Shown: positions 1 to 64,000 of the stretch, piece after piece
Layout: the number at the start of each line of letters is the position of its first letter
Numbering within the stretch: the stretch's first letter is position 1
Assembly: GCA_973895155.1 (NCBI GenBank)
Contig: OZ316896.1
Span: 12,442,549 to 12,506,548 of the forward strand
Direction of reading: 5' to 3'
Origin: Marsupella aquatica
Taxonomy: Eukaryota > Plantae > Marchantiophyta
DNA length: 64,000 nucleotides
Program-made: the position numbers and the translations under genes
The notes under the pieces: model-generated
What the model was told of the DNA's origin: nothing
What the model saw: only the letters and a program-made list of their open reading frames with translations
Database searches by the model: none

Positions 1-309
1 CAAGTACTCTCTTAGCTCTCGAACCACTTGATCTCTTTGATCCTTGTTCTGCATTTCCGCAATTGCAGCCCCTGTGAACTTCGTATTCGCAGGGTTGAGT
101 ACCATCTTCACTCCCAGCACCGTCCCAAACTGCCCCAATGCCGACCTTACAGTGGCGTGCGTGACGTTGGAGGCCAAATTATCAAGTACGACGCATCGCT
201 CAGCCAAATTCTCAAAACATGTCGTTCTCTGTTCCTCGCTCATGGGCCGCCGTTCGTCATCCCAACTCAACCGATCGGATCGCCAATCCCACCAAGAGTC
301 TTTTCCCAT
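1..309 (-). CDS. AIPP1: RRM-domain RNA-binding protein, AIPP1/EDM3-like (5' part; runs off the window edge)
   Basis: ATG at 309 opens a stop-free frame to position 1 that the ORF track omits: MGKDSWWDW...ERCVVLDNLASNVTHATVRSALGQFGTVLGVKMVLNPANTKFTGAAIAEMQNKDQRDQVVRELREYL. The RNP2-like VVLDNL, the ALGQFGTV segment and the A-I-A-E-M strand match the plant AIPP1-type RRM as I recall it. Confidence 0.65.
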   Translation of the reverse strand, partial: MGKDSWWDWRSDRLSWDDERRPMSEEQRTTCFENLAERCVVLDNLASNVTHATVRSALGQFGTVLGVKMVLNPANTKFTGAAIAEMQNKDQRDQVVRELREYL

Positions 310-1575
310 TCTGCTCTGCACTTCACTTTGTCATGATACGATCCTTCTATAGAACCAAAAATCGAGTTTCCTATTTCGAGGAAATTACATACAAAACCTA
401 TCAGTGATCTATTAAGTGCTTGCGCAGCTCGTTGCTAGCTCAAGCGCGGGGTAATTAGGAAAAATCCGTCCACTACGTACATTAGTCTGTAATCAGGTCC
501 TCAATACCGTACGTGAAATGAAGTTCAAACCAGAAGAGCAGTACATCATCCTCGGAGCACCCTAAGGATGAAATAACCGCGAAGAAAAAGCAATTCGCCA
601 TGACAAATGTCACGTTCGGGCACGTCATTACACTATGTAGAAGGGTTGCACTTTCCACTTGGAAAGTTTTTCAAGGTGAAGACTGGAGAGGTCGCCAGTC
701 CACAAATGATAACGAGATATTGAAGATGATGGAGGAAGTATATTCGAGTAAGACGAATTTTAGGCATACAGTAATATTTGTTGTTCACCATGCAAGGGTA
801 ACGAGACAACAATGAAGATGATCATCCACAGATTAGAATCGAAATACCAGTGCACAAACCCTAACTTCCCGGACAATTTCGTTATGGTGCGATCAACTCC
901 ATTCAGCTACGCAATCTATCTATTAGTCAAGAAATCTCTTCAGCTTCAAAGGCTTTAACTCTCGGTCTTAAGTGTGAAAGACGCATTTACTTTTTCTTCG
1001 ACAACGCCAGAAGCGAAGCCATGCCAGATTTCCTGGGCAACCCAAACTCAACACATTATTTTTGAAAGCGGATCGACCCATAAATTTCTTTCTCACCGCG
1101 AATTGGTCTTCCCCCCGGGGCCGCTTGCGCGACGGATCCTGTTGCATCATCTCCCCCGTCCTTCCTTCTCCTCAAATGTGATGAATCGAAAGTTGTCGTT
1201 GTCGTTGTCGTCGTCGTCGTCTTCGTGGTTGCAAAATCCCCAATCTCCAAGCTTCCTCAAACATCATCCCTCGATAGTTTGCTTCTGTTCTTCGCCCATT
1301 CCATTCCATACCCCCACAAATAATCATTACCTCGATTCCATAACTCCATCACTCTTGCCTCGCCATTGCCATTGCTCTCGCTCCGGACTACATGGTTGGC
1401 AAATGTACAAGTAGGCAAAGGGAGATGAGGGCGAGAGAGCATATTGATCGAGCGCATCGACTGCATAGTTGTACCATAGTTCCCTCCTTTACTATGGTCG
1501 GGTGCCGACTCCCCCCACTCTACTAGCGAAGTGCCGCCCCAGCTAAGAGAGGACCTTGCGAAAATAGTAATTACT

Positions 1576-2728
1576 GACCCCATTAGAGGTCCTTTCCAAA
1601 ATTCCTGGTTCCACAGCGCGCCACATCATCATGGCACGCCACAAACAAAAAGTGACTTGTTTTTGGATAAAATTTACTTTTGCATTCGTGTTTGTGGTAA
1701 CTTTACTGTAAAAATTGGGACGCCATGCCATAAAAAAGAATGTAAAAAATTTGAAATGTAAATCAGAGACAAAAAAATTGAGGTAAAACTACTCCCAGTA
1801 ACAATTTTATTTGCATTTTGATTTTATTCAAAACATAAACATTTTCCCGACAACAATTTTAGATTTGACATTGTTGAGTCATATCATAATGAAAATTCAC
1901 GTATAATATGACGTTGAAAAGATCTTGAAGAGACGGCCCTGATGAGCTCAACATTGTCACCATCCGATAAGAATTGAGTAAGTAGTTTGAAAAATAGATT
2001 TTACCCGTGATTCATAATCTCTAATGTGAATAGAAATCTTTGAATGTTATACAAGCCCTGAAATGTTGACCCCTTCCATGAGAATGAACCTGAAATTGAT
2101 AGATATTATCGAGTACCAAGGAGATTATGAATTTTAGAATTTTTAAAACTTTTTAATGAACTTAGCATTGATAGATTGAGTTGAGTTCTAAGGAGATTAT
2201 AAGTTTCCGATGTTCTCTAGCTTTCTAATGAGTGTGACATTGGGGGATTTTATCAAGTACTAAAGTGGTCATGAGTTTCTAAATTTCTCTAGCTTTCGAT
2301 CGATTCTGAATTCCACAATTGGAAATTTGTTCCATGAAACTTTTGTCTTAAACAATTATGTGAAGTTAGTGATTTGATGACACCGATGACTTCTATCTCT
2401 TTGTCAATCTGCGTGTAGGAATTGAAAATTGATTACTTTCGATGCAACTTGAGTGCATCCAGCATCCCTTTGGTATCGTGGAGGAAATCGTCAAGCACCA
2501 TTTTGCTGAAGTGGGCAATTAAGCTATCCACACATTAAACAGCAGTTCACATTGCATCTGGTTTTGTTGATTGGTGTTAATAATGGTTGCTTTGGTAAGT
2601 TTGACAATTGTTTCAAGTGTCAAACATTGACTTGTCCATTTTTGAATTTGTTTTCTTTAGATTTGGAGGTCCATCTAGGCTTCAGTGTCTAGATAACTGA
2701 CTCTAAAATAACATGGGGGTCTACGGAT
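1576..2728 (+). mobile_element. Non-autonomous repeat family, copy 1 (GACCCC(C)A...TGGGGGTC ends, conserved ~200-bp left arm, internal ~60-bp satellite)
   Basis: The left arm (GGTCCTTTCCAAAATTC...GGGACGCCATGCCATAAAAA) is homologous to 59191-59420 (+) and ~58430-58640 (-). The right end ATGGGGGTCTACGGATTAATT matches 60610-60630 and the reverse complement of 57271-57290. Confidence 0.55.
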
Positions 2729-5419
2729 TAATTACTTTCACACCAAATATGTTTCAATTTGAGATATCTTACTCCTATAAAGCCCTATCCCGCCAAAAAG
2801 TGGTGGGTAGTCAGTTTACAAATTCACTTTTGGAGGGAAGATTCCATAACCATTGTATTTAAAAGCTCTTTTATCCTAGCCTTTTATTTGTCAAAAAAAT
2901 AATCTATCTAATCCAAAAGCAAACAAGACAGTATTTTTATACACAGAGATTCCCACGAAGGGCATGATAACATATGCTTTATACCATGCGTTAAATCTAC
3001 ATCAGACGTTATCTTTGCCCCCATCTTTGTCTTTTGTCACCCTTATTTTACTCTACTGGTAATCGCACATCAAAATGTGGTAATATTTAGTGCACTCATT
3101 GATTTAAAGAAACTAACAAGGTTTATCATGGCATGGAGTAATGTCATACTTTGTATATGTCATATTTTGATGTGTAGTTCCAGAGACTCTCTTCATTTTA
3201 AATTTGTCCTTATTGAAGTCTCATTATCAGTTTTGTTTGTATTGGGAACTAGGGTCTAGAGTCTTCACTCTATACCACAAGCCTCAAAAGTAGTTTCCCT
3301 TAGCAAATAATTAGTACTATTTTTTCATATAATGGTGGCGTCGTGATTTTTATTTGCTAACATTGTGGTCACATTAGTGACAACTCATCACCATTGCACA
3401 GTTTGGTCCCATTTAGGTCCCAGGAATTATTTGTCTCCCCTCCCCCCCCCCCCCCCCCCCCCAACATAGGACCATGGCAATAATATGGAGCAATTTTTAG
3501 GCATCCTGGCTTTAGTCTCAATCATATGGAACAGTTGTCATTATCCTTCTTTTCCTAATATTGAGGTCACATTTGTGACAATGTATCACCATTGCACAAT
3601 TTGGTCACACTTTGGTTGCAGGAATGATCATTAAGAAACTTTTTGGGTCCTAATTTTTTGGGTCCTGTGTGACAGAGAACATATCTAAACTCAAACAACC
3701 TTTTTTCCAATTCAGCACCAGAGCATTGTGTTTGAGTTTTGGAACTTAAAGCCAGGATGGACTGGCAGGTTGTCCATGAAGCCCCCATGGATAAATGAAA
3801 CTTGGATGGACTGGACTAAAACATATAAATATGCATGGATACTAGTGTTTACTTTTCTGTCCATATAAAACAGTGTCACTGACCAAAGCATCACTTCTGT
3901 CCAAATATTTACCCTGTCACTAACTCTGTCCTCACTCATGTCTTAAAGATATTTTGTCAGAGGCCAGAGCACTTTAATTGAAGGCTTCGCTCCATTCCCC
4001 TAATAGAGTTCAATAAAAATATAAGGTATATTTAGGTCCTCATATAAATACTTGATTTGGCCTCCATGGTTTATGAAACTTTGGGTATGAGTGCTTCACA
4101 TTTTACTCATAGTGCCTCTAGTAATTTGCTCAATGGTAAAATGCCAAATGAACTTAATTTACTCACAACTATTTTTTAATGTTTATAAGCCCCGTTAAAA
4201 AGGAAGCACGTAACACAATGACTCATTAACCAAAGGAACAATTCTCACCAAAGAGGCTATTGGGCAAAATCTAATGCCCAAATAACCTCAAGTTTTACAA
4301 TGGATTCATATTTTTCTACACCTTTTTAAAAGATTCTAGGGCATTGACACTTTGCGGAATGACTATACTACTTTCACAAATGTTTTTACATAATCTTGTA
4401 TTTTATATAACATTGCTCTTGTTACCGGGATTGAAGAAAGTTTTTCATTGTGGAGGTAAAGGAAATTTTAATTTCCATAAGCAGTTGATGAATACTATTT
4501 TTGACAGACCATTGTTCTTGTTGTAAATAATGTTTTGACTAATTTATTGCTATAGTGCTACTTGAGATTTTTTGGGGGAGTATTGTTAATGAATCCTATA
4601 TTTTAGAGAGCGCTGCTCTTGTTACAAGGAGCACTTCGAGTACTTTGCCGTGGCGGAGATGCGGAAAATTTTTAATGTGTGTTTTCATTCCATTTCCTTG
4701 ACATTCTCAATTTGACTTTGAGGTGAACACATAATGTTCTTAGAGGGACAAAAATGTAGATAAACAATTAATGAGATAATTTTTCATAATTAGGTGTAAA
4801 ATGATCTGTCCCCTGTCACAGTCCATGGGGATAGATGGGGAGAAAGTAGCAGTCCATCCGGGCTTTTGTTTCTTGAGTTTTGACTCTAAATTGTTATACA
4901 TTGTACACAAACATAAAAATTTCATAAATCATATGACTTTCAATATTCAAACACATTGTCATTTTGAGCATAACACCTTACAATATTATTGGTGAAAATT
5001 CATAATCAAAACTTAAATCATCCTGGGAAAATTATTAGAAAAGCTGTACATAGTGCACTGTATCAATACAAGGTCATGATGGCATTGTGTTTTGGGGAAG
5101 TGCGTAAGCTTTTTAAATACATAGCCACTAAAGATGCTTGAATTTAAAATACTGGGTCACATTTTTATTTTTTTAGAAAAATGTCACTTTTTTTTTGTAT
5201 TTGCAAAAATGCCACATGATTTTTTTCTTACAAAAACTCCACATGGAATATGTGTTACCTTGTGAATTTGTCATTTACAAGTATAAACCCTAAACCCTAA
5301 ACTCATCTTTTTTCATCATTGGTCCCAATACAAAGAAGTTCCGGGATATAAAGATTCAATTACATTGATTGTTTTCACTAACCACTGATGAAAGATCCAT
5401 AGTAGTTTATTTACATTAA

Positions 5420-5790
5420 TTGTTTTCCCTAACCAGTGATCGAGAAAATGGACACCCCTGACACATGTGTTTCCCCATAAATGCCCTTCCATTGCTTGTT
5501 TTTCCTAACCAGTGATGGAGAAAATGAACACCCCTGGGGCGTATGTGCTTCCCTATAAATGCCCCTACCCACTCTATGGGGCAGCCCTCAAAGCTCCTGG
5601 ATAGAAAAGATCCAAAGATCCACATTCCCTATAAATGCCCCTACCCACTCTATGGGCAAAGCTCCTGGATAGAAAAGATCCACAGCCATAGGATTGGTCG
5701 AGATCCACATCCACAGCCATAGGATTGGTCGTCCCTAACCATTGATGGAAAAAAAGATACCCCTAGAGCATATGTGATTCCACATAAATG
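5420..5790. repeat. Degenerate tandem-repeat patch (ATAAATGCCCCTACCCACTCTATGGG, CTCCTGGATAGAAAAGATCC and CACAGCCATAGGATTGGTCG units, each duplicated)
   Basis: Direct duplications are visible by eye; probably the interior of a transposon. Confidence 0.6.
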
Positions 5791-7425
5791 CACTTGAATA
5801 TGGGCGGTGGAACACAAGGGCATAGGGCTCATCATAGGGCCCTAACCTATGCCCTTGTAAATTTACATCTTTAGTGATAGTCCTTAAAGCTGATAATCAT
5901 AATCATAATCATATATCACATTTGAGCTCATTGATTTCCAGGATTGGCTTATTTGATTCGGCCCAGCTACCTTCCGAGGGTGAAATTTCAGTGGCAACTG
6001 GCAAGTGGGCAAAACATCGAACTGACTCTCTCCGGGTATTCGTCCATGTGGTCATAATATTTACTTATGCCTACCCACGGATACATATTAAAGGTTTCAG
6101 GTCCCAAAGTCACAAGATCCAGAAAAAACAGAAAGGTCCACCGCAGTGGCACTTGCCCTCAAGCTCAACATAAAGAACAATTGAGTACAACAAACGGACA
6201 ACATGCGTTGCCTATGCACGAAAAAAGAACGATGAGACTTTCGTAGAGACATGAATTACATATATTCATGAATCTCTGCCTCGATACTGCGACGTCACAT
6301 CGCAGACCTCCCTCCTGCGGTCCTGTAAGCCTGATAGAGTGGGCCCTTCTCACACAGAACTCAAATACATATCCAGCAAGTTTCACATTAACGAGATATA
6401 CGAGGACAGAATTGCTCATTGCTATGGAAGCCAAGACGGTAATGGTGAACCGAACCGGTGGACGAAAAATCAACCAATCTTGACCAAACATATTTCAACT
6501 AGGGGAGGATTGATCTATCATAAACGACAACGCCACCTACTCAATGTGTACCCATGAAGACCCCACACAAAATTAGCATTCAGGTCAAAACTTCTTCCCT
6601 CCAAATTAAGAGGGACATTAGATAAATGTTACACCCATATACAATAGATATCAGATATGGTCATTCCGGCGGCACTTGACACCTTGCTGCCACCTGTGAT
6701 GAGGTTCAACACCTAGATTACTCTGAGAATCTTGATACTATAAGTTGCGGAGGTCATAATCTACCCTTGGGAACGTGAAAACCTGACCTCACATAGTGCA
6801 ACTCTCTTCAGCAGAAGGCTAACAAATGGAGAGCTCCAAGACTCTACAAAGATAACCAGTCCACCCTGTACCTTCGAACCCTATTTCAGCATATATGCAC
6901 ATGGTGGAGTACATGAGGGGGAAGCTTGTCAGATCCAGCCCCTATCGACAAAATATTTCTGGGGGCCTTCGTCACCACGGCTGCTAGCTCATAATTACAT
7001 TGTATAGTGCCCACTCTCCGACCTACTTGAAACAAGTGCCAGACTCTCACAGGGTCCCGAAGCATGCTACCAAGTCTCAACATTTAATCACACACTACCC
7101 TGACCAGTTAAAAATGTTACCAAGTATACATCGGGTTCACCTCTATATTGACTTGGCTAAAATCAAGGGGATACCTGCATTCCCACTATGTCAGCGACTG
7201 GTGTCGCGGCAATCACTGTCTGCACTCTATGTCCGTGATAAACGACCTGCAAAGGTTTTGTTGATCACAGTTTCGAGTCAAAAAATCCAACTTGGGGCTG
7301 CTCGTCAGGATCGTCGATTGCACGCAGAATGCAGGAATGTTACAGAAGAAGCTCTGGTAAATGAGAGTGATCCCAACTACCGAAAAAGCAGGGCAAATCA
7401 CTGAGATGAAGTTTGTTATGCCCCT

Positions 7426-10400
7426 TCAATCCGCCACCTCAACACTTGGATCGTATACAGGTTGCCGAACAAATTGACCTCGCACACGTGGCCTCTGCTC
7501 TGCAAGTCTTTTTCGACTCTGATATCGCACCTGCAAAAGGAAATTAATGCCACTTGTTAGAGGAGGCAGTCAGAGGAGGCACAACTTGATGTGAACCGAC
7601 GTAACCTGTAAAGAAACTAGCCCACTCAAATTGAAACATAGCAATCGGGCTGACCTTCTTTTCAAAACATCGATCCTTCCTCTTTTGCCTGAACTTGTTA
7701 AGGGCAGCTTCTCTTCGATTGAACCGACTTTGCTCGTGATTATTGACAGCACAATGAGGAGGTCCAGCAGAAGCGTTTCCGTGGATAACAGCACCGTCGG
7801 CCACATTCTCTGCAGGATTGACGGCTGCACTACTGTGTCCATGTTGGTTGTACATATTATTACTGCCTGACCCACTACCATTGACACTTCCATTGCCATT
7901 GCCGGTACTTCCATACCCATTACTACTCCCACTCTGCCAAGTGTTTCCATCTGCCATGTTTGATGAACCACACCCGGGAGCTCCAGATGCCTGGTTTATC
8001 ACAACCTGGTCATCTTGTTGAGATTGCGCAGAAGGTTGACCAAGACGGGTATGGGCCTGCTGTTGTTGATGGTGTGACGAATGATGGAGACCCTGCTGTT
8101 GTTGTTGTTGTTGTTGTTGGTGGTGATGATGTGACGAATGATGAGCAGTGTGTGAACCGGGGTCATGACCATGAGGATGATAAAACACTTGCCCTCGGTC
8201 GGACAAGTGCGTACCTGCGGTGGCCCATGGAGGTGCACCAGAGTAATAAACTTGATGCATCGCCTGTCCATGTCCATATCCCGTGGGCACGCTCTCGTAA
8301 ATCATTCCCCGAGGAGGGAGGGGATTAGAGATAGGACGACCTTGGCCGGACATAGGGGAGACTGAGACAGCCTCATCCTTTACTTGCTGAGAGTAACTTT
8401 CAGGAATGGAAGAGCCGACCCTAGAAGACCCCAAATCTTGACCTTTTCCCTTGTGGGATGCTCTCGGATGAATTGCCTGAGGGTTAGAAGGCCCCTCTCC
8501 GCTACCTTTTGAAGACCCTGCTCGGTCCATGGGCATCGAGAAGTACGCTTGCCCATTACTGCCAGACCCGAGTTGATCAGTCGCCGGAGAAAGCGAATGT
8601 GTCCCATACGCAGCTCCAGCAGGATACCCAGAGAGCGAGAGAGGGGTGCCGCCCGGTATTTGCTGTATCGTTGTACCGTTCGTGCTATACCTGGAATGAA
8701 GAAAACGGATGGTCAGCAACCTTCCAGAATCTGATAATTCTTTGCTCAAGTTGTGCAATCAAATGCAAACTTTTGGAACCATTCTAACAATTGATATCGT
8801 GTGCCGGATGAAGAAAACAGCTTCGAAAGATCTAATAATATGAAGCGCACCAAACAGGCACCTCAATCTGATCAGGACGAATGATCCGCTGGCCAATTAC
8901 ACGAAACAGTACCTCGAAAACGCAGAGCCACCGGAATGCCGGAGAACCCGTTTCTCGTTGCCGTCATCGTCACCGGCAGCACGCGGTCGTTTCAACGATA
9001 GTTCCAGCAGCGGAGGGGAATTCGAGCTTGTCACACACTTGTCGTTCGCAGGACTGTTACTTGCTCCTCTGTCCGAACCTTCCGCCCCTTCACCGCTCTC
9101 GACTCCGTCATCAACATCCTCGTTGTTTTGAAAAGTAATCCCACCGATTAAGTCGATCGCTTCTCCTGCATCGGAATTGCTCCTCTTGTTATCGCTGTTG
9201 CCACTTCTTAAAGGCGAGTCGTCTTGTCTAGCTTCGGCAGCGGCTTGATTGTCGACTTTGGGGGATTGCTCCATGTCCAGAGAAGAGGACCTTCGAGTGG
9301 CCATCTCCAGGTCCTGACCCATTTGATTATCTGTACATGAGACAGAGTACTAAGAGTGGGCACAAAGAAGGAACAGGCCGGCACTAACGAAATTGAGCAG
9401 AACCATCGTAGATGAAGTACGAATATCAAAGTCGATTATCGGAGCATCACAACCCAATGGAGTATACTTGACTAATTGCGAAGGTCAGGCCAGGAACCCT
9501 TTCCAACCTCGAAACCAACCCAGTGACACAGAATCAGATGAATCAACCTGGTACGAGAAAGATGGCGGCCAAGTAAAGGATCAGTAGATAAGGACTTACC
9601 AGACTCCTTTTGCAAAGAGGTAGCCTGACTCTCCTTGACGTCAGGTTTATCTCTCTTTTGCTTATGAAAACCGTGAACAACAGCCTGTACAACGCACGAT
9701 CAAGTTACGGTGCTTGTTAGATGCCCGTCGAGCTTCATATGCCACTAGACATACTAGATCAGAAAATCGCATGCAAGACGACCCGGTGCATATTCTCATC
9801 GCCAGATTCTTCCAGAATCGAGTTAAGCGTCTGCACAAGTAAAATCCACCTATCTCACTGAGAGCTCACGTGAGCTGTGCTAAGTGCATGGAGACCTTTC
9901 CCAAAATTTCTAATGGATGAGCAGAAGGCAGATAACAGAATCAGACACTGAAACTCACTTGTGTGCCACTGCCATTATCACTCCCACCCCGCACGTTCAA
10001 ACCACTGCTGTTATCGTCGCTGCCATCGTTACTGCCAGTGTTGTTGCCCGATCCGACTTTGCTCTTCTGGCGCCCAACTTTCACCCCGTTACCACTGCCA
10101 CTTCCTCCACTACCGCTGCCGCATGACTGAACAGACACAACAGCACAATCGTGGAATAAGAGATCCATCAACCACCTTCTTGTCCGTAATCATTACTCAC
10201 TACGAGTCTACGCCACTGACAATTAAAGTTTCGCTAGACAGATAGAGATCATGGATACGTAAATGTTCAAAGGTACAACCCCTTGTGGCAGCAAGAGGGA
10301 TACTTACGCTTTGGCACCTCCACACATGCTGCCACAAATTTTTGAGCTCGTTCTTCCGGACAGGCTTCACGAGGAAATCGGCGGCTCCCTTCGATAGACA

Positions 10401-12094
10401 TCTAAACACTATGTCGAGAGAGTCGTGGGAGGACATCACTGCAAGCAATGGATCCCGGTCAATACCTTCAACAGCTGCGTTGCAAGTATTATACCAAGAC
10501 ACAAGCGCGCAAGAATCACGCCAACCTCCACATTCAATACTCACGAACCCCTCAGGATTGTAGGAGCTACTCCACAAGATCGCTGCGACTACCTAGCGAG
10601 GGATCTATGAACTCAAGCCAACCCAAAACCTCCATTTCTACAGAGAACCAGAGCATGCAGGGTGGCCAGGAGCTTACTAATGACGGGGATCCTTTTCGCC
10701 GATTCGTTACTCATAATCTTGGATAGTAAGCCGACACCAGAAAGGCAAGGCATCACGACGTCAGTTAAGACCAAATCGAAGTGGTTGTTGGGATCCTCCA
10801 ACATCTCCCAAGCTTGCATCCCATTTGCAACTGCTGAAACTGCAATAATTCCACCAAATCGAGAACACATCAGAACTTGGACATCACAGGATTGCATTCC
10901 ACTTGCAACTAATCGAGTGCAATTCCAGATACGTCAGTTCCTGAGAAACCAGATCCACTCTGTTTCAACCCAGAACACATGGAGTCAGCGTACGGGCATC
11001 GGACGTGGACCAAGGGACCATCTCGTAATATATCGCCGGACAAGCAATCAGCAAACAGCTATCACACCGCGTTGCAAACAGAAATGCAAGACAGCCCGCT
11101 AGGCAAACGGTAAAAACTGGTCTAACAGTACCAAGGTGAGGACCTCGCTACCAAGAAACGAAAGTGGCACTTCGCATGGACACATGCCTCAAAATTAAAA
11201 GAGGAACCTTCCCGCTGAAAGACCCTTCACTTCGGAAGCTGGATACCAACCACATGAGAACAGGCCACAATGCTAAGCAAGTACGAAGCAAAGCCTGTAA
11301 CCCAGGAACCGGCTGTCTGACTTCGGGTCCTGCCAGGGCACCGAGACAGTTTGGAGCAAAACGGGGACAAGGGTAAACAGAGGACCGGAACAGTATCTCT
11401 GAAGGCTCCAGTAAGGAAACCAAGACATACCTTCATAACTGCAGTTGCGGAGAAGCGCGCAAACGACTTGCCTCGTGGAATCATCGTCTTCTGCTAGCAA
11501 CACCTTGATATTACTCCGTGGGAGGAAGCTCTCCCAGCCAACAGGGGAAACGGGGCTCTGGGCTGGTGGCTGGGTGTTATCTTGCTTTGGCTCCTTTCGC
11601 TGCTGAGGTAACTGTTGTGCTGCAGAGGTTTGTTGCTTATGTTGTTGCTGCTGATCCTGCTGTTGCTGCTTACGGCTAGGCTCTGACAGCACTTCAACGA
11701 CGGGCCCATCGCCCTCAACCATATCGTCCTCCGGCTCCTCGTCTCCGTATCCCTCGGACGAAAGTGCTTCGACCTTCCTACTCTCTTTAGACGGTAACCT
11801 CGCCTCACGTTGCATGCCATGAACGGAAGCATCGTGCTTAACCGATCCCGGGCGACCTTTCAAGGCATCCTTAAAACCTGTCGTTAGATCTGCAGTTCCT
11901 CTGTTATCTTTCTCAGAATCCACCACATCTCGTCCCTGCTCTCCCAATTCTATCTCCATGGCCTCCTTCCAGTGCCCGCCCTTGAAATGGTCCCGTTGCG
12001 GAGGCCCCACATCGAAGTCAACTTGGAACCTCTTTTCGGTAGGAGCTTTCAGTGGCCTGGACTCGGTCTCGCCCTCGCTCAAATCTGCAGTCAT
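7426..12094 (-). CDS. PRR: Circadian-clock pseudo-response regulator, PRR7/PRR3-like (receiver domain, EAR-like motif, CCT domain), ~920-940 aa
   Basis: Phase-consistent GT-AG exons: 12094-11431, 10839-10678, 10438-10308, 10126-9959, (9830-9783 optional, weak donor), 9684-9600, 9330-8913, 8690-7655, 7530-7426. Receiver: [26 protein letters not shown]...[14 protein letters not shown]...[21 protein letters not shown]. Also LELSLKR and [13 protein letters not shown]: [43 protein letters not shown]. Confidence 0.95.
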
Positions 12095-13338
12095 CAGAAA
12101 ACTGAATGGACGCCTCTACGGGAAGTAGAAAACTACCAGCTGATACTTAGCTGAACAGGAAGAAAAGTTGCAGCTACCCTGTCGAACCCTGTCCAACACT
12201 AAACCGATATCGAGGAACTCCTCTTGAACTGCGTCGCGTTTCTCGGGACATCCGCTACCGCTCTGATCCCGCCCAATCTCAGTCCCAGACCAACCCAGAA
12301 CACTTCGAAGTGGAGGCGTCAAGCTTTACGAACCTTCTAACCTCCCGTGGCGGATAATTTCGTCCCGAGTGCAGATGAAGCAGGGGCTCGACGGTAGTCC
12401 TAGAGGGTACCCGTCGATTTCAATGGTGTTCGTGTTCACGACTGCTCACTACCCCCAACAAACTCGAAGAAGAACCGTTCAGACTTTGGCCTTGAAATAA
12501 CCTGCAGGAGCGACACGCCTACGATGGGCGGAGAGTCGCTGAAGTCCGAGACGAACGACAAAACTACAATGACCTCCACACCAGACTGAGCTCGGTCAAA
12601 TCAATCGACTTCCACGGCAGAACTCATCAACCACACAACTCGCATGCATTCGCCGTAGAACTTGTCACAGCCAACAAAGCTTGTACAACCCTTTGCAAGC
12701 CAAATCCCTCCAACCGAAACACCAAATCCTTCTCCACTAGTCAATCAACCGACAACAGTCACGGAAACCGCCGATTCCACCACACGCCGGACGAGGCGAA
12801 CACTCGAAGTCGATCCAAACCCGCGAAAAGAACGAAACCAAGACGATCAAGAAGGCGCCGAGCCCGGCTGCAACATCAAGTTTCTTCGACAAATCTTCCG
12901 CGTACAATCGTCAACACTCTAGCTACCTCTACCACCACTACTCCACCACCGTCAAGACGAGTTCGGCTCACGACAACAAGTTTCGTCAACACATCTTCCG
13001 AATACAATCAATCAAAGACCGGCGCATGAAGCATTCCTTCGCTTGAACAGTCACACCGGCGTCGTTGCCTCAGAGAGATGGAGAGGGAGGAATCGAGGAG
13101 AAGAGAGCAGAGGAAAATCGAAGCGGAACCGTCAATGTCGTGAGGCAAGCAACCTCTCGTGCGGCGTCAGGGTGTGAATCATCGATGTTGAATATGTGTA
13201 AATCGTCTACTCCAAGGGCAGAGGTTGCGGGAGGGCCTGAGGCGCCAGGGAGGCAGGGGACTAGGGAAGTCACGGACGGGAGCGAGCCACGGAGGCTTGG
13301 CGGAAATAGATCGGCCGTGGACCTAATCCAGCGCTCTC

Positions 13339-13579
13339 ATTGGTCCAGAAGCGTTCAACTCTGGTAAAATCTGCCACTGGCAAACCTTAACAGACGCCAT
13401 GACTGGCCGGACCCCTAATATCATTCTACTTTCCCCCTCGCCAAATCGATTTCGTGGCTCTCAGCACCCGGCACACCTCAGTCTTGCCTCCCAGCCCTCC
13501 GTTCGGAGCCACGCCAGCATTTCCTACCATATGCTGCCTTCTCATTGGCCCGAAGCTCACGTACCAGCTAAAGATTTTT
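13339..13579 (-). promoter_or_regulatory. Putative PRR proximal promoter with a CCA1/LHY-type site and CCAAT boxes
   Basis: AAAAATCT on the minus strand at 13572-13579, AAAATCT at 13366-13372, and CCAAT (minus) at ~13339 and ~13544. These lie upstream of a CT-rich leader (~13070-13115 on minus). The TSS is not known. Confidence 0.4.
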
Positions 13580-15253
13580 CCGTGGCCGATCCGATTTCGC
13601 CCATTTCCCGCTTTTTGTTACCGTAACAGAGACTTAGGGTTTGGCTTACCGTCTGGTGAAGGTTTCCGTCATACTTGTTTATTTCCATAATATCCGGTCT
13701 GACATGACATAATTCCTCCTCGTAATCCACATTTGTACTGGCAGAAACAAGAACGGCAGCATTCATTTTCAGCTCTTGTGTTCGATCATATCTGGAGTAT
13801 CCACTATTTGTATGGTGACCACTAATCATCATCCCCACTTCGTCAGGCACTCCTCGGGCTGCCATGCGAGTTACTAGAGTGGATCTTCCACTGCGGTTTG
13901 AAAACAGGTCACGAGGCAATCCAACCACACTCAACATATTACTTAGCCACTTTCCAGCCCGTTCCTGTGCAACCTTATGCTTACGATTGTACCACACGTT
14001 GCTCACAGGGTTAGTAATGGGCCCCAAGAAAAGGTCTGGTTTTGTGTCACCCTCCAGAGGAGGCAAATGTCGCAAATACTGTTTCAAACAAATGATAAAA
14101 TCAATCTCATAACTGTAAAACGATTTACGGAATTGTTCTTCATTGTAGCGATCAAGGGAGTACGAATTGTTCTTGCTCTCTCTTTCTTCAAAACTGCAAA
14201 CAAACTGAAATCCAGTCAGATATCAAACAAGCTGAAATCCAGCAAGAAAATGATAAACAAAAACGTCCTATAGAGCCTACGACACTTACTGCACATACTC
14301 TCGTCCCTGCTTGTCACTACACAGCCGAACATCGTGTCTCATCAGGTTGTACAACTCCGAGCCACCTCGAATCCCCAGCCGAACCAAGACAAAGAAGGCA
14401 AGACGCTTCTGGCATCCATGGGGGCTGGTTATTTGATGATCTATATCTGCTAGAACTGCGGTCTCCATTTCTTCCGTAATTATTTCAGCCTGTGAACAAT
14501 AGGATATAGACATCAGAAACAAACATAAAGAACTCAACAATATAGAAACGGATCAAGAAACCTGGCAATAAACTAGAAACAAATAAGAGAACTTACCTTC
14601 TTTCGTTTCTTGTTCACTCCCTCCCGTGCTGATTTCTTGACTGCAGCTTTCAGTACCATTCGAGTCTTTGCAAAAACGGGATGAGAGTTGATATTGAACC
14701 CTTTCTCGATCAGATTACCTTGTCCTCTGACAGACCTGAGATCACTTGCACGTCTAATGATACGGTTGAATGCATTCATCATGTTCATTAGTGTTGAGGA
14801 AGGATACGTGTTACCATCAACCTTGACAGCCCTGGAGAAAAGGTTACTGAGGAGCAAATCGAGCATGTGTAACGGTAAGTCTCCCAAGAAAATTGACGTA
14901 TCCCAATTCAGGGCAGCACGTAGCGAGTCAGCATGTTTCAATGCCCATCGATCATTCTGGTCCGATGGGAGTTTCTCCTCCCCTCTCCCAGCATCAGCTA
15001 GCATTTGATCTGGAACCGATCGTAAACCAGGTATGCTCAGCGAAAGAGAGCTCACCTCCGAGCTTGCTTCACCAAGTGACTCTGTTGAAACCACAGACAC
15101 AGGGACATCATAAACCATTTCCATGTCAATCTCCACGCCCATAACATCCTCGAACTCGTTAAAGAATAGCGCATCTACATTATCTTCGTCCGCACTCAGT
15201 CGATCCAAACTCGCATCCTCATTCACATCATTCACTGCTTCACTTCCTGCCAT
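13557..15253 (-). CDS. Tyrosine recombinase, Crypton/DUF3504-type (N-terminal part and catalytic domain)
   Basis: Exons 15253-14597, 14489-14290 and 14193-13716 are phase-consistent and stop-free (~444 aa). The frame then reads through the 96-bp repeat to a stop at 13557. Motifs: KVDGNTYPSSTL; RLGIRGGSELYNL (catalytic R); EERESKNN (K); VWY; FSNRSGRST (HxxR position, with H replaced by R); ISGHH (H); GYSRY (Y nucleophile). Confidence 0.85.
13622..13717. repeat. 96-bp direct repeat, copy A (putative element 3' terminus)
   Basis: CGTAACAGAG...CATAATTCCT; differs from 15935-16030 at 2 of 96 positions. Confidence 0.95.
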
Positions 15254-15934
15254 AACATGAATTAGACCCGCAATTATGATTGAATATGATGAAACAGGAT
15301 CAAAAGCTTCCAGCAGAGTCATTCCATTGATGGAGTTCGAATGATTCTGAAACAATGAAACACAATCTTAAATATAAACGTAATGCCAGGAAAGGATATC
15401 GCCATCGAGCTTCAATCTTCTTTGATCCATTTGAAATCATCTCCGCAAGTTGATGATTGTCCATCACAAACAGAACCCCGCCAATCAAAGCAAGGACGCC
15501 TCGGCAGCAGCTTGCACTCCCGCTCGCGCCATCGCCAGCAGCTCGTGCCATCCACAAAAACACAAACATCGAGCACACAGAGCACAGTATCGAATGATAG
15601 AAAGCAGCAGCGTGTCGCCGCCTCCTCAAAATACCTAAACTGAAAACCTATGAAACGTTGAATGAGCAGATTGAGCCCGTAGCGCTTCGCTTTGCCCCTC
15701 GACTATTTTGATTCTCGCCCAGTTCTCTCATTGGTGCACCGGCTATTGGGAGTCGCCAAATCCTAACCCTCCGTTACGTCGGGTAATGACGGTTCAGATC
15801 ACCCGTTACCGGGCGTAACCTGCGCTCCCAGGTTCTTCCCGAAGGTTTCCCGGCTCCCGCCGGTCAACCTTCTGTCAGAACTTGGTCGCCCGTTACACCC
15901 TGGTAACGGCTGACTAAACCCTCATTACCCTATA

Positions 15935-16030
15935 CGTAACAGAGGCTTAGGGTTTGGCTTATCGTCTGGTGAAGGTTTCCGTCATACTTGTTTATTTCCA
16001 TAATATCCGGTCTGACATGACATAATTCCT
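15935..16030. repeat. 96-bp direct repeat, copy B
   Basis: 94/96 identical to 13622-13717; continues into ~21-bp CATAAT-periodic repeats up to ~16100. Confidence 0.95.
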
Positions 16031-16585
16031 TACTGAGTTTCATAATTGACTTACGGAATGTCATAATGGGCCTATGGAATGTAATAATCCGCTTACGGAA
16101 ATAGTACGTTCTTGATGCAAATGGCATATTCCGTCCATCCTTGACAGGTGTCCATCCAATTTGAATGTTCCATCCACACAGTCTGAGTTCAATTTAATAA
16201 CTTGATTTTGGTAAGATATTTTGTCGTATGAACTCCATGGATACAGCGGTGGACAAGTACAACACTTCCCAAATATGGGACTTCACAATTTCTCTCCATC
16301 ACATTTGCTTCCGATGAGTAGCGAGCAGCGTTGCAACTCACTGTCCTATGCATATTTTTGTTTGAGGACTCAAAAATACACTCCATTACAATACAGTAGT
16401 TGTATTACTCAGGTCGAAAGACCATCACAGCGTTCAGTAATCTCTGAAATTTGACATTTTATTGAAATCAAAGGGATCATTAGATCATGAATCCTGTGAT
16501 AAAATTGACGGAAAGAAACAATTGATCATCCAGGAAACTCATGGATTGAATCTTGCTATGCAAAAACTGAATCTCCTGAATCACA

Positions 16586-17231
16586 TCAAGTCTCCTTCTT
16601 CGGATCTTTATTCTCCTTATCATCCTTGACAATAAAGGTGATAGTGCAGTTCTCAAATCTATTCCCTGAGAGACTATTGCCAACAGAAATACTAGAACTA
16701 CTAGTGCCTCCACTGAAAGTTCGAGCTGAAAATTCTGGATCGTTCTTGGCAATCCCTGATATCCAGTCGATCTCATCAAATTTCTTGTGCCACTCAGCCA
16801 TCATCCGCTCCTGGTCTATTGTGTCAACAGGTTCAACTGTTTCAAGTGCTTCCTGTAACAGCAAACCACAACAAGGTATGAATACAAGAGCAGAATAAAT
16901 GTAAGGTGTGGATACAAGAGCAGAACAAACACTGAAACAAACTACGAACCTGCTTGCCTTTCTTTGTCTGACTCATTCCTCATCCACTTTACTGCTGCTT
17001 GATTCCTGTCACCAACAACAAGAGTATTAAGCCTCCAAACCGGACAAAAACCAGATAACAAATACAACACAAATATCTAAACATAAGAGACCAGCATACC
17101 TCACATCGTGGGCTGATAACTGAAAGCTGCAGATTTGGTTTCGAGCTGATCTTTTCAATCAGAGGTTTTAACTGTCCCGAGTTTCCAACAACCTTCTCCT
17201 CCACAAATTGCTTGGACACTTCTATCAAGGC
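16586..17231 (-). pseudogene. Displaced C-terminal exons, probably from the Crypton-like YR gene
   Basis: Exon-like blocks 17231-17100 (ALIEVSKQFVEEKV...PRCE|GT), 17005-16950 (needs a 1-nt frameshift) and 16855-16586 (EALETVEP...GNRFENCTITFIVKDD...*). The F-x-N-C-T-I-x-F tail resembles the C-termini of DUF3504/Crypton proteins as I recall them. Confidence 0.55.
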
Positions 17232-19377
17232 GAGGAAACTAAATATACACGCTGTTGAGTCAATTCGTACCCTTACGCCACGCCGTCGGGCCCTCCAGGT
17301 TTCCTGTTGGCGACCCTGTATATTGAGCTGCAAACTCTGCGGCCGCTAAAGTAGTGTCCGTTGGCGGCCTCGCCCAGAAGTGCTAGCGTACTAATAATAA
17401 CTAGGGTTCATTTTGCAGGGGGAGGATTCGGCCGCTAAAATATAGTCAGGGTTTAATAATAACCATGCTAGACAACAGACGTGGCGGACCGAAACCAACA
17501 AAGACAGGTGGATGCAATAACCTATCATTATTATTAGGTCATCACTGTAAGCCATGGCCTCTTGTTTGGGTGGAACGGCCAAAGAAGATCATTCATTAAT
17601 AAAGCTATCCGATAATCCAAAAGGCACCACTGCGGGCTGGGCAGATATTTCCATGGATATGATGACTACAACCAATTAATTAAAGAAAAGCAGACTACCC
17701 TAGTCGGAGCATCTATGGTATTGTGAAATGGTTTAGCTCATGGATAGAAAGGACATTTGCCTGCTGGATCCAGCCTGCCAGCTTGTCCTCGTGAGGGCTA
17801 GGGCCTGGGGGATTCTAAATGATGTTTTGCTTTGAGCAGCTCCTGTAAAAGAAAACATTGCTGGTAACAAAAGAGTGCAACGGTTTCTGATGCACAAGTG
17901 TGAAGTTTTTGAGGGCAAAAAAAGTACCATTTGGAGCCTTTGTTCCCTTTGAACCAGGGGAAAACCTCACCTGAGCAACCGCACACCTGGTTGGGCAATG
18001 TGGGTGGGGGGAACCCAACTCTATTACAAAGCACCACAAGGCCAGGCCAGGCCAGAGCCAGGAAGCCACCCACCATATTGTGAGTCCCTAGAATAGTTAG
18101 GCACTTGATTCTGCAACCACGGTCTCCAATTTAAATGTAGTTAACGAGGTCAGTAACTTACCTGTAGATAATGATAGGCACTCTGTAACAACTGGAAAAC
18201 CTGGAAACGTTTTGGCAAACTCTTATCTAGAAAAATATATAACTGAGGGTCTTCCAGACAATACTTTGCCAAAAGCTTACAGGAGACAACAAGGTTCCAA
18301 GCAATTCCAATGGATCTAGCATTTCCTTCCCCCTCTTTCCTTCCCTTCATTAGGTTTGCTTTGTCTTTGGGATCATGTCTCCCTGTTTGGGTTTTTTTTT
18401 GCCCTTGGGCATTGTGTTATAGAGCACTTTCTGAGCTCCCAGAAACCAACCATTTATGTGCATGAAAGATACTGAAAATGGTACATCCAGGTTACATTGG
18501 TCCATAGCAGTGTTCACTCAAATGTTGTGATCTATCAGAGCTTTTTCTCCCACTAAAAAAACTGCTCAAAGGCGCTTTTTATTCTTCTCGTATCCTATTA
18601 ATTTAATAGCACTCTACATGTTGTTAATAAGAAAGGATTTTTTTCCTGGGGTTAAGTGGATGTGAGGCCGAGCAGAATTTTTCCCCATCTTTTCATTCGA
18701 CAACACATTATTTTTATTCGCAGCGGAGATTTTGACGTCCGGGAGGATTGTTTCCTTCGTTTCCATTGGGCAATATCGTGAATCTCGACTATCGTTTGTT
18801 CTTTACACAGTCCCGATCCAATCGGGAATCAATGGGGCCCGCCAAGATATTCTGAACTGATCGACTCAAGTCGTCGGACCCTGCGGACTCAGCTCAGCCA
18901 AGCGAATCCAGTACCGAAGGGCCCTCATCCTTTTACACTTACGTCTACAGAGAAATTTACAATTATAATCGCCACGTGTCCTTGCTTTCACGGCTCCCGG
19001 CCCGGACCTGACGGCTGCCGTCGGGAACTCGCCACATCTACGACTTTGAACTTTGCAGCTTGGTGAGGGAACATAATGATGTAGTTCTAATAAACATATA
19101 TAAACCTAGTTGTATATTGTATATCATTGTGTATCACGACAAAATATACAGGGAGCACCCATACGGACCGCAAGGCATGTTATTCTTGTTTTTCGGTGGT
19201 GGGGGGTGTGGGGAAAGGGTGGTGGTGATGGTGCTGCTCAAAAGAAGGCATTTGTTTAGCGAGTTGGATTCACTCTTAGAACATTTGATTTCACATTTAA
19301 AATAACGATTCTTTAAAAACATATTAATTGAGGAGAAGAATAAATATCTGTCTGACAAAGCAAGATGGGAATCTACG

Positions 19378-19516
19378 ACAAGGGCCTCTGGTCTAGCGTG
19401 AAGACTCTAGATGGCCACTGGGGCACAACTACATTCGGGGTGGGACCAAAGCTCATGCAAGGGCCTATGGTCTAGAGTGAAGTCTCTAGACCATGATTGT
19501 GGGGCACAGCTACATT
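19378..19516 (+). repeat. Tandem duplicate containing the GGTCTAGAG-N6-CTCTAGACC hairpin (also at 3253-3276 and 47026-47049)
   Basis: Two ~57-60-bp related units starting CAAGGGCCT(C/A)TGGTCTAG; the second has a perfect 9-bp stem. Confidence 0.7.
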
Positions 19517-21499
19517 AGCCTCCCAATTACAAAGATCCAAGGGTTTGGGTCCCATTGCTAGTATTTAACTTCCTTGTATGAAAAACATAAACCTCAAATT
19601 CTAGGGGCCAGGGTACCAACAAGGTGGTCATATCCAGAATCACTACGCCAACCTGATCAATGTAACATTCATGGCAACAATCTACAAAACAAGTTGGAGT
19701 CTCTACCCAAACTAGTTTGGGCCTTCCAAATATGATCAGAAACTAAGGCTTGAGTCGACAAAAACAGAGCCCAGATGGACCTCCACGTTTGGAAAAAGGC
19801 CCCCATGGATTTGGGCAACCCAGATTGACCTCAATGTTTTGTCAATTTAAACTACAATAGCACTATATACAGTCCTTACTGAAATGTGACTTGTAAGTGG
19901 GCAGGAACTAGCTAGAGCCTAATTATATTCTGTTAGTCACAACTGGTATTTTGTGCATTGCTGATGGTTGCAAGTTGCGGGGAAAAATACACATAGTGGA
20001 CCTCCAAACTAAACTTTATGTCTTGATCACCAAAAGAATGATTTTCTCTTCCAGCTGGCCTTTGGGCCCACAGGAAGTACCATTTAGTGTCAGAAATTCT
20101 TATAACATGGTTGGGACTCCTTATGACCCAAGAAAACCACTTTAAAATGCAATATGTTCTATTGTTGTTGGATGTCGTCGCCAAATGCTGTAGACTACGA
20201 CCGCAATGTCAAATGACCTGTTTGCCATGCGGCTGCAGCAGGATATGGAGCACCACACTTAAAACTTGTTATATGCTGACAATCAAATAAATTTATTTAC
20301 TATAATATACAATCCCGCCTTTTTGTGCTCATCGTCCGTTCACAAAATTCACTTTTGGAGGGAACTCATTATGACCATTGGATTTAAAACTTAAATTTTT
20401 CTGCCCATCAGATCTATGTAAGGAAGAATAAAGAATTGAATAAAGAGTTTGTCCTAGCCTGGGGCACGGATCCATGGGCTTCCACCCACACCTAGACTCA
20501 TTACAAACATCTAGAAAAAGGTCATTGGGAATTGAATTGACATGTGGCTATCATGGGTAGATGGGTCTGACAAGAAAATCTAAGTAGACCTCACATGATT
20601 GCCCCATTCACGTAAAGTAAGAAGTATAGACAACTACAATACAAATTAAGTTGTGAGTTCAAAAGGGATGATTTATAGGAAAGTGGAAAAAATTAAGTCT
20701 ACTAGGAGTAGTGAAAACATTGTTTTTTTCTAATCTCGATAAAGTACTTTTTCCAGGTTACATTAACATTCAATCCTATATTCTTTATTGCAATAACCTT
20801 ATTGACCAAAGACACAATGGCCCCAAGAATAAAATGGCCCCAACAACGAAATGGCCGGAGTGATAAATGATTGTAACAATAAAATGGTTATAAGGACAAA
20901 TGTGCAATGCAAGTTAGGGCAATGGGGTTTCTATATATGTCATATTTCAAATCACATTATAAAAAACTATCTCATCTCAAAGAGTTAGTGTAATCTACAA
21001 AAGTGGAAAAGGAAGGAACAAACCAATACCATCAATATATTTCAATGATTTTGACACCCTTGGATTGAGTGAAAGGGACCTATGGAAGTGAATACCATGG
21101 ATATTTTTGCTCTTAAAGTAGGTGTTTACAAAATACATGTGCTAGCTAACTACTTTCAAAAATTACATGTGCATAACATTGGTATCAGATTTGTTTTGTT
21201 TTTTGCTAAGGAGAAGAGAAATTTTCATTTTTCTGAGAGATCATTTATCTTTTGCTCCATGTTGATTCTTCTTCTCTTTCTTAATCATGTTGGAAAGGGA
21301 GGGGGGTGCCAAAGAGCCAGGATGGGAGACTGGAAGGAGAGAAAGGAACGACACAGAAGAGGAGATTGAAGAAAAAAGGGGAAAAATGTGAATTTATCTC
21401 CCTCCATATAGCTAAGGGCGACCACACTTGACCCTGTAACACCCCAGCCGCCCCCTGTTTTGCGTTCCCTCCCATGCTCTCACCCTTGCCACAACATTG

Positions 21500-22955
21500 C
21501 TTTCACAATAGCACCTTGGGACATACATTGCCTCAATATCTTTGCCTCAACTTGACAATTTTTCTCGCCTTGACATATTTTTCTCAGCTTGACATATTTT
21601 TATCTCCTTGAGATATTTTCCTCACCCCAATGTTCTTTTCAATCTCACATTGACATCTTTTTCTCACCTTTCCATCTTTCCTTTAGCTCTGCACCTTTTT
21701 TCTCCTCAACATCTTTTATCACCTCAGCAGTTTCTCATGCACCTTGATATATTTTCGCTTCCTGGCATCTCTACTCATCTCAGCATCATATTTTCATAAT
21801 TTTCACATTTTTTTTCTCTCATGTACATGATTTTCTCACCTTAAAATCATTTTCTCACCTTGACATTTTTTTCTCTCATTTAACATTTTTCTCACCTCAA
21901 CATCTTTTTCTCTCCTCGACATATTTTTCTCATCTCAGCATCTTTTTATCTCCTCGATATCTTTTCCTCACCTCAATGTTTTTTTCTCACCTCAACATCT
22001 TCTGGGCAACGCATGGGCATTGGGCTATTTGAATATATATATATATATATATATTGTGCCAAAATAATGAGACTTCACACCCATAAACTATGACAAATAT
22101 TTATATGGTTTTTCATCACAATTGTCTCACAAAATTTGACTCCCAAAGAAAGCCTTGGAAGCAAAGCAAAGAGGGGGAGAGGCAAGGAGAAAGGGGAGGG
22201 GGGGCACATGGATGAGAAAAGAGGGAGGGAGAGGCTTCATCTTGCCCCATCTGGTCGCAGGTAAGGGGTGGAAAAAGTGTCAAGTTTATTTTCTCACCTC
22301 AAAATCTATTGCTTTACTTTACATCTTTTTCTGCTCAAAATCTTTTTCTCTTCTTTGCACACGTTTCTCTCCTCAACATCTTTTGTTCACCTAGACATAT
22401 TTTCTCTCCTCAATTTTTTTCTCATCTCAACATCTATTTCTCTCCTCAATATCTTTTCTCTCCTGGACATATGTTTATCATTTGGACATCTTTTCTCTCT
22501 TTGACATCTTTTTCTCTCCTCTACTTCTTTTATCACCTCAACATCTTTTCCTCACCTCGACATTATTCTCACCTCGATATCTTTTCTCTCCTCAACATCT
22601 TTTCGCTCCTTGACATCTTTTATCGCCTCGACATCTTTTCTCTCCTTGACATCTTCTATCACCTCGACATCTTTTGCTCACCTCGACATCTTTTCTCTCC
22701 TGGACATCTTCTATCACCTCGACATCTTTTGCTCACCTCAACATCTTTTCTCTCCTCGACATCTTTTATCACCTCGACATCTTTTCTCTCCTCAACATCT
22801 TCTATCACCTCGACATCTTCTATCACCTCGACATCTTTTGCTCACCTCAACATCTTTTCTCTCCTCGACATCTTTTATCATCTCAACATCTTTTCTCTCC
22901 TCGACATCTTTGTTCACCTCGACATCTTTCGTGCAACGCATGGGCATTGGGCTAG
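21500..22955 (+). mobile_element. Non-autonomous Helitron with ~18-bp CT-rich minisatellite and two tandem 3' termini
   Basis: Ends in CGTGCAACGCATGGGCATTGGGCTAG|T (22930-22956), a plant Helitron-type subterminal hairpin followed by CTAG and T. A degenerate earlier terminus GCAACGCATGGGCATTGGGCTAT lies at 22006-22028. Internal arrays of (TC)ACCTCGACATCTTTT units. The 5' boundary is approximate. Confidence 0.75.
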
Positions 22956-25900
22956 TAATATATAATAACACATAGATAGAGGACTAGGGTTGGGGCAAAC
23001 CGCAGCATGGGCGCATATAATAGATAATATTTTGAACATAATAGAATACATATGGACAATGTATTCAGTCTAAGACCGCCAAATTGTAAACATAAACTGA
23101 ATTGGCCCAATGATGTTGTCTGGCCGCTCCTTGGATGCAGTTTTCAGGTCTTGAAGGGTAGTCATAGCAAGAACACAAACTAGATCAACAAGAATAGGAA
23201 TAGGGAGCACCATAAAATGTCCAGAAATGAAACTAAACACAATGAGAACAAAGTTCCCAACAGGTTTTAGAAAGGGCCCGCACATTTGAATTTTAAATAT
23301 TCCTTTGACATTTTTATATAATATTCACATCAACTTCAGAAAGCAATGAGGATAAGGCCCTACAGTGCTCGCGTGCTTCAATACGGTCGTAAACTCCTTC
23401 ATTTCCAGTTTGGATATCTACAATAGCCACAGTGTATTCAACCTAGTTGGGAGGCAAGGCTATGGCACTTGGTGCTCCAATGCGGCCGTAAGGCCCTTCA
23501 TTTGTAGTTTGAATGCAATCGCCACAATGTATTTAACCAAGCTGAAAGGCCACAACACTACGTTGCTTGGGTGCTCCATTGAGGTCGAGGGCACTTGCAT
23601 GATAGATGCATTACACAATTGTGGTATGCCATATATGTCAGAATCCTTAAAAAAGGAGGAAGAAATGGTGAAATGACTAACTTTCAAAACTTTTTGGAGC
23701 TTTTTGATTGCATTTAAGTCATTTGGTGACTTACCAAAGGATATCACTCAAGTTTTGCAAAGAATGTCATTGGACGTCACCCGACATTTACAAAGGATGT
23801 TCGTTAGCGGTGTCCAAACTTGTTATATGGGGCGCTTTCAAGAGGCCCTCAACAATTTGATAAAAGACGCCCTTCAAAAGTGCCCAAGCCTAAGGCACTT
23901 GATATGTTTTTGGTCCAAAGCTCTTATTTATTTGAAAGTCTTCTATAACTTCAGTTTAGCTGGAAATTTGCAAGCATGATCTTTGGAGTATAATTTACTT
24001 GCTGGCAGTGTTCAAGACTTTTTGAAGTTGGTTTACTTGGTTTTTGATCAGGTCTATGTTAGTCAATTTTTATATTCGCATTCAATTACATCAAATTTTA
24101 ATTAACTGTTCTACTTTGTTTTACATATTAGTTTTCATTGGAGTATGAAGAGGTATGTCTTTTCATCTTTCCAAGGATATCCTTAATATTTTTTTTTAGT
24201 TAGTTTTTGGTTTTCAATGAGTGAAAAGTTACACCTTTTCATTTCCTCTTGACCATCCTTGCTTGAGGCATTATATAAGGAAAGATAATACACTAGTTAG
24301 GTAAGTTAGTTCTTGCATATCTTAGCCGAAGAGATTTTCCCTTTGACATTGATTATGGAGATATTTAAGACATATTTTGAATGTCACTCCTTAGGTGAAG
24401 AAAAGGAGACTAACTTCCTTCTATATTAGATTCCATGAGGAATTTGGATATGGAAGTAAAACTCCATAAATATATGTGATTTGTATCTTGGATCATAGAT
24501 AGCAGTGGCTTGAGATCCAATATATGAAACTCTTTCCTTATGAAACTCTAGAGTTGTCCAAAATATCTCTTACCATGTATGATTGGTAAGAATTTGTGGA
24601 AGTCTAGAGGAGAATTCATTTCAAGCTTTCTAAGGTAAAAGTCCATTCTCATGAGTTTTAGTACCGTCATTGGCAAACAAAGACTAGTAGCATTCATACC
24701 AAGTTGCGCATCGCCACAGTTTACTAGTTGGGACTGCACACAATGTCTAGAAATATCTTTGTGGGCTTGGTGAACTAATACTAGAAGGAGGAGAAATGAG
24801 AGTATAAATTTAGGAAGTAGTCAGAGAGGGGTTTTGTGTACCTTTTAACATCTTAAAGTGGCCACATCCTTCCATAAGCTATGGTGATGGAGGTAGCGCA
24901 GTGCTGAAGCCTGATTTTAAAAGTCCTAGAGTTATAGTCTATGAAAGAGAATTATATTCTCTTGTCTTTTGTTAATTGTACATTTTGGTTTCAAATGTGT
25001 AAGAGGTTGAGTTTCCTCTTTAAAGCACTCATTTGTGTTAAAACACTCCATTCCCATTCTGTTTTGCTTTTTAGGGGAACAAATTCTGAGTTTTTACTTT
25101 TATTATATGCAATTTATGCATTGACCCTATACCACAACAATAATTACCTTTTGAGATCACTACACAAGACCAACCACATTGTTATCAGGCTGCATATTCA
25201 GCCTAACGTGTGTGGTAACAACTTTCACAAGAACATTGTTGTACGGAGTGGGCCTAGAGGTCCACGGGAGAGAGTCTGAAAGTTTGGGGTTCTCTCGGAG
25301 AGAATCTCCATCTTTTGGTCCATTAAGAAAAAAAACTTTGTTGGAGGTCCACTAAGTATATATCTCAACTTTCACGACTCTTTGTTGTTTGTTGAGTTTG
25401 AGAAAAAGGTACTCCAATCTGAGTTGATTTGTTTCTGTCTAAATTGTGTAATGAAGACTTCATATAGTCAAACTGCTATCCAAGAAATTTCTTGATTAAT
25501 TAGCCCAACATGGCCTCATTTTGCCTCCGCATTCATTCTAAGTTCAATTGAAACGTTCCATAGTTTTGTTCCCATAATGTCTAATCGGATTCACTTAAAG
25601 ACATTCCAGCTCAGCATTGAGATTGATAAGCAATGGAATGAGAAAAGACCTTCAGGCCTTCCAGGAGACCTGCCTCAACCTGTATCATGCTCTGCAACTG
25701 AAATATAGTCCATGTCATGCTGTCAATACCACAATTGCTGTCCCTTCCCTTGCCGTGATTCGGCATTATTTGGAGGAGTGTTACGGAGAGTTCAGGTGGA
25801 GGTAAGGGAACTGATCCTAGACTCTTTTAAATGCTGCTTGAATTGATCAGCTCTGGTCCGATCTGGATATTGGGATGCTCCGTGAACATTGAGTCCAGCA

Positions 25901-28739
25901 GAAATCAGAGTACATTCAACAAGACTCACTGACAAAATGCTGATCTGTTTGTCATTTTTTTAAGAGTGGGGGGTTGATTGCTGGTCCTTGGGTTGCAGAG
26001 TACTCAAGTTAACATTGTTAGGGGTCCTAATCGCAGACTGAATTCTAAATGTTAGTTAAAGTACATCCAAAAAGTATGGGAACCAGATAGACAGACAAGT
26101 GTTGTCAAGTGCTTCGAGCCTCTCTCCGACGGAAGGTTCAGGTGCTTGATCTATCCAAGCATCCTTTTGTTGAGTTTACACATCCAAACAAAAATAAATA
26201 AATTAAAAATTGCTGAATCCGTGTCAAGACCTTGACTTAACTCCTGGGGTCACTCTATGCAGGGCCATACATCATGTGTGACAGTTTGAGGTGTTTATTA
26301 TGACCCCCTTTATCACTTTAAATAAAGTTGTACAATGCCAATCACATGATGACACATCAAAATTTCAAATACAAACCCATGTATTTTCACCATTACAATC
26401 TTAATAAGTTTTTGTCAAATTAATTAAAATGACCTTATACTTTGTCTCACGTTATATGACTGTGGAAGTGACCCCAACAAGGTCCTCAAATATTGCTTAA
26501 AATCCTTCATGTCTCCAACTACTTAGCACAGCTAAGCATTTTTGAAATCAGTATCTTTTTATCCTATAACCCTTTGAAAGAACAAACATCTCCACCAGTA
26601 TTTGGTCAAATGTTGGCGAGCAGACCATGGAATCAAATTTTGTTTGTAACTCACGCCTTAGCAAGCACAAGAAGCAATATCTATGTGGACCTTAAAGATA
26701 ACTTTTCAGCGAGAAAGTGGAACAAATTGATGAGTTATTTTCTTGGTGGACCACAAGCCAAACTTTTCACCCCAACCACCCTTGTGGTTTTGGGTACATT
26801 GATTTCAGAATTATCAACGTCTATCAATGGTCTGGATCACTCAGGGGTGCCATCAATTAACACTTTCATTTTGGGCATCCATCAAGCAAAGACCTCTGCA
26901 ACAAACCTTAAGATTTTCTTCCATTAGATCTCAGTCTAGTACATGTGTGAAAGTAATGCTGTCAACGCATTCCTGTTGGTTTGATTTGTCAACTTGACCA
27001 TTCCAAGCATAGCCCACAAACATCAAGATTATGAAACAGGTTGCAATCAAGAAGTGAGGCATAGCCAAACTGGAATCATGAAGTTTACATAATCAAGAAT
27101 GGTTTGTTGATTGTCACATTCAATTCTGTTGTCATTAATTTTCATTTGTATGCCTTCCATCCAAGTTGATTGCAGGGCAAACTCTATTATCTGTTATATC
27201 AATTTTTGGTGTCTATAACACCAGCATATACCCAAGTGTACACACCTTCTTACAATAATTTGGCTCTCATATCCATCTATTGTTCTTATCCAAATGGTTA
27301 ACCTACCAGTTAATTTTGGGCTTTGTACATATGGAGAATTCAATAACATAACTACACTCTGGTTATGGCAAATAAAACTATGGCACACTTTAATCTTTTT
27401 CCACTTTCCTCAGCATTAAATCGTGGGGCTCATGTTGCAGTGAACTAGGCAAAGTGAATATAGCCAATGAAGGTCAAATCTATCTAACCAGGTAACCATA
27501 GACCATAAGGTTGCTCCAACTTGAACCAACCAGGGGAACAACCTTTCCCCAGTGATAGTAGAAAGCTTAGATTAGGATTATTATATACAGATAATCTGCA
27601 TTTGATACAATTTTTATTTTTATTTTTAAAAGATAACATAACTACACTCTGGTGTGGACCTTCTGCTGTAACATGCTTTTGTGCCCTGTAGTAAATCTTT
27701 GAGGAATCGTGTGAGGGTGCCTTCGGTTGCATGGTTTCAGATCAACTGCCAACTTTCTAACACTTTTGAAGTGACATCATTCATAGGGATATGAAGTGTA
27801 AATCCAACGCTAAAACAACAAATTTATGTTCATTTCGGGCTTTGCTTTATTTTCATGAATCCGGTAACGAAATATGCAAGAAAATCTTGCCTGGATATTA
27901 CTGGGCGAGATCTTCCGGCCATCTTGGTAGCTAGTCAGCTTTGTTTTTACTTCAAGAATCTCTTACAGTTACTACAGAAAAATGTGAGACCCATACTGAG
28001 GTTCCACTACTTTCACCCAAGATCCACCCTCTGGCATATGCAGCTACCAAGTATTTATGACACTTTGATCCATGAGCTGGTTCATGGGACTGCCTCCTAT
28101 GGTGGAAGAACTTAGGGCTGGTAATTTGAGATGCCCTTAATTACATCTACAGGGCTGGTGCTGCCGAGGCATGGCACACGGTTATGGGCTATGACATCCC
28201 ATTAATAATTGAACATAAGCCATTATCCATTTCCAATACTTGCCTGCACCAGATTCTAGGACCTGAAACAATAGTATAATTGGTGCTACACTGTCCAGGG
28301 CATAGTGGATTGAAAGGAATTGCATGTACTTTGGCATTGCTGGCTTTTATATGGCCAGTGGCGATTCATTGTGATTCAAAGATAACCTTAGTACTGGCCG
28401 AAATACTTATGGGAATGCAAAGGAACTGCCTATGCATACAGACTCCAATATCCAGCACTATTCACAAGAAGTCTAAAGATGATAGCCTACACAGTAAACT
28501 TTTTTTTGCCTTGAAAACCGAAAGCAGGCCCATCCAACAGAGAATAGACGTCTTGCTTTGGAGCATGCATTTCTATGTAGGGCAACCACAAGGGGACAAT
28601 ACCCAGGGATCCGACAGGGACCCAAACCAGGAGGTAGAGAGGATTAAACCAGAAAACCAAGACTGAGGAGATAATCAATACTCACACCATTACACCATTA
28701 CACCCAACTCACACACACACATACCCTCCACACCCCTTA

Positions 28740-28810
28740 TGTGTGGAGGGAAGATTGAACCTGAGATCTCTTGGTTCTAGGCTCATCCTCTGTCCAACTG
28801 ACCAAAACCA
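28740..28810 (-). mobile_element. Possible tRNA-derived SINE head
   Basis: Minus strand reads TGGTCAGTTGG (A-box-like) ... GGTTCAATCT (B-box-like) at tRNA-like spacing, followed by a (GT)n tract. No clean cloverleaf. Confidence 0.3.
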
Positions 28811-29302
28811 GTTATTCTTACACAGCAAACTTCGAGGGCACATAGAATCAAACATAGATTCCAACTACAATAGTTGCTCACCACTGACTACAAGACATTT
28901 CAACTAATTCCTCCTCCGCAACAGTGAAAACACGACCAGTAACGCAGGCATATGAAACTGGAAACTATAAATCATCATTAAACTTTGCCTACTTGACAAG
29001 ATGAGCTCTATCGCCCTGACTAACATCGACGGCTCTGGTACTCTGACCATTCTACAAGGCGAACTACTACCGTCGATACCTGACAACGCTAGTTATTACA
29101 GTGCGACAATACGAATACCTGCACGAAATCCCAGTCGAATATGACACGTCAAGTGCACCTTCCACGACATCCGATCAAATCGGATCGATATCGCTCATCG
29201 AGCCGGTCCCACCCCTAATCTTCGCCCCCTAGGCCTGCCCCCACCCCTCCCTGATGACCCCCTGGCCTGGGAACCATCTGAAAAGGTTCTATTTGTCTTT
29301 TT

Positions 29303-31408
29303 CAGTGGCCCCCTCCCAAACTGAGAATCATTTAAGATTGGAGGACTCCAAATATCTCGAGGATCTGCAATTCTGCATGCGGAACTTGCCGGCCACGATT
29401 TTGATCTGTTACTTTACCCTCTCGGAGTTACCGCCGACTTCTCCGAGACTTTTACCGTACCAGGCGGAGATCCCGCCACAACATTGCTGCCGGACCATAC
29501 AGTAACTTTCTTGGGGAAAGTCGGGGGAAAGGTGAAATTACGACGGTACAGGGCACTTTTCGTTCGCCGTTAACTTGGCTACCAAGTTTAGCGGTTTGGC
29601 CACGATGCCTAGACAGTATTTCCAGTGTAGCTCGATATGGACCTTTGTTGTCCTTTCGAAGTTTGGAGGTCTTAATTTGCCCTGCCTGCAATTACACATC
29701 AATGTGATACTATATGGTATGCAATCATTAATTTAAAGAGAAGAACGAGGTTATACTCATGATATGAAAGGATATTGTACATGGGATATGTCATATTTTG
29801 ACCTTAATTTGCCTCATTTTATAATGGGGCCTTTAAAAGAATTTGGCTTCCAAGTTCACCGGTTGGCCACGATGCCCATAGTTTCCAGCGTACCTCCATT
29901 GGACCGCTGTTGTCCTTTTGAATTGTGGTGGTTTTAATTTGCCCCATTTGAGTTGGTCTTTACGAGAACTTGGCTTCAAAGTTTTGCAGTTGGCCACGAT
30001 GCCTATAAAGTATCTCCAGTGTGCCTTGATATGGACCTTTGTTGTCCCTTTGAATTTTGGAGGTTTTTATTTGTCCCGTTTTCCGGGGGCAAGTTCAGCG
30101 GTTGGGCCATGACGTCCATAGAGGTTTTCCAGGTGTACCCCTATAGGGACCTTTGTTGTCCTGTGAGTTTAGGTGGCTTAATTTGTCTCATTTGAATGAG
30201 TTTAATGAACCTGGTGCAGAGTTTGTATGAGGGTTTGGTGCTCCTTTGTCCCCTCAAAAGTTCAGTACTCTAGTTTCCACACTAGAGCATCTCCACTGGT
30301 TGGGTGGCAGATGCTCCCCCAAAAATAAAACTAATTGTGTGTTTATGGGCATTAGGATGATTGACAGTCCACAGCCCCACCAAAAATCCCCCAAACTGAC
30401 CCCATTTCTCAAATAGTCTGTTTGTACTTTAAAATGTACTACCCAAATGGATCTGAATGTGTTTTCTCTGTCTACTGAGAATGGAAATCTCAAAGGTGGT
30501 CTGGTTTGGTGACCGTATTTCTTGCTGAAACTGGTAATTGTCAGTTTGGATTTGGAAGCTCACCTCCAAATATTTAGATATCTGGGTTACTTGGGAAATT
30601 TTGATATCCAGTTCATTTGGCTGCTTAGTGGCAAAAAGGAGCATCAGTGGAGATGCTTCACGGGCATCCCAAACTGGCCAAACTTCATCTATCACAGTAC
30701 TGTCCGATGTTGATCTCTCATGAGAAATGAGACTGATCCACTGATGGACTAATTTGGACAGCACTACAGTACACAGTACTAGTGTCAATACTGGAACCGG
30801 CCTTTTTTGCAATCTTACTTGAAAAATGAAGCCCATAAACCATGATTCTAGACCTTGACTTTGGGGACGTAAAAGAAATTGAGGGTGTGGGTGGAAAATG
30901 GAGATTTGGAGCAAGATAAGTCTTTGAAACAGACGCACCAGATTTAAATGTACTCACCTCTATTCATGAAACAGAATGATTTTTGCCAATACATTTGCGA
31001 TTTAGTGAGTGAAGTGCATATGTGGAGGTGCTCTAAACGGCACCTCAAACTGGCCAATGCCTACGTACCAGCCAAACTTGGTCTGTCATGCTACCGTCCG
31101 ATGTTGCAACCTTACTCGTGAGGAGGGATTGATCTGATCCGCTGATGGAACCACTTCGGACAGCACTACACTTCCGCAGCGGCAATCCACATACCAGCCT
31201 TTCTTTTGAGAATTTACGCAATAATCTCACCTAAAACCAATATTGGCACACGGAAAAAATGGGAACCCTGCCAGTATTTTCGCCAGAATCGTAGGTCGTT
31301 TAGGGGTCTACTCACCGAATCTGACGGACCCCCTTAAATTTAGGGAGATCTAACAGTTCAGAAATATCCCGTCAAATTCTTGTACCTCCGTTTGGGAGAA
31401 AAAAACTG
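29303..31408. mobile_element. Non-autonomous DNA transposon (hAT-like imperfect TIRs) with internal ~110-130-bp repeats
   Basis: Left end CAGTGGCCCCCTCCCAAACTGAG versus right end (reverse complement) CAGTTTTTTTCTCCCAAACGGAG. Four copies of a GGTTGGCCACGATGCC...GGACCTTTGTTGTCC unit lie at ~29580, 29850, 29980 and 30090. No TSD found. Confidence 0.4.
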
Positions 31409-33279
31409 ACCGGTACGGTACGACACTGTAACCACAATAATGCGAGTAGTACATCAAGTGACCATGGTAAACAGCGAAGGTGCCACTTGGGCGGCTACTA
31501 ATAAAAGGGACCCGCAAGGCTGCCATCCCATCCTGGCCGTTCGTCTTGACGTGTCCAGTCCTGGTGCGTCAGATGGAGGCCACTTCCGTCCCAATCCGGT
31601 GCAAGTTGGTTTCGTGACACGCGTGTGACGTAGGAGCCATCCACGATATTTCGTGTTATTCCTGACCATCCATCAGCATATCCACTTGGTGATTGGATCG
31701 CCTCTCAGTGGGACATGTTGAGGGTGGGACAGACTTTTAATTAATTAATTAAGGTGAACGCATGTAATTTACTGCGGCTCTCTATAAGTGCAAGGGATCA
31801 TGTTCTTCACTGTCGGTTTATGCTTAGTTTCCCCTTTTTTGCATGCACTTTTTAGTGAGGGCACAATCCCATCAGATTGCACTTACTGGTAAGTGCTATT
31901 CTTTTCACAAGGGTTGCTGACTGGCAGAGGGGCCACTCATTGATAAGTGCACTTACCAAGTAATGCAAACCCCAGTTAAGATCGGCCTTCCTAAGAGTGT
32001 GCACTTAGGGAGAGCCAACTGTACATGTAACTTGATGCAACTCGACATGAAAATTTATGTAAATTACATGTGCAACATCCTAATTAGATGTGAAGTTGTG
32101 GAAATTTGTCCAAATACCTGTCCATATGCTCACGAATTGTTTGGCATAGACTCCCCACCTCCTGATGCTCCATATGTAGTATTCATTTAATAACATATTT
32201 TCTTTAATAACGTATGTGAATCTACCTGAAACTTTGTGAATTACATGTACAACTATGCACGTGACATGTGAGTATATAAACTAGCTTGCATATGCACAGG
32301 GAAGGGCTGGCTGAAGAGTCTCCATTAAACACACCGCATTACATGTACAACTATCCAGCAAATCATGGTAAGATTACACGTCTGAGGAGTTGAAACAACT
32401 ATGCTACAATGTGGTGCACTCGCCACAACATCCATGTGTTGGTGTTAGACAAATAGCAATGGTGACTTGGTGACTGAAAAATTATAATATCACAAACCCA
32501 CTTGGTGACTGTAGCTGACGTTCAGTGTGGGAGATTGTTGAGTGCACAATTGCTCTGCTCAATTCTTCCAAGAACACAATGGCAGAGGGCATAGGACTTC
32601 TCTTGTGATTCTCGACACTCTAAAGGTTTGATGTCAAAAGTGACAAATTCGTCACTGGCAGCCTGGGCCAGGGTGGTTCGGGCTGCAACTTGAAGGTTTC
32701 AAACATAGGGTCATGACAACGTGAACGACTTCAGGGCGAGAGCAGTGGTCATCAGGACTGGGCTTCAGAGCGCTCCTTAAAGTGATTGGTACTTCCACAC
32801 CCTAAAGGAAAAATTGTTCCTGACCACCAACCCCTAGATTAGGCAGAAGGAATGCATTTGGTGTAGATATACTGCAGAGCTATATTTCCTAATTTAATTC
32901 GTTCCGTGACTTAGTGACATGGAGTCAATTGGAGAACTTTAAAGGTTGGGAGAAGATTTCAAAGATGAGACTGTGGTCATGCAACGTGGCCGCATACATC
33001 CATCCCCATTTGTCACAAATTTTAAGAAATTAAATTTGCAGATGACGTATTATAAACTTTTGCAGGGAGAAAAGATGACAAGACTTTCCAGCACCTCCGT
33101 CTAATTGTAGTATCAGTCTCTACCAGAATTTCTCACGGTGACATGAGAGTTTCGCTTGCCCCAGGTCACATCCTTGTCGTGCTCCTGCTCTACCTAGGGA
33201 GACATTTTGAGCAAGGGATTTGGACAATTAAAAACTTAAGAAAGGGTCATGTTGCCAAGATGCATGCCTAGGTTCTGGG

Positions 33280-33391
33280 TGGACACTAATCTTTATCGTT
33301 GTTTTGGCAATTCGTTCTCCGAACCATCTACATTGGACACTAATCTTTATCGTTGTTTTGGCAATTCGTTCTCCGAACCATCTACATTGGA
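33280..33391. repeat. Perfect 54-bp tandem duplication
   Basis: GGACACTAATCTTTATCGTTGTTTTGGCAATTCGTTCTCCGAACCATCTACATT occurs twice (33281-33334 and 33335-33388). Confidence 0.95.
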
Positions 33392-34416
33392 AGCATACTT
33401 TCAAGGAGTTTATACGTTTCAATTTGTCAAACGTGCTAAGTCAGAGGATTCAAACGCTGCAGTTGAAGGGAAGCAAGTAACAATAAAACATGAATGCAGG
33501 TACGACTTGTGCTGTGTTCAAAGTCTTGTTCCCAGAAAGAGTAATATTTAAAAGACGAGAGACGAATGGGTTGCGGCTAAAAGTAGAATGAGGACTTCTT
33601 TCGGCCGGAAGGAGGGAAGTTAACAGTTTGCACACCCTCATCTTAATACACCAAGCCATCTTATGTTCAAGTTCAGAAAGGGAATGTCCCACAAAAGGAA
33701 AGAAGTGAAACGACATGCAATGACCAGACCACAATGAAGGACATCCATTAAACCTGTATCTTCTACACGTTTCCATTCAGGGCATTAGGTCTGCGATGCA
33801 CCTTCCGATAAAAACAGCAATTCATTTCCACTGTTCTTCCAGTACATGCAACTGCTGCATCTGCAACGTTTTGCCTTGCAGTTGAATTAAACTAGCAACG
33901 CAGCACAGTCAATCTTCACCGCCAGTTCAAATAAAACAAGGGTATTTAAGAGATTGAGTGCTTGTCTAGTTGTGATCCTACCAAAATCTTACAGGTGCAG
34001 AAAATACAACTATACAAGTCTCTGAAGTGCTGCGCTACGGAGTATTTGATCTAGTCGATATGTACAGATTCAGAAACATCCCGACGATGATACCCGTGTC
34101 TTGCTAGTACCCATTCCGGGTCCGAGCATTTGTATATAACGGGGGCTATATGTCGGATGCAGTATGACTAATTGAGGAGAAGCCTCTTCTAACCTCATAT
34201 ATTCAGATAGTTACAAGTCTTTGGTCATTCTGGCTTTCCAGAAGTACTGATGTTGACGAGTCGGCTAAAGTATCAAGTACAGACGATATAGCTACTTGAG
34301 GCTATAACCGAAAGCTCCAGATCTATCTGAAAGTGATCAACCACGGTGAGAGTTGTGTTGACAAACCCTTTCAACAATTTCTGTGCATCGCCTCGCCCGC
34401 CCAAAGTTCTCGGGTT

Positions 34417-37315
<2,899 letters not shown>

Positions 37316-38092
37316 AGCTGCTCGTGGGGACGAGGACAACGAGAACTACCACAACGACGACGACGATGGTGCTCGCAGCAGAGAAGCGAAATCCTATTCC
37401 CTCCGTCACAAGAATGGATGTGGAAAACCTGGGGCTGAATTTGACAAGAAGATATTTGGTGCAAGAGGAGAGGGGAGACGGGAGGGAATCGTGTCGGGAC
37501 GATGGAGTGTAGGGTAGCGTGATCAGGAGAGGTGGCGGAAGAAAAGGTATACCGTCGGATCGATATATTCGCCCGTTTTTCCACACGTCACGGTTCTGGT
37601 CGCCTTTACGGTACGACTGCTTGGCCTTGAAACTTCTGTCTCGTCGGTTTTCTTCCTTCTCATAAATGTACAAAAACACCATCGAATGAGAAAAGTGAGA
37701 CGGGACAAAAGAACCAGGTCTTTTCGTTTAGGGCCAAGGTGGCGAATGTCACCTTGGATGTACGAGATTATGCCAAGAATATCCTGTATCTATTTTTTAA
37801 TTTATTTTCAAACAATGTCACCATGCCATTATTTTATTTTATTTTATTTTATTTTTATTATTTTTATTTTTTCATAGAAAAGCAGGGCGAACACCCAAAC
37901 AGCCAAACACCCGTCTGAGTCCTGTATCTACTTTTGCCAAAGGTAATTTATGGCCCTTCGATCTCCCCAGATTTTCCTAGATTTGAGTATGATTGGCAGA
38001 TTCTGGCTAATGGTGCTGGTTAATAGGGCGTGTCAAAGCAGGGGACCTCACTTACATCCAAAGATATAAAGTGCTTTTAGATATAGGATAAT

Positions 38093-40493
38093 TATAAATG
38101 CTAAATAGTATATACACACTTTTTATATACAAAGGGACCAATCAGAGTACAAATGAACAAACAAAAGAGGGCCCAGGTGAACAAAACCAATCGAAAAAGA
38201 AGTGAACAAAAGGGAACCACTAAACACCAAGAAAGAAGAACTAAAAGTAAGAAATGAGCAATAGGGAACCCCTAAAAACCAAGAAAGAGAGACTAAAACT
38301 AACCCAAGCGGACCGAGGTCCTCATCATTCCTAGCGAATGTGGCAAAAAGCTACTGGTCCACATCAAGGGTCAAAGCTAGATCGGCAAGTGGGATTGGAA
38401 CATCCTCTAGGGGAGCTAGCCGTTGCGGAGGCACAATAGCACCCACTATAAGAGATCGACGATAGATGGCCCGAGCTTGAGCACACTGCAAGGTGACTGA
38501 AATGCGTTGGCGAAAGTGCGTGGTCAAAATAGAAAGCGGGGGTCCGGTGGGACCCATGCGGCCATGAACATCCCGGGCAGCTTGCCGAAGAAGCCCATCA
38601 AACTAGGGATGAAGACGCCCAAATAGCTCCAGAGCAAGGGGGAGGAAGCTGTCGAATGAAGCTCGTGCAACATATTTGGCCTCCTTCGTTGTTGCCGCAC
38701 GTGACGCTGCTGCCCTTGCCGTAGTTGCCGCTGTCCCAATGATGTCTTGGCGCAATGGGTTTGCCACCACTACATCTGCCAATGTACGTTGACCCTCACG
38801 GACCATGGTAAGATCCACCCGTAACCGCTGTGATGGAGGACCAGGTAACTCGAGTACCACCTCCCGCCGCACGCATACCAAAGAGCCAGAGAGAACCTGA
38901 GCAGTCGCATCTCGCACAGCGTCGTGAACAATAATGGTTTCACCTCCCAAACTGCACCGAAGAAGATGGACACCTGTGGCATCACAAGGCTTCCCACAAG
39001 TGCAAGAAGGGGGTAAACCTGCAAGAAGTGGGTGGGGCAGCCCCATACGAAGACGCATGGCTGTGGAGAACTCCGTTGAAGACATCCGCAAATGAGGAAT
39101 GACTGGATTGGCCTGAAGCCATCCACCTGCGCCCTTCCCTCCGAAAGAAAGAATCCGAGCTTGGTCCGTGTCAGGTGCCTCGGAGAGGATGCTGGAAAGG
39201 GTGAAAGTGTGCATACGCCCATCGAGGTCTGCCTGAAGACGAACGGGATCCAAGGATAAAAACTCCTGAAAATAAGGTAACGCGGCGCGAACGGGATCTG
39301 GTAATGAGGACCACGCTGCGCGCAAATGAACCTGAAACGGGAGGGAACCCTCCTCTACCTCCATGAGAGATGAAAGTAAAAAAGGGCGATCCTCAATAAG
39401 AAAATGATCGGCCAACAATGAGAAGGCGGCCGCCCACGCACCCAAAAAGGCCAAAGGTGCAAGGCTCTCAATGGAAGTAAGCCCAAAACCACCATGCGAA
39501 ATAGGAAGACTGAGTTGTCGATGAAGCCACGGAGATGAGAGCAACGTACCCGGCCCCAAAAGAGAGGCCAGGGTCTGATGAATGGAGACATCAAATGCTC
39601 GAAGGTGGAGACAAAGATCCTCGGTAGGGGGATGCGTCCTAGCCAGATAAGACGCACGATGGTGGATGCACCTCAACAACATCCCAAATGTTGCCTGAGA
39701 ATCTGCTAACTTAGGGAGCATAGGAGTAGAGGCTAAGGCAGCCTGTAGAGAGTCAGCGATGAAAGAGGAGCAAAAGGAGGCGGTACCGACTGGGGAGCCA
39801 AGGACCCGAAGACCATCGGCTGGACGTAAGAACCCTGGGGGAAGTGCAAGATCAGAGGGTAACCCAGCTGGACTCCATGCACGACTCTTCACAGGCTGAA
39901 CTCGTAAACCGAGGCCCATCAAATGGGTGGAAAGAGTGGCGAGGGCAGAAGTAACCGCGGCAGGAGGACCAATGATGTGGGTGTCATCTGAAAGGGAGGG
40001 GAAGATACACTGGGGGTGGGCCATGGCGGCTTCTCGTAAAGCTGTAAAATGGGCAATGGCAAAAAGAGGCCCACCCAAAGGGTCACCCTGACGAGTACCT
40101 TCTGCAGAGGAAAGAGTGGTATACACACCTGTAGAGGAGTGATGACTATAGAAGAGTGGGGCCTCGAGTCCATAAAAACAACGGACAAAGGGGATCAGGG
40201 ACTAGATGTCTAGATCTGCCGCCCTCAAAGCACGAAAAATGGCTGCCCGAGAAACCGTATTAAAAGCGTTAGAGACATCAACTTGGAGGACAACCCAATC
40301 AGGGTGGAGGTCCAAGGTAGCTCAAATACCCGCAATAACTGTCTCACAACCGCCAGGAACGCCAACTGCAAACTGATGTGGAGAGAGATGATCCGATAGT
40401 GCAGAGCGAAACTGCGAGGAAAGTGTGCGAGACACAAGCCGAAGAAAAACCTCCCCAATAGCAATTGGCAGAACACCCGGTGAAGACTTAGCC
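38093..40493 (-). mobile_element. 5'-truncated CRE-like non-LTR retrotransposon (RT, CCHC, restriction-like endonuclease)
   Basis: 12-bp TSD ATATAGGATAAT at 38081-38092 and 40494-40505. Motifs in one frame: PIAIGEVFLRL, QFAVG, DVSNAFN, GTRQGDPLG, SLSDD, LRVLGSPVG, LPISHGGFGL, CTCG...HLLRC, HDAVRD, RVDL...LADVVV, KEAKY, FLPLALELFG. Confidence 0.9.
38351..40493 (-). pseudogene. RT-RLE ORF of the CRE-like element, broken by three in-frame stops
   Basis: A single frame runs from ~40493 to the stop at 38351. It contains TGA at ~40322 and TAG at ~40202 and 38603; no frameshifts were seen. Confidence 0.85.
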
Positions 40494-42640
40494 ATATAGG
40501 ATAATGGAGGTCTGGTTTGGGGTACCAGGAAATGAATAAAACTTGGCCTGACTCCGGGAGGCTAGAACCCCACACCAGACCTCCTTCCTAGTACATAATA
40601 TCTGCACAGAAAAAGGTTAGCTCAGGCAACAGATTATGGGAATAGCAGGTGACTTCCCAACTGGTTACATGCTGGTAACCTACATTTGGTACAGAATTTA
40701 AGGTCAAAACAAAAATGTCAAAGGCTACCTACTGTACATATGTGCCTCATAAGGATGGTACATCCAAAAAGCCCCATCCATAAGACCTTGCTTAGTGTAG
40801 TGCTCTAACATGCCCTAATGGAACACAAAAAGATGACCATTTTTTGCACAAAGTGGCCCAGACTTTCCAGTGAGGTGAAATTTGGCATTCTTGGCCAGTA
40901 AAAGAAAGTTGATGAGAACCATGAGACAATGAAAAGTGGACTACTATCGTGTCTTTTACCAAAAACATGGCACACACCTTGTATTCAAAAATCCAAAAAA
41001 ATGGACCTTTCTGTGAAAAGTGGTTTTGGTTCAAAACAACCCTCTTGTATTCAAAAATCTATTAGACAACCGAGGCAGTGTGTTCAAATGTGAACCCTAG
41101 GCGTATAGCAAAGTTTTGTTTACAGGGCAATGCTGGATAAAATGCCCCCCAAAAAGTAGTAAGTGGACCCTGCCATCTTGTCTTCCCTTAGTGATTCTTA
41201 AATTCAATCATAGAGACAGGTCACTGGAAATATCTTAAATGTTTGTATCAACGTTGTGGTTTCATGGAGCAACCTGGGAAATGAAGCCCATATAATTGGG
41301 CTCATTGTATATCTGGACCAGCGCTTAAGATATTGTTTGAGGTTGTTTGAACAAAACCCATTTTATTTTCATTTATTTTGTTTTATTTTGTTATTTTTTT
41401 AAATTTAAAGTGCAAATCTGTGAAACCCCACAGAAAGGGAAGAGTCAGTTACAACATTTGAACCCAAGACTTAAACCCTAAACCCTAAAATACACAGCCA
41501 TGCCTCTCTGGGCTCATAAAGTGGTTTATTGACTAGAGCCAAACCCATTGTAAGAGAGGCACTAATGGGGACTGAACTGGAGAGCAATTGCTATGAAGTC
41601 CTAGAGTAAAACTCTGGTCAAGATCATCCAGGCAAGCTTTCAAACAATGATCTCCTTATCCAAAATATAGCTTTTTGCTAGGTCATAGTAATAGTAGTTC
41701 TGAATGTGGTGGGAAAGATCATGGCACCCAAACAATCACATGTATCATACATGGCTTGGCAATATAATCATGGTCTGGTCCCGGGTCTGGTCTTTAGATT
41801 TCAACAGGGGTTTCAAGTGTCCACTTGGTTAATGAATGTTCAAAATGTTGGCAAATACAGTACCAAGCGCAAGTATTGGAAGGACAGTCAGTAAAAAAAA
41901 AAAAAGCCCCCAATTTCACTGGAAGCACCAGATTTGTGTTCAATTATGGAACCCCAAACCCATTTTTTGTGTTGGTTGTAACCCCAGGTGGTATCTTCAT
42001 CCAAACCTCTGAACTTGGGAGCAATCCTAAAATATTTTTGGTATCAAAGTCACAATTTATTGTTCTATAGCCAATCTAACCACTACAACATGCAATCCTG
42101 ACATGAGAAGATTGTCTGTTTACAAAATAAAAAGAGAAGTAAATGATTTTATGCCATCACATTCTCTAGACAGTCTGACTCTCAAAGGACCACTAAGACC
42201 CTTTGAAGCTTTTGAGAATTATGCAAAACTTTTGCCCTTGGATATGATCGATTAACAGACGCAATCAAGCGTTGGTGTGACGGGTACCCCGTCACGGGAA
42301 GTCACACATAACTGGTTGCAAAGGCCGATACCTTGTTAATAGTCAATGTAAATAAGCCATTTTTTAATTTTTAGTTAATTCCGTCATTATAGGTTGATGA
42401 TGCCCCAGGTGACTTTATATTCTTTCTCTCATAATAGTTCTAAGATTTGCGGCGACCTAAGTGGGCAAATATTTTGGGACCTTGAAACTAGCCAGGACCA
42501 GCCCCATAGGACTTACCGTTTTGCTTCAAGAGCTATTGTTGAGACCCCCATTGCAAAGTCAGGAGAGGGGGGGGTTTTTTTTTTTAAATAAATCCCTCCT
42601 CAGGAGGGCGAGTCCCATTAGTGGCCGTCCGAGAGAAAGA

Positions 42641-43010
42641 GGGGCTGCCTCGCGAGCCCATAGGGCTGCGTGCCCGGGCGATTAATGGGGCTCCGCGAGC
42701 TGAAGGGGCTGCCTCGCGAGCCCATAGGGCTGCGTGCCCGGGCAATTAATGAGGCTCCGCGAGCTGAAGGAGCGCAAGCGAGCGGGGGGGGGGGAGTTAA
42801 AGGGCCTCCCGCGAGCTGGGAGGATCACGCGAGCGGGGGGGAGTTAAAGGGCCTCCCGCGAGCTGGGAGGATCACACGAGCGGGGGGGAGTTAAAGGGCC
42901 TCCCGCGAGCTGGGAGGATCACGCGAGCGGGGGGGAGTTAAAGGGCCTCCCGCGAGCTGGGAGGATCACGCGAGCGGGGGGGAGTTGAAGGGCCTCCCGC
43001 GAGCCGGGAG
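42641..43010. repeat. GC-rich tandem arrays: 2 x 65 bp followed by 5 x ~47 bp
   Basis: GGGGCTGCCTCGCGAGCCCATAGGG... occurs twice, and GCGAGCGGGGGGGAGTTAAAGGGCCTCCCGCGAGCTGGGAGGATCAC occurs about five times. Confidence 0.9.
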
Positions 43011-43440
43011 GAATGGCCGCGCGCCCTGCATAGGGCCGCGCGCAGGAGGACGCAAGGGTAAGGCCCGAGAAATGGGCCGGGGCGCATGGCGAAGGCGCCA
43101 GGAGTTTTTTCGGTTCTATTTTTTTTTTTTTTCCTTCCTTTTTCTTTCCCTCTTCCTTTTGCACGACCCTCTCATTGCCGAAAGCAAAAACGGGGTTCTT
43201 CTCTCTCTTGCCGGAAGCTCTCTCCAGATTCTAATTATTTTTGAAGCTCTCTCTTTCATGGTGGATTAGTGGGGCTTGCTGGCGTCATTCTTCCAGGCAT
43301 TAGTGGCGGCCGCACGGAGTAGTGACGGGAAATTGAGAGAATTTAAGTGATCGGGCTACGGGGGCTGTTTCGGGCCAGGGAATTGACATTGCCACGGGTG
43401 ACGGGATTGGTGATTGAGAAATTGATTTCGGGATGCATGG

Positions 43441-45297
43441 ATGCTAGATCAACCAGAGTTTAGTGCGTCACGCATTCGGAGATACAAGGCTGCTTACCGT
43501 GACTACGTGGAGACTCGGATTACACGGGAAAGGGAAGAGAGAGAAGTTATGATGAGCACGGGATTGGCAGCGGGTTCCTCACCGGTGGGTAGGAAGATTT
43601 TTCGTCGAATTTATCCCAAGACCTCCACCAAGGTGATGGAGGATTGTCGGAACATTTTCCAAGCCACCGGGCTTACAGAATTCATGAAGGTGGAGATTAC
43701 CATCCCTTCAGGGAAGAGCTGGGACATTGAGGCCGGGATGGAGTTCCGAACGGAGGGAATCTACTTTGAATGTCTCAAACGTGTAGTGCCCCATGTGGAG
43801 TTGGCTAAGCTATTGTTTCTTGAGAATCAGAAATTCTCATTCACACCTCGGAATATCAGGGGAGAACTCACGTTGAAAATGGTGGCCACTTGGGTGACCA
43901 ATCCTACCTCCACCACCGCCATCCCTCTTTCTGCTGTCAAGGATGTTGAGTATAAGGGCTTCCTGGCCAAGGTGCATCAACGGGTTCTTGGCAACGTGCA
44001 ATCCGGAGTGCTGAATGAGGAGCATTTCGTGGTAGCTATGGACATCAAGAACTACCCAGCCCATGTGTACGGATGGTGGTGCTACGGATTGAAGAAGCTA
44101 TTGGCCGCTGAGCCCGGGAGTGTGAAACCAGGTGGGGCTGTACATTTGATGGGGTCATTTGTATTGGCCAGGGCAGAAGGGTTGATTGGTTCTCCGGGGC
44201 ATGAAGACACGGGATCATCTCTCACCACGGAGATCCGGAGTATTGCCACTACCGTTTTAGGGAAGCTCACGGAGGAATCATTGTCTGCTGGTGGGGAGGA
44301 TAATAGAGAAGAAGAGAACCAGGAGGATGATTGCACATTGGAGTGGCTTGAATCACTCGTGGGAGATCCGAAACAGCCTCTGGAATACAACATTCCGGAT
44401 GTTTACTTGGCAGAGCTACGGGATTTCAGAGAGGGAGTCCACGAGGGACTCAAGCTAGTCCACGCATTGAGGGAGTCTCTCAAGCACGCCACAGTCAAAG
44501 TAGAGACGTTAGAGCAGAGCATCCTGTCACTGAAGGAGGTGATCAAGACCAAGGAGCAGACCATTCATGAGAAGGTCAGGCACATCAATGCAGCTCACGT
44601 AGAGATCACCAACTTGAAGGGAGCTTTGTCCACCAAGGCCAAGGAAGCAGAAGAAGTAGGAGCGTTGAGGCAAGCATTGGCCAAAGAGAAGCAAAATTCT
44701 GGAGAAGTGATGGAGTGGAGGAACCAGGTGGGAGCACTACGGAGTCAGGTGGCAGCCTTTGAGACACGAGCGAAGAGAAGTGAGGCCCTGAGTCTAGGGA
44801 AACGGAAGAGTCCCGGCACACCTGGCTCCACACTTTCCCCGGATGTGATCTCCCAAGCTATCGAGATGGTGGTGAAGGAGGTTAGTGGGAAGTATGGACC
44901 CTTGTTGGATGGAGCCAAGAAGAGTCAGGAGAAGAGTAAGAGCTTGGAGAAGAAGCTCCGGGAGGTACGGAAATCGTTACGGGAGGCTCAGGTCAGTACG
45001 GGGATGCCACCCAGGTCTGTCACCCCCGGGACTCCCATGGCCACGGGGCAAGTTCTACCGTTGGAGTTGCGGTCCGGAGAAGAGGCTACCCTCTGGAAGG
45101 ACACAATTGGTGAGGGGTACATCAAGGCGTGGCAGGCCTTGGCTGCTTTGAGGAAGCGCGGGAGCAGCAGCACTAAGAGTACTCCGTCGAAGAAGAAGAA
45201 AAGTACGGTGGCACTCACTCCCGTGAGTGATGAGGAGGAGGACCACTCACGGGGCACAAGTCCGGGCACCGAGAGCGAAGAAGAAGAGGAGGATTAG
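43441..45297 (+). CDS. Intact 618-aa intronless ORF of unknown function (globular N-half, long coiled coil, basic NLS-like and acidic tail); probable retroelement accessory protein
   Basis: Uninterrupted 1857-nt ORF. Heptad-rich segment ~aa 325-450 and ~490-515, SKKKKS near the end, and a terminal ESEEEEED. No RT, integrase, protease or CCHC motif recognised. Confidence 0.7.
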   Translation: MLDQPEFSASRIRRYKAAYRDYVETRITREREEREVMMSTGLAAGSSPVGRKIFRRIYPKTSTKVMEDCRNIFQATGLTEFMKVEITIPSGKSWDIEAGMEFRTEGIYFECLKRVVPHVELAKLLFLENQKFSFTPRNIRGELTLKMVATWVTNPTSTTAIPLSAVKDVEYKGFLAKVHQRVLGNVQSGVLNEEHFVVAMDIKNYPAHVYGWWCYGLKKLLAAEPGSVKPGGAVHLMGSFVLARAEGLIGSPGHEDTGSSLTTEIRSIATTVLGKLTEESLSAGGEDNREEENQEDDCTLEWLESLVGDPKQPLEYNIPDVYLAELRDFREGVHEGLKLVHALRESLKHATVKVETLEQSILSLKEVIKTKEQTIHEKVRHINAAHVEITNLKGALSTKAKEAEEVGALRQALAKEKQNSGEVMEWRNQVGALRSQVAAFETRAKRSEALSLGKRKSPGTPGSTLSPDVISQAIEMVVKEVSGKYGPLLDGAKKSQEKSKSLEKKLREVRKSLREAQVSTGMPPRSVTPGTPMATGQVLPLELRSGEEATLWKDTIGEGYIKAWQALAALRKRGSSSTKSTPSKKKKSTVALTPVSDEEEDHSRGTSPGTESEEEEED

Positions 45298-48200
45298 ATA
45301 GGCGTACGGACGTGGGTGTACGGCCTCCAGATTTCCAACATTTTAGTGGGGGGTCACTCATGGGCTTGTTGGGATGAGCTCGCGGAGCTGATTCCAACAA
45401 GAGGCGGCGCTCCTCAAACGGAGCCAGGATGAGCAAGTTATGGCCTGGAGAACTTATGTTTTTGCGGTACGGAAACGGCCATAACTCAGGCGTCTGAAGT
45501 CCGTTGAGGGAGCGACTTAGTGATTCGGAAGCAGGAAAAGAAGAGCTATCCAGGGGTGAGCTCAGGTGTGCACTTGGAAGGGCACCTAGTTTCGGCCATT
45601 TTGGGGTGCCTCTCACTTTCAGGGTTCACGTGTACTGTTGGGGCGCCGTCGAAGGCACCGTCGGCCCCCTTGTTTTGGGTTTAGGGTTTTAGCAGCATGT
45701 GTGTGCCGCATGCTCCTCTTCAGTTTAAGGATTTCTCTTAGTGCAAGGTTTTAGCGGCGCCGCTAGGGTAGCCGCCACCGTTGTGACCCTGTGAGGGGTG
45801 CTTTGGTGTGATTTTTCAGTATTTAGGGGGATAGCCCCGAAGTAGTTAGGGGGACTCAGTGTGAAGTTAGCAAGGAGGGATAGAGTGGAGCCTGAGGAGT
45901 TTGAAAGCGTGTTCAGAGTAGTGAGGGGGAGCCATACTCATTGTCCGGAGAGGCAGGAGTTGAGTAGACGGCAGGAGGCCGGGTTACTCATGCAATGTGT
46001 ATCGTTTTTCCCAAGAGATATGGATCTGTACATTTGACTTGATGGGCTTTTGTTGTGTGTTCCTTCTCCCTTTTTCGCTTTCCGAATTGTGTTCTCCCGT
46101 TCTATGATTTGAAGAAACTTGCTTGGTTTGAGTCGGCCTTGTGAGTAGGGGTGGTGACAGCACTCTTTGGGTGACTCCGAGTGAAGGTGTAGTGGGGTAG
46201 TCGGCAGGACTTGATCAAAAGCTGTGGGGTGAGGGTAGTCGGTAGACTTGATCAAAACCTACATTTCCGGGAGCGGAAACCAAAATACTCATCCTGGTGT
46301 GAAAAGAATCCAAATAGCGTCCCTCCACGACCCCGTAATACGATACCAACGGTTTAAGCGAAGAAAAGTGCGGTTTGCACGTATTAACCGTTGGAGAGGC
46401 AAGTGACAGTTGGCCAACAAAAAAGACGTTGGATGTTGGCGCACAATTATGATAGGGCAAGGGTTCAAGTCATTGGATTTTGTACATTGACAATTAAGAT
46501 CAGATGCTGATGATTAATGATGACTGTGTGCAAATTAAATCAATGATACTTTAAGTTTCCTATATGTTCTTTATTCATTTTCCTAGTGTTGTTTCTGTGA
46601 TATGAGGGTATGTCACCATCAAGTTGCATCAAGCATGTTTTAGCAAACAACTTTGCTGTCTAAAATAGATTTTTTATGTTGCTGCCTAGCTTGGGGACCT
46701 CCTCATTATACAAATTTGAAGAAAATGGATTTATTGAAAAAAATTGATGAATTTTATCAAACCGATCAGATGAAGGGGAAGAGAAAACAAAAATTTAAAA
46801 ACTCTGATGGGAGTGTGATAGGATAAAAGAAAGGAAACAGGTGGATGGTTTGGGGAGGGGCAAGGACGGGGAAAAAACATTTGTTTTCTAGTTAGGTAGG
46901 AGTGGAATGCACTAAAATGTTTTGATGCCCTGATTACCTTTGTTGACCTAGTTGCCACAACTCTCACCCAAGCTCCTTCCATCTTACTATTAAAGCGTCA
47001 ACTCAAGTCTACTTTTAAGAACCTAGGTCTAGAGTGAAGCCTCTAGACCGTAACTCTATGGTCATCATGTGCATGGGAGAAACTCATGACATCATCAATG
47101 TACATACCAGTTTTCCTTGATAATTTCTATATGCATTATGGCCCCACCACAACATATGTGCATTAAAAAATACACATGTGCACATAAAGAAGAAGGGTAT
47201 ATTATATATGACTATTAAAATGATGAATTTTTTTATCATTTCATTAACCTTCAAAGAATATGGATAGAAAATATATTTTGATAATTTTTTATTATACTCT
47301 CTGCTATTTACGTTCAAAGAACGGGTAGTCGGGGCTAGTACCTCTTGCTCTAGAACTCTTGACCACCTTCCCCACCAACAAATTTTTGTATGGACCATCC
47401 TCAATGTTGCCTGTGTAATTTTGCCTTAACAACATAGGTAGGGCATTTAATTTATGGTTTCCGCTTTCCTGATTGTCTGTGCATTTTTTCTCTTTGTAAT
47501 CAACCACTACAATAGGGGATCCCGTCCATTATGGCAGATGGTCTGTTTACAAAAAGTAGAAAAGCAAGAATAATCATAGTCTTCCACTGAAAATGGGTTG
47601 TCCGACAAATATAGTCACCATTGGATCTGCCTCTAATAAACCTCTTCTAACCAATTCCTGCCTAACCTGCCTGGATGCCCATTACCTGGTGGCATGTGCC
47701 TCTTGTGCATTGGCTAAGCCTGCCTTGGCTCCCTGCTATGCAAGCCCCTTTCTCTCCTTGCCCTTTTTGCTCATTTGCCTGTGCCCTGTGCGCATCAGCT
47801 TGCCCTTCTGTCTCACCCACGGCCTCCCTGATGTGCCCCTACACCATGCCCCACATTCACCACCTTCCTTGTCCTGGGAGGGGAAGGAGATGAAGGAGAG
47901 GGAGAGACAGGGAAAGGCAAAAAGGGAGGAAAAGACATAGAATAATGACTATGCCTAAACCGAGCAAAATCACAATTGTTGTCAACCATGTCATGCACTC
48001 TCAGAGTCCCTTGCCCTTCCCAACAACAACATGTTTGAAGGGAGGTTCTGGAAGTTGGTTGATAGATTGCCTGAAGGGATCCTAAGAATTCCTGACTTCA
48101 TATCCACGTACCTTGAAGAAGAGTATGAGAGTGGTTCCATGTGCGTACGGGAAGGGAGCGTCGAGCCACCCTGCCCCTCCCATCCTCAATCCTTGGAAAC

Positions 48201-50123
48201 CATTGGCTGGCTAGGCCACAGTCTCATGGGGCGACTGCTCCCTGCCCCGCCCTCTTGCTCCCCACGCCCTCCGGTTCCCAATACCGAGTGCCAAGGGCCT
48301 TTTTGCCCGGGCCCAAAAATGAGCCCGACTTTGGATGCAGCAGAGGCCGGCCCAAGTCTGTTGCAAGCTCCAACACCATAGCTGGAGCTCCCAAGCTTTC
48401 GATCAAGCTCTCAACACTTGAGCCCAACATTGAACACTTACCATAGAATCGCGGAACTCGACTACTCAACACTTAACTCCGGAGTCGCTGACTCCGACGC
48501 CGAGCTCCCTTATGGTCCAGGCCCGAATAGGCCATCCTGGGAGGACTTAGCATGGGGGAGACTTGTGGGCAATGGGGCGTGGCACTGGTGAAGGTAAGGC
48601 GCTAAGCTGGTGACACACACTAAGGACTTAGACTAGCTGAGGGCTGGTCAGGTCAAGGGGCCGGGCTCAAGGTTGACTGCCTAGATCACCCGATGGACTT
48701 TGAGTTCTGAGGCTTGAATGCAAGCTCCTCTTGGGCCCAAGGCCAATGGAGTTGACTCCATGGGCAACGCACGATCCAGGTTTGGCCGATCAGGGGCCCT
48801 GGGCGACAATGAGATCTGAGGGCCTAGGCATGAACACTAGGTTGACCCAATCACAACGGGCTAAGGCACCCCGCCTACGGACGCCTAACTAGAAAGTTAT
48901 GGACATTGTCAGTTGGTGGTGCACCTAGACATGTGGGTTGGGGTCCAAGTGGGGGGCCAAAATTTGAGGACCAAAGTTGGTCCGGGGTGGCAGGTCTCCA
49001 GAAGTATATATGAGGGGAGTGGTGTCTCCCTGGGGGCTAAGAGCAAACCAAAGTCGTGAGCCGCAGAGGTCGCGACACTAAGGGAAAACGCCAAACGAAA
49101 ACGGTGATAACTTCCCAATGGGAAGTCCGTTGGGGAACTTCTTGGGTGCGGAAAGCTCTCAAGGAGGGCTACATCCTCCTGAGCTTAGCTGGGTCTGGGG
49201 GTGCCATAGGTTCTCAAGGTTTGCGAGCTATCTGACCTGCTTGCCAAATCCTGCTGAAACAGCAGCCAAGCCACATTCAGTTTCTCAAGGGAGCTTGCGT
49301 TGGGGAGGCAAGGCCAAGTAGGCATCGAGGTTGAGTTCCAAGGGCACTTGGCCCCTAGACCATCAGCAGAGCAAGAACCGGGAGTTGGTTGCTAGAGTCA
49401 AGGCCATTCTGGTCCATGCGTGTTGGGACAAGCTTGGGGCAAGCTTTAGGATAAGCTATGCTAATTGGGCCATGAGCATGTCCTGGGGGCAGGGTGGTCA
49501 GTTGGTGATGGATAGGTACGAGGGGAACCCGGGCCGCGCCCAAGGCAGGAGCTGTTCTAGACAAACAGTGGGTGTCGGTTCTGGTTCCGGCTTATGGCAT
49601 TGGGAGGACCTATTACTAACCTACCTACCAATGTCTGTTGAGCTTGAGTTAGGATGCTAGACTTGGGAGATCTAGATCCTGAGGGGTTACTTACCAAGAC
49701 GCTTGGTTGCTTGTGCAGACAATGAAGGCCGTTGAGTAGCGGTTGTGTTGGAGAGCAAGTGCGGCTTCATATGGGAGGGGCCGCTAGCGGTGCAAGGGGC
49801 ACCAGGTAGCTTGCTTGAGGTATTCCGTGGAGGCGCTCGGGCACCAGGGGCACTTAGGCGTGGGTGTTGGGATCGGTGAGGGTGATGGGTGGCAAGGTCC
49901 ACCACTCTTAGCCAGTGCTCCTGATCTTCATTGCTGCTGAGGCGCTCTGCACACCCGATGCACTCCCTACCGATCTTGATCACTTTTGAACCCTCAGCCA
50001 ATAATGTTGAGTTGTGCAGCCAAACTTAAGGACGCTTTCTACTTTGATGGTGTCATTTGCCATTGTTGTGCAGCTAATGTTGCCATAGTTTGACAACTCC
50101 ACTTAAATGTTCTACTAGACTCC

Positions 50124-51300
50124 ATGGACAATGATCCTCTTACTCAATCAAAATTTTGTAGAGCACTCCTATTTTCTCAGATAGTTCTGTCCTTTATGCA
50201 AGCACTTGGGTTAGTCCATATTCGGCCAAGATAGGTGATAGATTAGTGGTACATTAAGCCTCATACACGACAACAATTAATCATTTGGATTGATGAGACA
50301 CCCTGGGAGGATCCAACCCGCTTTCAAGAGTTTTTCCAAATTAGTCCCCCACTGTTTCTCTACATATGTGAGCTGTTGCATGAAGATATGATCATAGACC
50401 CTCCCATTTCATTGCAAGATTTGCCCAATTGACAACTCTTGGTAATGAGGCAAGTTGCTCTTGCCTTGAGGCGTCTTGGTACTGGTGATACATTCACAAC
50501 TCTTGGTGAATTGTTTGGAGTTTTAAAGAGTTTTGTTGCGAAGGTGACTTGGAACTTCATTTCCTCTTTACGAAGGAGAGTTGCACATGTTATTTGGTGG
50601 ACAAATGAGGCAAGTCTACCTGAAGTGAAATAGGAATTTTAGGACAGATGGGGTTTTCAAAATTGCTATGGAGCTATTTGGCACTCACTTGCCTATTGAG
50701 CTGCCATTCGGTGAGGACTCTACTCAATACTATGATTGGAAGCACAAGCTCTCAGTCTCTATGCAAGCCATTTGTGACCAGAGATTAAGGTTCTTGGATG
50801 TATGTTATGGATTGCGGGGAAGCATTCAAGATACTAGATTAATGAGTATGTCCCAATTCTATTACCAAGTCACTCAACATCATACTCGACTGGTTGGGTC
50901 TCTATTCCATTATCAAGATGGCAGGATGCTGCAGGAGTACATCATTGGGGATGGCGGGTATCCTCTACTCCCTTGGCTAATTGTTCCTTTTCCACAAGGT
51001 GTATCAAAGCAGGTTGCAGATAATGTGTGTGAAAGAGCCTTTGGAAGGTTGAAAGGCACATGGAGAATTCTAAGTAGGGTGCTATGGAAGCCCCGCATTG
51101 AAAGACTTGGGCCAATGATTTTTTCTTGTTGTATTCTCCACAATCTCATCATAGATAGGAATGATGGGCTGCCAAATGTTGTTTGGCAGCACTATCCGCC
51201 TCACCCACCAGACTCTACAAGGGTCTTACGTCCTAATAGGAGAATGTATAGAGGTGGACCAGAAGGACGAATGGCCTTAATGGACCATGTAGGATGGTGA
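50124..51300 (+). pseudogene. PIF/Harbinger DDE transposase (HARBI1/ALP1-like), inactivated
   Basis: Motifs RFQEFFQIS...LFLYIC, QVALALRRLGTG, CYGAI/GTHLPI (frameshift at the first catalytic D), MQAICD...RFLDV, GSIQD, YIIGDGGYPLLPWLIVPF, ERAFGRLKGTWRIL and CCILHN. Several premature stops. Confidence 0.9.
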
Positions 51301-51799
51301 GAACTGCTGAAATTTGGAATTTTTGAAAGAATGCCAATTCAGCCATTGTAATGTCATTTATTATTGTAATGCAATGCTTGGTAATTTCATAAAGCCTCCA
51401 AGGCAATTCAAGTCTACTTTAGTTTTGAGTGTGAAGCAATAAGCCCTTTCAATTGTTGAATCATCTAGGAGCACAACAATTCACCATTTGGTTCAGAAAA
51501 GACTATATACATCAAAAGGTTTTAGTCACAGCAGATCAAAGTACTCTTGCATAAGTAAATAGTGTTCACAAAATCAAAACTGTGTACATTGAATTCGCCA
51601 CTTACAAAATGTCATTTCTACTTCTACTAAAGCAAACACCATTTAAAACTTGGTGTGCCTATGATCAGTTTCAAAGTGATAATCAGGTCTTCTAGCTTTG
51701 CAGATTCCCATTGTCTATAGAACTACTAGAGATCTGTCCCATGGATGTACAAAGACAGGAGCAAAGAAATCAACTTTTGAAGCATGAGTTCATTGTCTT

Positions 51800-52795
51800 A
51801 GTCCATCGGCAAGGTATCTCACAAAGTCAGCAATGAATGCATGAGCAACGTTGCTTCAGCCTAAGCATATAATGTATCATTATATCTCTTGTTGTTAAAA
51901 GTGAGAAGTTCTTTGTGCTCCTCCCTTCTTGCAACATGATCCTCCCCAATTGTTTTGACAAAATGCTTAGTCACTTTGTGCACTTCATCTCTTGTCCGCT
52001 TGGCTGCTTGCTTTCTTTTCCAGCCCCTAGTGGTTGATGGATGTGCATCCCCCTATCCAGTGACAGAGGCCAGACTTTATCCCATGGGGCTAGGGTTAGG
52101 GGAGTTGGTCGGCTGAGATGGTGTGGATCAATTCCTGCCTGGGTGACCAGTCTCAGCAGGAGTTGGCGGATCACGAGTGGTTGATGGTGGTATGTATGAC
52201 GTATCCAAAGGGTCTGCATCAGAATCTAGGTCCTCATATGCAGCATCAAGATTTTGCTCAATTGGGTCACCTCCACCCATGTCTGAATTGGTACTGGACC
52301 ACAATTGGGCTTTGGGAGTCATGCCTGATCCTGGGTCGATGGATTGACGGACAGCTTCTTCAGCTTCGGCATCTGCTGTGTTGTCAACATAATGATTAGG
52401 ATCTGGATTGACAACTCTATTAGTTGGGATAAAGACAACCATAGTCTCATAAATATCTTGCTGGAAAGTAGTGGGCAAGCCCCGATCCTTCTTCTCACAC
52501 CTTGACAACTTAAAGTACCCGTCAGCACCAGAGGGGTTGTTGGCCTAGAAGTCAAAAATCTTTTTGAAATCTATCAATATTTCTCCCATCTTTTCTTGCA
52601 CTGCTTTGAGCCACTTTGAACATTGTTTGCCTTACACATGTCTTCAATTTCCTTTCACCTTTGCTCAGCTGTTCGAATTCGTTCTCTGGATGAGTCTAGC
52701 TAAGACTGTTCTTGCTGGTATTTCTTACTATCCACAAGGACCAGCAGTTCCCTTGTGTCCCATTGAGCAGTTCTTGCCATACACTCCTCTGCCAT
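51800..52795 (-). pseudogene. Harbinger Myb/SANT (trihelix-like) DNA-binding ORF, inactivated
   Basis: MAEECMARTAQWDTRELLVLV...R*KEIEDMC...QCKKRWEK/ILIDFKKIFDF*...YFKLSRCEKKDRGLPTTFQQDIYETM, with stops and a frameshift. It is convergent with the transposase, as expected for two-gene Harbinger elements. The 3' limit is approximate. Confidence 0.8.
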
Positions 52796-55700
52796 TTGCA
52801 CACCACAGAATTTTAAGTTTCTAGTATGTAGCTCAAATCAAGTTTGAACAAAGATTTTTGAATTCATTCAGAATTTAGCGACACACAATGTAGTGTCTTC
52901 ACATTCTAAATCACTGAATACAAACAGGAGAGGAGCCACTCAATACAAACCAGGAGAGAAACATGACGACTAGGAAAAGAGTATGTAGCAAGAAAGTGCA
53001 TTGTTTATCGAAACATAAAATTGAGGTTTTGTGGACAGGATTGAAGGCTCAATTCAAAACTGGAGAGAACACAATGAACTCAACAAATTATGTAGCAATA
53101 GAGTGCCCTGTATGAGAACATAGAATTCAAGCTTTGTGGACATAATTCATAGGAATATCAAAGCACAGCAGGCATCATATTGTAGGACAAAAAATGCCTC
53201 ATTTGAGAGATCACAGATGATTCATCATCCAAAACATTCACATTAATGGTTCATTCATATTCAGATTTTCTGGATCGCTCATACATATATTGAAGTGAAA
53301 AATGCTTCGTTGGATTCAAGAGTTCTCTATTGAGCCACCTCTTACAACGATTGGTTTTGCTGCAATTGTTGTCTCCTCCAGAATGGTTTGTAGATCTCAA
53401 AATGTGTCCTCAAATCGTTCACAAAAGACCCTTGGAGTCGTGCGTTGGGAACAATGGGAGCTATGGTGCCAGCATAAGCAAGAGCACAAGCTATGGTAGA
53501 AGAGACACAGACCTTTAAGCCACCTCAAAGCTATGGCAGGAGTTGCATCTGGGAGCACAAAACAATTCAAGGCATGGTTGAGAGCGGGAGGCAATCATTG
53601 CAGCGGGAGCGCGAACTAGGAGGCAGCAGTCGGGTTGGGTTTTCGCCGCAGCCAGGTCACCTCGACGGGGCCGGCTTGGGCCGCAGATTGGGTTACCGCC
53701 CACAGGCAGTTGCCATGGGCAGGTGACCGGGGCAGGACAGTAGCCCCTGAGGGGAGCGCACCCTGCGCGGAGGGGGTGGGCTTGCCCTCCTCCTCGCGCG
53801 CCTCTGCAGATGCGCACCCCCTACTCCCCAAAACTGCCCCTGCATGGCATGCAGCCTGAAGTCTTTGGGGCATCCGTGCGGCTCCTCACTCCTCACCGTA
53901 CGCACATGGAACCCTGCTCTTCATACCCACCTTGACCAATTTGTGCTGCTCTTAGGATGTCCAGCAAGTGTTAAAGTCAATTAAAAAAAAGGGATTGCAA
54001 TACTTGTTGCATGCACATTATGCTCATGTCCCTTTGCATTGCCCCAGTTCTGTAGTTATCTCCTCGAGATCTGCGGCCATGGTGAATTCGATTCCTATGA
54101 GTAAAAGTGAAGTTGCATCCCCTTCCAAATATTTGAATAGAGCCTTCTGACTCTCGTGGTACCCAGCCCTTCCCTATCAAGACTTTGCTTTGCTCTTTCC
54201 TTCACCTATCCAAGATTCTCGTTGGAGATAAGGTCTAAAGAATGCATTCTGCCTTTACATTCTGTTGTTGTTCTTCAAATGTAAATTATCATCTTGAGGG
54301 TGCAAAATGACAACATTATGTATAGTATCCACTAACAAGAGAGTTAAATTGGGATTTCATCCACTACATTATTTGGAACGGCAATGATGTACTAAGAGGT
54401 GAAGCTCTTGATAGTGCAATAGACTGATGATGAATTTGTCAAGTACCTGCAATAATTGTGGAGCAAAAGAATGTGAATAAGAAATTAAGGCAACACACTA
54501 AATCAAACAGACAATTTATCTCAACAGGTGTTTGGTGAGCACTTAAAATTGAAAAGAGATAAAGAGCATGATGTGACAAAAGACAAGACAAAAGCAAACC
54601 AGCCTCAATCATGCAAGAAGGGATAGACTGAAGAAATGAGAAGAATGGTGCTGTATGATTTAGGATCAAAATGCATGCTCAACAAGACAATGCTTGGGAA
54701 GAGGGAGACTAGATGGAGAGTTTTTGATTGGAACTTCTAAGAGCTAAACGCAAATATTGTGAACAGTAAGAATACATCTCTGACCGGAATAAGTCTCCAG
54801 TCCAAAAAATGCACCTCTACAGTCCCCTCGTGCGTGTGATGCAAATGCTTTGAATGCCCCCTCCCAACTATGAACCAAAATGTGTTGCATGCCGCCTTTC
54901 ATACAAAAACCCACATCTGAATGACAAAATTAAGATCAATAATATGCAAGAACTACTAACACAAGAAATGATCATGAAACCTGATGTTACATAGTGGTGG
55001 TGGCACTACACCCTAAAATTATATGATATGTTGACATAATTCATTCTATACTCACTTCAAACACATTGGTACACTTGCTTGATCCTTGTGGTAGACTAAG
55101 TTGTGGGTGGGTGGTCAAATATTGGAACAGAGCCTGGTGGACTATGCTGGGGACCATGGCGTGCTACTCACGGTGGACATCACAGTTAAGCACCACATGA
55201 GAGTTCGGAATCTGAGTAGGGGTCTATTCTATAATAAGTGTCTCAATTTTTGTGATGACCCAGTTTTTGCTGCCCGTGACATCTTCATTGACGACCGTGG
55301 GCAAACAGGGGACAGGCACCCATGGGGTCATCCACACCAGCTGCCATGACCGTTTGTGTGTAGGACGTGGATGGGAGTTCACATGATGTTTGCATAGTGC
55401 CATCTTGGTGTGAGCAACGCTTGTCAAATGTCAAATGTAGGTGCCCACAAATACTTCTTTTTGTGATTTAAGAGTGCCTTTGTCCCATTTCCTACAGGCC
55501 CATAGAAAAAGGTGTTGCCCACGATATTGAGACCCTCTAATGAAAGTTTCATGGGAGACCATCATGCCAAGCTTTTTGGCCAGGGGGTTAGTCAAGCATA
55601 TAACTCCTTGAATAACATTATAAACTTTGGGGGTCAGAATAAAGTTTGACAATGGTGTCAATTTGTCTCTTTTTATGCTAGAGACGAACATAAATAACAT

Positions 55701-56419
55701 TGTTTGAGAATCTTAGTGGTGCGAATGATGACAGTGAATGTTTGCGCCAACTAACTCCTTTGTACCTATTTATCGCCCTTCATGATTTTTCCCTTTGTAT
55801 TTTTGCATGGCATTTTGGGAGCATAATGCCCTGGACAAGATTTGGACCACCCCTTTAAGAGTTTCCTGTACTTTTAGTAAAATTAGAAAATATAGAATAT
55901 ATAGACCTCTAAGTGTAACTCAAGATATTCTTTCAAGAGCATTATGGACAATAATAACCATTAATGTTCATATTTCCAGAGCATTACAAGCAGTAATGGC
56001 CATTCAAAACTTGAGCTACATGCTTGTTTCTTGCAATGTCCTCTAAACAAGAATTTGACTCCTGTGTACCTTATCATCCCATTAAGGAAGTCCGGTTCAT
56101 CACTCACCTTTTCAATCACTTACAAGCCCACATGTAAGCAACTTTTTTAATTTACTTAAAAATAATAATTGAGGGTAAATCTGTGAAACCCCACAAAAAC
56201 GAATTTTTTGACTATTACATCTCATTAAAAAAACAGTATAATATATGATCTGCCAGTCAATTGTTTTTGTGAGAACTTGGGCTTGGTATATACATGATGT
56301 TGTCCGAACACACGGTAACATATGTTTTCTCAGTGTTTGCCAACTTTACTGCAGTGCTATGGCCGGCTACTCATCCCTTTATGGGATAGTAAGTCTCTCC
56401 TATGTGGTCTCCCCTCATC

Positions 56420-56489
56420 AACCATACCTCACCTCGACATCTTGTCCCCACCTCAAAATCTTATGTGCACCACATGGGCATCAGGCTAG
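56420..56489 (+). mobile_element. Helitron 3' terminus of the same family as 21500-22955
   Basis: CTCACCTCGACATCTT followed by GTGCACCACATGGGCATCAGGCTAG|T. Confidence 0.6.
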
Positions 56490-57270
56490 TATCCTATAAA
56501 GCTATAGCTCCCGTCCCCAACCTTACACATTCATTACATACCCCCATGGGAAGTTCTTCCAAATTTGCTGGATGCACATGTATCCACATCAGCATGATTT
56601 GTCACTAACAAGAAAAGTTAGTTGTACAGAAGAACCAAATTTGACTATTTGTGTTTGAGGCAAAGCAAAGAAAACACTTAGACGTGTAATCGTAAAAACA
56701 ATGGAAACTGAAAAAGTAACATTTCATATAAACAAAGAAAAGTGTAAAATAGGGGTGAAAAAAATAATATTTGGATGATTTTCTGGTAATCTGTTTCAAT
56801 TTTCTATTGAATTTACCAAGGTAACATAATAAACTCGAGAAACCTTTTGGTTATGTACTATGGATAGGGGAGTAACAAGCAAAGATAAGAAACATAATAA
56901 CTACTATGGGTAGAAGAAGATCAAGGGACTCTAAGTACTTTCAACTACTATGGACAAAGTAATATTTTACATGAACTGTATGAAATGTTATATATATATT
57001 GTATAGACATAGAGGTACTAAGTGAAAAGTTTTGCATGGAGAATTTCCTCATTATTATCATGAATGTATTCTTATTTGTCTTCAATGAAATTCTCCTAAC
57101 TACCTTTAAAGTTCATTTCATTTAGAATTCTCCATTTATTCTTTGTCCTCTAACTCATCTATTTATTCCAATGTGCAACTCTTCATGACTCCACGTAGTT
57201 TAATAAAAACTCAAACTAATTGTGCCTCTCTCTTTTGGACCTTCCTAATAAGATGCTCGAAACAACCTCT

Positions 57271-58640
57271 AAATTAGTTCGTGGACCCCCTAGCTACATT
57301 TTTAGGCCTTGTTTGAGTGGAAATAATGTATGTATATTAGTTTTAGCTCAAGTTGTGTGAGTCTATTATGGTCCAAAGTGATCTGGTAACACATGTTATT
57401 ATGTTGAGATAGTTGTACAAATTTTAGTGAAAATATAGGATAAATTACCTCATCCAAATGTGATTTTGCAATAGTCTTCACAATGACTAGTAAAATGAGG
57501 GCTTTTAGCTTGAGTTTTGAGAGGCTAATATGGTTCATAATGCTCTGCTAGCAGGCATTAAAACACTTAAGATATGTGAGATATTTTAGCTAATTTTAGA
57601 ACATGAATAAACCCAAGGCACATTTTGTTAGAGTTAGTTGATTTGGGCATTGGATGACACTATATTCTACCACTAAAGTGCCATGGGCACTTTGAGTTGA
57701 GAAAAATACTTTGTCAAGATCAATTGAGAAGACTGCTTTTCTCAACAACAAACCCTAAGCTTTCTAGTAGTTGAGCCCTGTTAATTTGTAAAAGATAAAT
57801 TGTCAATGTACTTTCAAATAATTGGAAATTCTGGAGATTTCATTGAAGTCTGACTTTGGCTAGTTTTGAATTAGAGGTTAATAGCCTCATGACCTTGACG
57901 CAACTATTCACCAAATGGAGAAGGGCAAAGCTAGTTTTGAGAAGAGAGAAGTCTCATTAGGAATGGAAGCTGGTAATCATGTTGTGTTGAACAAGTAGGA
58001 TAGATTTTCTCACAAAATCATTGTGAACCCATTGAGCGATGGCTTGAGCAATTTTTTCAACTGCCACATGAAACTTTGCGTTGTAGGTTGAAGTCGACAA
58101 CATGATTTATCACAAGCAGTTGTCAAAATCATGCCTTTTCGCTACATGCAACCAAATTCTCAAGAGAGTCAATAGTCACTTCGTGGCAAGTCCATTTGAA
58201 ACTAGATCAATGTCTGATCAAATGAATTGTATCAATTCATTGAGTTCAAGTTTCGACCATGGCATTTTGCCTGAATTGCAAAAGGCTAGAAATCTTACTC
58301 CATGTGCTGGTTACTCGTTAACAAGGAAATTATCAAGTTAGTTATTAGTCATTGTTTAATATATGAAAAATACTTTTCAAATCTTTGAATTTAATTTTTA
58401 AAATTGGATACGTAACTAAAACGGTTACATAGTGACAGTTTTACCTGTCTTGCTCTTTGCCTTTCTAAAATTTACATTTCTTTTTATGGCATGGCATCCC
58501 AAAATTTACACCCAAATTGACGCAAACACGAATGAAAACTGTAAGTTTGATTCACAAAACCGACGAGTCTTGTTTGTTGCGGTTGTTGTTGACGTGGACA
58601 TTCTGGTGCCACGAATTTTGGAAGGGACCCCTGGTCCGGA
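57271..58640 (-). mobile_element. Non-autonomous repeat family, copy 2 (inverted)
   Basis: The reverse complement of ~58430-58635 aligns by eye with 1585-1790. The terminal GGGGGTCCACGAACTAATTT motif lies at 57290-57271 (minus). Confidence 0.5.
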
Positions 58641-58689
58641 ACAAGGTTTTGTACACCTTATCCTCCCATTTAGTTGTGCCTCTATCTTC

Positions 58690-58888
58690 ACCGCACGTTA
58701 AATCTACACCGCGTTAATGTTCCCTGATCGTCTTGGGGCCCTGTACATTGCCCATCCCAGTTCCCAATGTTGTTGCCCGCTCCGGCGTGAGTCTGTCAGA
58801 ACATAAACTAAGACTCTATCATTTTGTCGAGTATACGGGGCCCAAGATGATCAAGGAGCATTAACACGGTGTACATTTAACGTGCGGT
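58690..58888. mobile_element. 199-bp Mutator-like MITE
   Basis: ~57-bp imperfect TIRs (ACCGCACGTTAAAT... / ...ATTTAACGTGCGGT). The 9-bp flanks TCTATCTTC and TATATCTTC match at 8 of 9 positions. Confidence 0.8.
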
Positions 58889-59190
58889 TATATCTTCTAC
58901 AGTAGAACTTCTTACGGTGCTCATCAATGGTGGGAACCAACCAGGCATTCTAAAATCTACACTTGAGGTAGTCTATTCCCAGACTGTCAGTACACTAATG
59001 CAGTCTTCCACGCAAGGATGTACCAGAGTATTTTTTTAATGTTATTTGTTTTTGGCCAGAGTGTGGAATGTTACCTGGTGTGCATTATAAATGTTAATAA
59101 GATTCCTTATCTAATTTTTGACGTTAATTTCCAGCCATTAGATCTCCCAGATTCAAGGACAACTATGAGATTCTGCATAATGCTGTTTAC

Positions 59191-60619
59191 GGACCCCCAT
59201 TAGGGGTCTCTTGCAAATTCTCTGCCATGAGGTTGCGCCACATCACCACAACCAGCCACAAACAGGAATGATCCTACTTTTAGCAATAACAAACGTGCAC
59301 ATTCCTGTTTGTGGCAAAAGCAACGTAATTTTTGGGGCGCCATGCCGTAAATATTAAACGTAAAAAAAACCAAAATACAAAGGAAGAGATGTCATTTAGT
59401 AAAACAAAGTTACCATTTTGATGTTTGTCAAAGATATATCAGTGTTTTATATCAAAATTCTTGTATTTTTTAATTGTAAATGTACATAGTTAAAATCCCT
59501 TTGGCTTCACATTGTAAAACTAAATAATAAATCTCCTTAGTACTTGATAAAATCTGTCAATGTTTGATTCATTGGAAAATTCAAGATCAAGATTTAGAAA
59601 CTCATGATCTCTTTAGTAATGTCATGATAAAATCTCAATGTCACACTCATTAGAAAGTTAGAGTAAAATTAAAAACTAATAATCTCCTTAGTACTTGACA
59701 AAATCTATCAATGTTAGGTTCATTGGAAAGCTAGAGAAATTTAGATACTCATGATCTCTCTATTTCTTGACAAATAATCTCAATGTCACACATTAGAAAG
59801 CTAAAGAGATTGAAAATCTCCTGATCTCTTGAGTACAGTGACAAAATCTGAAATGAATTTGTCAATGTCGGATTCAATGTTAGAAAGCTAAAAGAATTCA
59901 TGAACTCATGATCAAAATTTATTATACTCACACTCATTGGAAAGGCAAAGAAATTCAAAAACTCATATGGAACTTGACAAAATTTGTCAATTTGAGGCTC
60001 ATTGGAAACCCTTTCTCGATTAAGAGATATCACAATCTCGTCACCGTCACAAACTTAGCCACTACAAATTGATTTCTTTGATTACGTCGTCATCGCTAGT
60101 CCACAATGCTTGCTTCCCGGCTTGAATTGTTCGCATCTCTTAGATAGTCTTCAACTGAAAACACAGGTTGACGCCAAATGTAGCCTCTATGTCAAAGAAA
60201 CAATTGTTGGTCTTCCCTTCACACCATAGCTTTCTTAAAAATAACTACAAATCCTTTGTTTGAAATGATGGCTTGTTTGTTTTGTGTGTTCTTCCCACCA
60301 AATCGACAAGCGCTCTTTTGCCAACAACTGAGTGTTGTGCTCCAGTCTGTCTTGTGGCGGTAATGCTCAATGCAACTCACAAACAATCAATCAACAAATG
60401 GTTGAAAGATGATTTCTCCAATGTGTAAGCAAAACCTATAAAAAAACTCAATTCCTCCACATTCAACCTTTCGTTTGATAAATCTCTATCTTTTGAGCAT
60501 TTGTTTTTGTACGAGCACACACCAACACCATCGGGAGACTCAAAATCGTTAGTTACCGCCTTGATGAAAATTGATTTCACTTAATCACACACACATTCCT
60601 TGGATAAACATGGGGGTCC
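59191..60619 (+). mobile_element. Non-autonomous repeat family, copy 3
   Basis: Perfect 10-bp terminal inverted motif GGACCCCCAT / ATGGGGGTCC. The left arm is homologous to copy 1, and an internal ~60-bp satellite spans 59520-60030. Confidence 0.6.
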
Positions 60620-62431
60620 ACAGATTAATTTTGACTAGAGGATATATGAGAAAAATACGAGTTAATTTTAGTTACTTAGCCAAAAGTGAGTGATACTTTT
60701 GGTAGCGGTGTGATCTAGTGAATCTTAGCCAACAAAAGAAGTGCCCTCGTATTTGTTAATGTTTTTTCAATTTCACAAAAGTGAGGAATGTCACCGGGTT
60801 TGTGAAATAGCTGATGCTAAGAATTTTTATTATTATTATCGAATTTACCGTTAGATATCTTTAGAGTTTAGGATGGCCATCAGATTTGGGCTAATGGAGT
60901 TAATGTGGCTAGATGCGAAACTGGATATTCAAGGAGAACTAACGTACTAATTTTCGACAACAGGGGTGGCAAATACTTTTTACTGGGATAAAATTTGGCG
61001 AATTTTCGCTCTAAAAAATACACTGCACGTACCCTAAAAAAGAAGGCGCTTCGACGAACTTTGTTGACCCATGCTTCTCCGAATGATTCCCAGCATGAGT
61101 GCGAGAGGTAATAAGACAGACAGTCTTGTCTTTTCGAGCTCTCTTTATTCTTTGGTTCATTTCGTGGTTGGCTGGTTTTCTCCGCTCCAGCTCTGGCTAT
61201 GGAGTCCATCTCTCTTTTCCTTTTCGCTTTGAATGGCTTTTGGAGTTCCACCTTTCTGTCTGCTGCTGATGCTCCAGCTTCTGTTCTCGTGAATCAGAAG
61301 AATGCTCACCACATCGTCTCGTGAAGCAGAAGAATGCGCACCACGTCTTTAATGAAGGAGCTCTGTTTTTGAGGCCTTCAGTAAGCTTTCTCGATTGTGA
61401 TTAATTGTTCGTCTCTCATTTGCGGTAGGAGTGAATGAGTGAGAGAGACGCACACGCTCGAGTAGTGCACCACCCGCTCCGAACTCTATTCTCATTGCGT
61501 CCGTTATCGTGCTCGTTCGGATCCTCGTGGGGTTTTGGTGTGACGGTCTTGTCACAACATTAGCAAAATTAGTACTATGTACTACATAGTATAGCCGACG
61601 CATTCTTCCCGGTTTTCCGCCTCTCTATTTGCTGTCTTTACGAGGCTTGATTTTCAATACCATTCATTCATCCTCTTTGGCTTGGTTCTTATTCTATTAA
61701 TTCATTGATCCCCGGCTCTAATTCGCGTTGTGTGTGTGCGTGTGTCTCTTCTGCATGGTGTCGGTACAGTAGTGTTTCTGATTCTTACTGCGGATTGACC
61801 GGGCGACTGTAGCTTGTGGCGCCACATTCTTGCTCGGTGGTGCTCCCAAAGCTTTACGAAAGATTCAGTACGGTATCACTGTGGAGGTTATTCTGTATTA
61901 TAATTAATCCTGTTGGCTCTGTTCCCTGAGGTCTGTCAGCACCGCAATCGGCTGAATTTCCTGTACTATCGGTGGAGAAACATTGAAGGGATCGTGTTGT
62001 TGAATGCGGTGCGTCTGTAGCTGACCGGGAGCTTCAAACTTTGGCTCAGCATTATAATACCTCGCTCTTCTTTGCCTACCAAAGTGACTTGTCTATGCAT
62101 CGGAAAAAACTGGAACAATTTGTCCCGCAATTCGCACAACAGTGACCTCGAGTAGCATTGCCCGACGATCGCTGACCTACAAGCTAATTTCCTTCAATCT
62201 CTCCCAGCTGCTGAATCGAACCAAGATTCCCGGAAAATATCCCGGTAGGGCTATAGGAGGTTGGACTCTTCTCTGTGGCCTATGAAGAAGTGGAAGAAGC
62301 ATTTTCTCCCCCATTCGTCCTAATATTTGCCCGTCATCCACGGTGGTCCCGATACGGTATTTATCCTCCCCCGAAACGAAATCTGGGAGCTCGGGCGGGA
62401 ATCTTACTTTTTTCGAAGGGGTCTAGATCAC

Positions 62432-63969
62432 ATGCAATCCTTTGTCTCGTTGTCCGGTCCCCCGCCCCTTCCGAGCACCCTATCGTCATACAATTATCAT
62501 CTCAGCTGCTCCGCCAGAGTATTTTTCATTCCTACTCCGGCTCCGGCAGAGGATGGTCTAAATCTATATTCTCAGCGCTCAGTGAGAAATGCTGGTGGTC
62601 GTTTCTGTTATGTTCACCGACTGACGAAGAGTGGGAAGCCGAGGCAGTGGACCAGTGCAGCAAAATCTGCTGGGGTTTATCATCTGTTTTCATCACATGC
62701 AAGTTGGAAGCGGCAAGGTTTACTCCTTTCCGCATCTGGAGAGCTGTGTCGTTCCAGGAAAAGAGTTTCATTACGATCAGGGTCTGGGGAAGATTTATCG
62801 ACGTCCAGCATATGTAATCGGGGGTCACCTGTCACTCAGCACACGGTAGGAAGCACGTTAGACACATCTTCTCAAAGATTTTATGCTGAGCCACCTAGTC
62901 CCGAAGCTCGAATATTGGCCATGTCACGGGACGAAGATTCGAAGGTTGAAGAAGATCCAGTAAGCAGGAGCTCAGTATTTTTAGCTGGTCTGATGCCTAA
63001 GAAGGAAATTGGAGCGGACAGGTTCTTGGTGCAGCATCCTTCATACGATGGCCGGGGTGTGACAATTGCGATATTCGGTAACTGCAGACACCACTAGTGT
63101 GATGGAATTGGGATAATTTGAACATGTACCTCATGGCTGTAGGGTTTGATACAACTGTGTAGTCAAAGCAGGAGATGATTGGCTCGAATCCAAGTCAATC
63201 TATGTCTTTTTACTTGGTTCTTGCGCAATCTATCTAGATCCAGGGAGTTCTCTACTTTTCCATTGGTAATAAGGCAATTTTTACATGTTATGACAAGGTT
63301 ACGAAAATGTCGTTGATTTCCTTAAGGTTTTCGAAAGATGTGTCCCTTGCAAGGCCGGATTGTTTCTAAATCACTGTAATGATGTTGTCGGTTTGCAGAC
63401 TCGGGGGTAGATCCAGCAGCTAAAGGTTTGCAGATTACACCAGATGGCAAACCTAAAATCGTGGACGTTCTCGATTGGTAAGTAATCTGTTGTGTGCGTC
63501 AAAGTTTCCCATTTAGAATCTTCATGTTGACGGGGAAATAATGCCCAAGTGCTGCAGCGGAAGCATAATCACACTCAGTTTGGGGGTCCCCATCGGAAGC
63601 TAATAACCCTTCACTTCTCTTCACCGCAGCACAGGGAGTGGTGATGTAGATACGTCTACAATTGTAACAGCAGATGACGAAGGATTTATAGTTGGAGCTT
63701 CAAGTACGCTACAGGGAGTTCGCCTTTTGAGTCCTGTCTTCAAGAGAATCGTTTTGTAGATTCAAGGCATTCATTACTTTCGGCGATTCCTGTGAAGGCA
63801 GTTCTCGGTTGATACTTCGTTTTGTAATGCTGTCTCAATCCTCATTTGTAAACTTGAAGGTGCTCGACTTCAGATCAACAAATCTTGGAAGAATCCTTCG
63901 GGGGAGTGGCGTGTGGGCTCGAAATTAGTATATCAGCTATTCACCGACAGCTTGGCGTCCAGAATCAAG
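62432..63969 (+). CDS. TPP2: Tripeptidyl-peptidase II (subtilisin S8 family), 5' part; continues beyond the window
   Basis: Exons 62432-63077, 63399-63477, 63630-63703 and 63860-63969 give [12 protein letters not shown]...[47 protein letters not shown]...[13 protein letters not shown], the TPPII N-terminal signature including the catalytic Asp. Confidence 0.95.
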
Positions 63970-64000
63970 GTGCTCTGCCCGGTGTGGTCCTTCCTGACAA

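Follow-up and report, generated by a model that had tools for sequence, protein, structure and literature searches.

Organization of the locus

The window, meaning the whole 64,000-nt stretch of Marsupella aquatica DNA that was analysed, contains an insertion with a tyrosine recombinase (YR) gene about 1.5 kb upstream of the first coding frame of a pseudo-response regulator clock gene (Table 1). This regulator matches that of Calypogeia fissa at 83%, the best of 93 matches, followed by those of Riccia and Marchantia, and the host DNA is therefore that of a liverwort. On the plus strand, host DNA is followed by a 96-nt copy of the element end (13622-13717), one letter, positions 13719-15935, the joined element ends, positions 15936-17231, and host DNA again. 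Neither Rfam on 12000-18000 nor a tRNA scan of the window returned any match, and the 96-nt repeat therefore does not correspond to any known RNA gene target.

Several other features were recorded in the window. Motifs at 16214 and 17071, inside the element, and at 13572 and 17643, around the insertion, are putatively of the evening-element type. Pfam identifies a fragment of a DDE_Tnp_4 (Harbinger-type) transposase at 50629-51297 (plus strand) and the propeptide domain I29 of a papain-family cysteine protease at 36755-37345 (minus strand), and open frames of 532 and 623 aa with no Pfam family at cut-off lie at 38606-40201 (minus) and 43426-45294 (plus). Arrays of 18-19-nt and 47-64-nt repeats occupy 21522-22926 and 42617-43017. 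At 18348-18681, 19350-19683 and 20018-21000 lie unclassified high-copy elements, for which every run shows numerous loose ends.

Table 1. Coordinates of the insertion, the recombinase gene and the neighbouring host gene in the window
Feature	Positions	Strand	Evidence
Host neighbour (part): pseudo-response regulator clock gene	7544..12115	-	Response_reg and CCT matches
Complete insertion, made up of the 96-nt end copy and the circularly permuted element of ~3.5 kb (13719-17231, 3,513 nt)	13622..17231	-	Empty site, joints
Foreign 53-codon read-through tail, outside the natural protein	13557..13718	-	Homology stop, repeat D9
96-nt second copy of the element 3' end, 98% identical to 15935-16030	13622..13717		Repeat search, contigs
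YR exon 3, 5' part (K293, R386-x-x-R389, H412, Y421), broken after codon 444	13719..14193	-	P0001 alignment, contig joints
YR exon 2 (catalytic Arg-I, R260)	14290..14489	-	Spliced frame, P0001 alignment, family alignment
YR exon 1 (aa 1-219; acidic N-terminus, helical domain)	14597..15253	-	Spliced frame, P0001 alignment
Three further inverted GTTAC..GTAAY sites (spacers 5, 5, 6), inside the 5' end	15773..15907		Pattern count
Joined ends: ATTAC, 7-bp core CCTATAC, GTAAC (inverted half-sites)	15924..15940		Window sequence; loose ends in X1, X3, X4, X5
Predicted last YR exon with natural stop	16586..16852	-	41% identity over 71 aa to the P0001/P0002 C-terminus; also P0053
Predicted small exon, 56 nt, in-frame stop in the window copy; X3/X4 version 7 nt longer	16950..17005	-	Contigs
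Displaced continuation of YR exon 3	17100..17231	-	Relatives' alignments, 17231-13719 joint

The recombinase gene

The three in-phase, stop-free GT-AG exons of the original prediction were re-derived as a single open frame on the minus strand (15253-14597, 14489-14290 and 14193-13557). This frame holds 497 codons, not the approximately 444 first proposed; the smaller figure describes the natural part of the protein, aa 1-444, after which similarity to relatives ends, and codons 445-497 (53 codons) are read-through into the 96-nt repeat and host DNA. The two predicted introns, of 107 and 96 nt, have GT..AG ends and are precisely what the alignment to P0001 from Calypogeia fissa omits (62% identity over 449 aa, far above chance). 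P0001 and a second Calypogeia protein, P0002, were the only matches in word-indexed protein searches. Among related contigs, four of the eight listed indels fall in the two introns (203 nt) and one in an exon, the latter in run X5 only.

The catalytic residues follow each other in the predicted order, as R260, K293, R386-x-x-R389 (N385-R386-S-G-R389), H412 and Y421. No reverse transcriptase (RT) or RNase H domain was found by Pfam in the stop-free frames of at least 130 aa of the window, in agreement with the earlier reading. That reading identified the spliced YR correctly and missed the element ends, the circular permutation and the displacement of the 3' exons. The gene is incomplete at 15253-13557, and its 3' part sits upstream, at 17231-16586; 10 of 151 relatives align to this displaced part, and 7 of them begin exactly at 17231. 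The predicted product of the window copy keeps all catalytic residues and loses the last predicted helix and the tail.

Family assignment and predicted fold

No YR family was matched by Pfam in the window exons or in P0001 and P0002, which stay below the DUF3504 cut-off, so the YR assignment rests on relatives and fold. A profile search collected 762 relatives at an E value of 0.001 or better. Of 30 looked up, 12 carry organism names, all of them non-seed land plants (the liverworts, moss, lycophytes and ferns Calypogeia, Marchantia, Riccia, Ceratodon, Selaginella, Diphasiastrum and Adiantum), and the other 18 are environmental proteins. The UniRef label on a Marchantia relative already reads DUF3504-containing, and 14 of the 39 relatives scanned pass the Pfam DUF3504 model, one of these being a named plant protein. 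A profile built from 12 Pfam-passing DUF3504 proteins, themselves found by similarity, detects the spliced protein at 196 bits. In a PDB sequence search, a five-row alignment gave no match, and the family profile (109 rows) found QRICH1 (6.5e-12) and an integrase (0.0016). The predicted model of P0001, which stands in for the window protein at 62% identity, has a core pLDDT above 90 and matches Cre at E 3e-7 and TM 0.65 on the target. The YR fold originally proposed is thus recovered through the DUF3504 profile and the Cre match of this model, not through Pfam, and the element is predicted to encode a tyrosine recombinase with a Cre-like fold.

A quick unrooted tree was built from 61 of 152 candidates, kept if they overlapped aa 230-430 of the window protein by at least 120 aa. 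It separates a group of 49 sequences, in which all named plants fall, from the 12 DUF3504 rows without a name (SH-aLRT 99).

Some relatives depart from this plan. P0106 is fused to an RT domain (one of the 39 scanned) and P0014 to PPR repeats, and both may be gene-model chimeras. P0027 and P0157, from Marchantia polymorpha (MPTK1_5g04240) and M. paleacea, form one 90% cluster across two species and have degenerate catalytic motifs; they are likely a domesticated host gene, and a literature search on the Marchantia gene identifiers found no paper. P0057, P0062, P0069 and P0076 (Diphasiastrum, Selaginella and two others) form a well-supported group without the catalytic C-terminal part, which likely represents a second domestication, parallel to that of QRICH1/ZMYM in animals.

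The residue at the His-II position

The His-II position of the window protein is occupied by R386, which leaves the R-H-R-Y tetrad incomplete, with R260, R389, H412 and Y421 in place. For this change the original prediction had offered two options, a lineage signature and a single inactivating substitution. In the 49-row plant group the position holds K in 35 rows, R in 6, other residues in 5 and a gap in 3, and in the 12 typical DUF3504 rows it holds H in 10 and T in 2. Since K or R is found in 41 of the 49 plant rows, the change reads as a lineage signature, and a single inactivating lesion was rejected on the same count.

In the available text on Cre, K and R at His-II are among five inactive substitutions, and type IB topoisomerases (TopIB) have a lysine at this position, oriented away from the scissile phosphate (PMC2943603). 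Since the plant lineage is mobile despite carrying the residues that inactivate Cre, its active site is likely arranged differently. Recombinase activity is argued here from this mobility. The incomplete tetrad weakens strict membership in the Cryptons, not the conclusion that the element works like one.

The normal element and its other copies

Other copies were followed in short-read contigs of runs X1, X3, X4 and X5, none of which spans the locus among the pieces listed. In all four runs, position 17231 is joined to 13719, with three letters in between where visible, and single contigs cross this uncut joint in X3 and X5. Behind 15935, loose flanks appear in all four runs (at least 3, 3, 4 and 2 contigs); before 15934, they appear in three of the four. 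From these joints and ends, the normal unit measures about 3,516 nt, ends at 15934/15935 and contains the YR gene only. Normal copies lack long terminal inverted or direct repeats, and, as is expected of a Crypton, no RT or RNase H was found by Pfam in the 3.5-kb unit. The end overlap appears to be 2 bp (AC; 15934-15935), as read from few, partly consensus flanks; most flanks are the consensus of 2-4 contigs, some from a more diverged subfamily, so that overlap and target preference are weakly defined.

These joints bear on an element that would always integrate through a site within its own recombinase gene and use gene splitting as a switch, as is known from some phage and archaeal integrases. 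The split leaves every catalytic residue on the 5' part, and an uncut form exists, as such a switch would have it. However, the depth of the uncut joint is about that of the whole element (171 against ~177 in X3; 570 against ~450-500 in X4), new flanks in X3 and X4 lie at 15934/15935 and none at 13719/17231, and the break at codon 444 comes with filler and target loss and without half-sites. By joint depth and flank positions a programmed split was rejected, and the reading is considered extremely improbable.

An empty site, in which 13624 is joined to 17230 with 19 other letters, is present in X3 and X4, and this empty form is presumably ancestral. The X1 element contigs differ from the window at three listed positions and two gaps, so copies within the X1 genome are almost identical, and the copies in organism B differ from the window by a few percent. 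Of the 17 changed core codons, 10 are synonymous against 28% expected (p 0.008; best-supported 39 of 133 rows, one X1-only row dropped), which, like the placing of the indels, speaks for constraint on the gene. Not all copies are intact, as 4 nt of an exon are deleted in the X5 version and the small exon is 7 nt short in the window and X1. The depth of the element relative to the flank is about 1.6x in X1, 3x in X3 and 5x in X4, figures that are hints and not copy numbers. No related locus was confirmed in metagenome or viral contigs. Several dispersed copies and empty sites are what is expected of a mobile Crypton, and a recently multiplied, recently mobile DNA transposon is the best explanation of the insertion.

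Pieces corresponding to 13873-14102, 14667-14797 and 15808-15935 also occur in X1, X3 and X4, about 85-88% identical in the gene and near-identical at the 5' end. Their sequences point to a related, older subfamily that these genomes also contain.

The dispersed copies, together with the host flanks, also decide between a transposon and a domesticated host gene, a DIRS/Ngaro fragment or fungal or animal contamination. Degenerate, probably domesticated relatives are known in Marchantia and lycophytes and one relative has an RT domain, but the empty site, the several flanks and the RT-free 3.5-kb unit speak against all three. The RT-RNase H and the inverted terminal or split direct repeats of DIRS, Ngaro and VIPER elements were looked for and not found, and the dispersed copies with defined ends and retained catalytic residues do not fit the single-copy host gene that had been considered as an alternative. 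As for the contamination that the original prediction had allowed for, the contigs run on into liverwort DNA at either side, and land plants are the source of all 12 named relatives. In X1, contigs that extend into the element are identical to the window in both flanks, which argues against a foreign source. Together these explanations are given hardly any weight. The proposed plant Crypton lineage is upheld instead by a DUF3504-related YR with a predicted Cre-like fold, an RT-free unit, copies with ends, an empty site, liverwort flanks and non-seed-plant relatives, and the element is assigned to a Crypton-type plant transposon family with high confidence.

Circular permutation and the insertion junctions

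Relative to the normal unit, the window copy is full-length and permuted, with its two ends joined. The joined ends at 15924-15940 have, by their sequence, the apparent shape of a YR site, and the three further inverted sites, located within 170 nt, are likely recombinase binding sites. In total, four inverted sites lie within 210 nt, against a shuffled mean of 0.008 (none of 2000 shuffles reaches 4) and two in the other 63,790 nt; pattern and region were picked after being seen, so this shuffle test is post hoc. At the insertion junctions 19 nt of the target are lost, the overlaps are 3 and 2 nt, and 3 nt are missing at the inner break. The 96-nt copy begins at the true element end, with the 3-nt overlap with the host, beside a host GTTAC. 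As an LTR or a target duplication this repeat was rejected, being an element end that is missing from the empty site and is peculiar to the window copy. The 96-nt copies differ in two places, one of which, within 13625-13634, agrees with the letters after the junction of the empty site and hints at a longer imperfect pairing during repair.

The X1 contigs show no difference from the window in either flank, and their breaks, at 13662, 13719, 16001 and 17231, are those that a genome with both cut and uncut forms would be expected to give; contigs across 13718 or across the internal end junction are not among the X1 pieces listed. The permuted structure is very probably real. A full-length copy with an end junction, three letters short at one inner break, would be the product of a circle that was once opened. 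The window holds the end-to-end junction and the permuted copy, and a free circle was not seen in the X1, X3, X4 and X5 contigs.

The same arrangement could derive from a chromosomal head-to-tail array, formed through recombination of sister copies at their ends or through rolling synthesis, with the window showing an array trimmed by deletions or one unit collapsed in the assembly; the family would be the same and a free circle would not be needed. In X1, the uncut joint (depth 20.5, flank-like) occurs alongside the junctions seen in the window, and a single longer array would account for depths and branch points just as well as two loci would. The rows listed for X1 include no flank before 15934, and its three flanks behind 15935 share the X3 consensus and may be older shared copies. 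Deletions, however, would have to cut two units at positions matching to within 3 nt, and a collapsed array would still require the end-to-end junction, the same 96-nt filler and the 19-nt target loss; X3, X4 and X5 moreover have dispersed copies with several flanks. An array is regarded as unlikely, and the source was fairly likely a free circle and not a chromosomal tandem.

Proposed mechanism

In the proposed mechanism, the recombinase would bind GTTAC/GTAAC half-sites and join the element ends across the 7-bp core into a circle, which would then integrate at new sites with an overlap of only about 2 bp (AC). For the window event, the circle would have been opened inside the gene after codon 444, with the loss of 3 nt, and then used by DNA repair to patch a break that lay upstream of the clock gene. 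This capture would have cost 19 nt of the target, used overlaps of 2-3 nt and left 96 nt of filler copied from the element end. Target loss, small overlaps and filler copied from the donor resemble end-joining repair, as at T-DNA-type junctions. Since the filler has the true end as its starting point and a host GTTAC next to it, an aborted recombinase step may have begun it; that the recombinase itself initiated the window event is conceivable, if somewhat doubtful. Overall, the insertion is probably a copy of a recently multiplied liverwort DNA transposon of about 3.5 kb that encodes only a DUF3504-related YR, and its permuted form in the window is likely a captured broken circle.

Comparison with known systems

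The element behaves as a Crypton does, and CryptonA/DUF3504 is its closest match by comparison with the descriptions of the named groups; the element lacks two strict features, the histidine at His-II and a score above the Pfam cut-off. As in animal CryptonA/DUF3504 elements, the YR is the sole protein, its catalytic domain is DUF3504-related, and RT and long terminal repeats are absent (PMC3212892). Unlike them, it has a land-plant host, K or R at His-II, a C-terminal extension and a score below the Pfam DUF3504 cut-off. Its ends are defined with inverted half-sites, whereas the available text of the same survey gives no defined ends for animal CryptonA and no terminal repeats in animal Cryptons (PMC3212892).

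Glomhoppers, a CryptonA subfamily of Glomeromycota, likewise have a DUF3504-type YR, introns and multiple copies, and their boundaries are not identified in the part of the source available (PMC13465315). CryptonF and CryptonS share with it a proposed circular intermediate and, as far as its ends can be read, a short direct overlap, but according to the available text their repeats measure 5-6 bp (TATGG in CryptonS) and they carry GCR1_C or peptidase domains, against about 2 bp and neither domain in the plant element (PMC3212892). Where reported, the end overlap of Cryptons is 4-6 bp.

Starships are also eukaryotic YR elements with TTAC microhomology, and their circle was demonstrated by junction reads. 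Joining of their ends sets the 3' end upstream of the YR promoter, and the window junction likewise lies about 680 nt before the ATG. They differ in their DUF3435 YR family, giant size, cargo and fungal hosts, as far as the accessible part of the preprint describes them (bioRxiv 10.64898/2026.09.21.753150). With Cre/loxP and TopIB, the element shares the predicted Cre-like fold, the presence of R/K/R/H/Y and inverted half-sites around a 5-7-bp core; it differs from Cre/loxP in the R of the window protein, and K of most of the lineage, at His-II and in half-sites of only 5-7 bp that are repeated (PMC2943603, available text).

Novelty and implications

Land-plant Cryptons are absent from Table 1 of Kojima and Jurka 2011 (PMC3212892). 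No description was found in the literature searched with Crypton or DUF3504 and moss, liverwort, fern or land plants; Repbase, one review and supplements may list families. The available parts of PMC11630846, PMC12130899, PMC10288648, PMC8226300 and PMC3537659 add no plant Crypton, and a literature search on the motif gave no results. Crypton transposition has, according to the accessible text of a 2026 review, no experimentally demonstrated mechanism (PMC13565253).

The element is a real new plant variant of Crypton-type elements, recently mobile and with defined ends, and its window copy is likely a captured circle. A fuller reading, offered tentatively, is that of an undescribed and still mobile non-seed-plant Crypton lineage with a TopIB-like K/R active site, GTTAC/GTAAC sites, a 7-bp core and 2-bp target homology, whose circle is fossilised in the window copy. 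The insertion is also polymorphic upstream of a clock gene, filled in the window and empty in X3 and X4. With the element, Cryptons extend to land plants, and the K/R at His-II points to a YR whose active site can accommodate a residue that inactivates Cre. The ends, candidate binding sites, empty site, near-identical copies, permuted copy and transformable plant models make the circle model testable. The element also offers a candidate plant-native integrase, which, if the fuller reading is true, would be ready, with its defined ends, for a first Crypton transposition assay.

What the first reader, a model, noticed from the sequence alone, without database searches (positions are those of the whole stretch)
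13622..17231. The recombinase gene looks circularly permuted: a possible fossil of an excised circle that re-inserted
Seen: on the minus strand the order is [ALIEVSKQFVEEK...FENCTITF...stop, 17231-16586], [96-bp repeat], [inverted-site cluster/promoter], [ATG...YR...STNVDYEE, to 13716], [96-bp repeat]. Joining 13716 to 17231 gives an in-frame GAT TAC GAG GAG|GCC TTG ATA GAA, i.e. ...VDYEEALIEVSKQFVEEK, which reads as one amphipathic helix. The extra repeat joins the YR through a 3-nt AGG microhomology. Established: Cryptons are proposed to move through circular intermediates. Inference: a ~3.5-kb circle was opened inside its own gene and captured, so the gene's 3' part now precedes its 5' part. 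Re-circularisation would restore the gene order. An alternative is a truncated head-to-tail dimer.
Basis: partly seen in the sequence, partly recalled or inferred. Interest (0 to 1): 0.88.

Follow-up and report, generated by a model that had tools for sequence, protein, structure and literature searches.

The report
Fossil circle of a Crypton transposon
A plant chromosome carries one whole copy of a young recombinase transposon with its two ends joined in the middle and its gene's tail placed before its head, likely a cut-out DNA circle that broke and was patched back in by accident, which would be a sequence trace of the circular step long proposed but not yet shown for these transposons.

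Summary
The permutation is real. 17231-16586 is the tail of the tyrosine-recombinase gene that stops at 13719: 11 of 11 relatives hitting both halves have them one residue apart, and all four runs laid hold sister copies joined 13719-AAA-17231 (DYE-K-ALIE, not DYE-E-ALIE; the AGG microhomology is not supported). The family's two ends both map to 15935, so the internal site there is an exact end-to-end joint (ATTAC-7 bp-GTAAC), and the 96-bp repeat is the element's true 3' end. The insert is one 3,516-bp unit less 3 bases, plus a second 3' end; an empty site lacks it and keeps 19 more host bases. Best reading (0.68): an excised monomer circle, broken once inside its gene, captured by end-joining at a site where a normal-looking 3' junction was made. 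A one-off accident, not a split-gene programme: all other copies seen are colinear. A deleted dimer needs two breaks within 3 bases (about 0.2%). Short contigs cannot phase the joints, and no free circle was seen. The scan noted a similar order in another genome, judged there a misassembly; here the joints recur in contigs of public runs.

The parts
17230..17231 (-). Left host junction: 2-nt overlap (GC on the minus strand) between host DNA and the start of the gene tail; 19 host bases of the empty site are missing here
   Evidence: colinear joint starts at 17231, empty-site joint resumes at 17230 with 19 letters between (run X3, one contig, depth 46.9, 30 letters on the short side); X1 contig 17202-18800 with 0 differences
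16586..17231 (-). 3' part of the recombinase gene (C-terminal tail); predicted exons 17231-17100, 17005-16950, 16852-16586. The 56-nt middle exon has an in-frame TGA here; copies in runs X3 and X5 are 7 letters longer there
   Evidence: searches (GT-AG introns, translation; blastp to P0001 562-585 and 643-710), 15 table 4 (7 letters put in behind 16975). Exon model inferred, no RNA
16017..16100 (.). Four 21-bp tandem repeats near the 3' end; the inner edge of the 96-bp repeat (16030) lies in them
   Evidence: a role as recombinase or accessory binding sites is a guess
15935..16030 (-). Inner copy of the element's last 96 bp (true 3' terminus)
   Evidence: contigs of other copies leave the sequence before 15934-15935 in X1, X2, X3, X4
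15924..15940 (.). End-to-end joint of the 3' and 5' termini (shared C at 15935), reading ATTAC-CCTATAC-GTAAC on the + strand: two inverted arms around a 7-bp spacer
   Evidence: 5' ends of other copies leave behind 15933-15935; one 87-letter contig 15906-15992 with 0 differences crosses the joint in 4 of 4 runs at single-locus depth
15773..15907 (.). Three further paired GTTAC...GTAAY sites inside the 5' end (15773, 15805, 15892; spacers 5, 5, 6)
15254..15934 (-). 5' end, presumed promoter and leader
   Evidence: position between the mapped 5' terminus and the first codon used in the model; not tested
13719..15253 (-). 5' part of the recombinase gene; predicted exons 15253-14597, 14489-14290, 14193-13719; holds the whole Cre-like fold and the motif residues R 14369, K 14174, R (for H) 13895, R 13886, H 13817, Y 13790. 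Start codon uncertain
   Evidence: relative P0001 residues 210-553 align to Cre, Z 19.0, rmsd 5.2, 292 aligned, and the break falls at P0001 559-561
13718..13718 (-). One extra base at the joint between the gene and the outer 3' end
   Evidence: this joint also seen as a loose end behind 16030 in X1 and X2
13622..13717 (-). Outer copy of the last 96 bp, ending on the family's terminal base; 3-nt overlap (13622-13624) with the empty site. The gene frame reads through it to a stop at 13557
   Evidence: 2 differences from the inner copy; X1 contig 12800-13662, 0 differences; empty-site joint at 13624

Best explanation
This is one complete unit of a young Crypton-type transposon lying in circularly permuted order, with its 3' and 5' ends joined exactly at 15935, and it likely arose when the element's recombinase cut a copy out as a single circle, the circle broke once inside the gene, and end-joining repair patched the linear piece into a break at a site where a recombinase-made 3' junction likely already existed or was forming. 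Shown: gene order in sister copies, termini, the joint, unit length, empty site, short overlaps at the host junctions. Inferred: that the joint was made on a free circle; that the three missing bases were lost at the break; that the 96-bp outer end is the remnant of a normal or aborted insertion at this spot (it ends on the terminal base, and the empty site continues C-GTG, like the C-ATG seen after other 5' ends); that repair was end-joining. It is an accident that happened once and was inherited, not a life-cycle step.
For: Sister copies join 13719 to 17231 with 3 letters between in 4 of 4 runs (255 letters on the short side in X3 and X5, 30 in X1 and X2). 11 of 11 proteins hitting both halves have one residue between them. 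Loose ends on both sides cluster at 15933-15935 in 4 of 4 runs, so the joint is end-to-end to the base and has recombinase-site layout (layout as described in PMC3212892). 3513 of 3516 bases present once: one cut in a monomer circle gives this; two independent deletions would meet within 3 bases about 0.2% of the time. Empty site with 19 extra host bases and 2- and 3-nt overlaps, no target duplication. The joint contig has single-locus depth in X1 (21.5 against 19.3-21.9 in the flanks), so there is no sign of arrays elsewhere in that run. Order flips with 1-3 nt scars are the accepted sign of circular intermediates in segmental duplications (PMC7450558).
Against: No free circle was seen; the joint is seen only at single-locus depth, and in X3 and X4 it is most simply the same locus, since X3 holds a window-like and a more diverged haplotype (table 8). 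The element's own 3' end resembles its target, so insertion of one copy into another's end would make the same joint. The extra 96-bp end needs a second molecule or a copying step that the sequence does not specify. Short contigs cannot phase the four private joints on one molecule (the 68 letters 15963-16030 are shared by all copies), and three of these joints are crossed with only 30-31 letters on the short side (30 at 15935 and at 17231, one short of the tool's bridging rule). The empty site rests on one contig in 1 of 4 runs and may come from the diverged haplotype. The two 96-bp copies differ at 2 sites, more than the few differences per kb between the window and the X1 contigs in the body would predict.
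Confidence: 0.68

Rival explanations
1. A head-to-tail dimer (one copy inserted into the 3' end of another) later lost the first copy's 5' part plus 19 host bases and the second copy's tail.
For: The element's 3' end (CGTA on +) resembles the inferred target (C-R-T-G), so self-insertion is plausible; it explains the outer 3' end on the terminal base and the 2 differences between the 96-bp copies.
Against: Both deletions must end within 3 bases of the same point of a 3,516-bp unit (about 0.2% if independent); no second joint or array depth in X1; nothing site-like at the break.
Confidence: 0.12
2. Replicative repair (template switching, MMBIR/SDSA-type) copied once around an intact circle or a stalled recombinase intermediate, entering and leaving at 2-3 nt overlaps, with no physical capture.
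For: Short overlaps at both host junctions and a slip-like extra base at 13718; one pass round a circle ends at its own start; PMC7450558 says such scars cannot separate end-joining from template switching.
Against: Needs three switches, one landing on the terminal base; still requires the circle, so it changes the repair step, not the main claim.
Confidence: 0.12
3. The window's order is an assembly or phasing error that mixes a 5'-truncated copy at this locus with a rearranged copy elsewhere.
For: The contig graph allows another path through the shared 68 letters; an earlier similar note in another genome was judged a misassembly (e1-9567803, unchecked).
Against: The window has no N; all four private joints exist in X1 contigs, three are seen in X2, and the end-to-end joint in 4 of 4 runs; the other path puts the two breaks 3 bases apart at unrelated loci, which is less likely still.
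Confidence: 0.05
4. A programmed split-gene integration, as in archaeal SSV-type integrases whose recombination site lies inside their own gene.
For: Tail-before-head order of a tyrosine recombinase gene is what such elements leave (PMC7253208 abstract).
Against: The family's ends map to 15935, outside the gene; sister copies are colinear through the break; no paired arms at the break; bases are lost on both sides.
Confidence: 0.03

Closest known systems
Crypton DNA transposons (Kojima and Jurka 2011, PMC3212892, passages; CryptonA/DUF3504 side, cf. Glomhoppers PMC13465315, passages; active CryptonF-1_cRei, PMC9977147, passages)
   Same: Small element with only an intron-bearing tyrosine recombinase gene, no long terminal repeats, sharp ends, empty sites, insertion near a gene; relatives hit DUF3504 and Phage_integrase weakly, profile hits QRICH1.
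   Different: This copy is permuted and keeps the end-to-end joint; terminal direct repeat is 1 base for certain, at best an imperfect 4; the H of H-x-x-R is R; nearest named relative is from the liverwort Calypogeia fissa (70% over exon 3).
Starship circular intermediates (bioRxiv 10.64898/2026.09.21.753150, abstract and passages)
   Same: Eukaryotic tyrosine-recombinase element whose 3' and 5' ends are joined in a circle; the joint lies upstream of the recombinase gene.
   Different: There rare free circles were read directly and tested; here the joint is fixed in a chromosome, in a 3.5-kb element, and activity is untested.
Circular-intermediate duplications and translocations with flipped order (human cSDPs, cattle translocations; PMC7450558, abstract and Discussion)
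   Same: A-B becomes B-A on reinsertion, with 1-3 nt overlaps and small indels.
   Different: Those circles are closed by chance end-joining of host DNA; this one is closed at a transposon's own termini on a recombinase-type site, and carries an extra terminal piece.
SSV-type suicidal integrases of archaea (PMC7253208, abstract)
   Same: Recombinase gene found in two pieces after integration.
   Different: There the site is inside the gene and the split is the rule; here the site is outside the gene and the split is seen once.

Membership tests
Crypton | Encodes a tyrosine recombinase and no reverse transcriptase or DDE transposase | tested here: met
   Only two frames of 150 aa or more in the unit, both recombinase exons; relative P0001 folds like Cre (Foldseek E 1.6e-6; Z 19.0, rmsd 5.2, 292 aligned); Atlas neighbours at 0.97 carry Phage_integrase/DUF3504 on 10-61% of members. 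The fold was predicted for the relative, not for the window's own protein.
Crypton | Catalytic tetrad R-H-R-Y | tested here: inconclusive
   R, R, Y (and K, second H) present by motif; the H position is R here and in P0001, and K in 42 of the 68 of 140 proteins that show the motif. Positions assigned by motif, not by superposition.
Crypton | No terminal inverted repeats or long direct repeats; interspersed copies with sharp ends and an empty site | tested here: met
   Ends at 15933-15935 with unlike flanks in 4 of 4 runs; empty site in X3; only 5-bp inverted arms at the ends.
Crypton | 4-6 bp direct repeat at both termini | tested here: inconclusive
   One shared C is certain; CGTA against C-ATG/C-GTG is suggested by consensus flanks of low agreement (0.54-0.63). 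Whole single insertions could not be read.
Crypton | Moves through an excised circle (proposed, not shown, PMC13565253 passage) | tested here: inconclusive
   Exact end-to-end joint found, but only in the chromosome at single-locus depth.
CryptonA (DUF3504) subgroup | DUF3504-type recombinase, clustering with CryptonA | tested here: inconclusive
   4 of 11 relatives list DUF3504 at E 4.4e-5 to 0.062, all under the curated cut-off; P0001 and the window's pieces hit nothing. No tree was built.
SSV-type suicidal integrase | Recombination site inside the integrase gene; every integrated copy is split | tested here: not met
   Ends lie outside the gene; colinear copies in 4 of 4 runs.
Circular-intermediate reinsertion (order flip) | One unit in flipped order with short scars at the opening and at the acceptor site | tested here: met
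   3513 of 3516 bases, 3 lost at the opening, 19 lost from the host, 2-3 nt overlaps; plus an extra 96-bp end not part of the usual pattern.

The most novel reading that the evidence does not exclude
The joint at 15935 is the frozen circle junction of a Crypton, and because it sits upstream of the complete recombinase fold, between a true 5' end and a true 3' end (15935-13622), the accident built a 2.3-kb element locked in the 'circle state': if, as reported for Starships, joining the ends raises recombinase expression, this locus would be a standing chromosomal source of recombinase beside a clock-type response-regulator gene.
Probability: 0.15. Interest if true: 0.85.

Novelty: new variant of a known kind. 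Interest (0 to 1): 0.66.

Why it matters
A 2026 review states that Crypton transposition has not been shown experimentally and that the circle is a proposed model (PMC13565253, passage). This locus gives, from sequence alone, the exact ends, the joint a circle should carry, a candidate recombination site and a young, polymorphic family in a land plant, so the model can be tested directly: look for the same joint outside this locus in circle-enriched DNA, or give the site and enzyme to a reporter. It also shows a way such elements are scrambled when a transposition intermediate is caught by repair. It is one event, so it supports the circle model rather than proving it, and order flips through circles are known in general.

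Tried and rejected
No whole genome is held for this window, so copies were studied through contigs of public runs only; no RNA holder listed, so exons and expression are untested. Self-BLAST of the window found no second copy besides the 96-bp repeat. Pfam found nothing on the five element frames given nor on P0001. My first exon borders were off by one base and gave false stops; corrected. AGG microhomology and the DYEE join rejected. SSV-like programmed split rejected. Spread of the shortened 15935-13622 unit: no sign, the shared terminal stretch has about three copies' depth in X1 and X2, but depth of short contigs is noisy. A search with a host protease exon did not name the host lineage. 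The bacterial promoter scan is not meaningful for a plant. Scan look-ups by sequence and place gave nothing. Paper searches listed no title or abstract start describing a permuted Crypton, a Crypton circle junction or a bryophyte Crypton family; I saw listings only for most, the library lacks most subscription journals, Goodwin 2003 was not read, and Repbase and supplements were not seen. PMC9940879 (passages) was not relevant. Tables of both read-laying runs were cut (161 and 6 loose ends, 546 and 37 pieces not shown), so other breakpoints may be hidden.

Full report
Setting. The window is eukaryotic, intron-rich plant DNA with no N. The finding lies just upstream, on the same strand, of a gene with a response-regulator receiver and a CCT motif, a pseudo-response-regulator by that pair of domains (label from my own knowledge). 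No whole genome is held, so evidence on other copies comes from proteins and from contigs of public runs.

The gene. The 5' part has three predicted exons (15253-14597, 14489-14290, 14193-13719) with GT-AG introns and no stop. A search with exon 3 among longer proteins gave 2 hits of 350 candidates, both from the liverwort Calypogeia fissa (P0001, 70% identical); a search of all cluster representatives gave 139 hits. A model of P0001 from a 25-row alignment matches Cre and other tyrosine recombinases (Z 19.0, rmsd 5.2, 292 aligned over residues 210-553). The window's break falls at P0001 559-561, so the 5' part holds the whole Cre-like fold. Motif residues R, K, R, H and Y are present; the first H is R, and is K in 42 of the 68 proteins that show the motif. 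Relatives hit DUF3504 only below the cut-off; the alignment profile's best solved relative is QRICH1 (E 0.0037).

The tail is the same gene. Of 140 proteins held, 11 hit the first tail exon, all 11 also hit exon 3, and in all 11 exactly one residue lies between the halves. P0001, P0002 and P0050 also hit the last tail exon. Laying four of the five listed runs on 12800-18800 shows the joint 17231 to 13719 with three letters between in 4 of 4 runs: sister copies read DYE-K-ALIE. In this copy the middle tail exon is 56 nt and has a stop; copies in X3 and X5 have 7 more letters there, which gives a multiple of three.

The ends. Laying X1-X4 on 15780-16090 shows contigs leaving the sequence behind 15933-15935 (5' ends; 3 to 5 contigs per run in the rows shown, some from a diverged subfamily) and before 15934-15935 (3' ends; 1 or 2 per run, one of them this locus's outer copy in X1 and X2). 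So both termini map to 15935, and the window carries them fused, sharing one C. The fused site reads ATTAC, 7 bases, GTAAC, the layout of a tyrosine-recombinase site (inverted arms around 6-8 bp, PMC3212892 passage; the matching arms here are only 5 bp). Three more paired arms lie within 165 bp. One 87-letter contig with no differences crosses the joint in 4 of 4 runs (depths 21.5, 54.2, 35.6, 40.1), with 30 letters on the short side. In X1 that equals flank depth. X3 holds both a window-like and a more diverged flank haplotype (table 8), so the joint in X3 and X4 is most simply this same locus, inherited, and not an independent circle. The 96-bp repeat is the element's last 96 bases, and the outer copy ends on the same terminal base.

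The site. X3 has a contig joining 13624 to 17230 with 19 letters between: the empty site. It gives a 3-nt overlap at the right junction, a 2-nt overlap at the left, 19 host bases lost and no target duplication. It is one contig in 1 of 4 runs; X5 has no cover at the right flank. After the shared C the empty site continues GTG, and the consensus after other 5' ends begins ATG (low agreement), so the right junction looks like a normal insertion of a 3' end into a preferred target; the left does not.

Mechanism. The insert is tail, 3' end, joint, 5' end, head: 3,513 of the 3,516 bases of one unit, each once, then one extra base and a second 3' end. One cut in a monomer circle yields exactly such a piece. 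A dimer would need two deletions meeting within 3 bases (7/3516, about 0.2%). I therefore favour a broken circle captured by end-joining in a gap that runs from 19 bases into the host to 96 bases inside a 3' end left by a normal or aborted insertion (0.68). Copying round a circle by template switching (0.12) and a deleted dimer (0.12) remain; a phasing error (0.05) cannot be excluded with short contigs, although all four private joints are in X1 and three are seen in X2; X1 may be the window's own source. A programmed split (0.03) is contradicted by the colinear copies. Few differences separate the window from X1's contigs in the body (3 letters and 2 gaps over three contigs of 3,432 letters), so the event is young, yet old enough to be shared by runs of two studies.

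Consequences. Excision between the real ends would remove 15935-13622 and leave the tail, so the gene order is not restored by the element's own route. That 2.3-kb stretch has both termini and the whole recombinase fold, read through to a stop at 13557. Whether it is expressed or mobile is untested. For Starships, joining the ends is reported to raise recombinase expression (bioRxiv 10.64898/2026.09.21.753150, abstract); the same could hold here, which is the bold reading.

What is known. Cryptons are proposed to move through circles (PMC3212892, passages); PMC13565253 (passage) says the mechanism has not been shown experimentally; clean excision and target use were observed in Chlamydomonas (PMC9977147, passages). 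Order flips through circles are known for host DNA (PMC7450558, abstract and Discussion). Against novelty of the host range, PMC4438587 (Table 2, passage) lists Crypton among superfamilies found in all groups studied, land plants included. My searches listed no permuted Crypton or Crypton circle joint, within a library that lacks most subscription journals. The scan noted a similar order in another genome, judged a misassembly there (e1-9567803; not checked, and no sequence look-alike was returned).

Verdict. Observation real with corrections; a new variant of a known kind; interest 0.66 because it hands over the ends and joint needed to test a 20-year-old model, tempered by being a single accident with the circle inferred.

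Noticed in passing
window 12115 to about 7500, minus strand; 13579: Gene with a response-regulator receiver (10613-10933) and a CCT motif (7544-8758), pseudo-response-regulator-like. The element sits in its upstream region; an AAAAATCT motif (clock-factor site, label recalled) lies at 13579, 43 bp from the insertion.
   Followed up: partly
window 15808-15935 and 15889-15935, in runs X1-X4: Diverged relatives share only the 5' terminal 47-130 bases, and a second subfamily about 85% alike is also colinear through the break: more than one Crypton lineage in these genomes.
   Followed up: partly
window 12800-18800, run X3: Two flank haplotypes at similar depth, one identical to the window and one about 90% alike (table 8): a hybrid, polyploid or mixed sample.
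   Followed up: no
window 18227-18427: Short high-copy repeat (summed depth 89-1627 against 3-80 in the flanks), absent from one haplotype in X3 and X5 (joint 18273-18423).
   Followed up: no
window 21546-22929: Degenerate 18-19 bp tandem arrays rich in T and C.
   Followed up: no
window 38603-40201, minus strand: 532-aa frame that looks like the end of a non-LTR retroelement reverse transcriptase with a restriction-like nuclease tail (recalled from motifs; no Pfam hit).
   Followed up: partly
window 42640-45297: 64-bp and 47-bp near-perfect tandem repeats ahead of a 623-aa coiled-coil-like frame with no clear Pfam family.
   Followed up: partly
window 50629-51300, plus strand: DDE_Tnp_4 nuclease frame (E 4.4e-22), Harbinger-like.
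   Followed up: partly
window 36752-37345, minus strand: First exon of a papain-type cysteine protease with the I29 propeptide.
   Followed up: partly

Follow-up and report, generated by a model that had tools for sequence, protein, structure and literature searches.

The analysed window is a stretch of 64,000 nucleotides of Marsupella aquatica DNA. It is plant DNA, and a spliced gene with response-regulator receiver exons, presumably of the pseudo-response-regulator type, was identified on the minus strand at 8897–12094. About 1.5 kb upstream of the first long ORF of this gene lies a transposable element, and CCAAT-like boxes are found nearby at 13321–13346 and 13526–13551. Self-comparison of the window also revealed degenerate tandem or internal repeat arrays at 21531–22964, 29572–30193, 42617–43012 and 59514–60008, and a dispersed repeat whose copies at 2083–2297 and 1571–1749 match the region of 58.5–59.8 kb in inverted orientation.

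The element carries one tyrosine recombinase (YR) gene on the minus strand, which is split into two parts. The N-terminal part and the catalytic core are encoded at 15322–14597, 14489–14290 and 14193–13716, with a predicted start codon and no internal stops. The displaced C-terminal part consists of the exons 17231–17100 and 16852–16586, which are in frame with the piece ending at 13716. The sequence 17231–16598 matches the post-catalytic tail of 10 out of 152 relatives (best E 6e-10). Across the break, the distance between the catalytic Tyr and the VSK motif was found to be 25 + 4 = 29 residues. Among 18 relatives this distance is 29 residues in 11 (two of them near-copies of others) and 30 residues in one, and the marker is absent in six. 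The reassembled gene has five exons, GT-AG introns with matching phases and 601 codons with zero internal stops. By sequence, the R (RGG), the second R, the GHH and the Y of the R-H-R-Y set are present, and the His of H-x-x-R is replaced by Arg.

The N-terminal piece retains the whole catalytic core, and its reading continues through the second copy of a 96-bp repeat (R2) for 53 codons up to a stop at 13557. The ELCHVR...SLCY peptide was rejected as the genuine YR C-terminus, since the relatives go on with ALxxVSK. A separate gene at 16586–17231 was likewise rejected, as this region is the YR tail.

The 96-bp direct repeat is located at 13622–13717 and 15935–16030 with 94 of 96 bases identical. 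The copy R1 (15935–16030, minus strand) represents the final 96 bp of the 3′ (right) end of the element, and its last 24 bp form the outer arm of a palindrome. R2 (13622–13717, minus strand) is a second copy of the right end, joined to flanking DNA. The order on the minus strand is thus C-terminal exons, 3′ region, R1, site 4 (see below), palindrome, N-terminal exons, R2 and flank. This circular permutation is residue-exact, with nothing lost and nothing doubled. The window contains one whole unit of about 3,516 bp with one five-exon gene, opened inside this YR gene, and in addition 96 bp of the right end. A target-site duplication or an LTR was rejected as an explanation of the repeat, because it is the 3′ end of the element and the break in the gene coincides with its start. 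Near the right end (16017–16100, plus strand) there are four degenerate 21-bp direct repeats, three of which contain CTTAC, and the 96-bp repeat starts inside the first of them. Their length equals two helical turns, and a directional binding array is possible.

The exons of the element themselves gave no Pfam match at the cut-off; the tyrosine recombinase identity was established via P0001, a protein with 59–70% identity. A search with the last core exon yielded four relatives among 143 candidates, two of which are from the liverwort Calypogeia fissa (70–73% identity). The search with P0001 resulted in 561 proteins at E ≤ 0.001, 150 of which were listed. The organisms among 30 looked-up relatives are Calypogeia, Marchantia, Riccia, Ceratodon, Selaginella, Diphasiastrum and Adiantum, the rest being JGI, Logan or ENA records. 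Profile comparison identified DUF3504, QRICH1 and Phage_integrase domains in more distant relatives, and a search of the predicted-structure atlas returned the same families with TM values of 0.6–0.8. None of the four closest proteins reached the DUF3504 Pfam cut-off (best of the plant clade 24 bits vs 29.7), and the sole match in the PDB sequence search was QRICH1 (E 0.036). The AlphaFold model of the last core exon had a pLDDT of 45 and was too poor for use.

For the phylogenetic analysis, 30 proteins with a length of at least 250 aa, the N-x-S-x-R motif and enough upstream sequence were used; the others, the split protein of the element itself among them, were left out. The tree separates 18 proteins with Lys or Arg at the His position of H-x-x-R from 12 proteins with His, with a support of 100/100, and every named protein of the Lys/Arg group is from a land plant. 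Lys or Arg in place of this His was found throughout the land-plant clade (13725–13860 in the window; relatives P0001–P0162), a substitution that may matter for YR chemistry. Judged from these comparisons, the element is classed as a Crypton-type (DUF3504-like) YR transposon of a land-plant clade, about 3.5 kb in length, related to the CryptonA/CryptonI clade but distinct from it. Four plant relatives from Marchantia, Diphasiastrum and Selaginella (P0029, P0063, P0070 and P0078) show several isoforms and orthologue-like conservation, and these may be domesticated Crypton-derived genes.

The window contains one copy of the element, and several related proteins are encoded on different contigs of Calypogeia and of Adiantum. 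Further copies, or the DNA of relatives, could be confirmed in none of 597 + 67 metagenome candidate stretches, 40 genome-contig candidates and 76 + 7 viral-contig candidates, and three alignments gave no usable pattern. Two giant-virus MAG contigs (L001 and L002) encode distant YR relatives with 26–27% identity. No TTAC-N0-9-GTAA site was found at these two loci, which at this distance is uninformative; L001 has a 76-bp imperfect palindrome at 3560–3635.

Between the two parts of the YR gene lie four sites of the form TTAC-N5-7-GTAA, which were confirmed exactly as the earlier note had claimed, with TTAC starting at 15774, 15806, 15893 and 15925. Site 1 (15773–15787) and site 2 (15805–15819) have spacers of 5 nt, site 3 (15890–15909) has a spacer of 6 nt, and site 4 (15924–15940) has a spacer of 7 nt at 15929–15935. 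The claim that the 96-bp repeat ends inside site 4 also proved correct: the lower-numbered end of the repeat falls on the final spacer base of this site. The whole window contains seven matches to TTAC-N5-7-GTAA compared to 1.98 expected, and a count of seven was reached in none of 100 shuffles. Any 170-bp stretch held a maximum of two sites across 200 shuffles of the window, and the same maximum was obtained in 20,000 shuffles of the 204-bp region (0 of 20,000 above 2). The four sites are not independent, as two are located on each arm of one imperfect palindrome. Two sites inside a single 102-bp arm were found in 0 of 20,000 shuffles. The cluster is confirmed as real and beyond chance. Elsewhere in the window (31883–31963), two short palindromes GCACTTAC-N2/3-GTAA(G)TGC are located 70 bp apart.

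All eight half-sites of the element share RTTAC with C-rich bases upstream. Ordinary YR sites consist of inverted half-sites of 11–13 bp around a spacer of 6–8 bp, according to the available text of PMC3212892. The spacers of sites 3 and 4 fit this description, whereas the 5-nt spacers of sites 1 and 2 do not, and the perfect inversion at the sites spans just 4–7 bp compared to 11–13 bp in the canonical half-sites. Words resembling AAACCCTAA, which we take to be the telobox motif, occur in the arms of the palindrome. An explanation by teloboxes only was discarded, since it leaves the TTAC pairs unaccounted for.

The imperfect palindrome that includes all four sites is 204 bp in length (15755–15958) and symmetric about 15856–15857, with an apex loop GGGA at about 15855–15858. 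Its arms are identical in 80 out of 105 alignment columns, and its fold has a z-score of −9.5 (0 of 200 shuffles as good). The better-folding strand is the minus strand, with a folding energy of −74.6 kcal/mol compared to −58.4 kcal/mol for the plus strand. Among 300 palindromes whose polarity was randomised, three reached this lead of 16 kcal/mol. The minus-strand apex reads GC-GGGA-GC, and apex loops of this type are unusually stable in DNA. In the fold of this strand, site 4 pairs with its mirror partner site 1 through a 3x1 internal loop, and site 3 with its mirror partner site 2, where a single A of the minus strand is bulged. Another motif, GAAGGTT(T/G)(C/A)C, was found in both inner arms (15841–15850 and 15867–15877) and once in the 96-bp repeat (15971–15980). 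On the minus strand, 18 bp beyond the palindrome in the downstream direction, a CCAAT-box-like motif (15726–15737) is located, a putative promoter element of the YR gene.

The differences between the arms comprise five transitions, 14 transversions and six gap columns. Each of the 14 transversions opposes two purines on the minus strand and two pyrimidines on the plus strand, and this holds for all nine co-optimal alignments. The one-way P for this 14:0 polarity ranges between 4.6e-5 and 1.4e-3 for seven local base compositions and is post hoc, as the polarity was noticed after the arms had been aligned. Within the sites, TTAC halves and GTAA halves alike show the polarity. Purines make up 35 of the 40 unpaired bases in the minus-strand fold. 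The six other inverted matches of the window show mixed polarity, and the G:T wobbles of the palindrome have no minus-strand bias (3 vs 2). A long imperfect palindrome in which one strand is favoured by purine-rich unpaired parts, as expected of a folded single-strand YR site, is therefore present at this locus. An RNA hairpin, or a mutation process biased towards one strand, could produce the purine skew as well.

At the right outer junction, the palindrome TGTTAC-C-GTAACA described in the earlier note was found, shifted by one base from the reported 13615–13627 to 13616–13628. Relative to the YR gene it marks the right (3′) end and not, as had been assumed, the left end of the element. The junction consists of an element half-site and GTAAC(A) in the flank, either a host half-site or a fold-back scar, with a single base between GTTAC and GTAAC(A). 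The flank half-site does not have the C-rich bases common to the eight half-sites of the element, and the per-position frequency of GTAAC across the window is 0.0007. A host half-site whose mismatched spacer was repaired could account for the single base, as could a fold-back scar. The joint of R2 to the flank maps at most one base from the edge of the site 4 spacer and is the sole element-to-flank joint that falls within 15322–16586; it lies 78 bp short of the palindrome centre.

At the left outer junction (17232–17236, minus strand), the five flank bases are a reverse-complement copy of what an unbroken gene should contain just ahead of 17231. The frequency of such an inverted copy is 0.0015, or about 1 in 100 after several patterns had been considered, and a hairpin scar is possible. 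The internal joint has a microhomology of 2–3 bp, and both outer joints show short inverted copies. The gene break is located 6–7 bases from a GATTAC, and the 96-bp repeat begins at the TTAC of a 21-bp repeat. These proximities hint that the rearrangement was caused by the YR itself; by the density of TTAC, each is expected by chance in roughly 8% of cases. The present copy is a rearranged and not a clean integration product, because the left outer junction lies away from site 4.

Since the YR gene is circularly permuted around the interval between 16586 and 15322, the ends of the element must be fused within this interval. Site 4 is read as the point of fusion because the R2-flank joint is the only such joint that maps to it. 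The cluster is likely the end-to-end junction, in a circle or a tandem, of a land-plant Crypton-type YR transposon. The proposal of the earlier note that site 4 represents the fused right and left ends, and with it the likely crossover point, is supported by the permuted YR gene and by the R2-flank joint at the spacer edge. We consider it probable for this one rearranged copy, whether the site acts as a folded strand or as a duplex.

By analogy with bacterial systems, we tentatively favour a reading in which the folded minus strand of the 204-bp palindrome is the form bound and cut by the recombinase, with the ends joined at site 4. Joining of the ends would create the full hairpin, so that it would be complete only in the joined state. 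Two duplex sites would then arise by pairing: site 4 (7 nt) with site 1 (5 nt), interrupted by a 3x1 loop, and site 3 with site 2, interrupted by a single bulged base. Cleavage by the YR would take place behind GTTAC in the site 4 arm, one strand would be exchanged with a double-stranded target, and completion would be left to host replication or repair, as in integron attC and CTX phage attP. With this pathway, a terminal direct repeat would be unnecessary, and tandem or rearranged copies would be favoured. The earlier note had taken the other three sites as accessory binding sites; the mirror-partner sites and the strand-polarised mismatches fit a folded-strand site at least as well. Several points speak against the model. 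The one-base right junction is not a clean prediction of a single exchange or of a standard double exchange, and we know of no source of a single-stranded circle for this element. The Crypton model published so far, as given in the accessible sections of PMC13565253, involves a double-stranded circle, and double-stranded circles of Starships integrate according to the available part of bioRxiv 10.64898/2026.09.21.753150.

The permutation and the position of R2 are equally applicable if site 4 contains the fused ends and the crossover but is an ordinary double-stranded YR site, with sites 1–3 and the 21-bp repeats acting as accessory or autoregulatory binding sites by the YR promoter. A parallel would be the additional binding sites in a resolvase res site. 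The canonical 7-nt spacer of site 4, the RTTAC with C-rich upstream bases in all eight half-sites, the CCAAT-like box 18 bp beyond the palindrome and the demonstrated double-stranded Starship circles are consistent with it. However, it leaves unexplained why the match of the 102-bp arms reaches outside the sites and why the 14:0 polarity is found on the TTAC as well as the GTAA halves, and we regard it as possible but rather doubtful. Alternatively, the arms could be imperfect terminal inverted repeats (TIRs) of about 100 bp that are fused at the palindrome centre (about 15856), with all four TTAC sites as subterminal binding sites and the R2 end at site 4 due to an aberrant event. The symmetry about 15856–15857, where two inverted half-sites surround a spacer of 4–6 nt, would fit this, and one CryptonF with TIRs of 602 bp is recorded in the available portion of supplement 1 of PMC3212892. 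But the only element-to-flank joint observed in this region is at site 4, 78 bp from the centre, the arms are 76% identical compared to 98% for R1 and R2, and strand-polarised mismatches are not expected of independent TIRs. Fusion at the centre is therefore considered unlikely.

Slightly less likely still is a hairpin that acts as RNA of the YR sense strand or as a replication or fork-stalling structure, in which case the R2 end and the rearrangement would have arisen by template switching or break repair at the hairpin, and the ends of the element would lie elsewhere in 15322–16586. The favoured strand is indeed the sense strand and also gives the better RNA fold (−140.8 vs −120.3), and the internal microhomology of 2–3 bp and the short inverted copies at both outer joints would be accounted for. 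Eight RTTAC half-sites in YR-like inverted pairs are, however, unexpected for a plain RNA hairpin, Rfam returned zero matches at E ≤ 1 across 13000–18000, the candidate promoter box is situated on the downstream side of the palindrome, and the stop of R2 coincides with the spacer edge. It is very improbable that the permuted layout stems from misassembly of a repeated or circular sequence, to which the single copy seen here could point: R1 is distinguished from R2 by two of 96 bases, no residue is gained or lost at the gene break, and the palindrome would be real sequence even then.

Extending the folded-strand reading from this junction to the whole clade, its YR transposons in liverworts, mosses, lycophytes and ferns could recombine a folded single-stranded hairpin and thus be a eukaryotic counterpart of attC and CTX attP. 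This analogy is put forward a little more cautiously than the reading of the junction itself. If true, it would explain the absence of terminal repeats in DUF3504-type Cryptons, whose ends are described as not definable by repeats in the available text of PMC3212892, and it would provide a first testable site for the mechanism. A folded strand as substrate would mean single-strand YR recombination beyond the bacteria. According to the accessible part of a 2026 review, Crypton transposition is undemonstrated and a double-stranded circle is assumed (PMC13565253). The locus presented here combines joined ends with an otherwise unbroken YR reading frame and thus offers a candidate site together with a candidate enzyme. 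Should site 4 act as an ordinary duplex, the locus would still point to a land-plant Crypton clade of which the literature searched gave no description. The Crypton literature covered, mostly at the level of listings and with Repbase and subscription journals outside its scope, contained no description of such a clade or of a folded Crypton junction, including the available parts of PMC13465315, PMC13565253, PMC3537659 and PMC12130899. Land-plant Cryptons may be catalogued in Repbase or in subscription journals.

Compared with known systems, the element is similar to CryptonA, CryptonI and Glomhopper in its single YR gene, the absence of a reverse transcriptase and the size of about 3.5 kb (PMC3212892, PMC13465315, as far as their text was available). 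Like animal CryptonA and CryptonI, which lack terminal repeats according to the accessible sections of PMC3212892, it showed no terminal direct repeat in this analysis, and its relatives carry DUF3504 and QRICH1 domains. It differs in its separate clade (100/100), in the Lys/Arg in place of the His of H-x-x-R and in a long C-terminal tail. Its close relatives are below the DUF3504 cut-off, and a 204-bp junction palindrome was not found described for CryptonA, CryptonI or Glomhopper in the literature searched.

For CryptonS, a group of oomycetes and a diatom, similarities are the size, the minus-strand spacer TATAGG, which resembles TATGG, and TTACTG repeats in three CryptonS families (PMC3212892, available text). 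Most CryptonS families carry TATGG as a terminal direct repeat (accessible parts of PMC3212892 and its supplement 1), present at both ends, whereas TATAGG occurs in the element at the internal junction alone. A terminal direct repeat of 5–6 bp was not found at both ends of the element. The link to CryptonS drawn in the earlier note thus could not be upheld: TATAGG is found at neither outer junction, of which only the right one is a fair test since the left is rearranged, and the named look-alikes of the protein are animal DUF3504/QRICH1 proteins, a group reported to be without terminal repeats. This comparison with CryptonS was based on termini and size.

In the DIRS/Ngaro elements, too, the repeats are split and an end sequence recurs internally as its complement (PMC13465315, available sections), but the repeat layout of the element is explained by the gene break. 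Elements of that group carry reverse transcriptase/RNase H, whereas neither a reverse transcriptase nor a gag is present between 13622 and 17231. The Starship Hephaestus with its DUF3435 captain is likewise a YR transposon with a TTAC motif, asymmetric terminal repeats and an inward-facing YR beside the junction. Its target is TTAC-N7-A (PMC10104507, as given in the accessible text), and a circular Starship intermediate with recombination at TT//AC in double-stranded DNA has been shown (bioRxiv 10.64898/2026.09.21.753150, available part). In contrast to the element, Hephaestus belongs to another YR family, is fungal and giant with cargo, and no long hairpin is reported for it in the available text. 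The shared TTAC motif was given little weight, because it is short and also the target of IS608 (PMC13565253, accessible sections).

The bacterial sites attC and CTX attP belong to systems in which integrons use IntI and CTX borrows XerCD; the comparison with them is a working analogy and implies no sequence or family relationship. According to the available text of PMC5027507, attC is recombined as a folded bottom strand that has an unpaired central spacer and extrahelical bases, is enriched in purines and is 2.1 kcal/mol more stable than the top strand. CTX attP consists of two inverted sites with centres of 12 and 7 nt, about 90 bp apart, and works only when folded into a 150-bp hairpin, with a single strand exchange that is finished by host replication or repair (PMC3089051, accessible part). 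Features shared by the element with both are inverted sites whose spacers differ in length and which come together in one long hairpin, an internal loop and a bulged base, and a purine-rich, better-folding strand.

Follow-up and report, generated by a model that had tools for sequence, protein, structure and literature searches.

Long terminal repeats (LTRs) are parts of retrotransposons that normally carry no gene, and solo-LTR formation is the host's normal route for deleting retrotransposon genes. Large LTRs are known from plants. Plant LTRs reach approximately 5 kb, with 4- or 5-bp target-site duplications (TSDs), in non-chromovirus elements that have extra open reading frames (ORFs) (PMC6317226), while the LTRs of Retrosat2 and RIRE8 are about 3 kb long and end in GGGCGTGACA, with 2.6 solo LTRs per full element for Retrosat2 (PMC3485330). 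Marchantia contains Tat-clade elements (PMC10508981). Extra ORFs are common in plant retrotransposons; their function is obscure and they are described in the internal region (PMC7264820, PMC6317226). For these aORF/eORF proteins, SMC-like coiled coils and nuclear localisation have been reported, and Grande gene23 is reported to have its own promoter (PMC7264820, PMC11963269, PMC11728184). A gene inside an LTR, with its own promoter, is represented by MMTV sag/naf, an ORF in U3 of a retroviral LTR (PMC9412291).

Here we discuss a stretch of 64,000 nucleotides from the liverwort Marsupella aquatica (the window), in which a 4133-bp mobile unit, likely a solo LTR, occupies positions 42276-46408 (no strand assigned). 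The unit is like the solo LTRs of large-LTR Ty3/gypsy elements (Ogre/Tat/Athila; Retrosat2, RIRE3, and RIRE8) in its TG..CA ends and 5-bp TSD and also in its size class (3-5 kb), GTGACA end, tandem arrays, high copy number, and frequent solos (PMC6317226, PMC3485330). It differs in that an intact 618-codon ORF takes up 45% of its length; the extra ORF of the large-LTR families is described as internal, lying either upstream of gag-pol or after it. The ORF resembles the plant extra ORFs (Athila ORF1 PF03078, Transposase_32 PF20167, Retand TRP28, Grande gene23, and PvRetro13 ORF2) in being fast-evolving and element-borne. However, those ORFs sit in the internal region, whereas this one sits inside the LTR-like unit, has no Pfam match, and has named relatives only from one liverwort. 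Relative to MMTV, an animal retrovirus whose sag is about 320 aa long, the unit resides in a plant, and its ORF is much longer and has no transmembrane segment, with no sequence relation observed. Finally, GingerRoot, Ginger1, and Ginger2 share with the unit TG..CA ends (in some copies), a size of 4-13 kb, and passenger sequences, but GingerRoot has terminal inverted repeats (TIRs) of 100-150 bp and the unit has none (PMC6839031). Ginger-type elements also carry an integrase-like transposase, whereas the ORF in the unit has no integrase signature.

Boundaries and copy number of the unit

The unit begins with TGTGAC at 42276 and ends with GTGACA at 46408, and it is flanked on both sides by GTTGG (42271-42275 and 46409-46413, strand unassigned), as described in the first-pass annotation; its terminal inverted match is 5 of 6 bases. 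That annotation treated TG..CA ends with a 5-bp TSD as a sufficient signature of integrase-type insertion, a position that has to be given up. By itself the motif is not significant in the window, because 50 pairs (the unit included), 200-8000 bp apart, combine a 5-bp duplication with TGT..ACA ends and a 5/6 inverted match.

Public DNA runs establish the boundaries through steps in depth and the positions at which contigs end. Single contigs in X1 have depths of 1524-1599 within the unit and 14.6-15.7 outside it (~100-fold), and those in X2 have 5631-6330 within and 23.5-26.9 outside (220-250-fold). X1 record 2 begins at 42276, single-copy depth extends up to and including the left GTTGG, and single-copy host DNA adjoins this copy on both sides. 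Along the main path, depth in X1 stays level over the whole unit, and in both X1 and X2 it is the same for the ORF, the leader, and the two ends. Among the loose ends listed (24 of 1059), the five X2 contigs before 42276 show a mutual agreement of 0.51 and the four X1 contigs behind 46408 one of 0.52, values that simulation also gives for unrelated flanks (0.50 and 0.53). Flanking DNA visible beside other copies looks unrelated. Neither of the two outcomes that the first-pass annotation had named against its own reading (copies running past these coordinates, or an ORF in the internal region of an ordinary element) was observed: homologous copies end at 42276 and 46408, and this copy lies between stretches of single-copy host DNA. 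A second copy was found neither by blastn nor by tblastn in the window, in agreement with the earlier observation.

X2 record 16 is 890 nt long, with 600 nt aligned starting exactly at the first base of the right GTTGG, 46409. By arithmetic, this length exactly fits an unoccupied site with one GTTGG, which the record probably represents and which would also identify the left GTTGG as a TSD; the family is probably insertion-polymorphic. The unit is a bounded, recently mobile, and young element with roughly a hundred or more near-identical copies (~100-250). CpG observed/expected ratios of 0.57-0.94 in the unit, against 0.16 and 0.24 in the flanks, are only a mild sign of youth because host gene regions in the window reach up to 0.8-1.0 too.

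The ORF, its product, and the surrounding non-coding sequence

The ORF (43441-45297, plus strand) is indeed uninterrupted, as first noted: its stop-free frame spans 623 codons, compared with a maximum of 269 codons in 300 shuffles of the unit. Sequence comparisons indicate that it is conserved at the protein level. P0001 is 43% identical over 177 aa with the same start region, and Calypogeia fissa P0005, which has a coiled coil and a PPKKRK motif, is 28% identical over 189 aa. The domain is common to two Calypogeia fissa proteins, CAM6083533.1 among them, and P0008, the relative reported beside P0005, lies on a different long contig. Variation among copies has the same tendency in the 40 of 181 substitutions and 12 of 17 indels that were listed. 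Two of the 11 indels in the unit fall in the ORF, both of 3 nt, and none of the nine outside is a multiple of 3, with p about 0.03 for six independent events, since several of the non-ORF indels are adjacent or in homopolymers. Just one of the 25 listed substitutions in the unit is in the ORF, and it is synonymous.

The product has a conserved N-terminal domain (~aa 50-245), an acidic linker, a long coiled coil (~aa 320-520), and an acidic tail, with an NLS-like PSKKKK at aa 582. No transmembrane helix was detected (top 19-residue Kyte-Doolittle means of 1.09 for the ORF and 1.23 for P0005). Pfam returned no family and no transposase or integrase match for the 618-aa protein, which has no integrase zinc (HHCC) motif; across six members, the domain gave no Pfam match at E up to 10 apart from one spurious zinc finger. 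In the Atlas language-model ranking, ATHILA (0.82) and Transposase_32 (0.80) came third and ninth, below the 0.9 bar and at a level that shuffled proteins attain a third of the time, and at E up to 10 neither the ATHILA ORF1 (PF03078) nor the Transposase_32 (PF20167) profile matched the domain or the related proteins. This sub-threshold likeness may serve as a lead only. The AlphaFold2 models have a mean pLDDT of only 44, and fold searches with them (best Z 4.4, none with E under 0.001) are therefore meaningless. A PDB sequence search gave two chance matches. The search for longer relatives (350-2000 aa) recovered P0005 and P0008 only and no gag-pol fusion, which is weak evidence, and the word-based protein searches (full protein; alignment A1) gave no match, an uninformative result as the second of them missed known members of the collection. 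We predict that the ORF encodes a soluble coiled-coil protein of the nucleus, belonging to the plant extra-ORF type. It most likely aids the element's own transcription or its escape from silencing, and it is neither an envelope nor an integrase.

Left of the ORF, on the plus strand, repeat detection identified a GC-rich 64-bp tandem repeat of 2.0 copies (42640-42770) and a 47-bp tandem repeat of 4.8 copies with 97% matches (42788-43012). The GC-rich arrays pointed out at first pass are thus present (the block has 70% GC and a CpG observed/expected ratio of 0.94), while the enhancer-like role given to them stays putative: the 47-bp array may be a promoter/enhancer block. It is followed by a putative start region and leader (43060-43440, plus strand), which is pyrimidine-rich as claimed, with runs at 43119, 43196, and 43247 and upstream ATGs at 43072, 43086, 43258, 43433, and 43437. 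The unit contains no canonical TATA box, and its sole AATAAA, at 42587, is upstream of the ORF. To the right of the ORF lies a 1.1-kb non-coding part (45298-46408, plus strand) to which the variant tables assign many of the listed inter-copy variants. Folding of the plus strand gives an 8-bp stem palindrome at the TGTGAC terminus (42276-42295), which is not significant (z -1.6; 17 of 200 shuffles as good), and a subterminal hairpin with a 9-bp outer stem before the GTGACA end (46345-46392; z -2.1; 6 of 200 shuffles as good). Neither an internal direct repeat nor a primer-binding site (PBS) or polypurine tract (PPT) remnant was found inside the unit, and Rfam gave no match over 41000-48000.

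The search for a gag-pol partner and possible origins of the unit

In line with the first-pass annotation, none of the ten ATG ORFs with at least 150 aa (8 of them Pfam-scanned) looks like gag or pol, and the right flank has no stop-free frame above 223 aa up to 54000. No inner region, PBS, or PPT was seen beside any copy in the loose ends listed (24 of 1059), from which a collapsed inner contig (overlap of 30 nt or less) could escape. Searches of collections in which plant repeats are not expected gave 36 pattern matches by protein in metagenome contigs (none confirmed), none there with a 22-nt pattern, none in prokaryote genomes, and four in viral contigs (none confirmed). Two PBS-like stretches were rejected: the TGG directly after the CA end is TSD plus single-copy host DNA, and TGGTATCA at 42039 is 237 bp outside the unit in the single-copy flank. 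The neighbouring ORFs had been called decayed. This description suits the Harbinger-type nuclease, a 210-aa piece (DDE_Tnp_4, E 3.5e-22), and it suits in part the non-LTR RT-like frame, which is broken upstream, yet open for 532 codons.

The unit has three hallmarks of a solo LTR: TG..CA ends, a 5-bp TSD, and dispersed copies whose ends agree while their flanks differ. Five of its six terminal bases are inverted matches, and it has no TIR. We favour, as the probable reading, the solo LTR of a giant-LTR Ty3/gypsy retrotransposon in which the accessory ORF has come to lie within the LTR, in the style of MMTV sag. The idea of an LTR-encoded accessory gene fits the data; it is unproven since a gag-pol partner, a PBS, and a PPT were not seen. 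Alternatively, the unit might be a stand-alone non-autonomous element that moves as a whole, its DNA being excised or copied by an integrase-type transposase encoded elsewhere; it would then behave like Ginger/GingerRoot elements without being a member, and the ORF would be a passenger or helper. Unrelated flanks at both ends with no inner region in the loose ends listed, the flat main-path depth in X1, and the short hairpins near both ends are in keeping with such an element, and plants do have integrase-related DNA transposons, 5 of 77 GingerRoot copies having TG..CA ends (PMC6839031). However, there is no TIR (terminal matches of 5/6, 6/10, 8/20, and 29/100), no end-to-end inverted repeat among the 25 longest of 84, and the hairpins are marginal. 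The 5-bp TSD also departs from the 6-8 bp of GingerRoot, 4 bp of Ginger1, and 6 bp of Ginger2 (PMC6839031), and the ORF has neither an integrase zinc motif nor a transposase Pfam match, although non-autonomous Ginger-type copies need no integrase-like transposase of their own. Such a stand-alone element is rather unlikely. Membership in the Ginger type, which the first-pass annotation had offered as its second option, fails because the unit has no 100-150-bp TIRs and a TSD of 5 bp.

In a normal element, an internal extra ORF could also have been fused once, by deletion, to a piece of the LTR on each side, the product then serving as the LTR of one non-autonomous sub-family; the gene in the LTR would have arisen recently and by accident and would not be conserved as a trait. 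Extra ORFs do normally lie between pol and the 3′ LTR (PMC7264820). In X2, the right 1.1 kb exceeds the ORF in summed depth and variant load, and in X3 the left end is diverged and thinner, which would give parts of the unit different sets of relatives. But summed depth measures this poorly, the right-end excess is absent from X5, and main-path depth is the same for ORF, leader, and both ends in X1 and X2. With no internal direct repeat and no PBS/PPT remnant inside the unit, we regard this origin as improbable. The 50 comparable motif pairs would allow the TSD to be a coincidence and the ORF to be a host gene or part of a larger repeat. The depth steps and contig ends at both termini, the single-copy flanks, and the probable empty allele largely refute this, leaving it the least credible explanation by far. 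The interpretation given at first pass is partly supported.

In the favoured solo-LTR model, an ordinary gag-pol element between two 4.1-kb units would have been reverse-transcribed and integrated with a 5-bp duplication, and recombination between the two repeats would then have removed the inner part and left this copy. The block rich in GC and pyrimidines to the left of the ORF, within the unit, would drive its transcription, so that a complete expression cassette would be present in each LTR, whether solo or part of a full element. Points against this model include the lack of an inner region, PBS, or PPT beside any copy in the loose ends listed, the fast LTR-LTR recombination that a solo copy in so young a family calls for, and the lack of a canonical TATA, with AATAAA only upstream of the ORF.

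Implications for gene dosage and annotation

An ORF located within an LTR is retained when a solo LTR forms, and each full element has two copies of it; both the dosage of the gene and purging by the host would therefore work differently. It is conceivable, and we put it forward tentatively, that liverworts host a Ty3 lineage in which a giant LTR is a complete gene cassette around an old, conserved nuclear accessory protein, and that the formation of solo LTRs leaves the genome with hundreds of copies, intact and expressible, of a helper or anti-silencing factor that acts in trans. Such ORFs get called host genes in annotation, and the unnamed Calypogeia relatives may be cases in point. Should the unit move alone, it would be even stranger, a class of mobile element with integrase-type ends but without TIRs. 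Since the family is young, intact, near-identical, and probably insertion-polymorphic, it offers a tractable system for testing the role of such a protein.

Layout of the unit and its surroundings

The 4133-bp unit opens with TGTGAC at 42276 and closes with GTGACA at 46408, with GTTGG on each side, as the first-pass annotation described; it occurs once in the window, with no second copy within 64 kb. The GC-rich tandem arrays reported there comprise a 64-bp repeat present twice and a 47-bp repeat in 4.8 copies, and the pyrimidine-rich stretch corresponds to pyrimidine runs at 43119-43260. The uninterrupted 618-codon ORF lies at 43441-45297 (+), and its length is far above chance (the longest ORF in 300 shuffles has 269 codons). 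Besides ORF and arrays, the unit holds 1.1 kb of non-coding DNA, and its GC content is 50-70% across most of its length, whereas the flanks have 39-40%. Relative to the main path of X1, a public DNA sequencing run, the poly-T run at 42575 is longer by 2 nt and that at 43119 by 5 nt, reflecting slippage or assembly error.

The TG..CA ends and 5-bp target site duplication (TSD) had been taken as sufficient proof of an integrase product. This motif alone is not beyond chance: at a spacing of 200-8000 bp, the 64-kb window contains 50 pairs with a 5-bp duplication, TGT..ACA and a 5/6 inverted match, the unit's own pair among them. Hence, outside evidence is needed for the boundaries. The unit has no terminal inverted repeat (TIR), with 5/6, 8/20 and 29/100 terminal bases matching.

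CCT-motif and I29 protease genes in the window mark the host as a land plant, and the named relatives of the 618-aa protein suggest that it is a liverwort. Frame analysis gives a non-LTR reverse-transcriptase-like frame at 38603-40201 (-), with 532 codons open and the upstream part broken; Pfam finds no RT match in a 472-aa part of it. This frame ends just upstream of the papain-type protease gene with the I29 domain (36752-37315). A Harbinger-type DDE_Tnp_4 nuclease fragment (50629-51300, +; Pfam E 3.5e-22) is convergent with a short frame at 52128-52544 (-), which by eye may be its partner ORF. In a PRR-like gene region, a 249-aa ORF (14573-15322, -), bracketed by a 96-bp direct repeat (98%) at 13622 and 15935, by eye resembles DUF3504/Crypton-type proteins, a likeness for which Pfam gives no support. 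Repeats include 18-19-bp minisatellite arrays of the TTTCTCACCTCGACATCT type at 21531-22964, to which a short stretch at 56427-56499 is related, and a dispersed family in both orientations (1571-2297 and 58471-60008; internal periodicity 72/151 bp) with a 52-bp inverted pair at 58690/58888.

Copies, boundaries and a probable empty site

Parts of the window occur in 9 of 13 public runs, six of which contain at least half its words; X1, X2, X3 and X5, from three studies, were aligned to it, and X1 may be the run from which the window itself derives. Single main-path contigs have depths of 1524-1599 in the unit versus 14.6-15.7 in flank contigs in X1, and 5631-6330 versus 23.5-26.9 in X2. The unit/flank ratios of about 100 (X1), 220-250 (X2) and 50-110 (X5) are rough copy estimates. 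Position 42276 is the exact start of an X1 contig (record 2) and 46408 the exact end of an X5 contig (record 30). Contigs joining unit and flank are present on both sides in X1 (records 1 and 8) and on the right in X5 (record 31). Loose ends agree at 0.51 before 42276 (five X2 contigs) and at 0.52 behind 46408 (four X1 contigs), matching the 0.50 and 0.53 simulated for unrelated flanks rather than the 0.56 and 0.63 with one identical pair. The flanks of other copies, among those listed (24 of 1059 rows), therefore look unrelated. The unit is a real, young, dispersed element with exact, integrase-type ends, and it has been mobile.

X2 record 16 is 890 nt long, of which 600 nt align from 46409; the remaining 290 nt are as long as the interval 41981-42270, leaving exactly the 30-nt overlap with record 9 that is usual for adjacent contigs. 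This arithmetic, with no joint row among the 15 of 46 listed, points to a probable empty site with one GTTGG. If so, the locus is polymorphic for the insertion, and the 5-bp duplication arose when the unit inserted.

Variants among copies, as listed, spare the ORF from damage. The unit has 11 indel rows (drawn from 12 of 17 listed); the two in the ORF are both 3 nt, while none of the nine outside is a multiple of 3 (p about 0.005; 0.03 with adjacent rows merged into 6 events). Only one of 25 substitution rows (from 40 of 181 listed) falls in the ORF, and it is synonymous.

X3, which carries another organism label, leaves the flanks uncovered. Its long pieces show few or no differences from the ORF; over 42276-42930, at the left end, depth falls to about a quarter and the sequence is diverged, a pattern that suggests a sub-family whose promoter part has been exchanged. 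Beyond the single-copy flanks, short, diverged, very high-copy repeats lie on either side (41300-41500 and 47000-47400).

Identity of the unit

The unit is probably a solo LTR of a gag-pol element with an accessory gene inside the LTR, one of two readings proposed earlier. It resembles large plant LTRs in size, TSD and tandem arrays: non-chromovirus elements with extra ORFs and such arrays are described with LTRs up to about 5 kb and TSDs of 4 or 5 bp (excerpts of PMC6317226). The LTRs of Retrosat2/RIRE8 carry GGGCGTGACA at their end, and solo copies of Retrosat2 (429) outnumber complete ones (162; PMC3485330, in part). Tat-clade elements are present in Marchantia (PMC10508981, excerpt). In Apopellia, the lineages named are Athila, Phygy, Tekay and Tat (PMC12885004, excerpt). 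Counting against the solo LTR, no PBS, PPT or inner region is seen beside any copy; however, junction contigs overlap the unit by 28-29 nt only, so that a collapsed inner contig could escape alignment. Movement of the unit alone as DNA keeps a minor share of our confidence, and a recent rearranged derivative a distinctly smaller one. Chance occurrence of the TSD, which the 50 motif pairs in the window might have invited, is highly improbable beside the exact contig ends and unrelated flanks. The other reading proposed earlier, a Ginger-like unit, does not fit the GingerRoot and Ginger definitions: GingerRoot has 100-150-bp TIRs and the GingerRoot/Ginger types have TSDs of 6-8, 4 or 6 bp (PMC6839031, in part), whereas the unit lacks such TIRs and has a 5-bp TSD.

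In the putative solo LTR, U3 may lie on the left, as hinted by the variable, array-bearing left end and by a right part common to more diverged X2 relatives. A telo-box-like AAACCCTA on the minus strand near 45680 hints at the opposite orientation; if that is true, the ORF is antisense, as in Grande gene23. In the descriptions consulted, plant extra ORFs lie in the internal region, whereas this ORF lies inside the putative LTR. An exact-phrase search of PMC/bioRxiv, incomplete in coverage, found no plant LTR-internal gene, although Repbase, Dfam or the PMC6317226 supplements may hold such families; the only clear published case located is MMTV sag/naf, which lies in U3 (PMC9412291, excerpt).

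The 618-aa protein and a proposed mechanism

The protein is conserved. With residues 1-290, phmmer retrieved six relatives at E up to 0.001 among 1.84 billion representatives. Five are unnamed Logan fragments, including P0001 (43% identity over 177 aa, same start position, first 23 residues nearly identical). The sixth, P0005 (CAM6083533.1), comes from the liverwort Calypogeia fissa, where it is entered as an "unnamed protein" of 596 aa. It shares the layout of the ORF protein: the N-terminal domain matches with 28% identity over 189 aa (E 1e-19), and a weak second match reaches the coiled coil (23% identity, E 0.003). A profile search added a further C. fissa protein, P0008, which is encoded on another long contig and is 38% identical to P0005. 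Basic clusters are present in P0005 (PPKKRK) and in the ORF protein (PSKKKK at aa 582). The latter has no transmembrane helix, CCHC motif or HHCC motif; Pfam gives coiled-coil noise only, and predicted structure models are too poor for use. The nearest named ESM Atlas clusters include ATHILA ORF1 (0.82) and Transposase_32 (0.80), below the 0.9 bar, so that this kinship is a lead; the motif pattern is, we presume, in keeping with it.

By analogy with Grande gene23 (nuclear localisation, own promoter) and PvRetro13 ORF2 (SMC-like domain; both PMC7264820, in part), Retand TRP28 (predicted to bind DNA; PMC11963269, excerpt) and sunflower aORFs (NLS and Transposase_32; PMC11728184, excerpt), the protein would be nuclear, oligomerise through its coiled coil and serve the element, acting most plausibly on transcription or silencing. 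An internal extra ORF was likely taken into the LTR through a boundary shift. A gag-pol element flanked by two units would retrotranspose normally, and recombination between the long identical repeats would leave solo copies, the one in the window included. With the GC-rich and pyrimidine-rich block driving the ORF, each unit would be a cassette.
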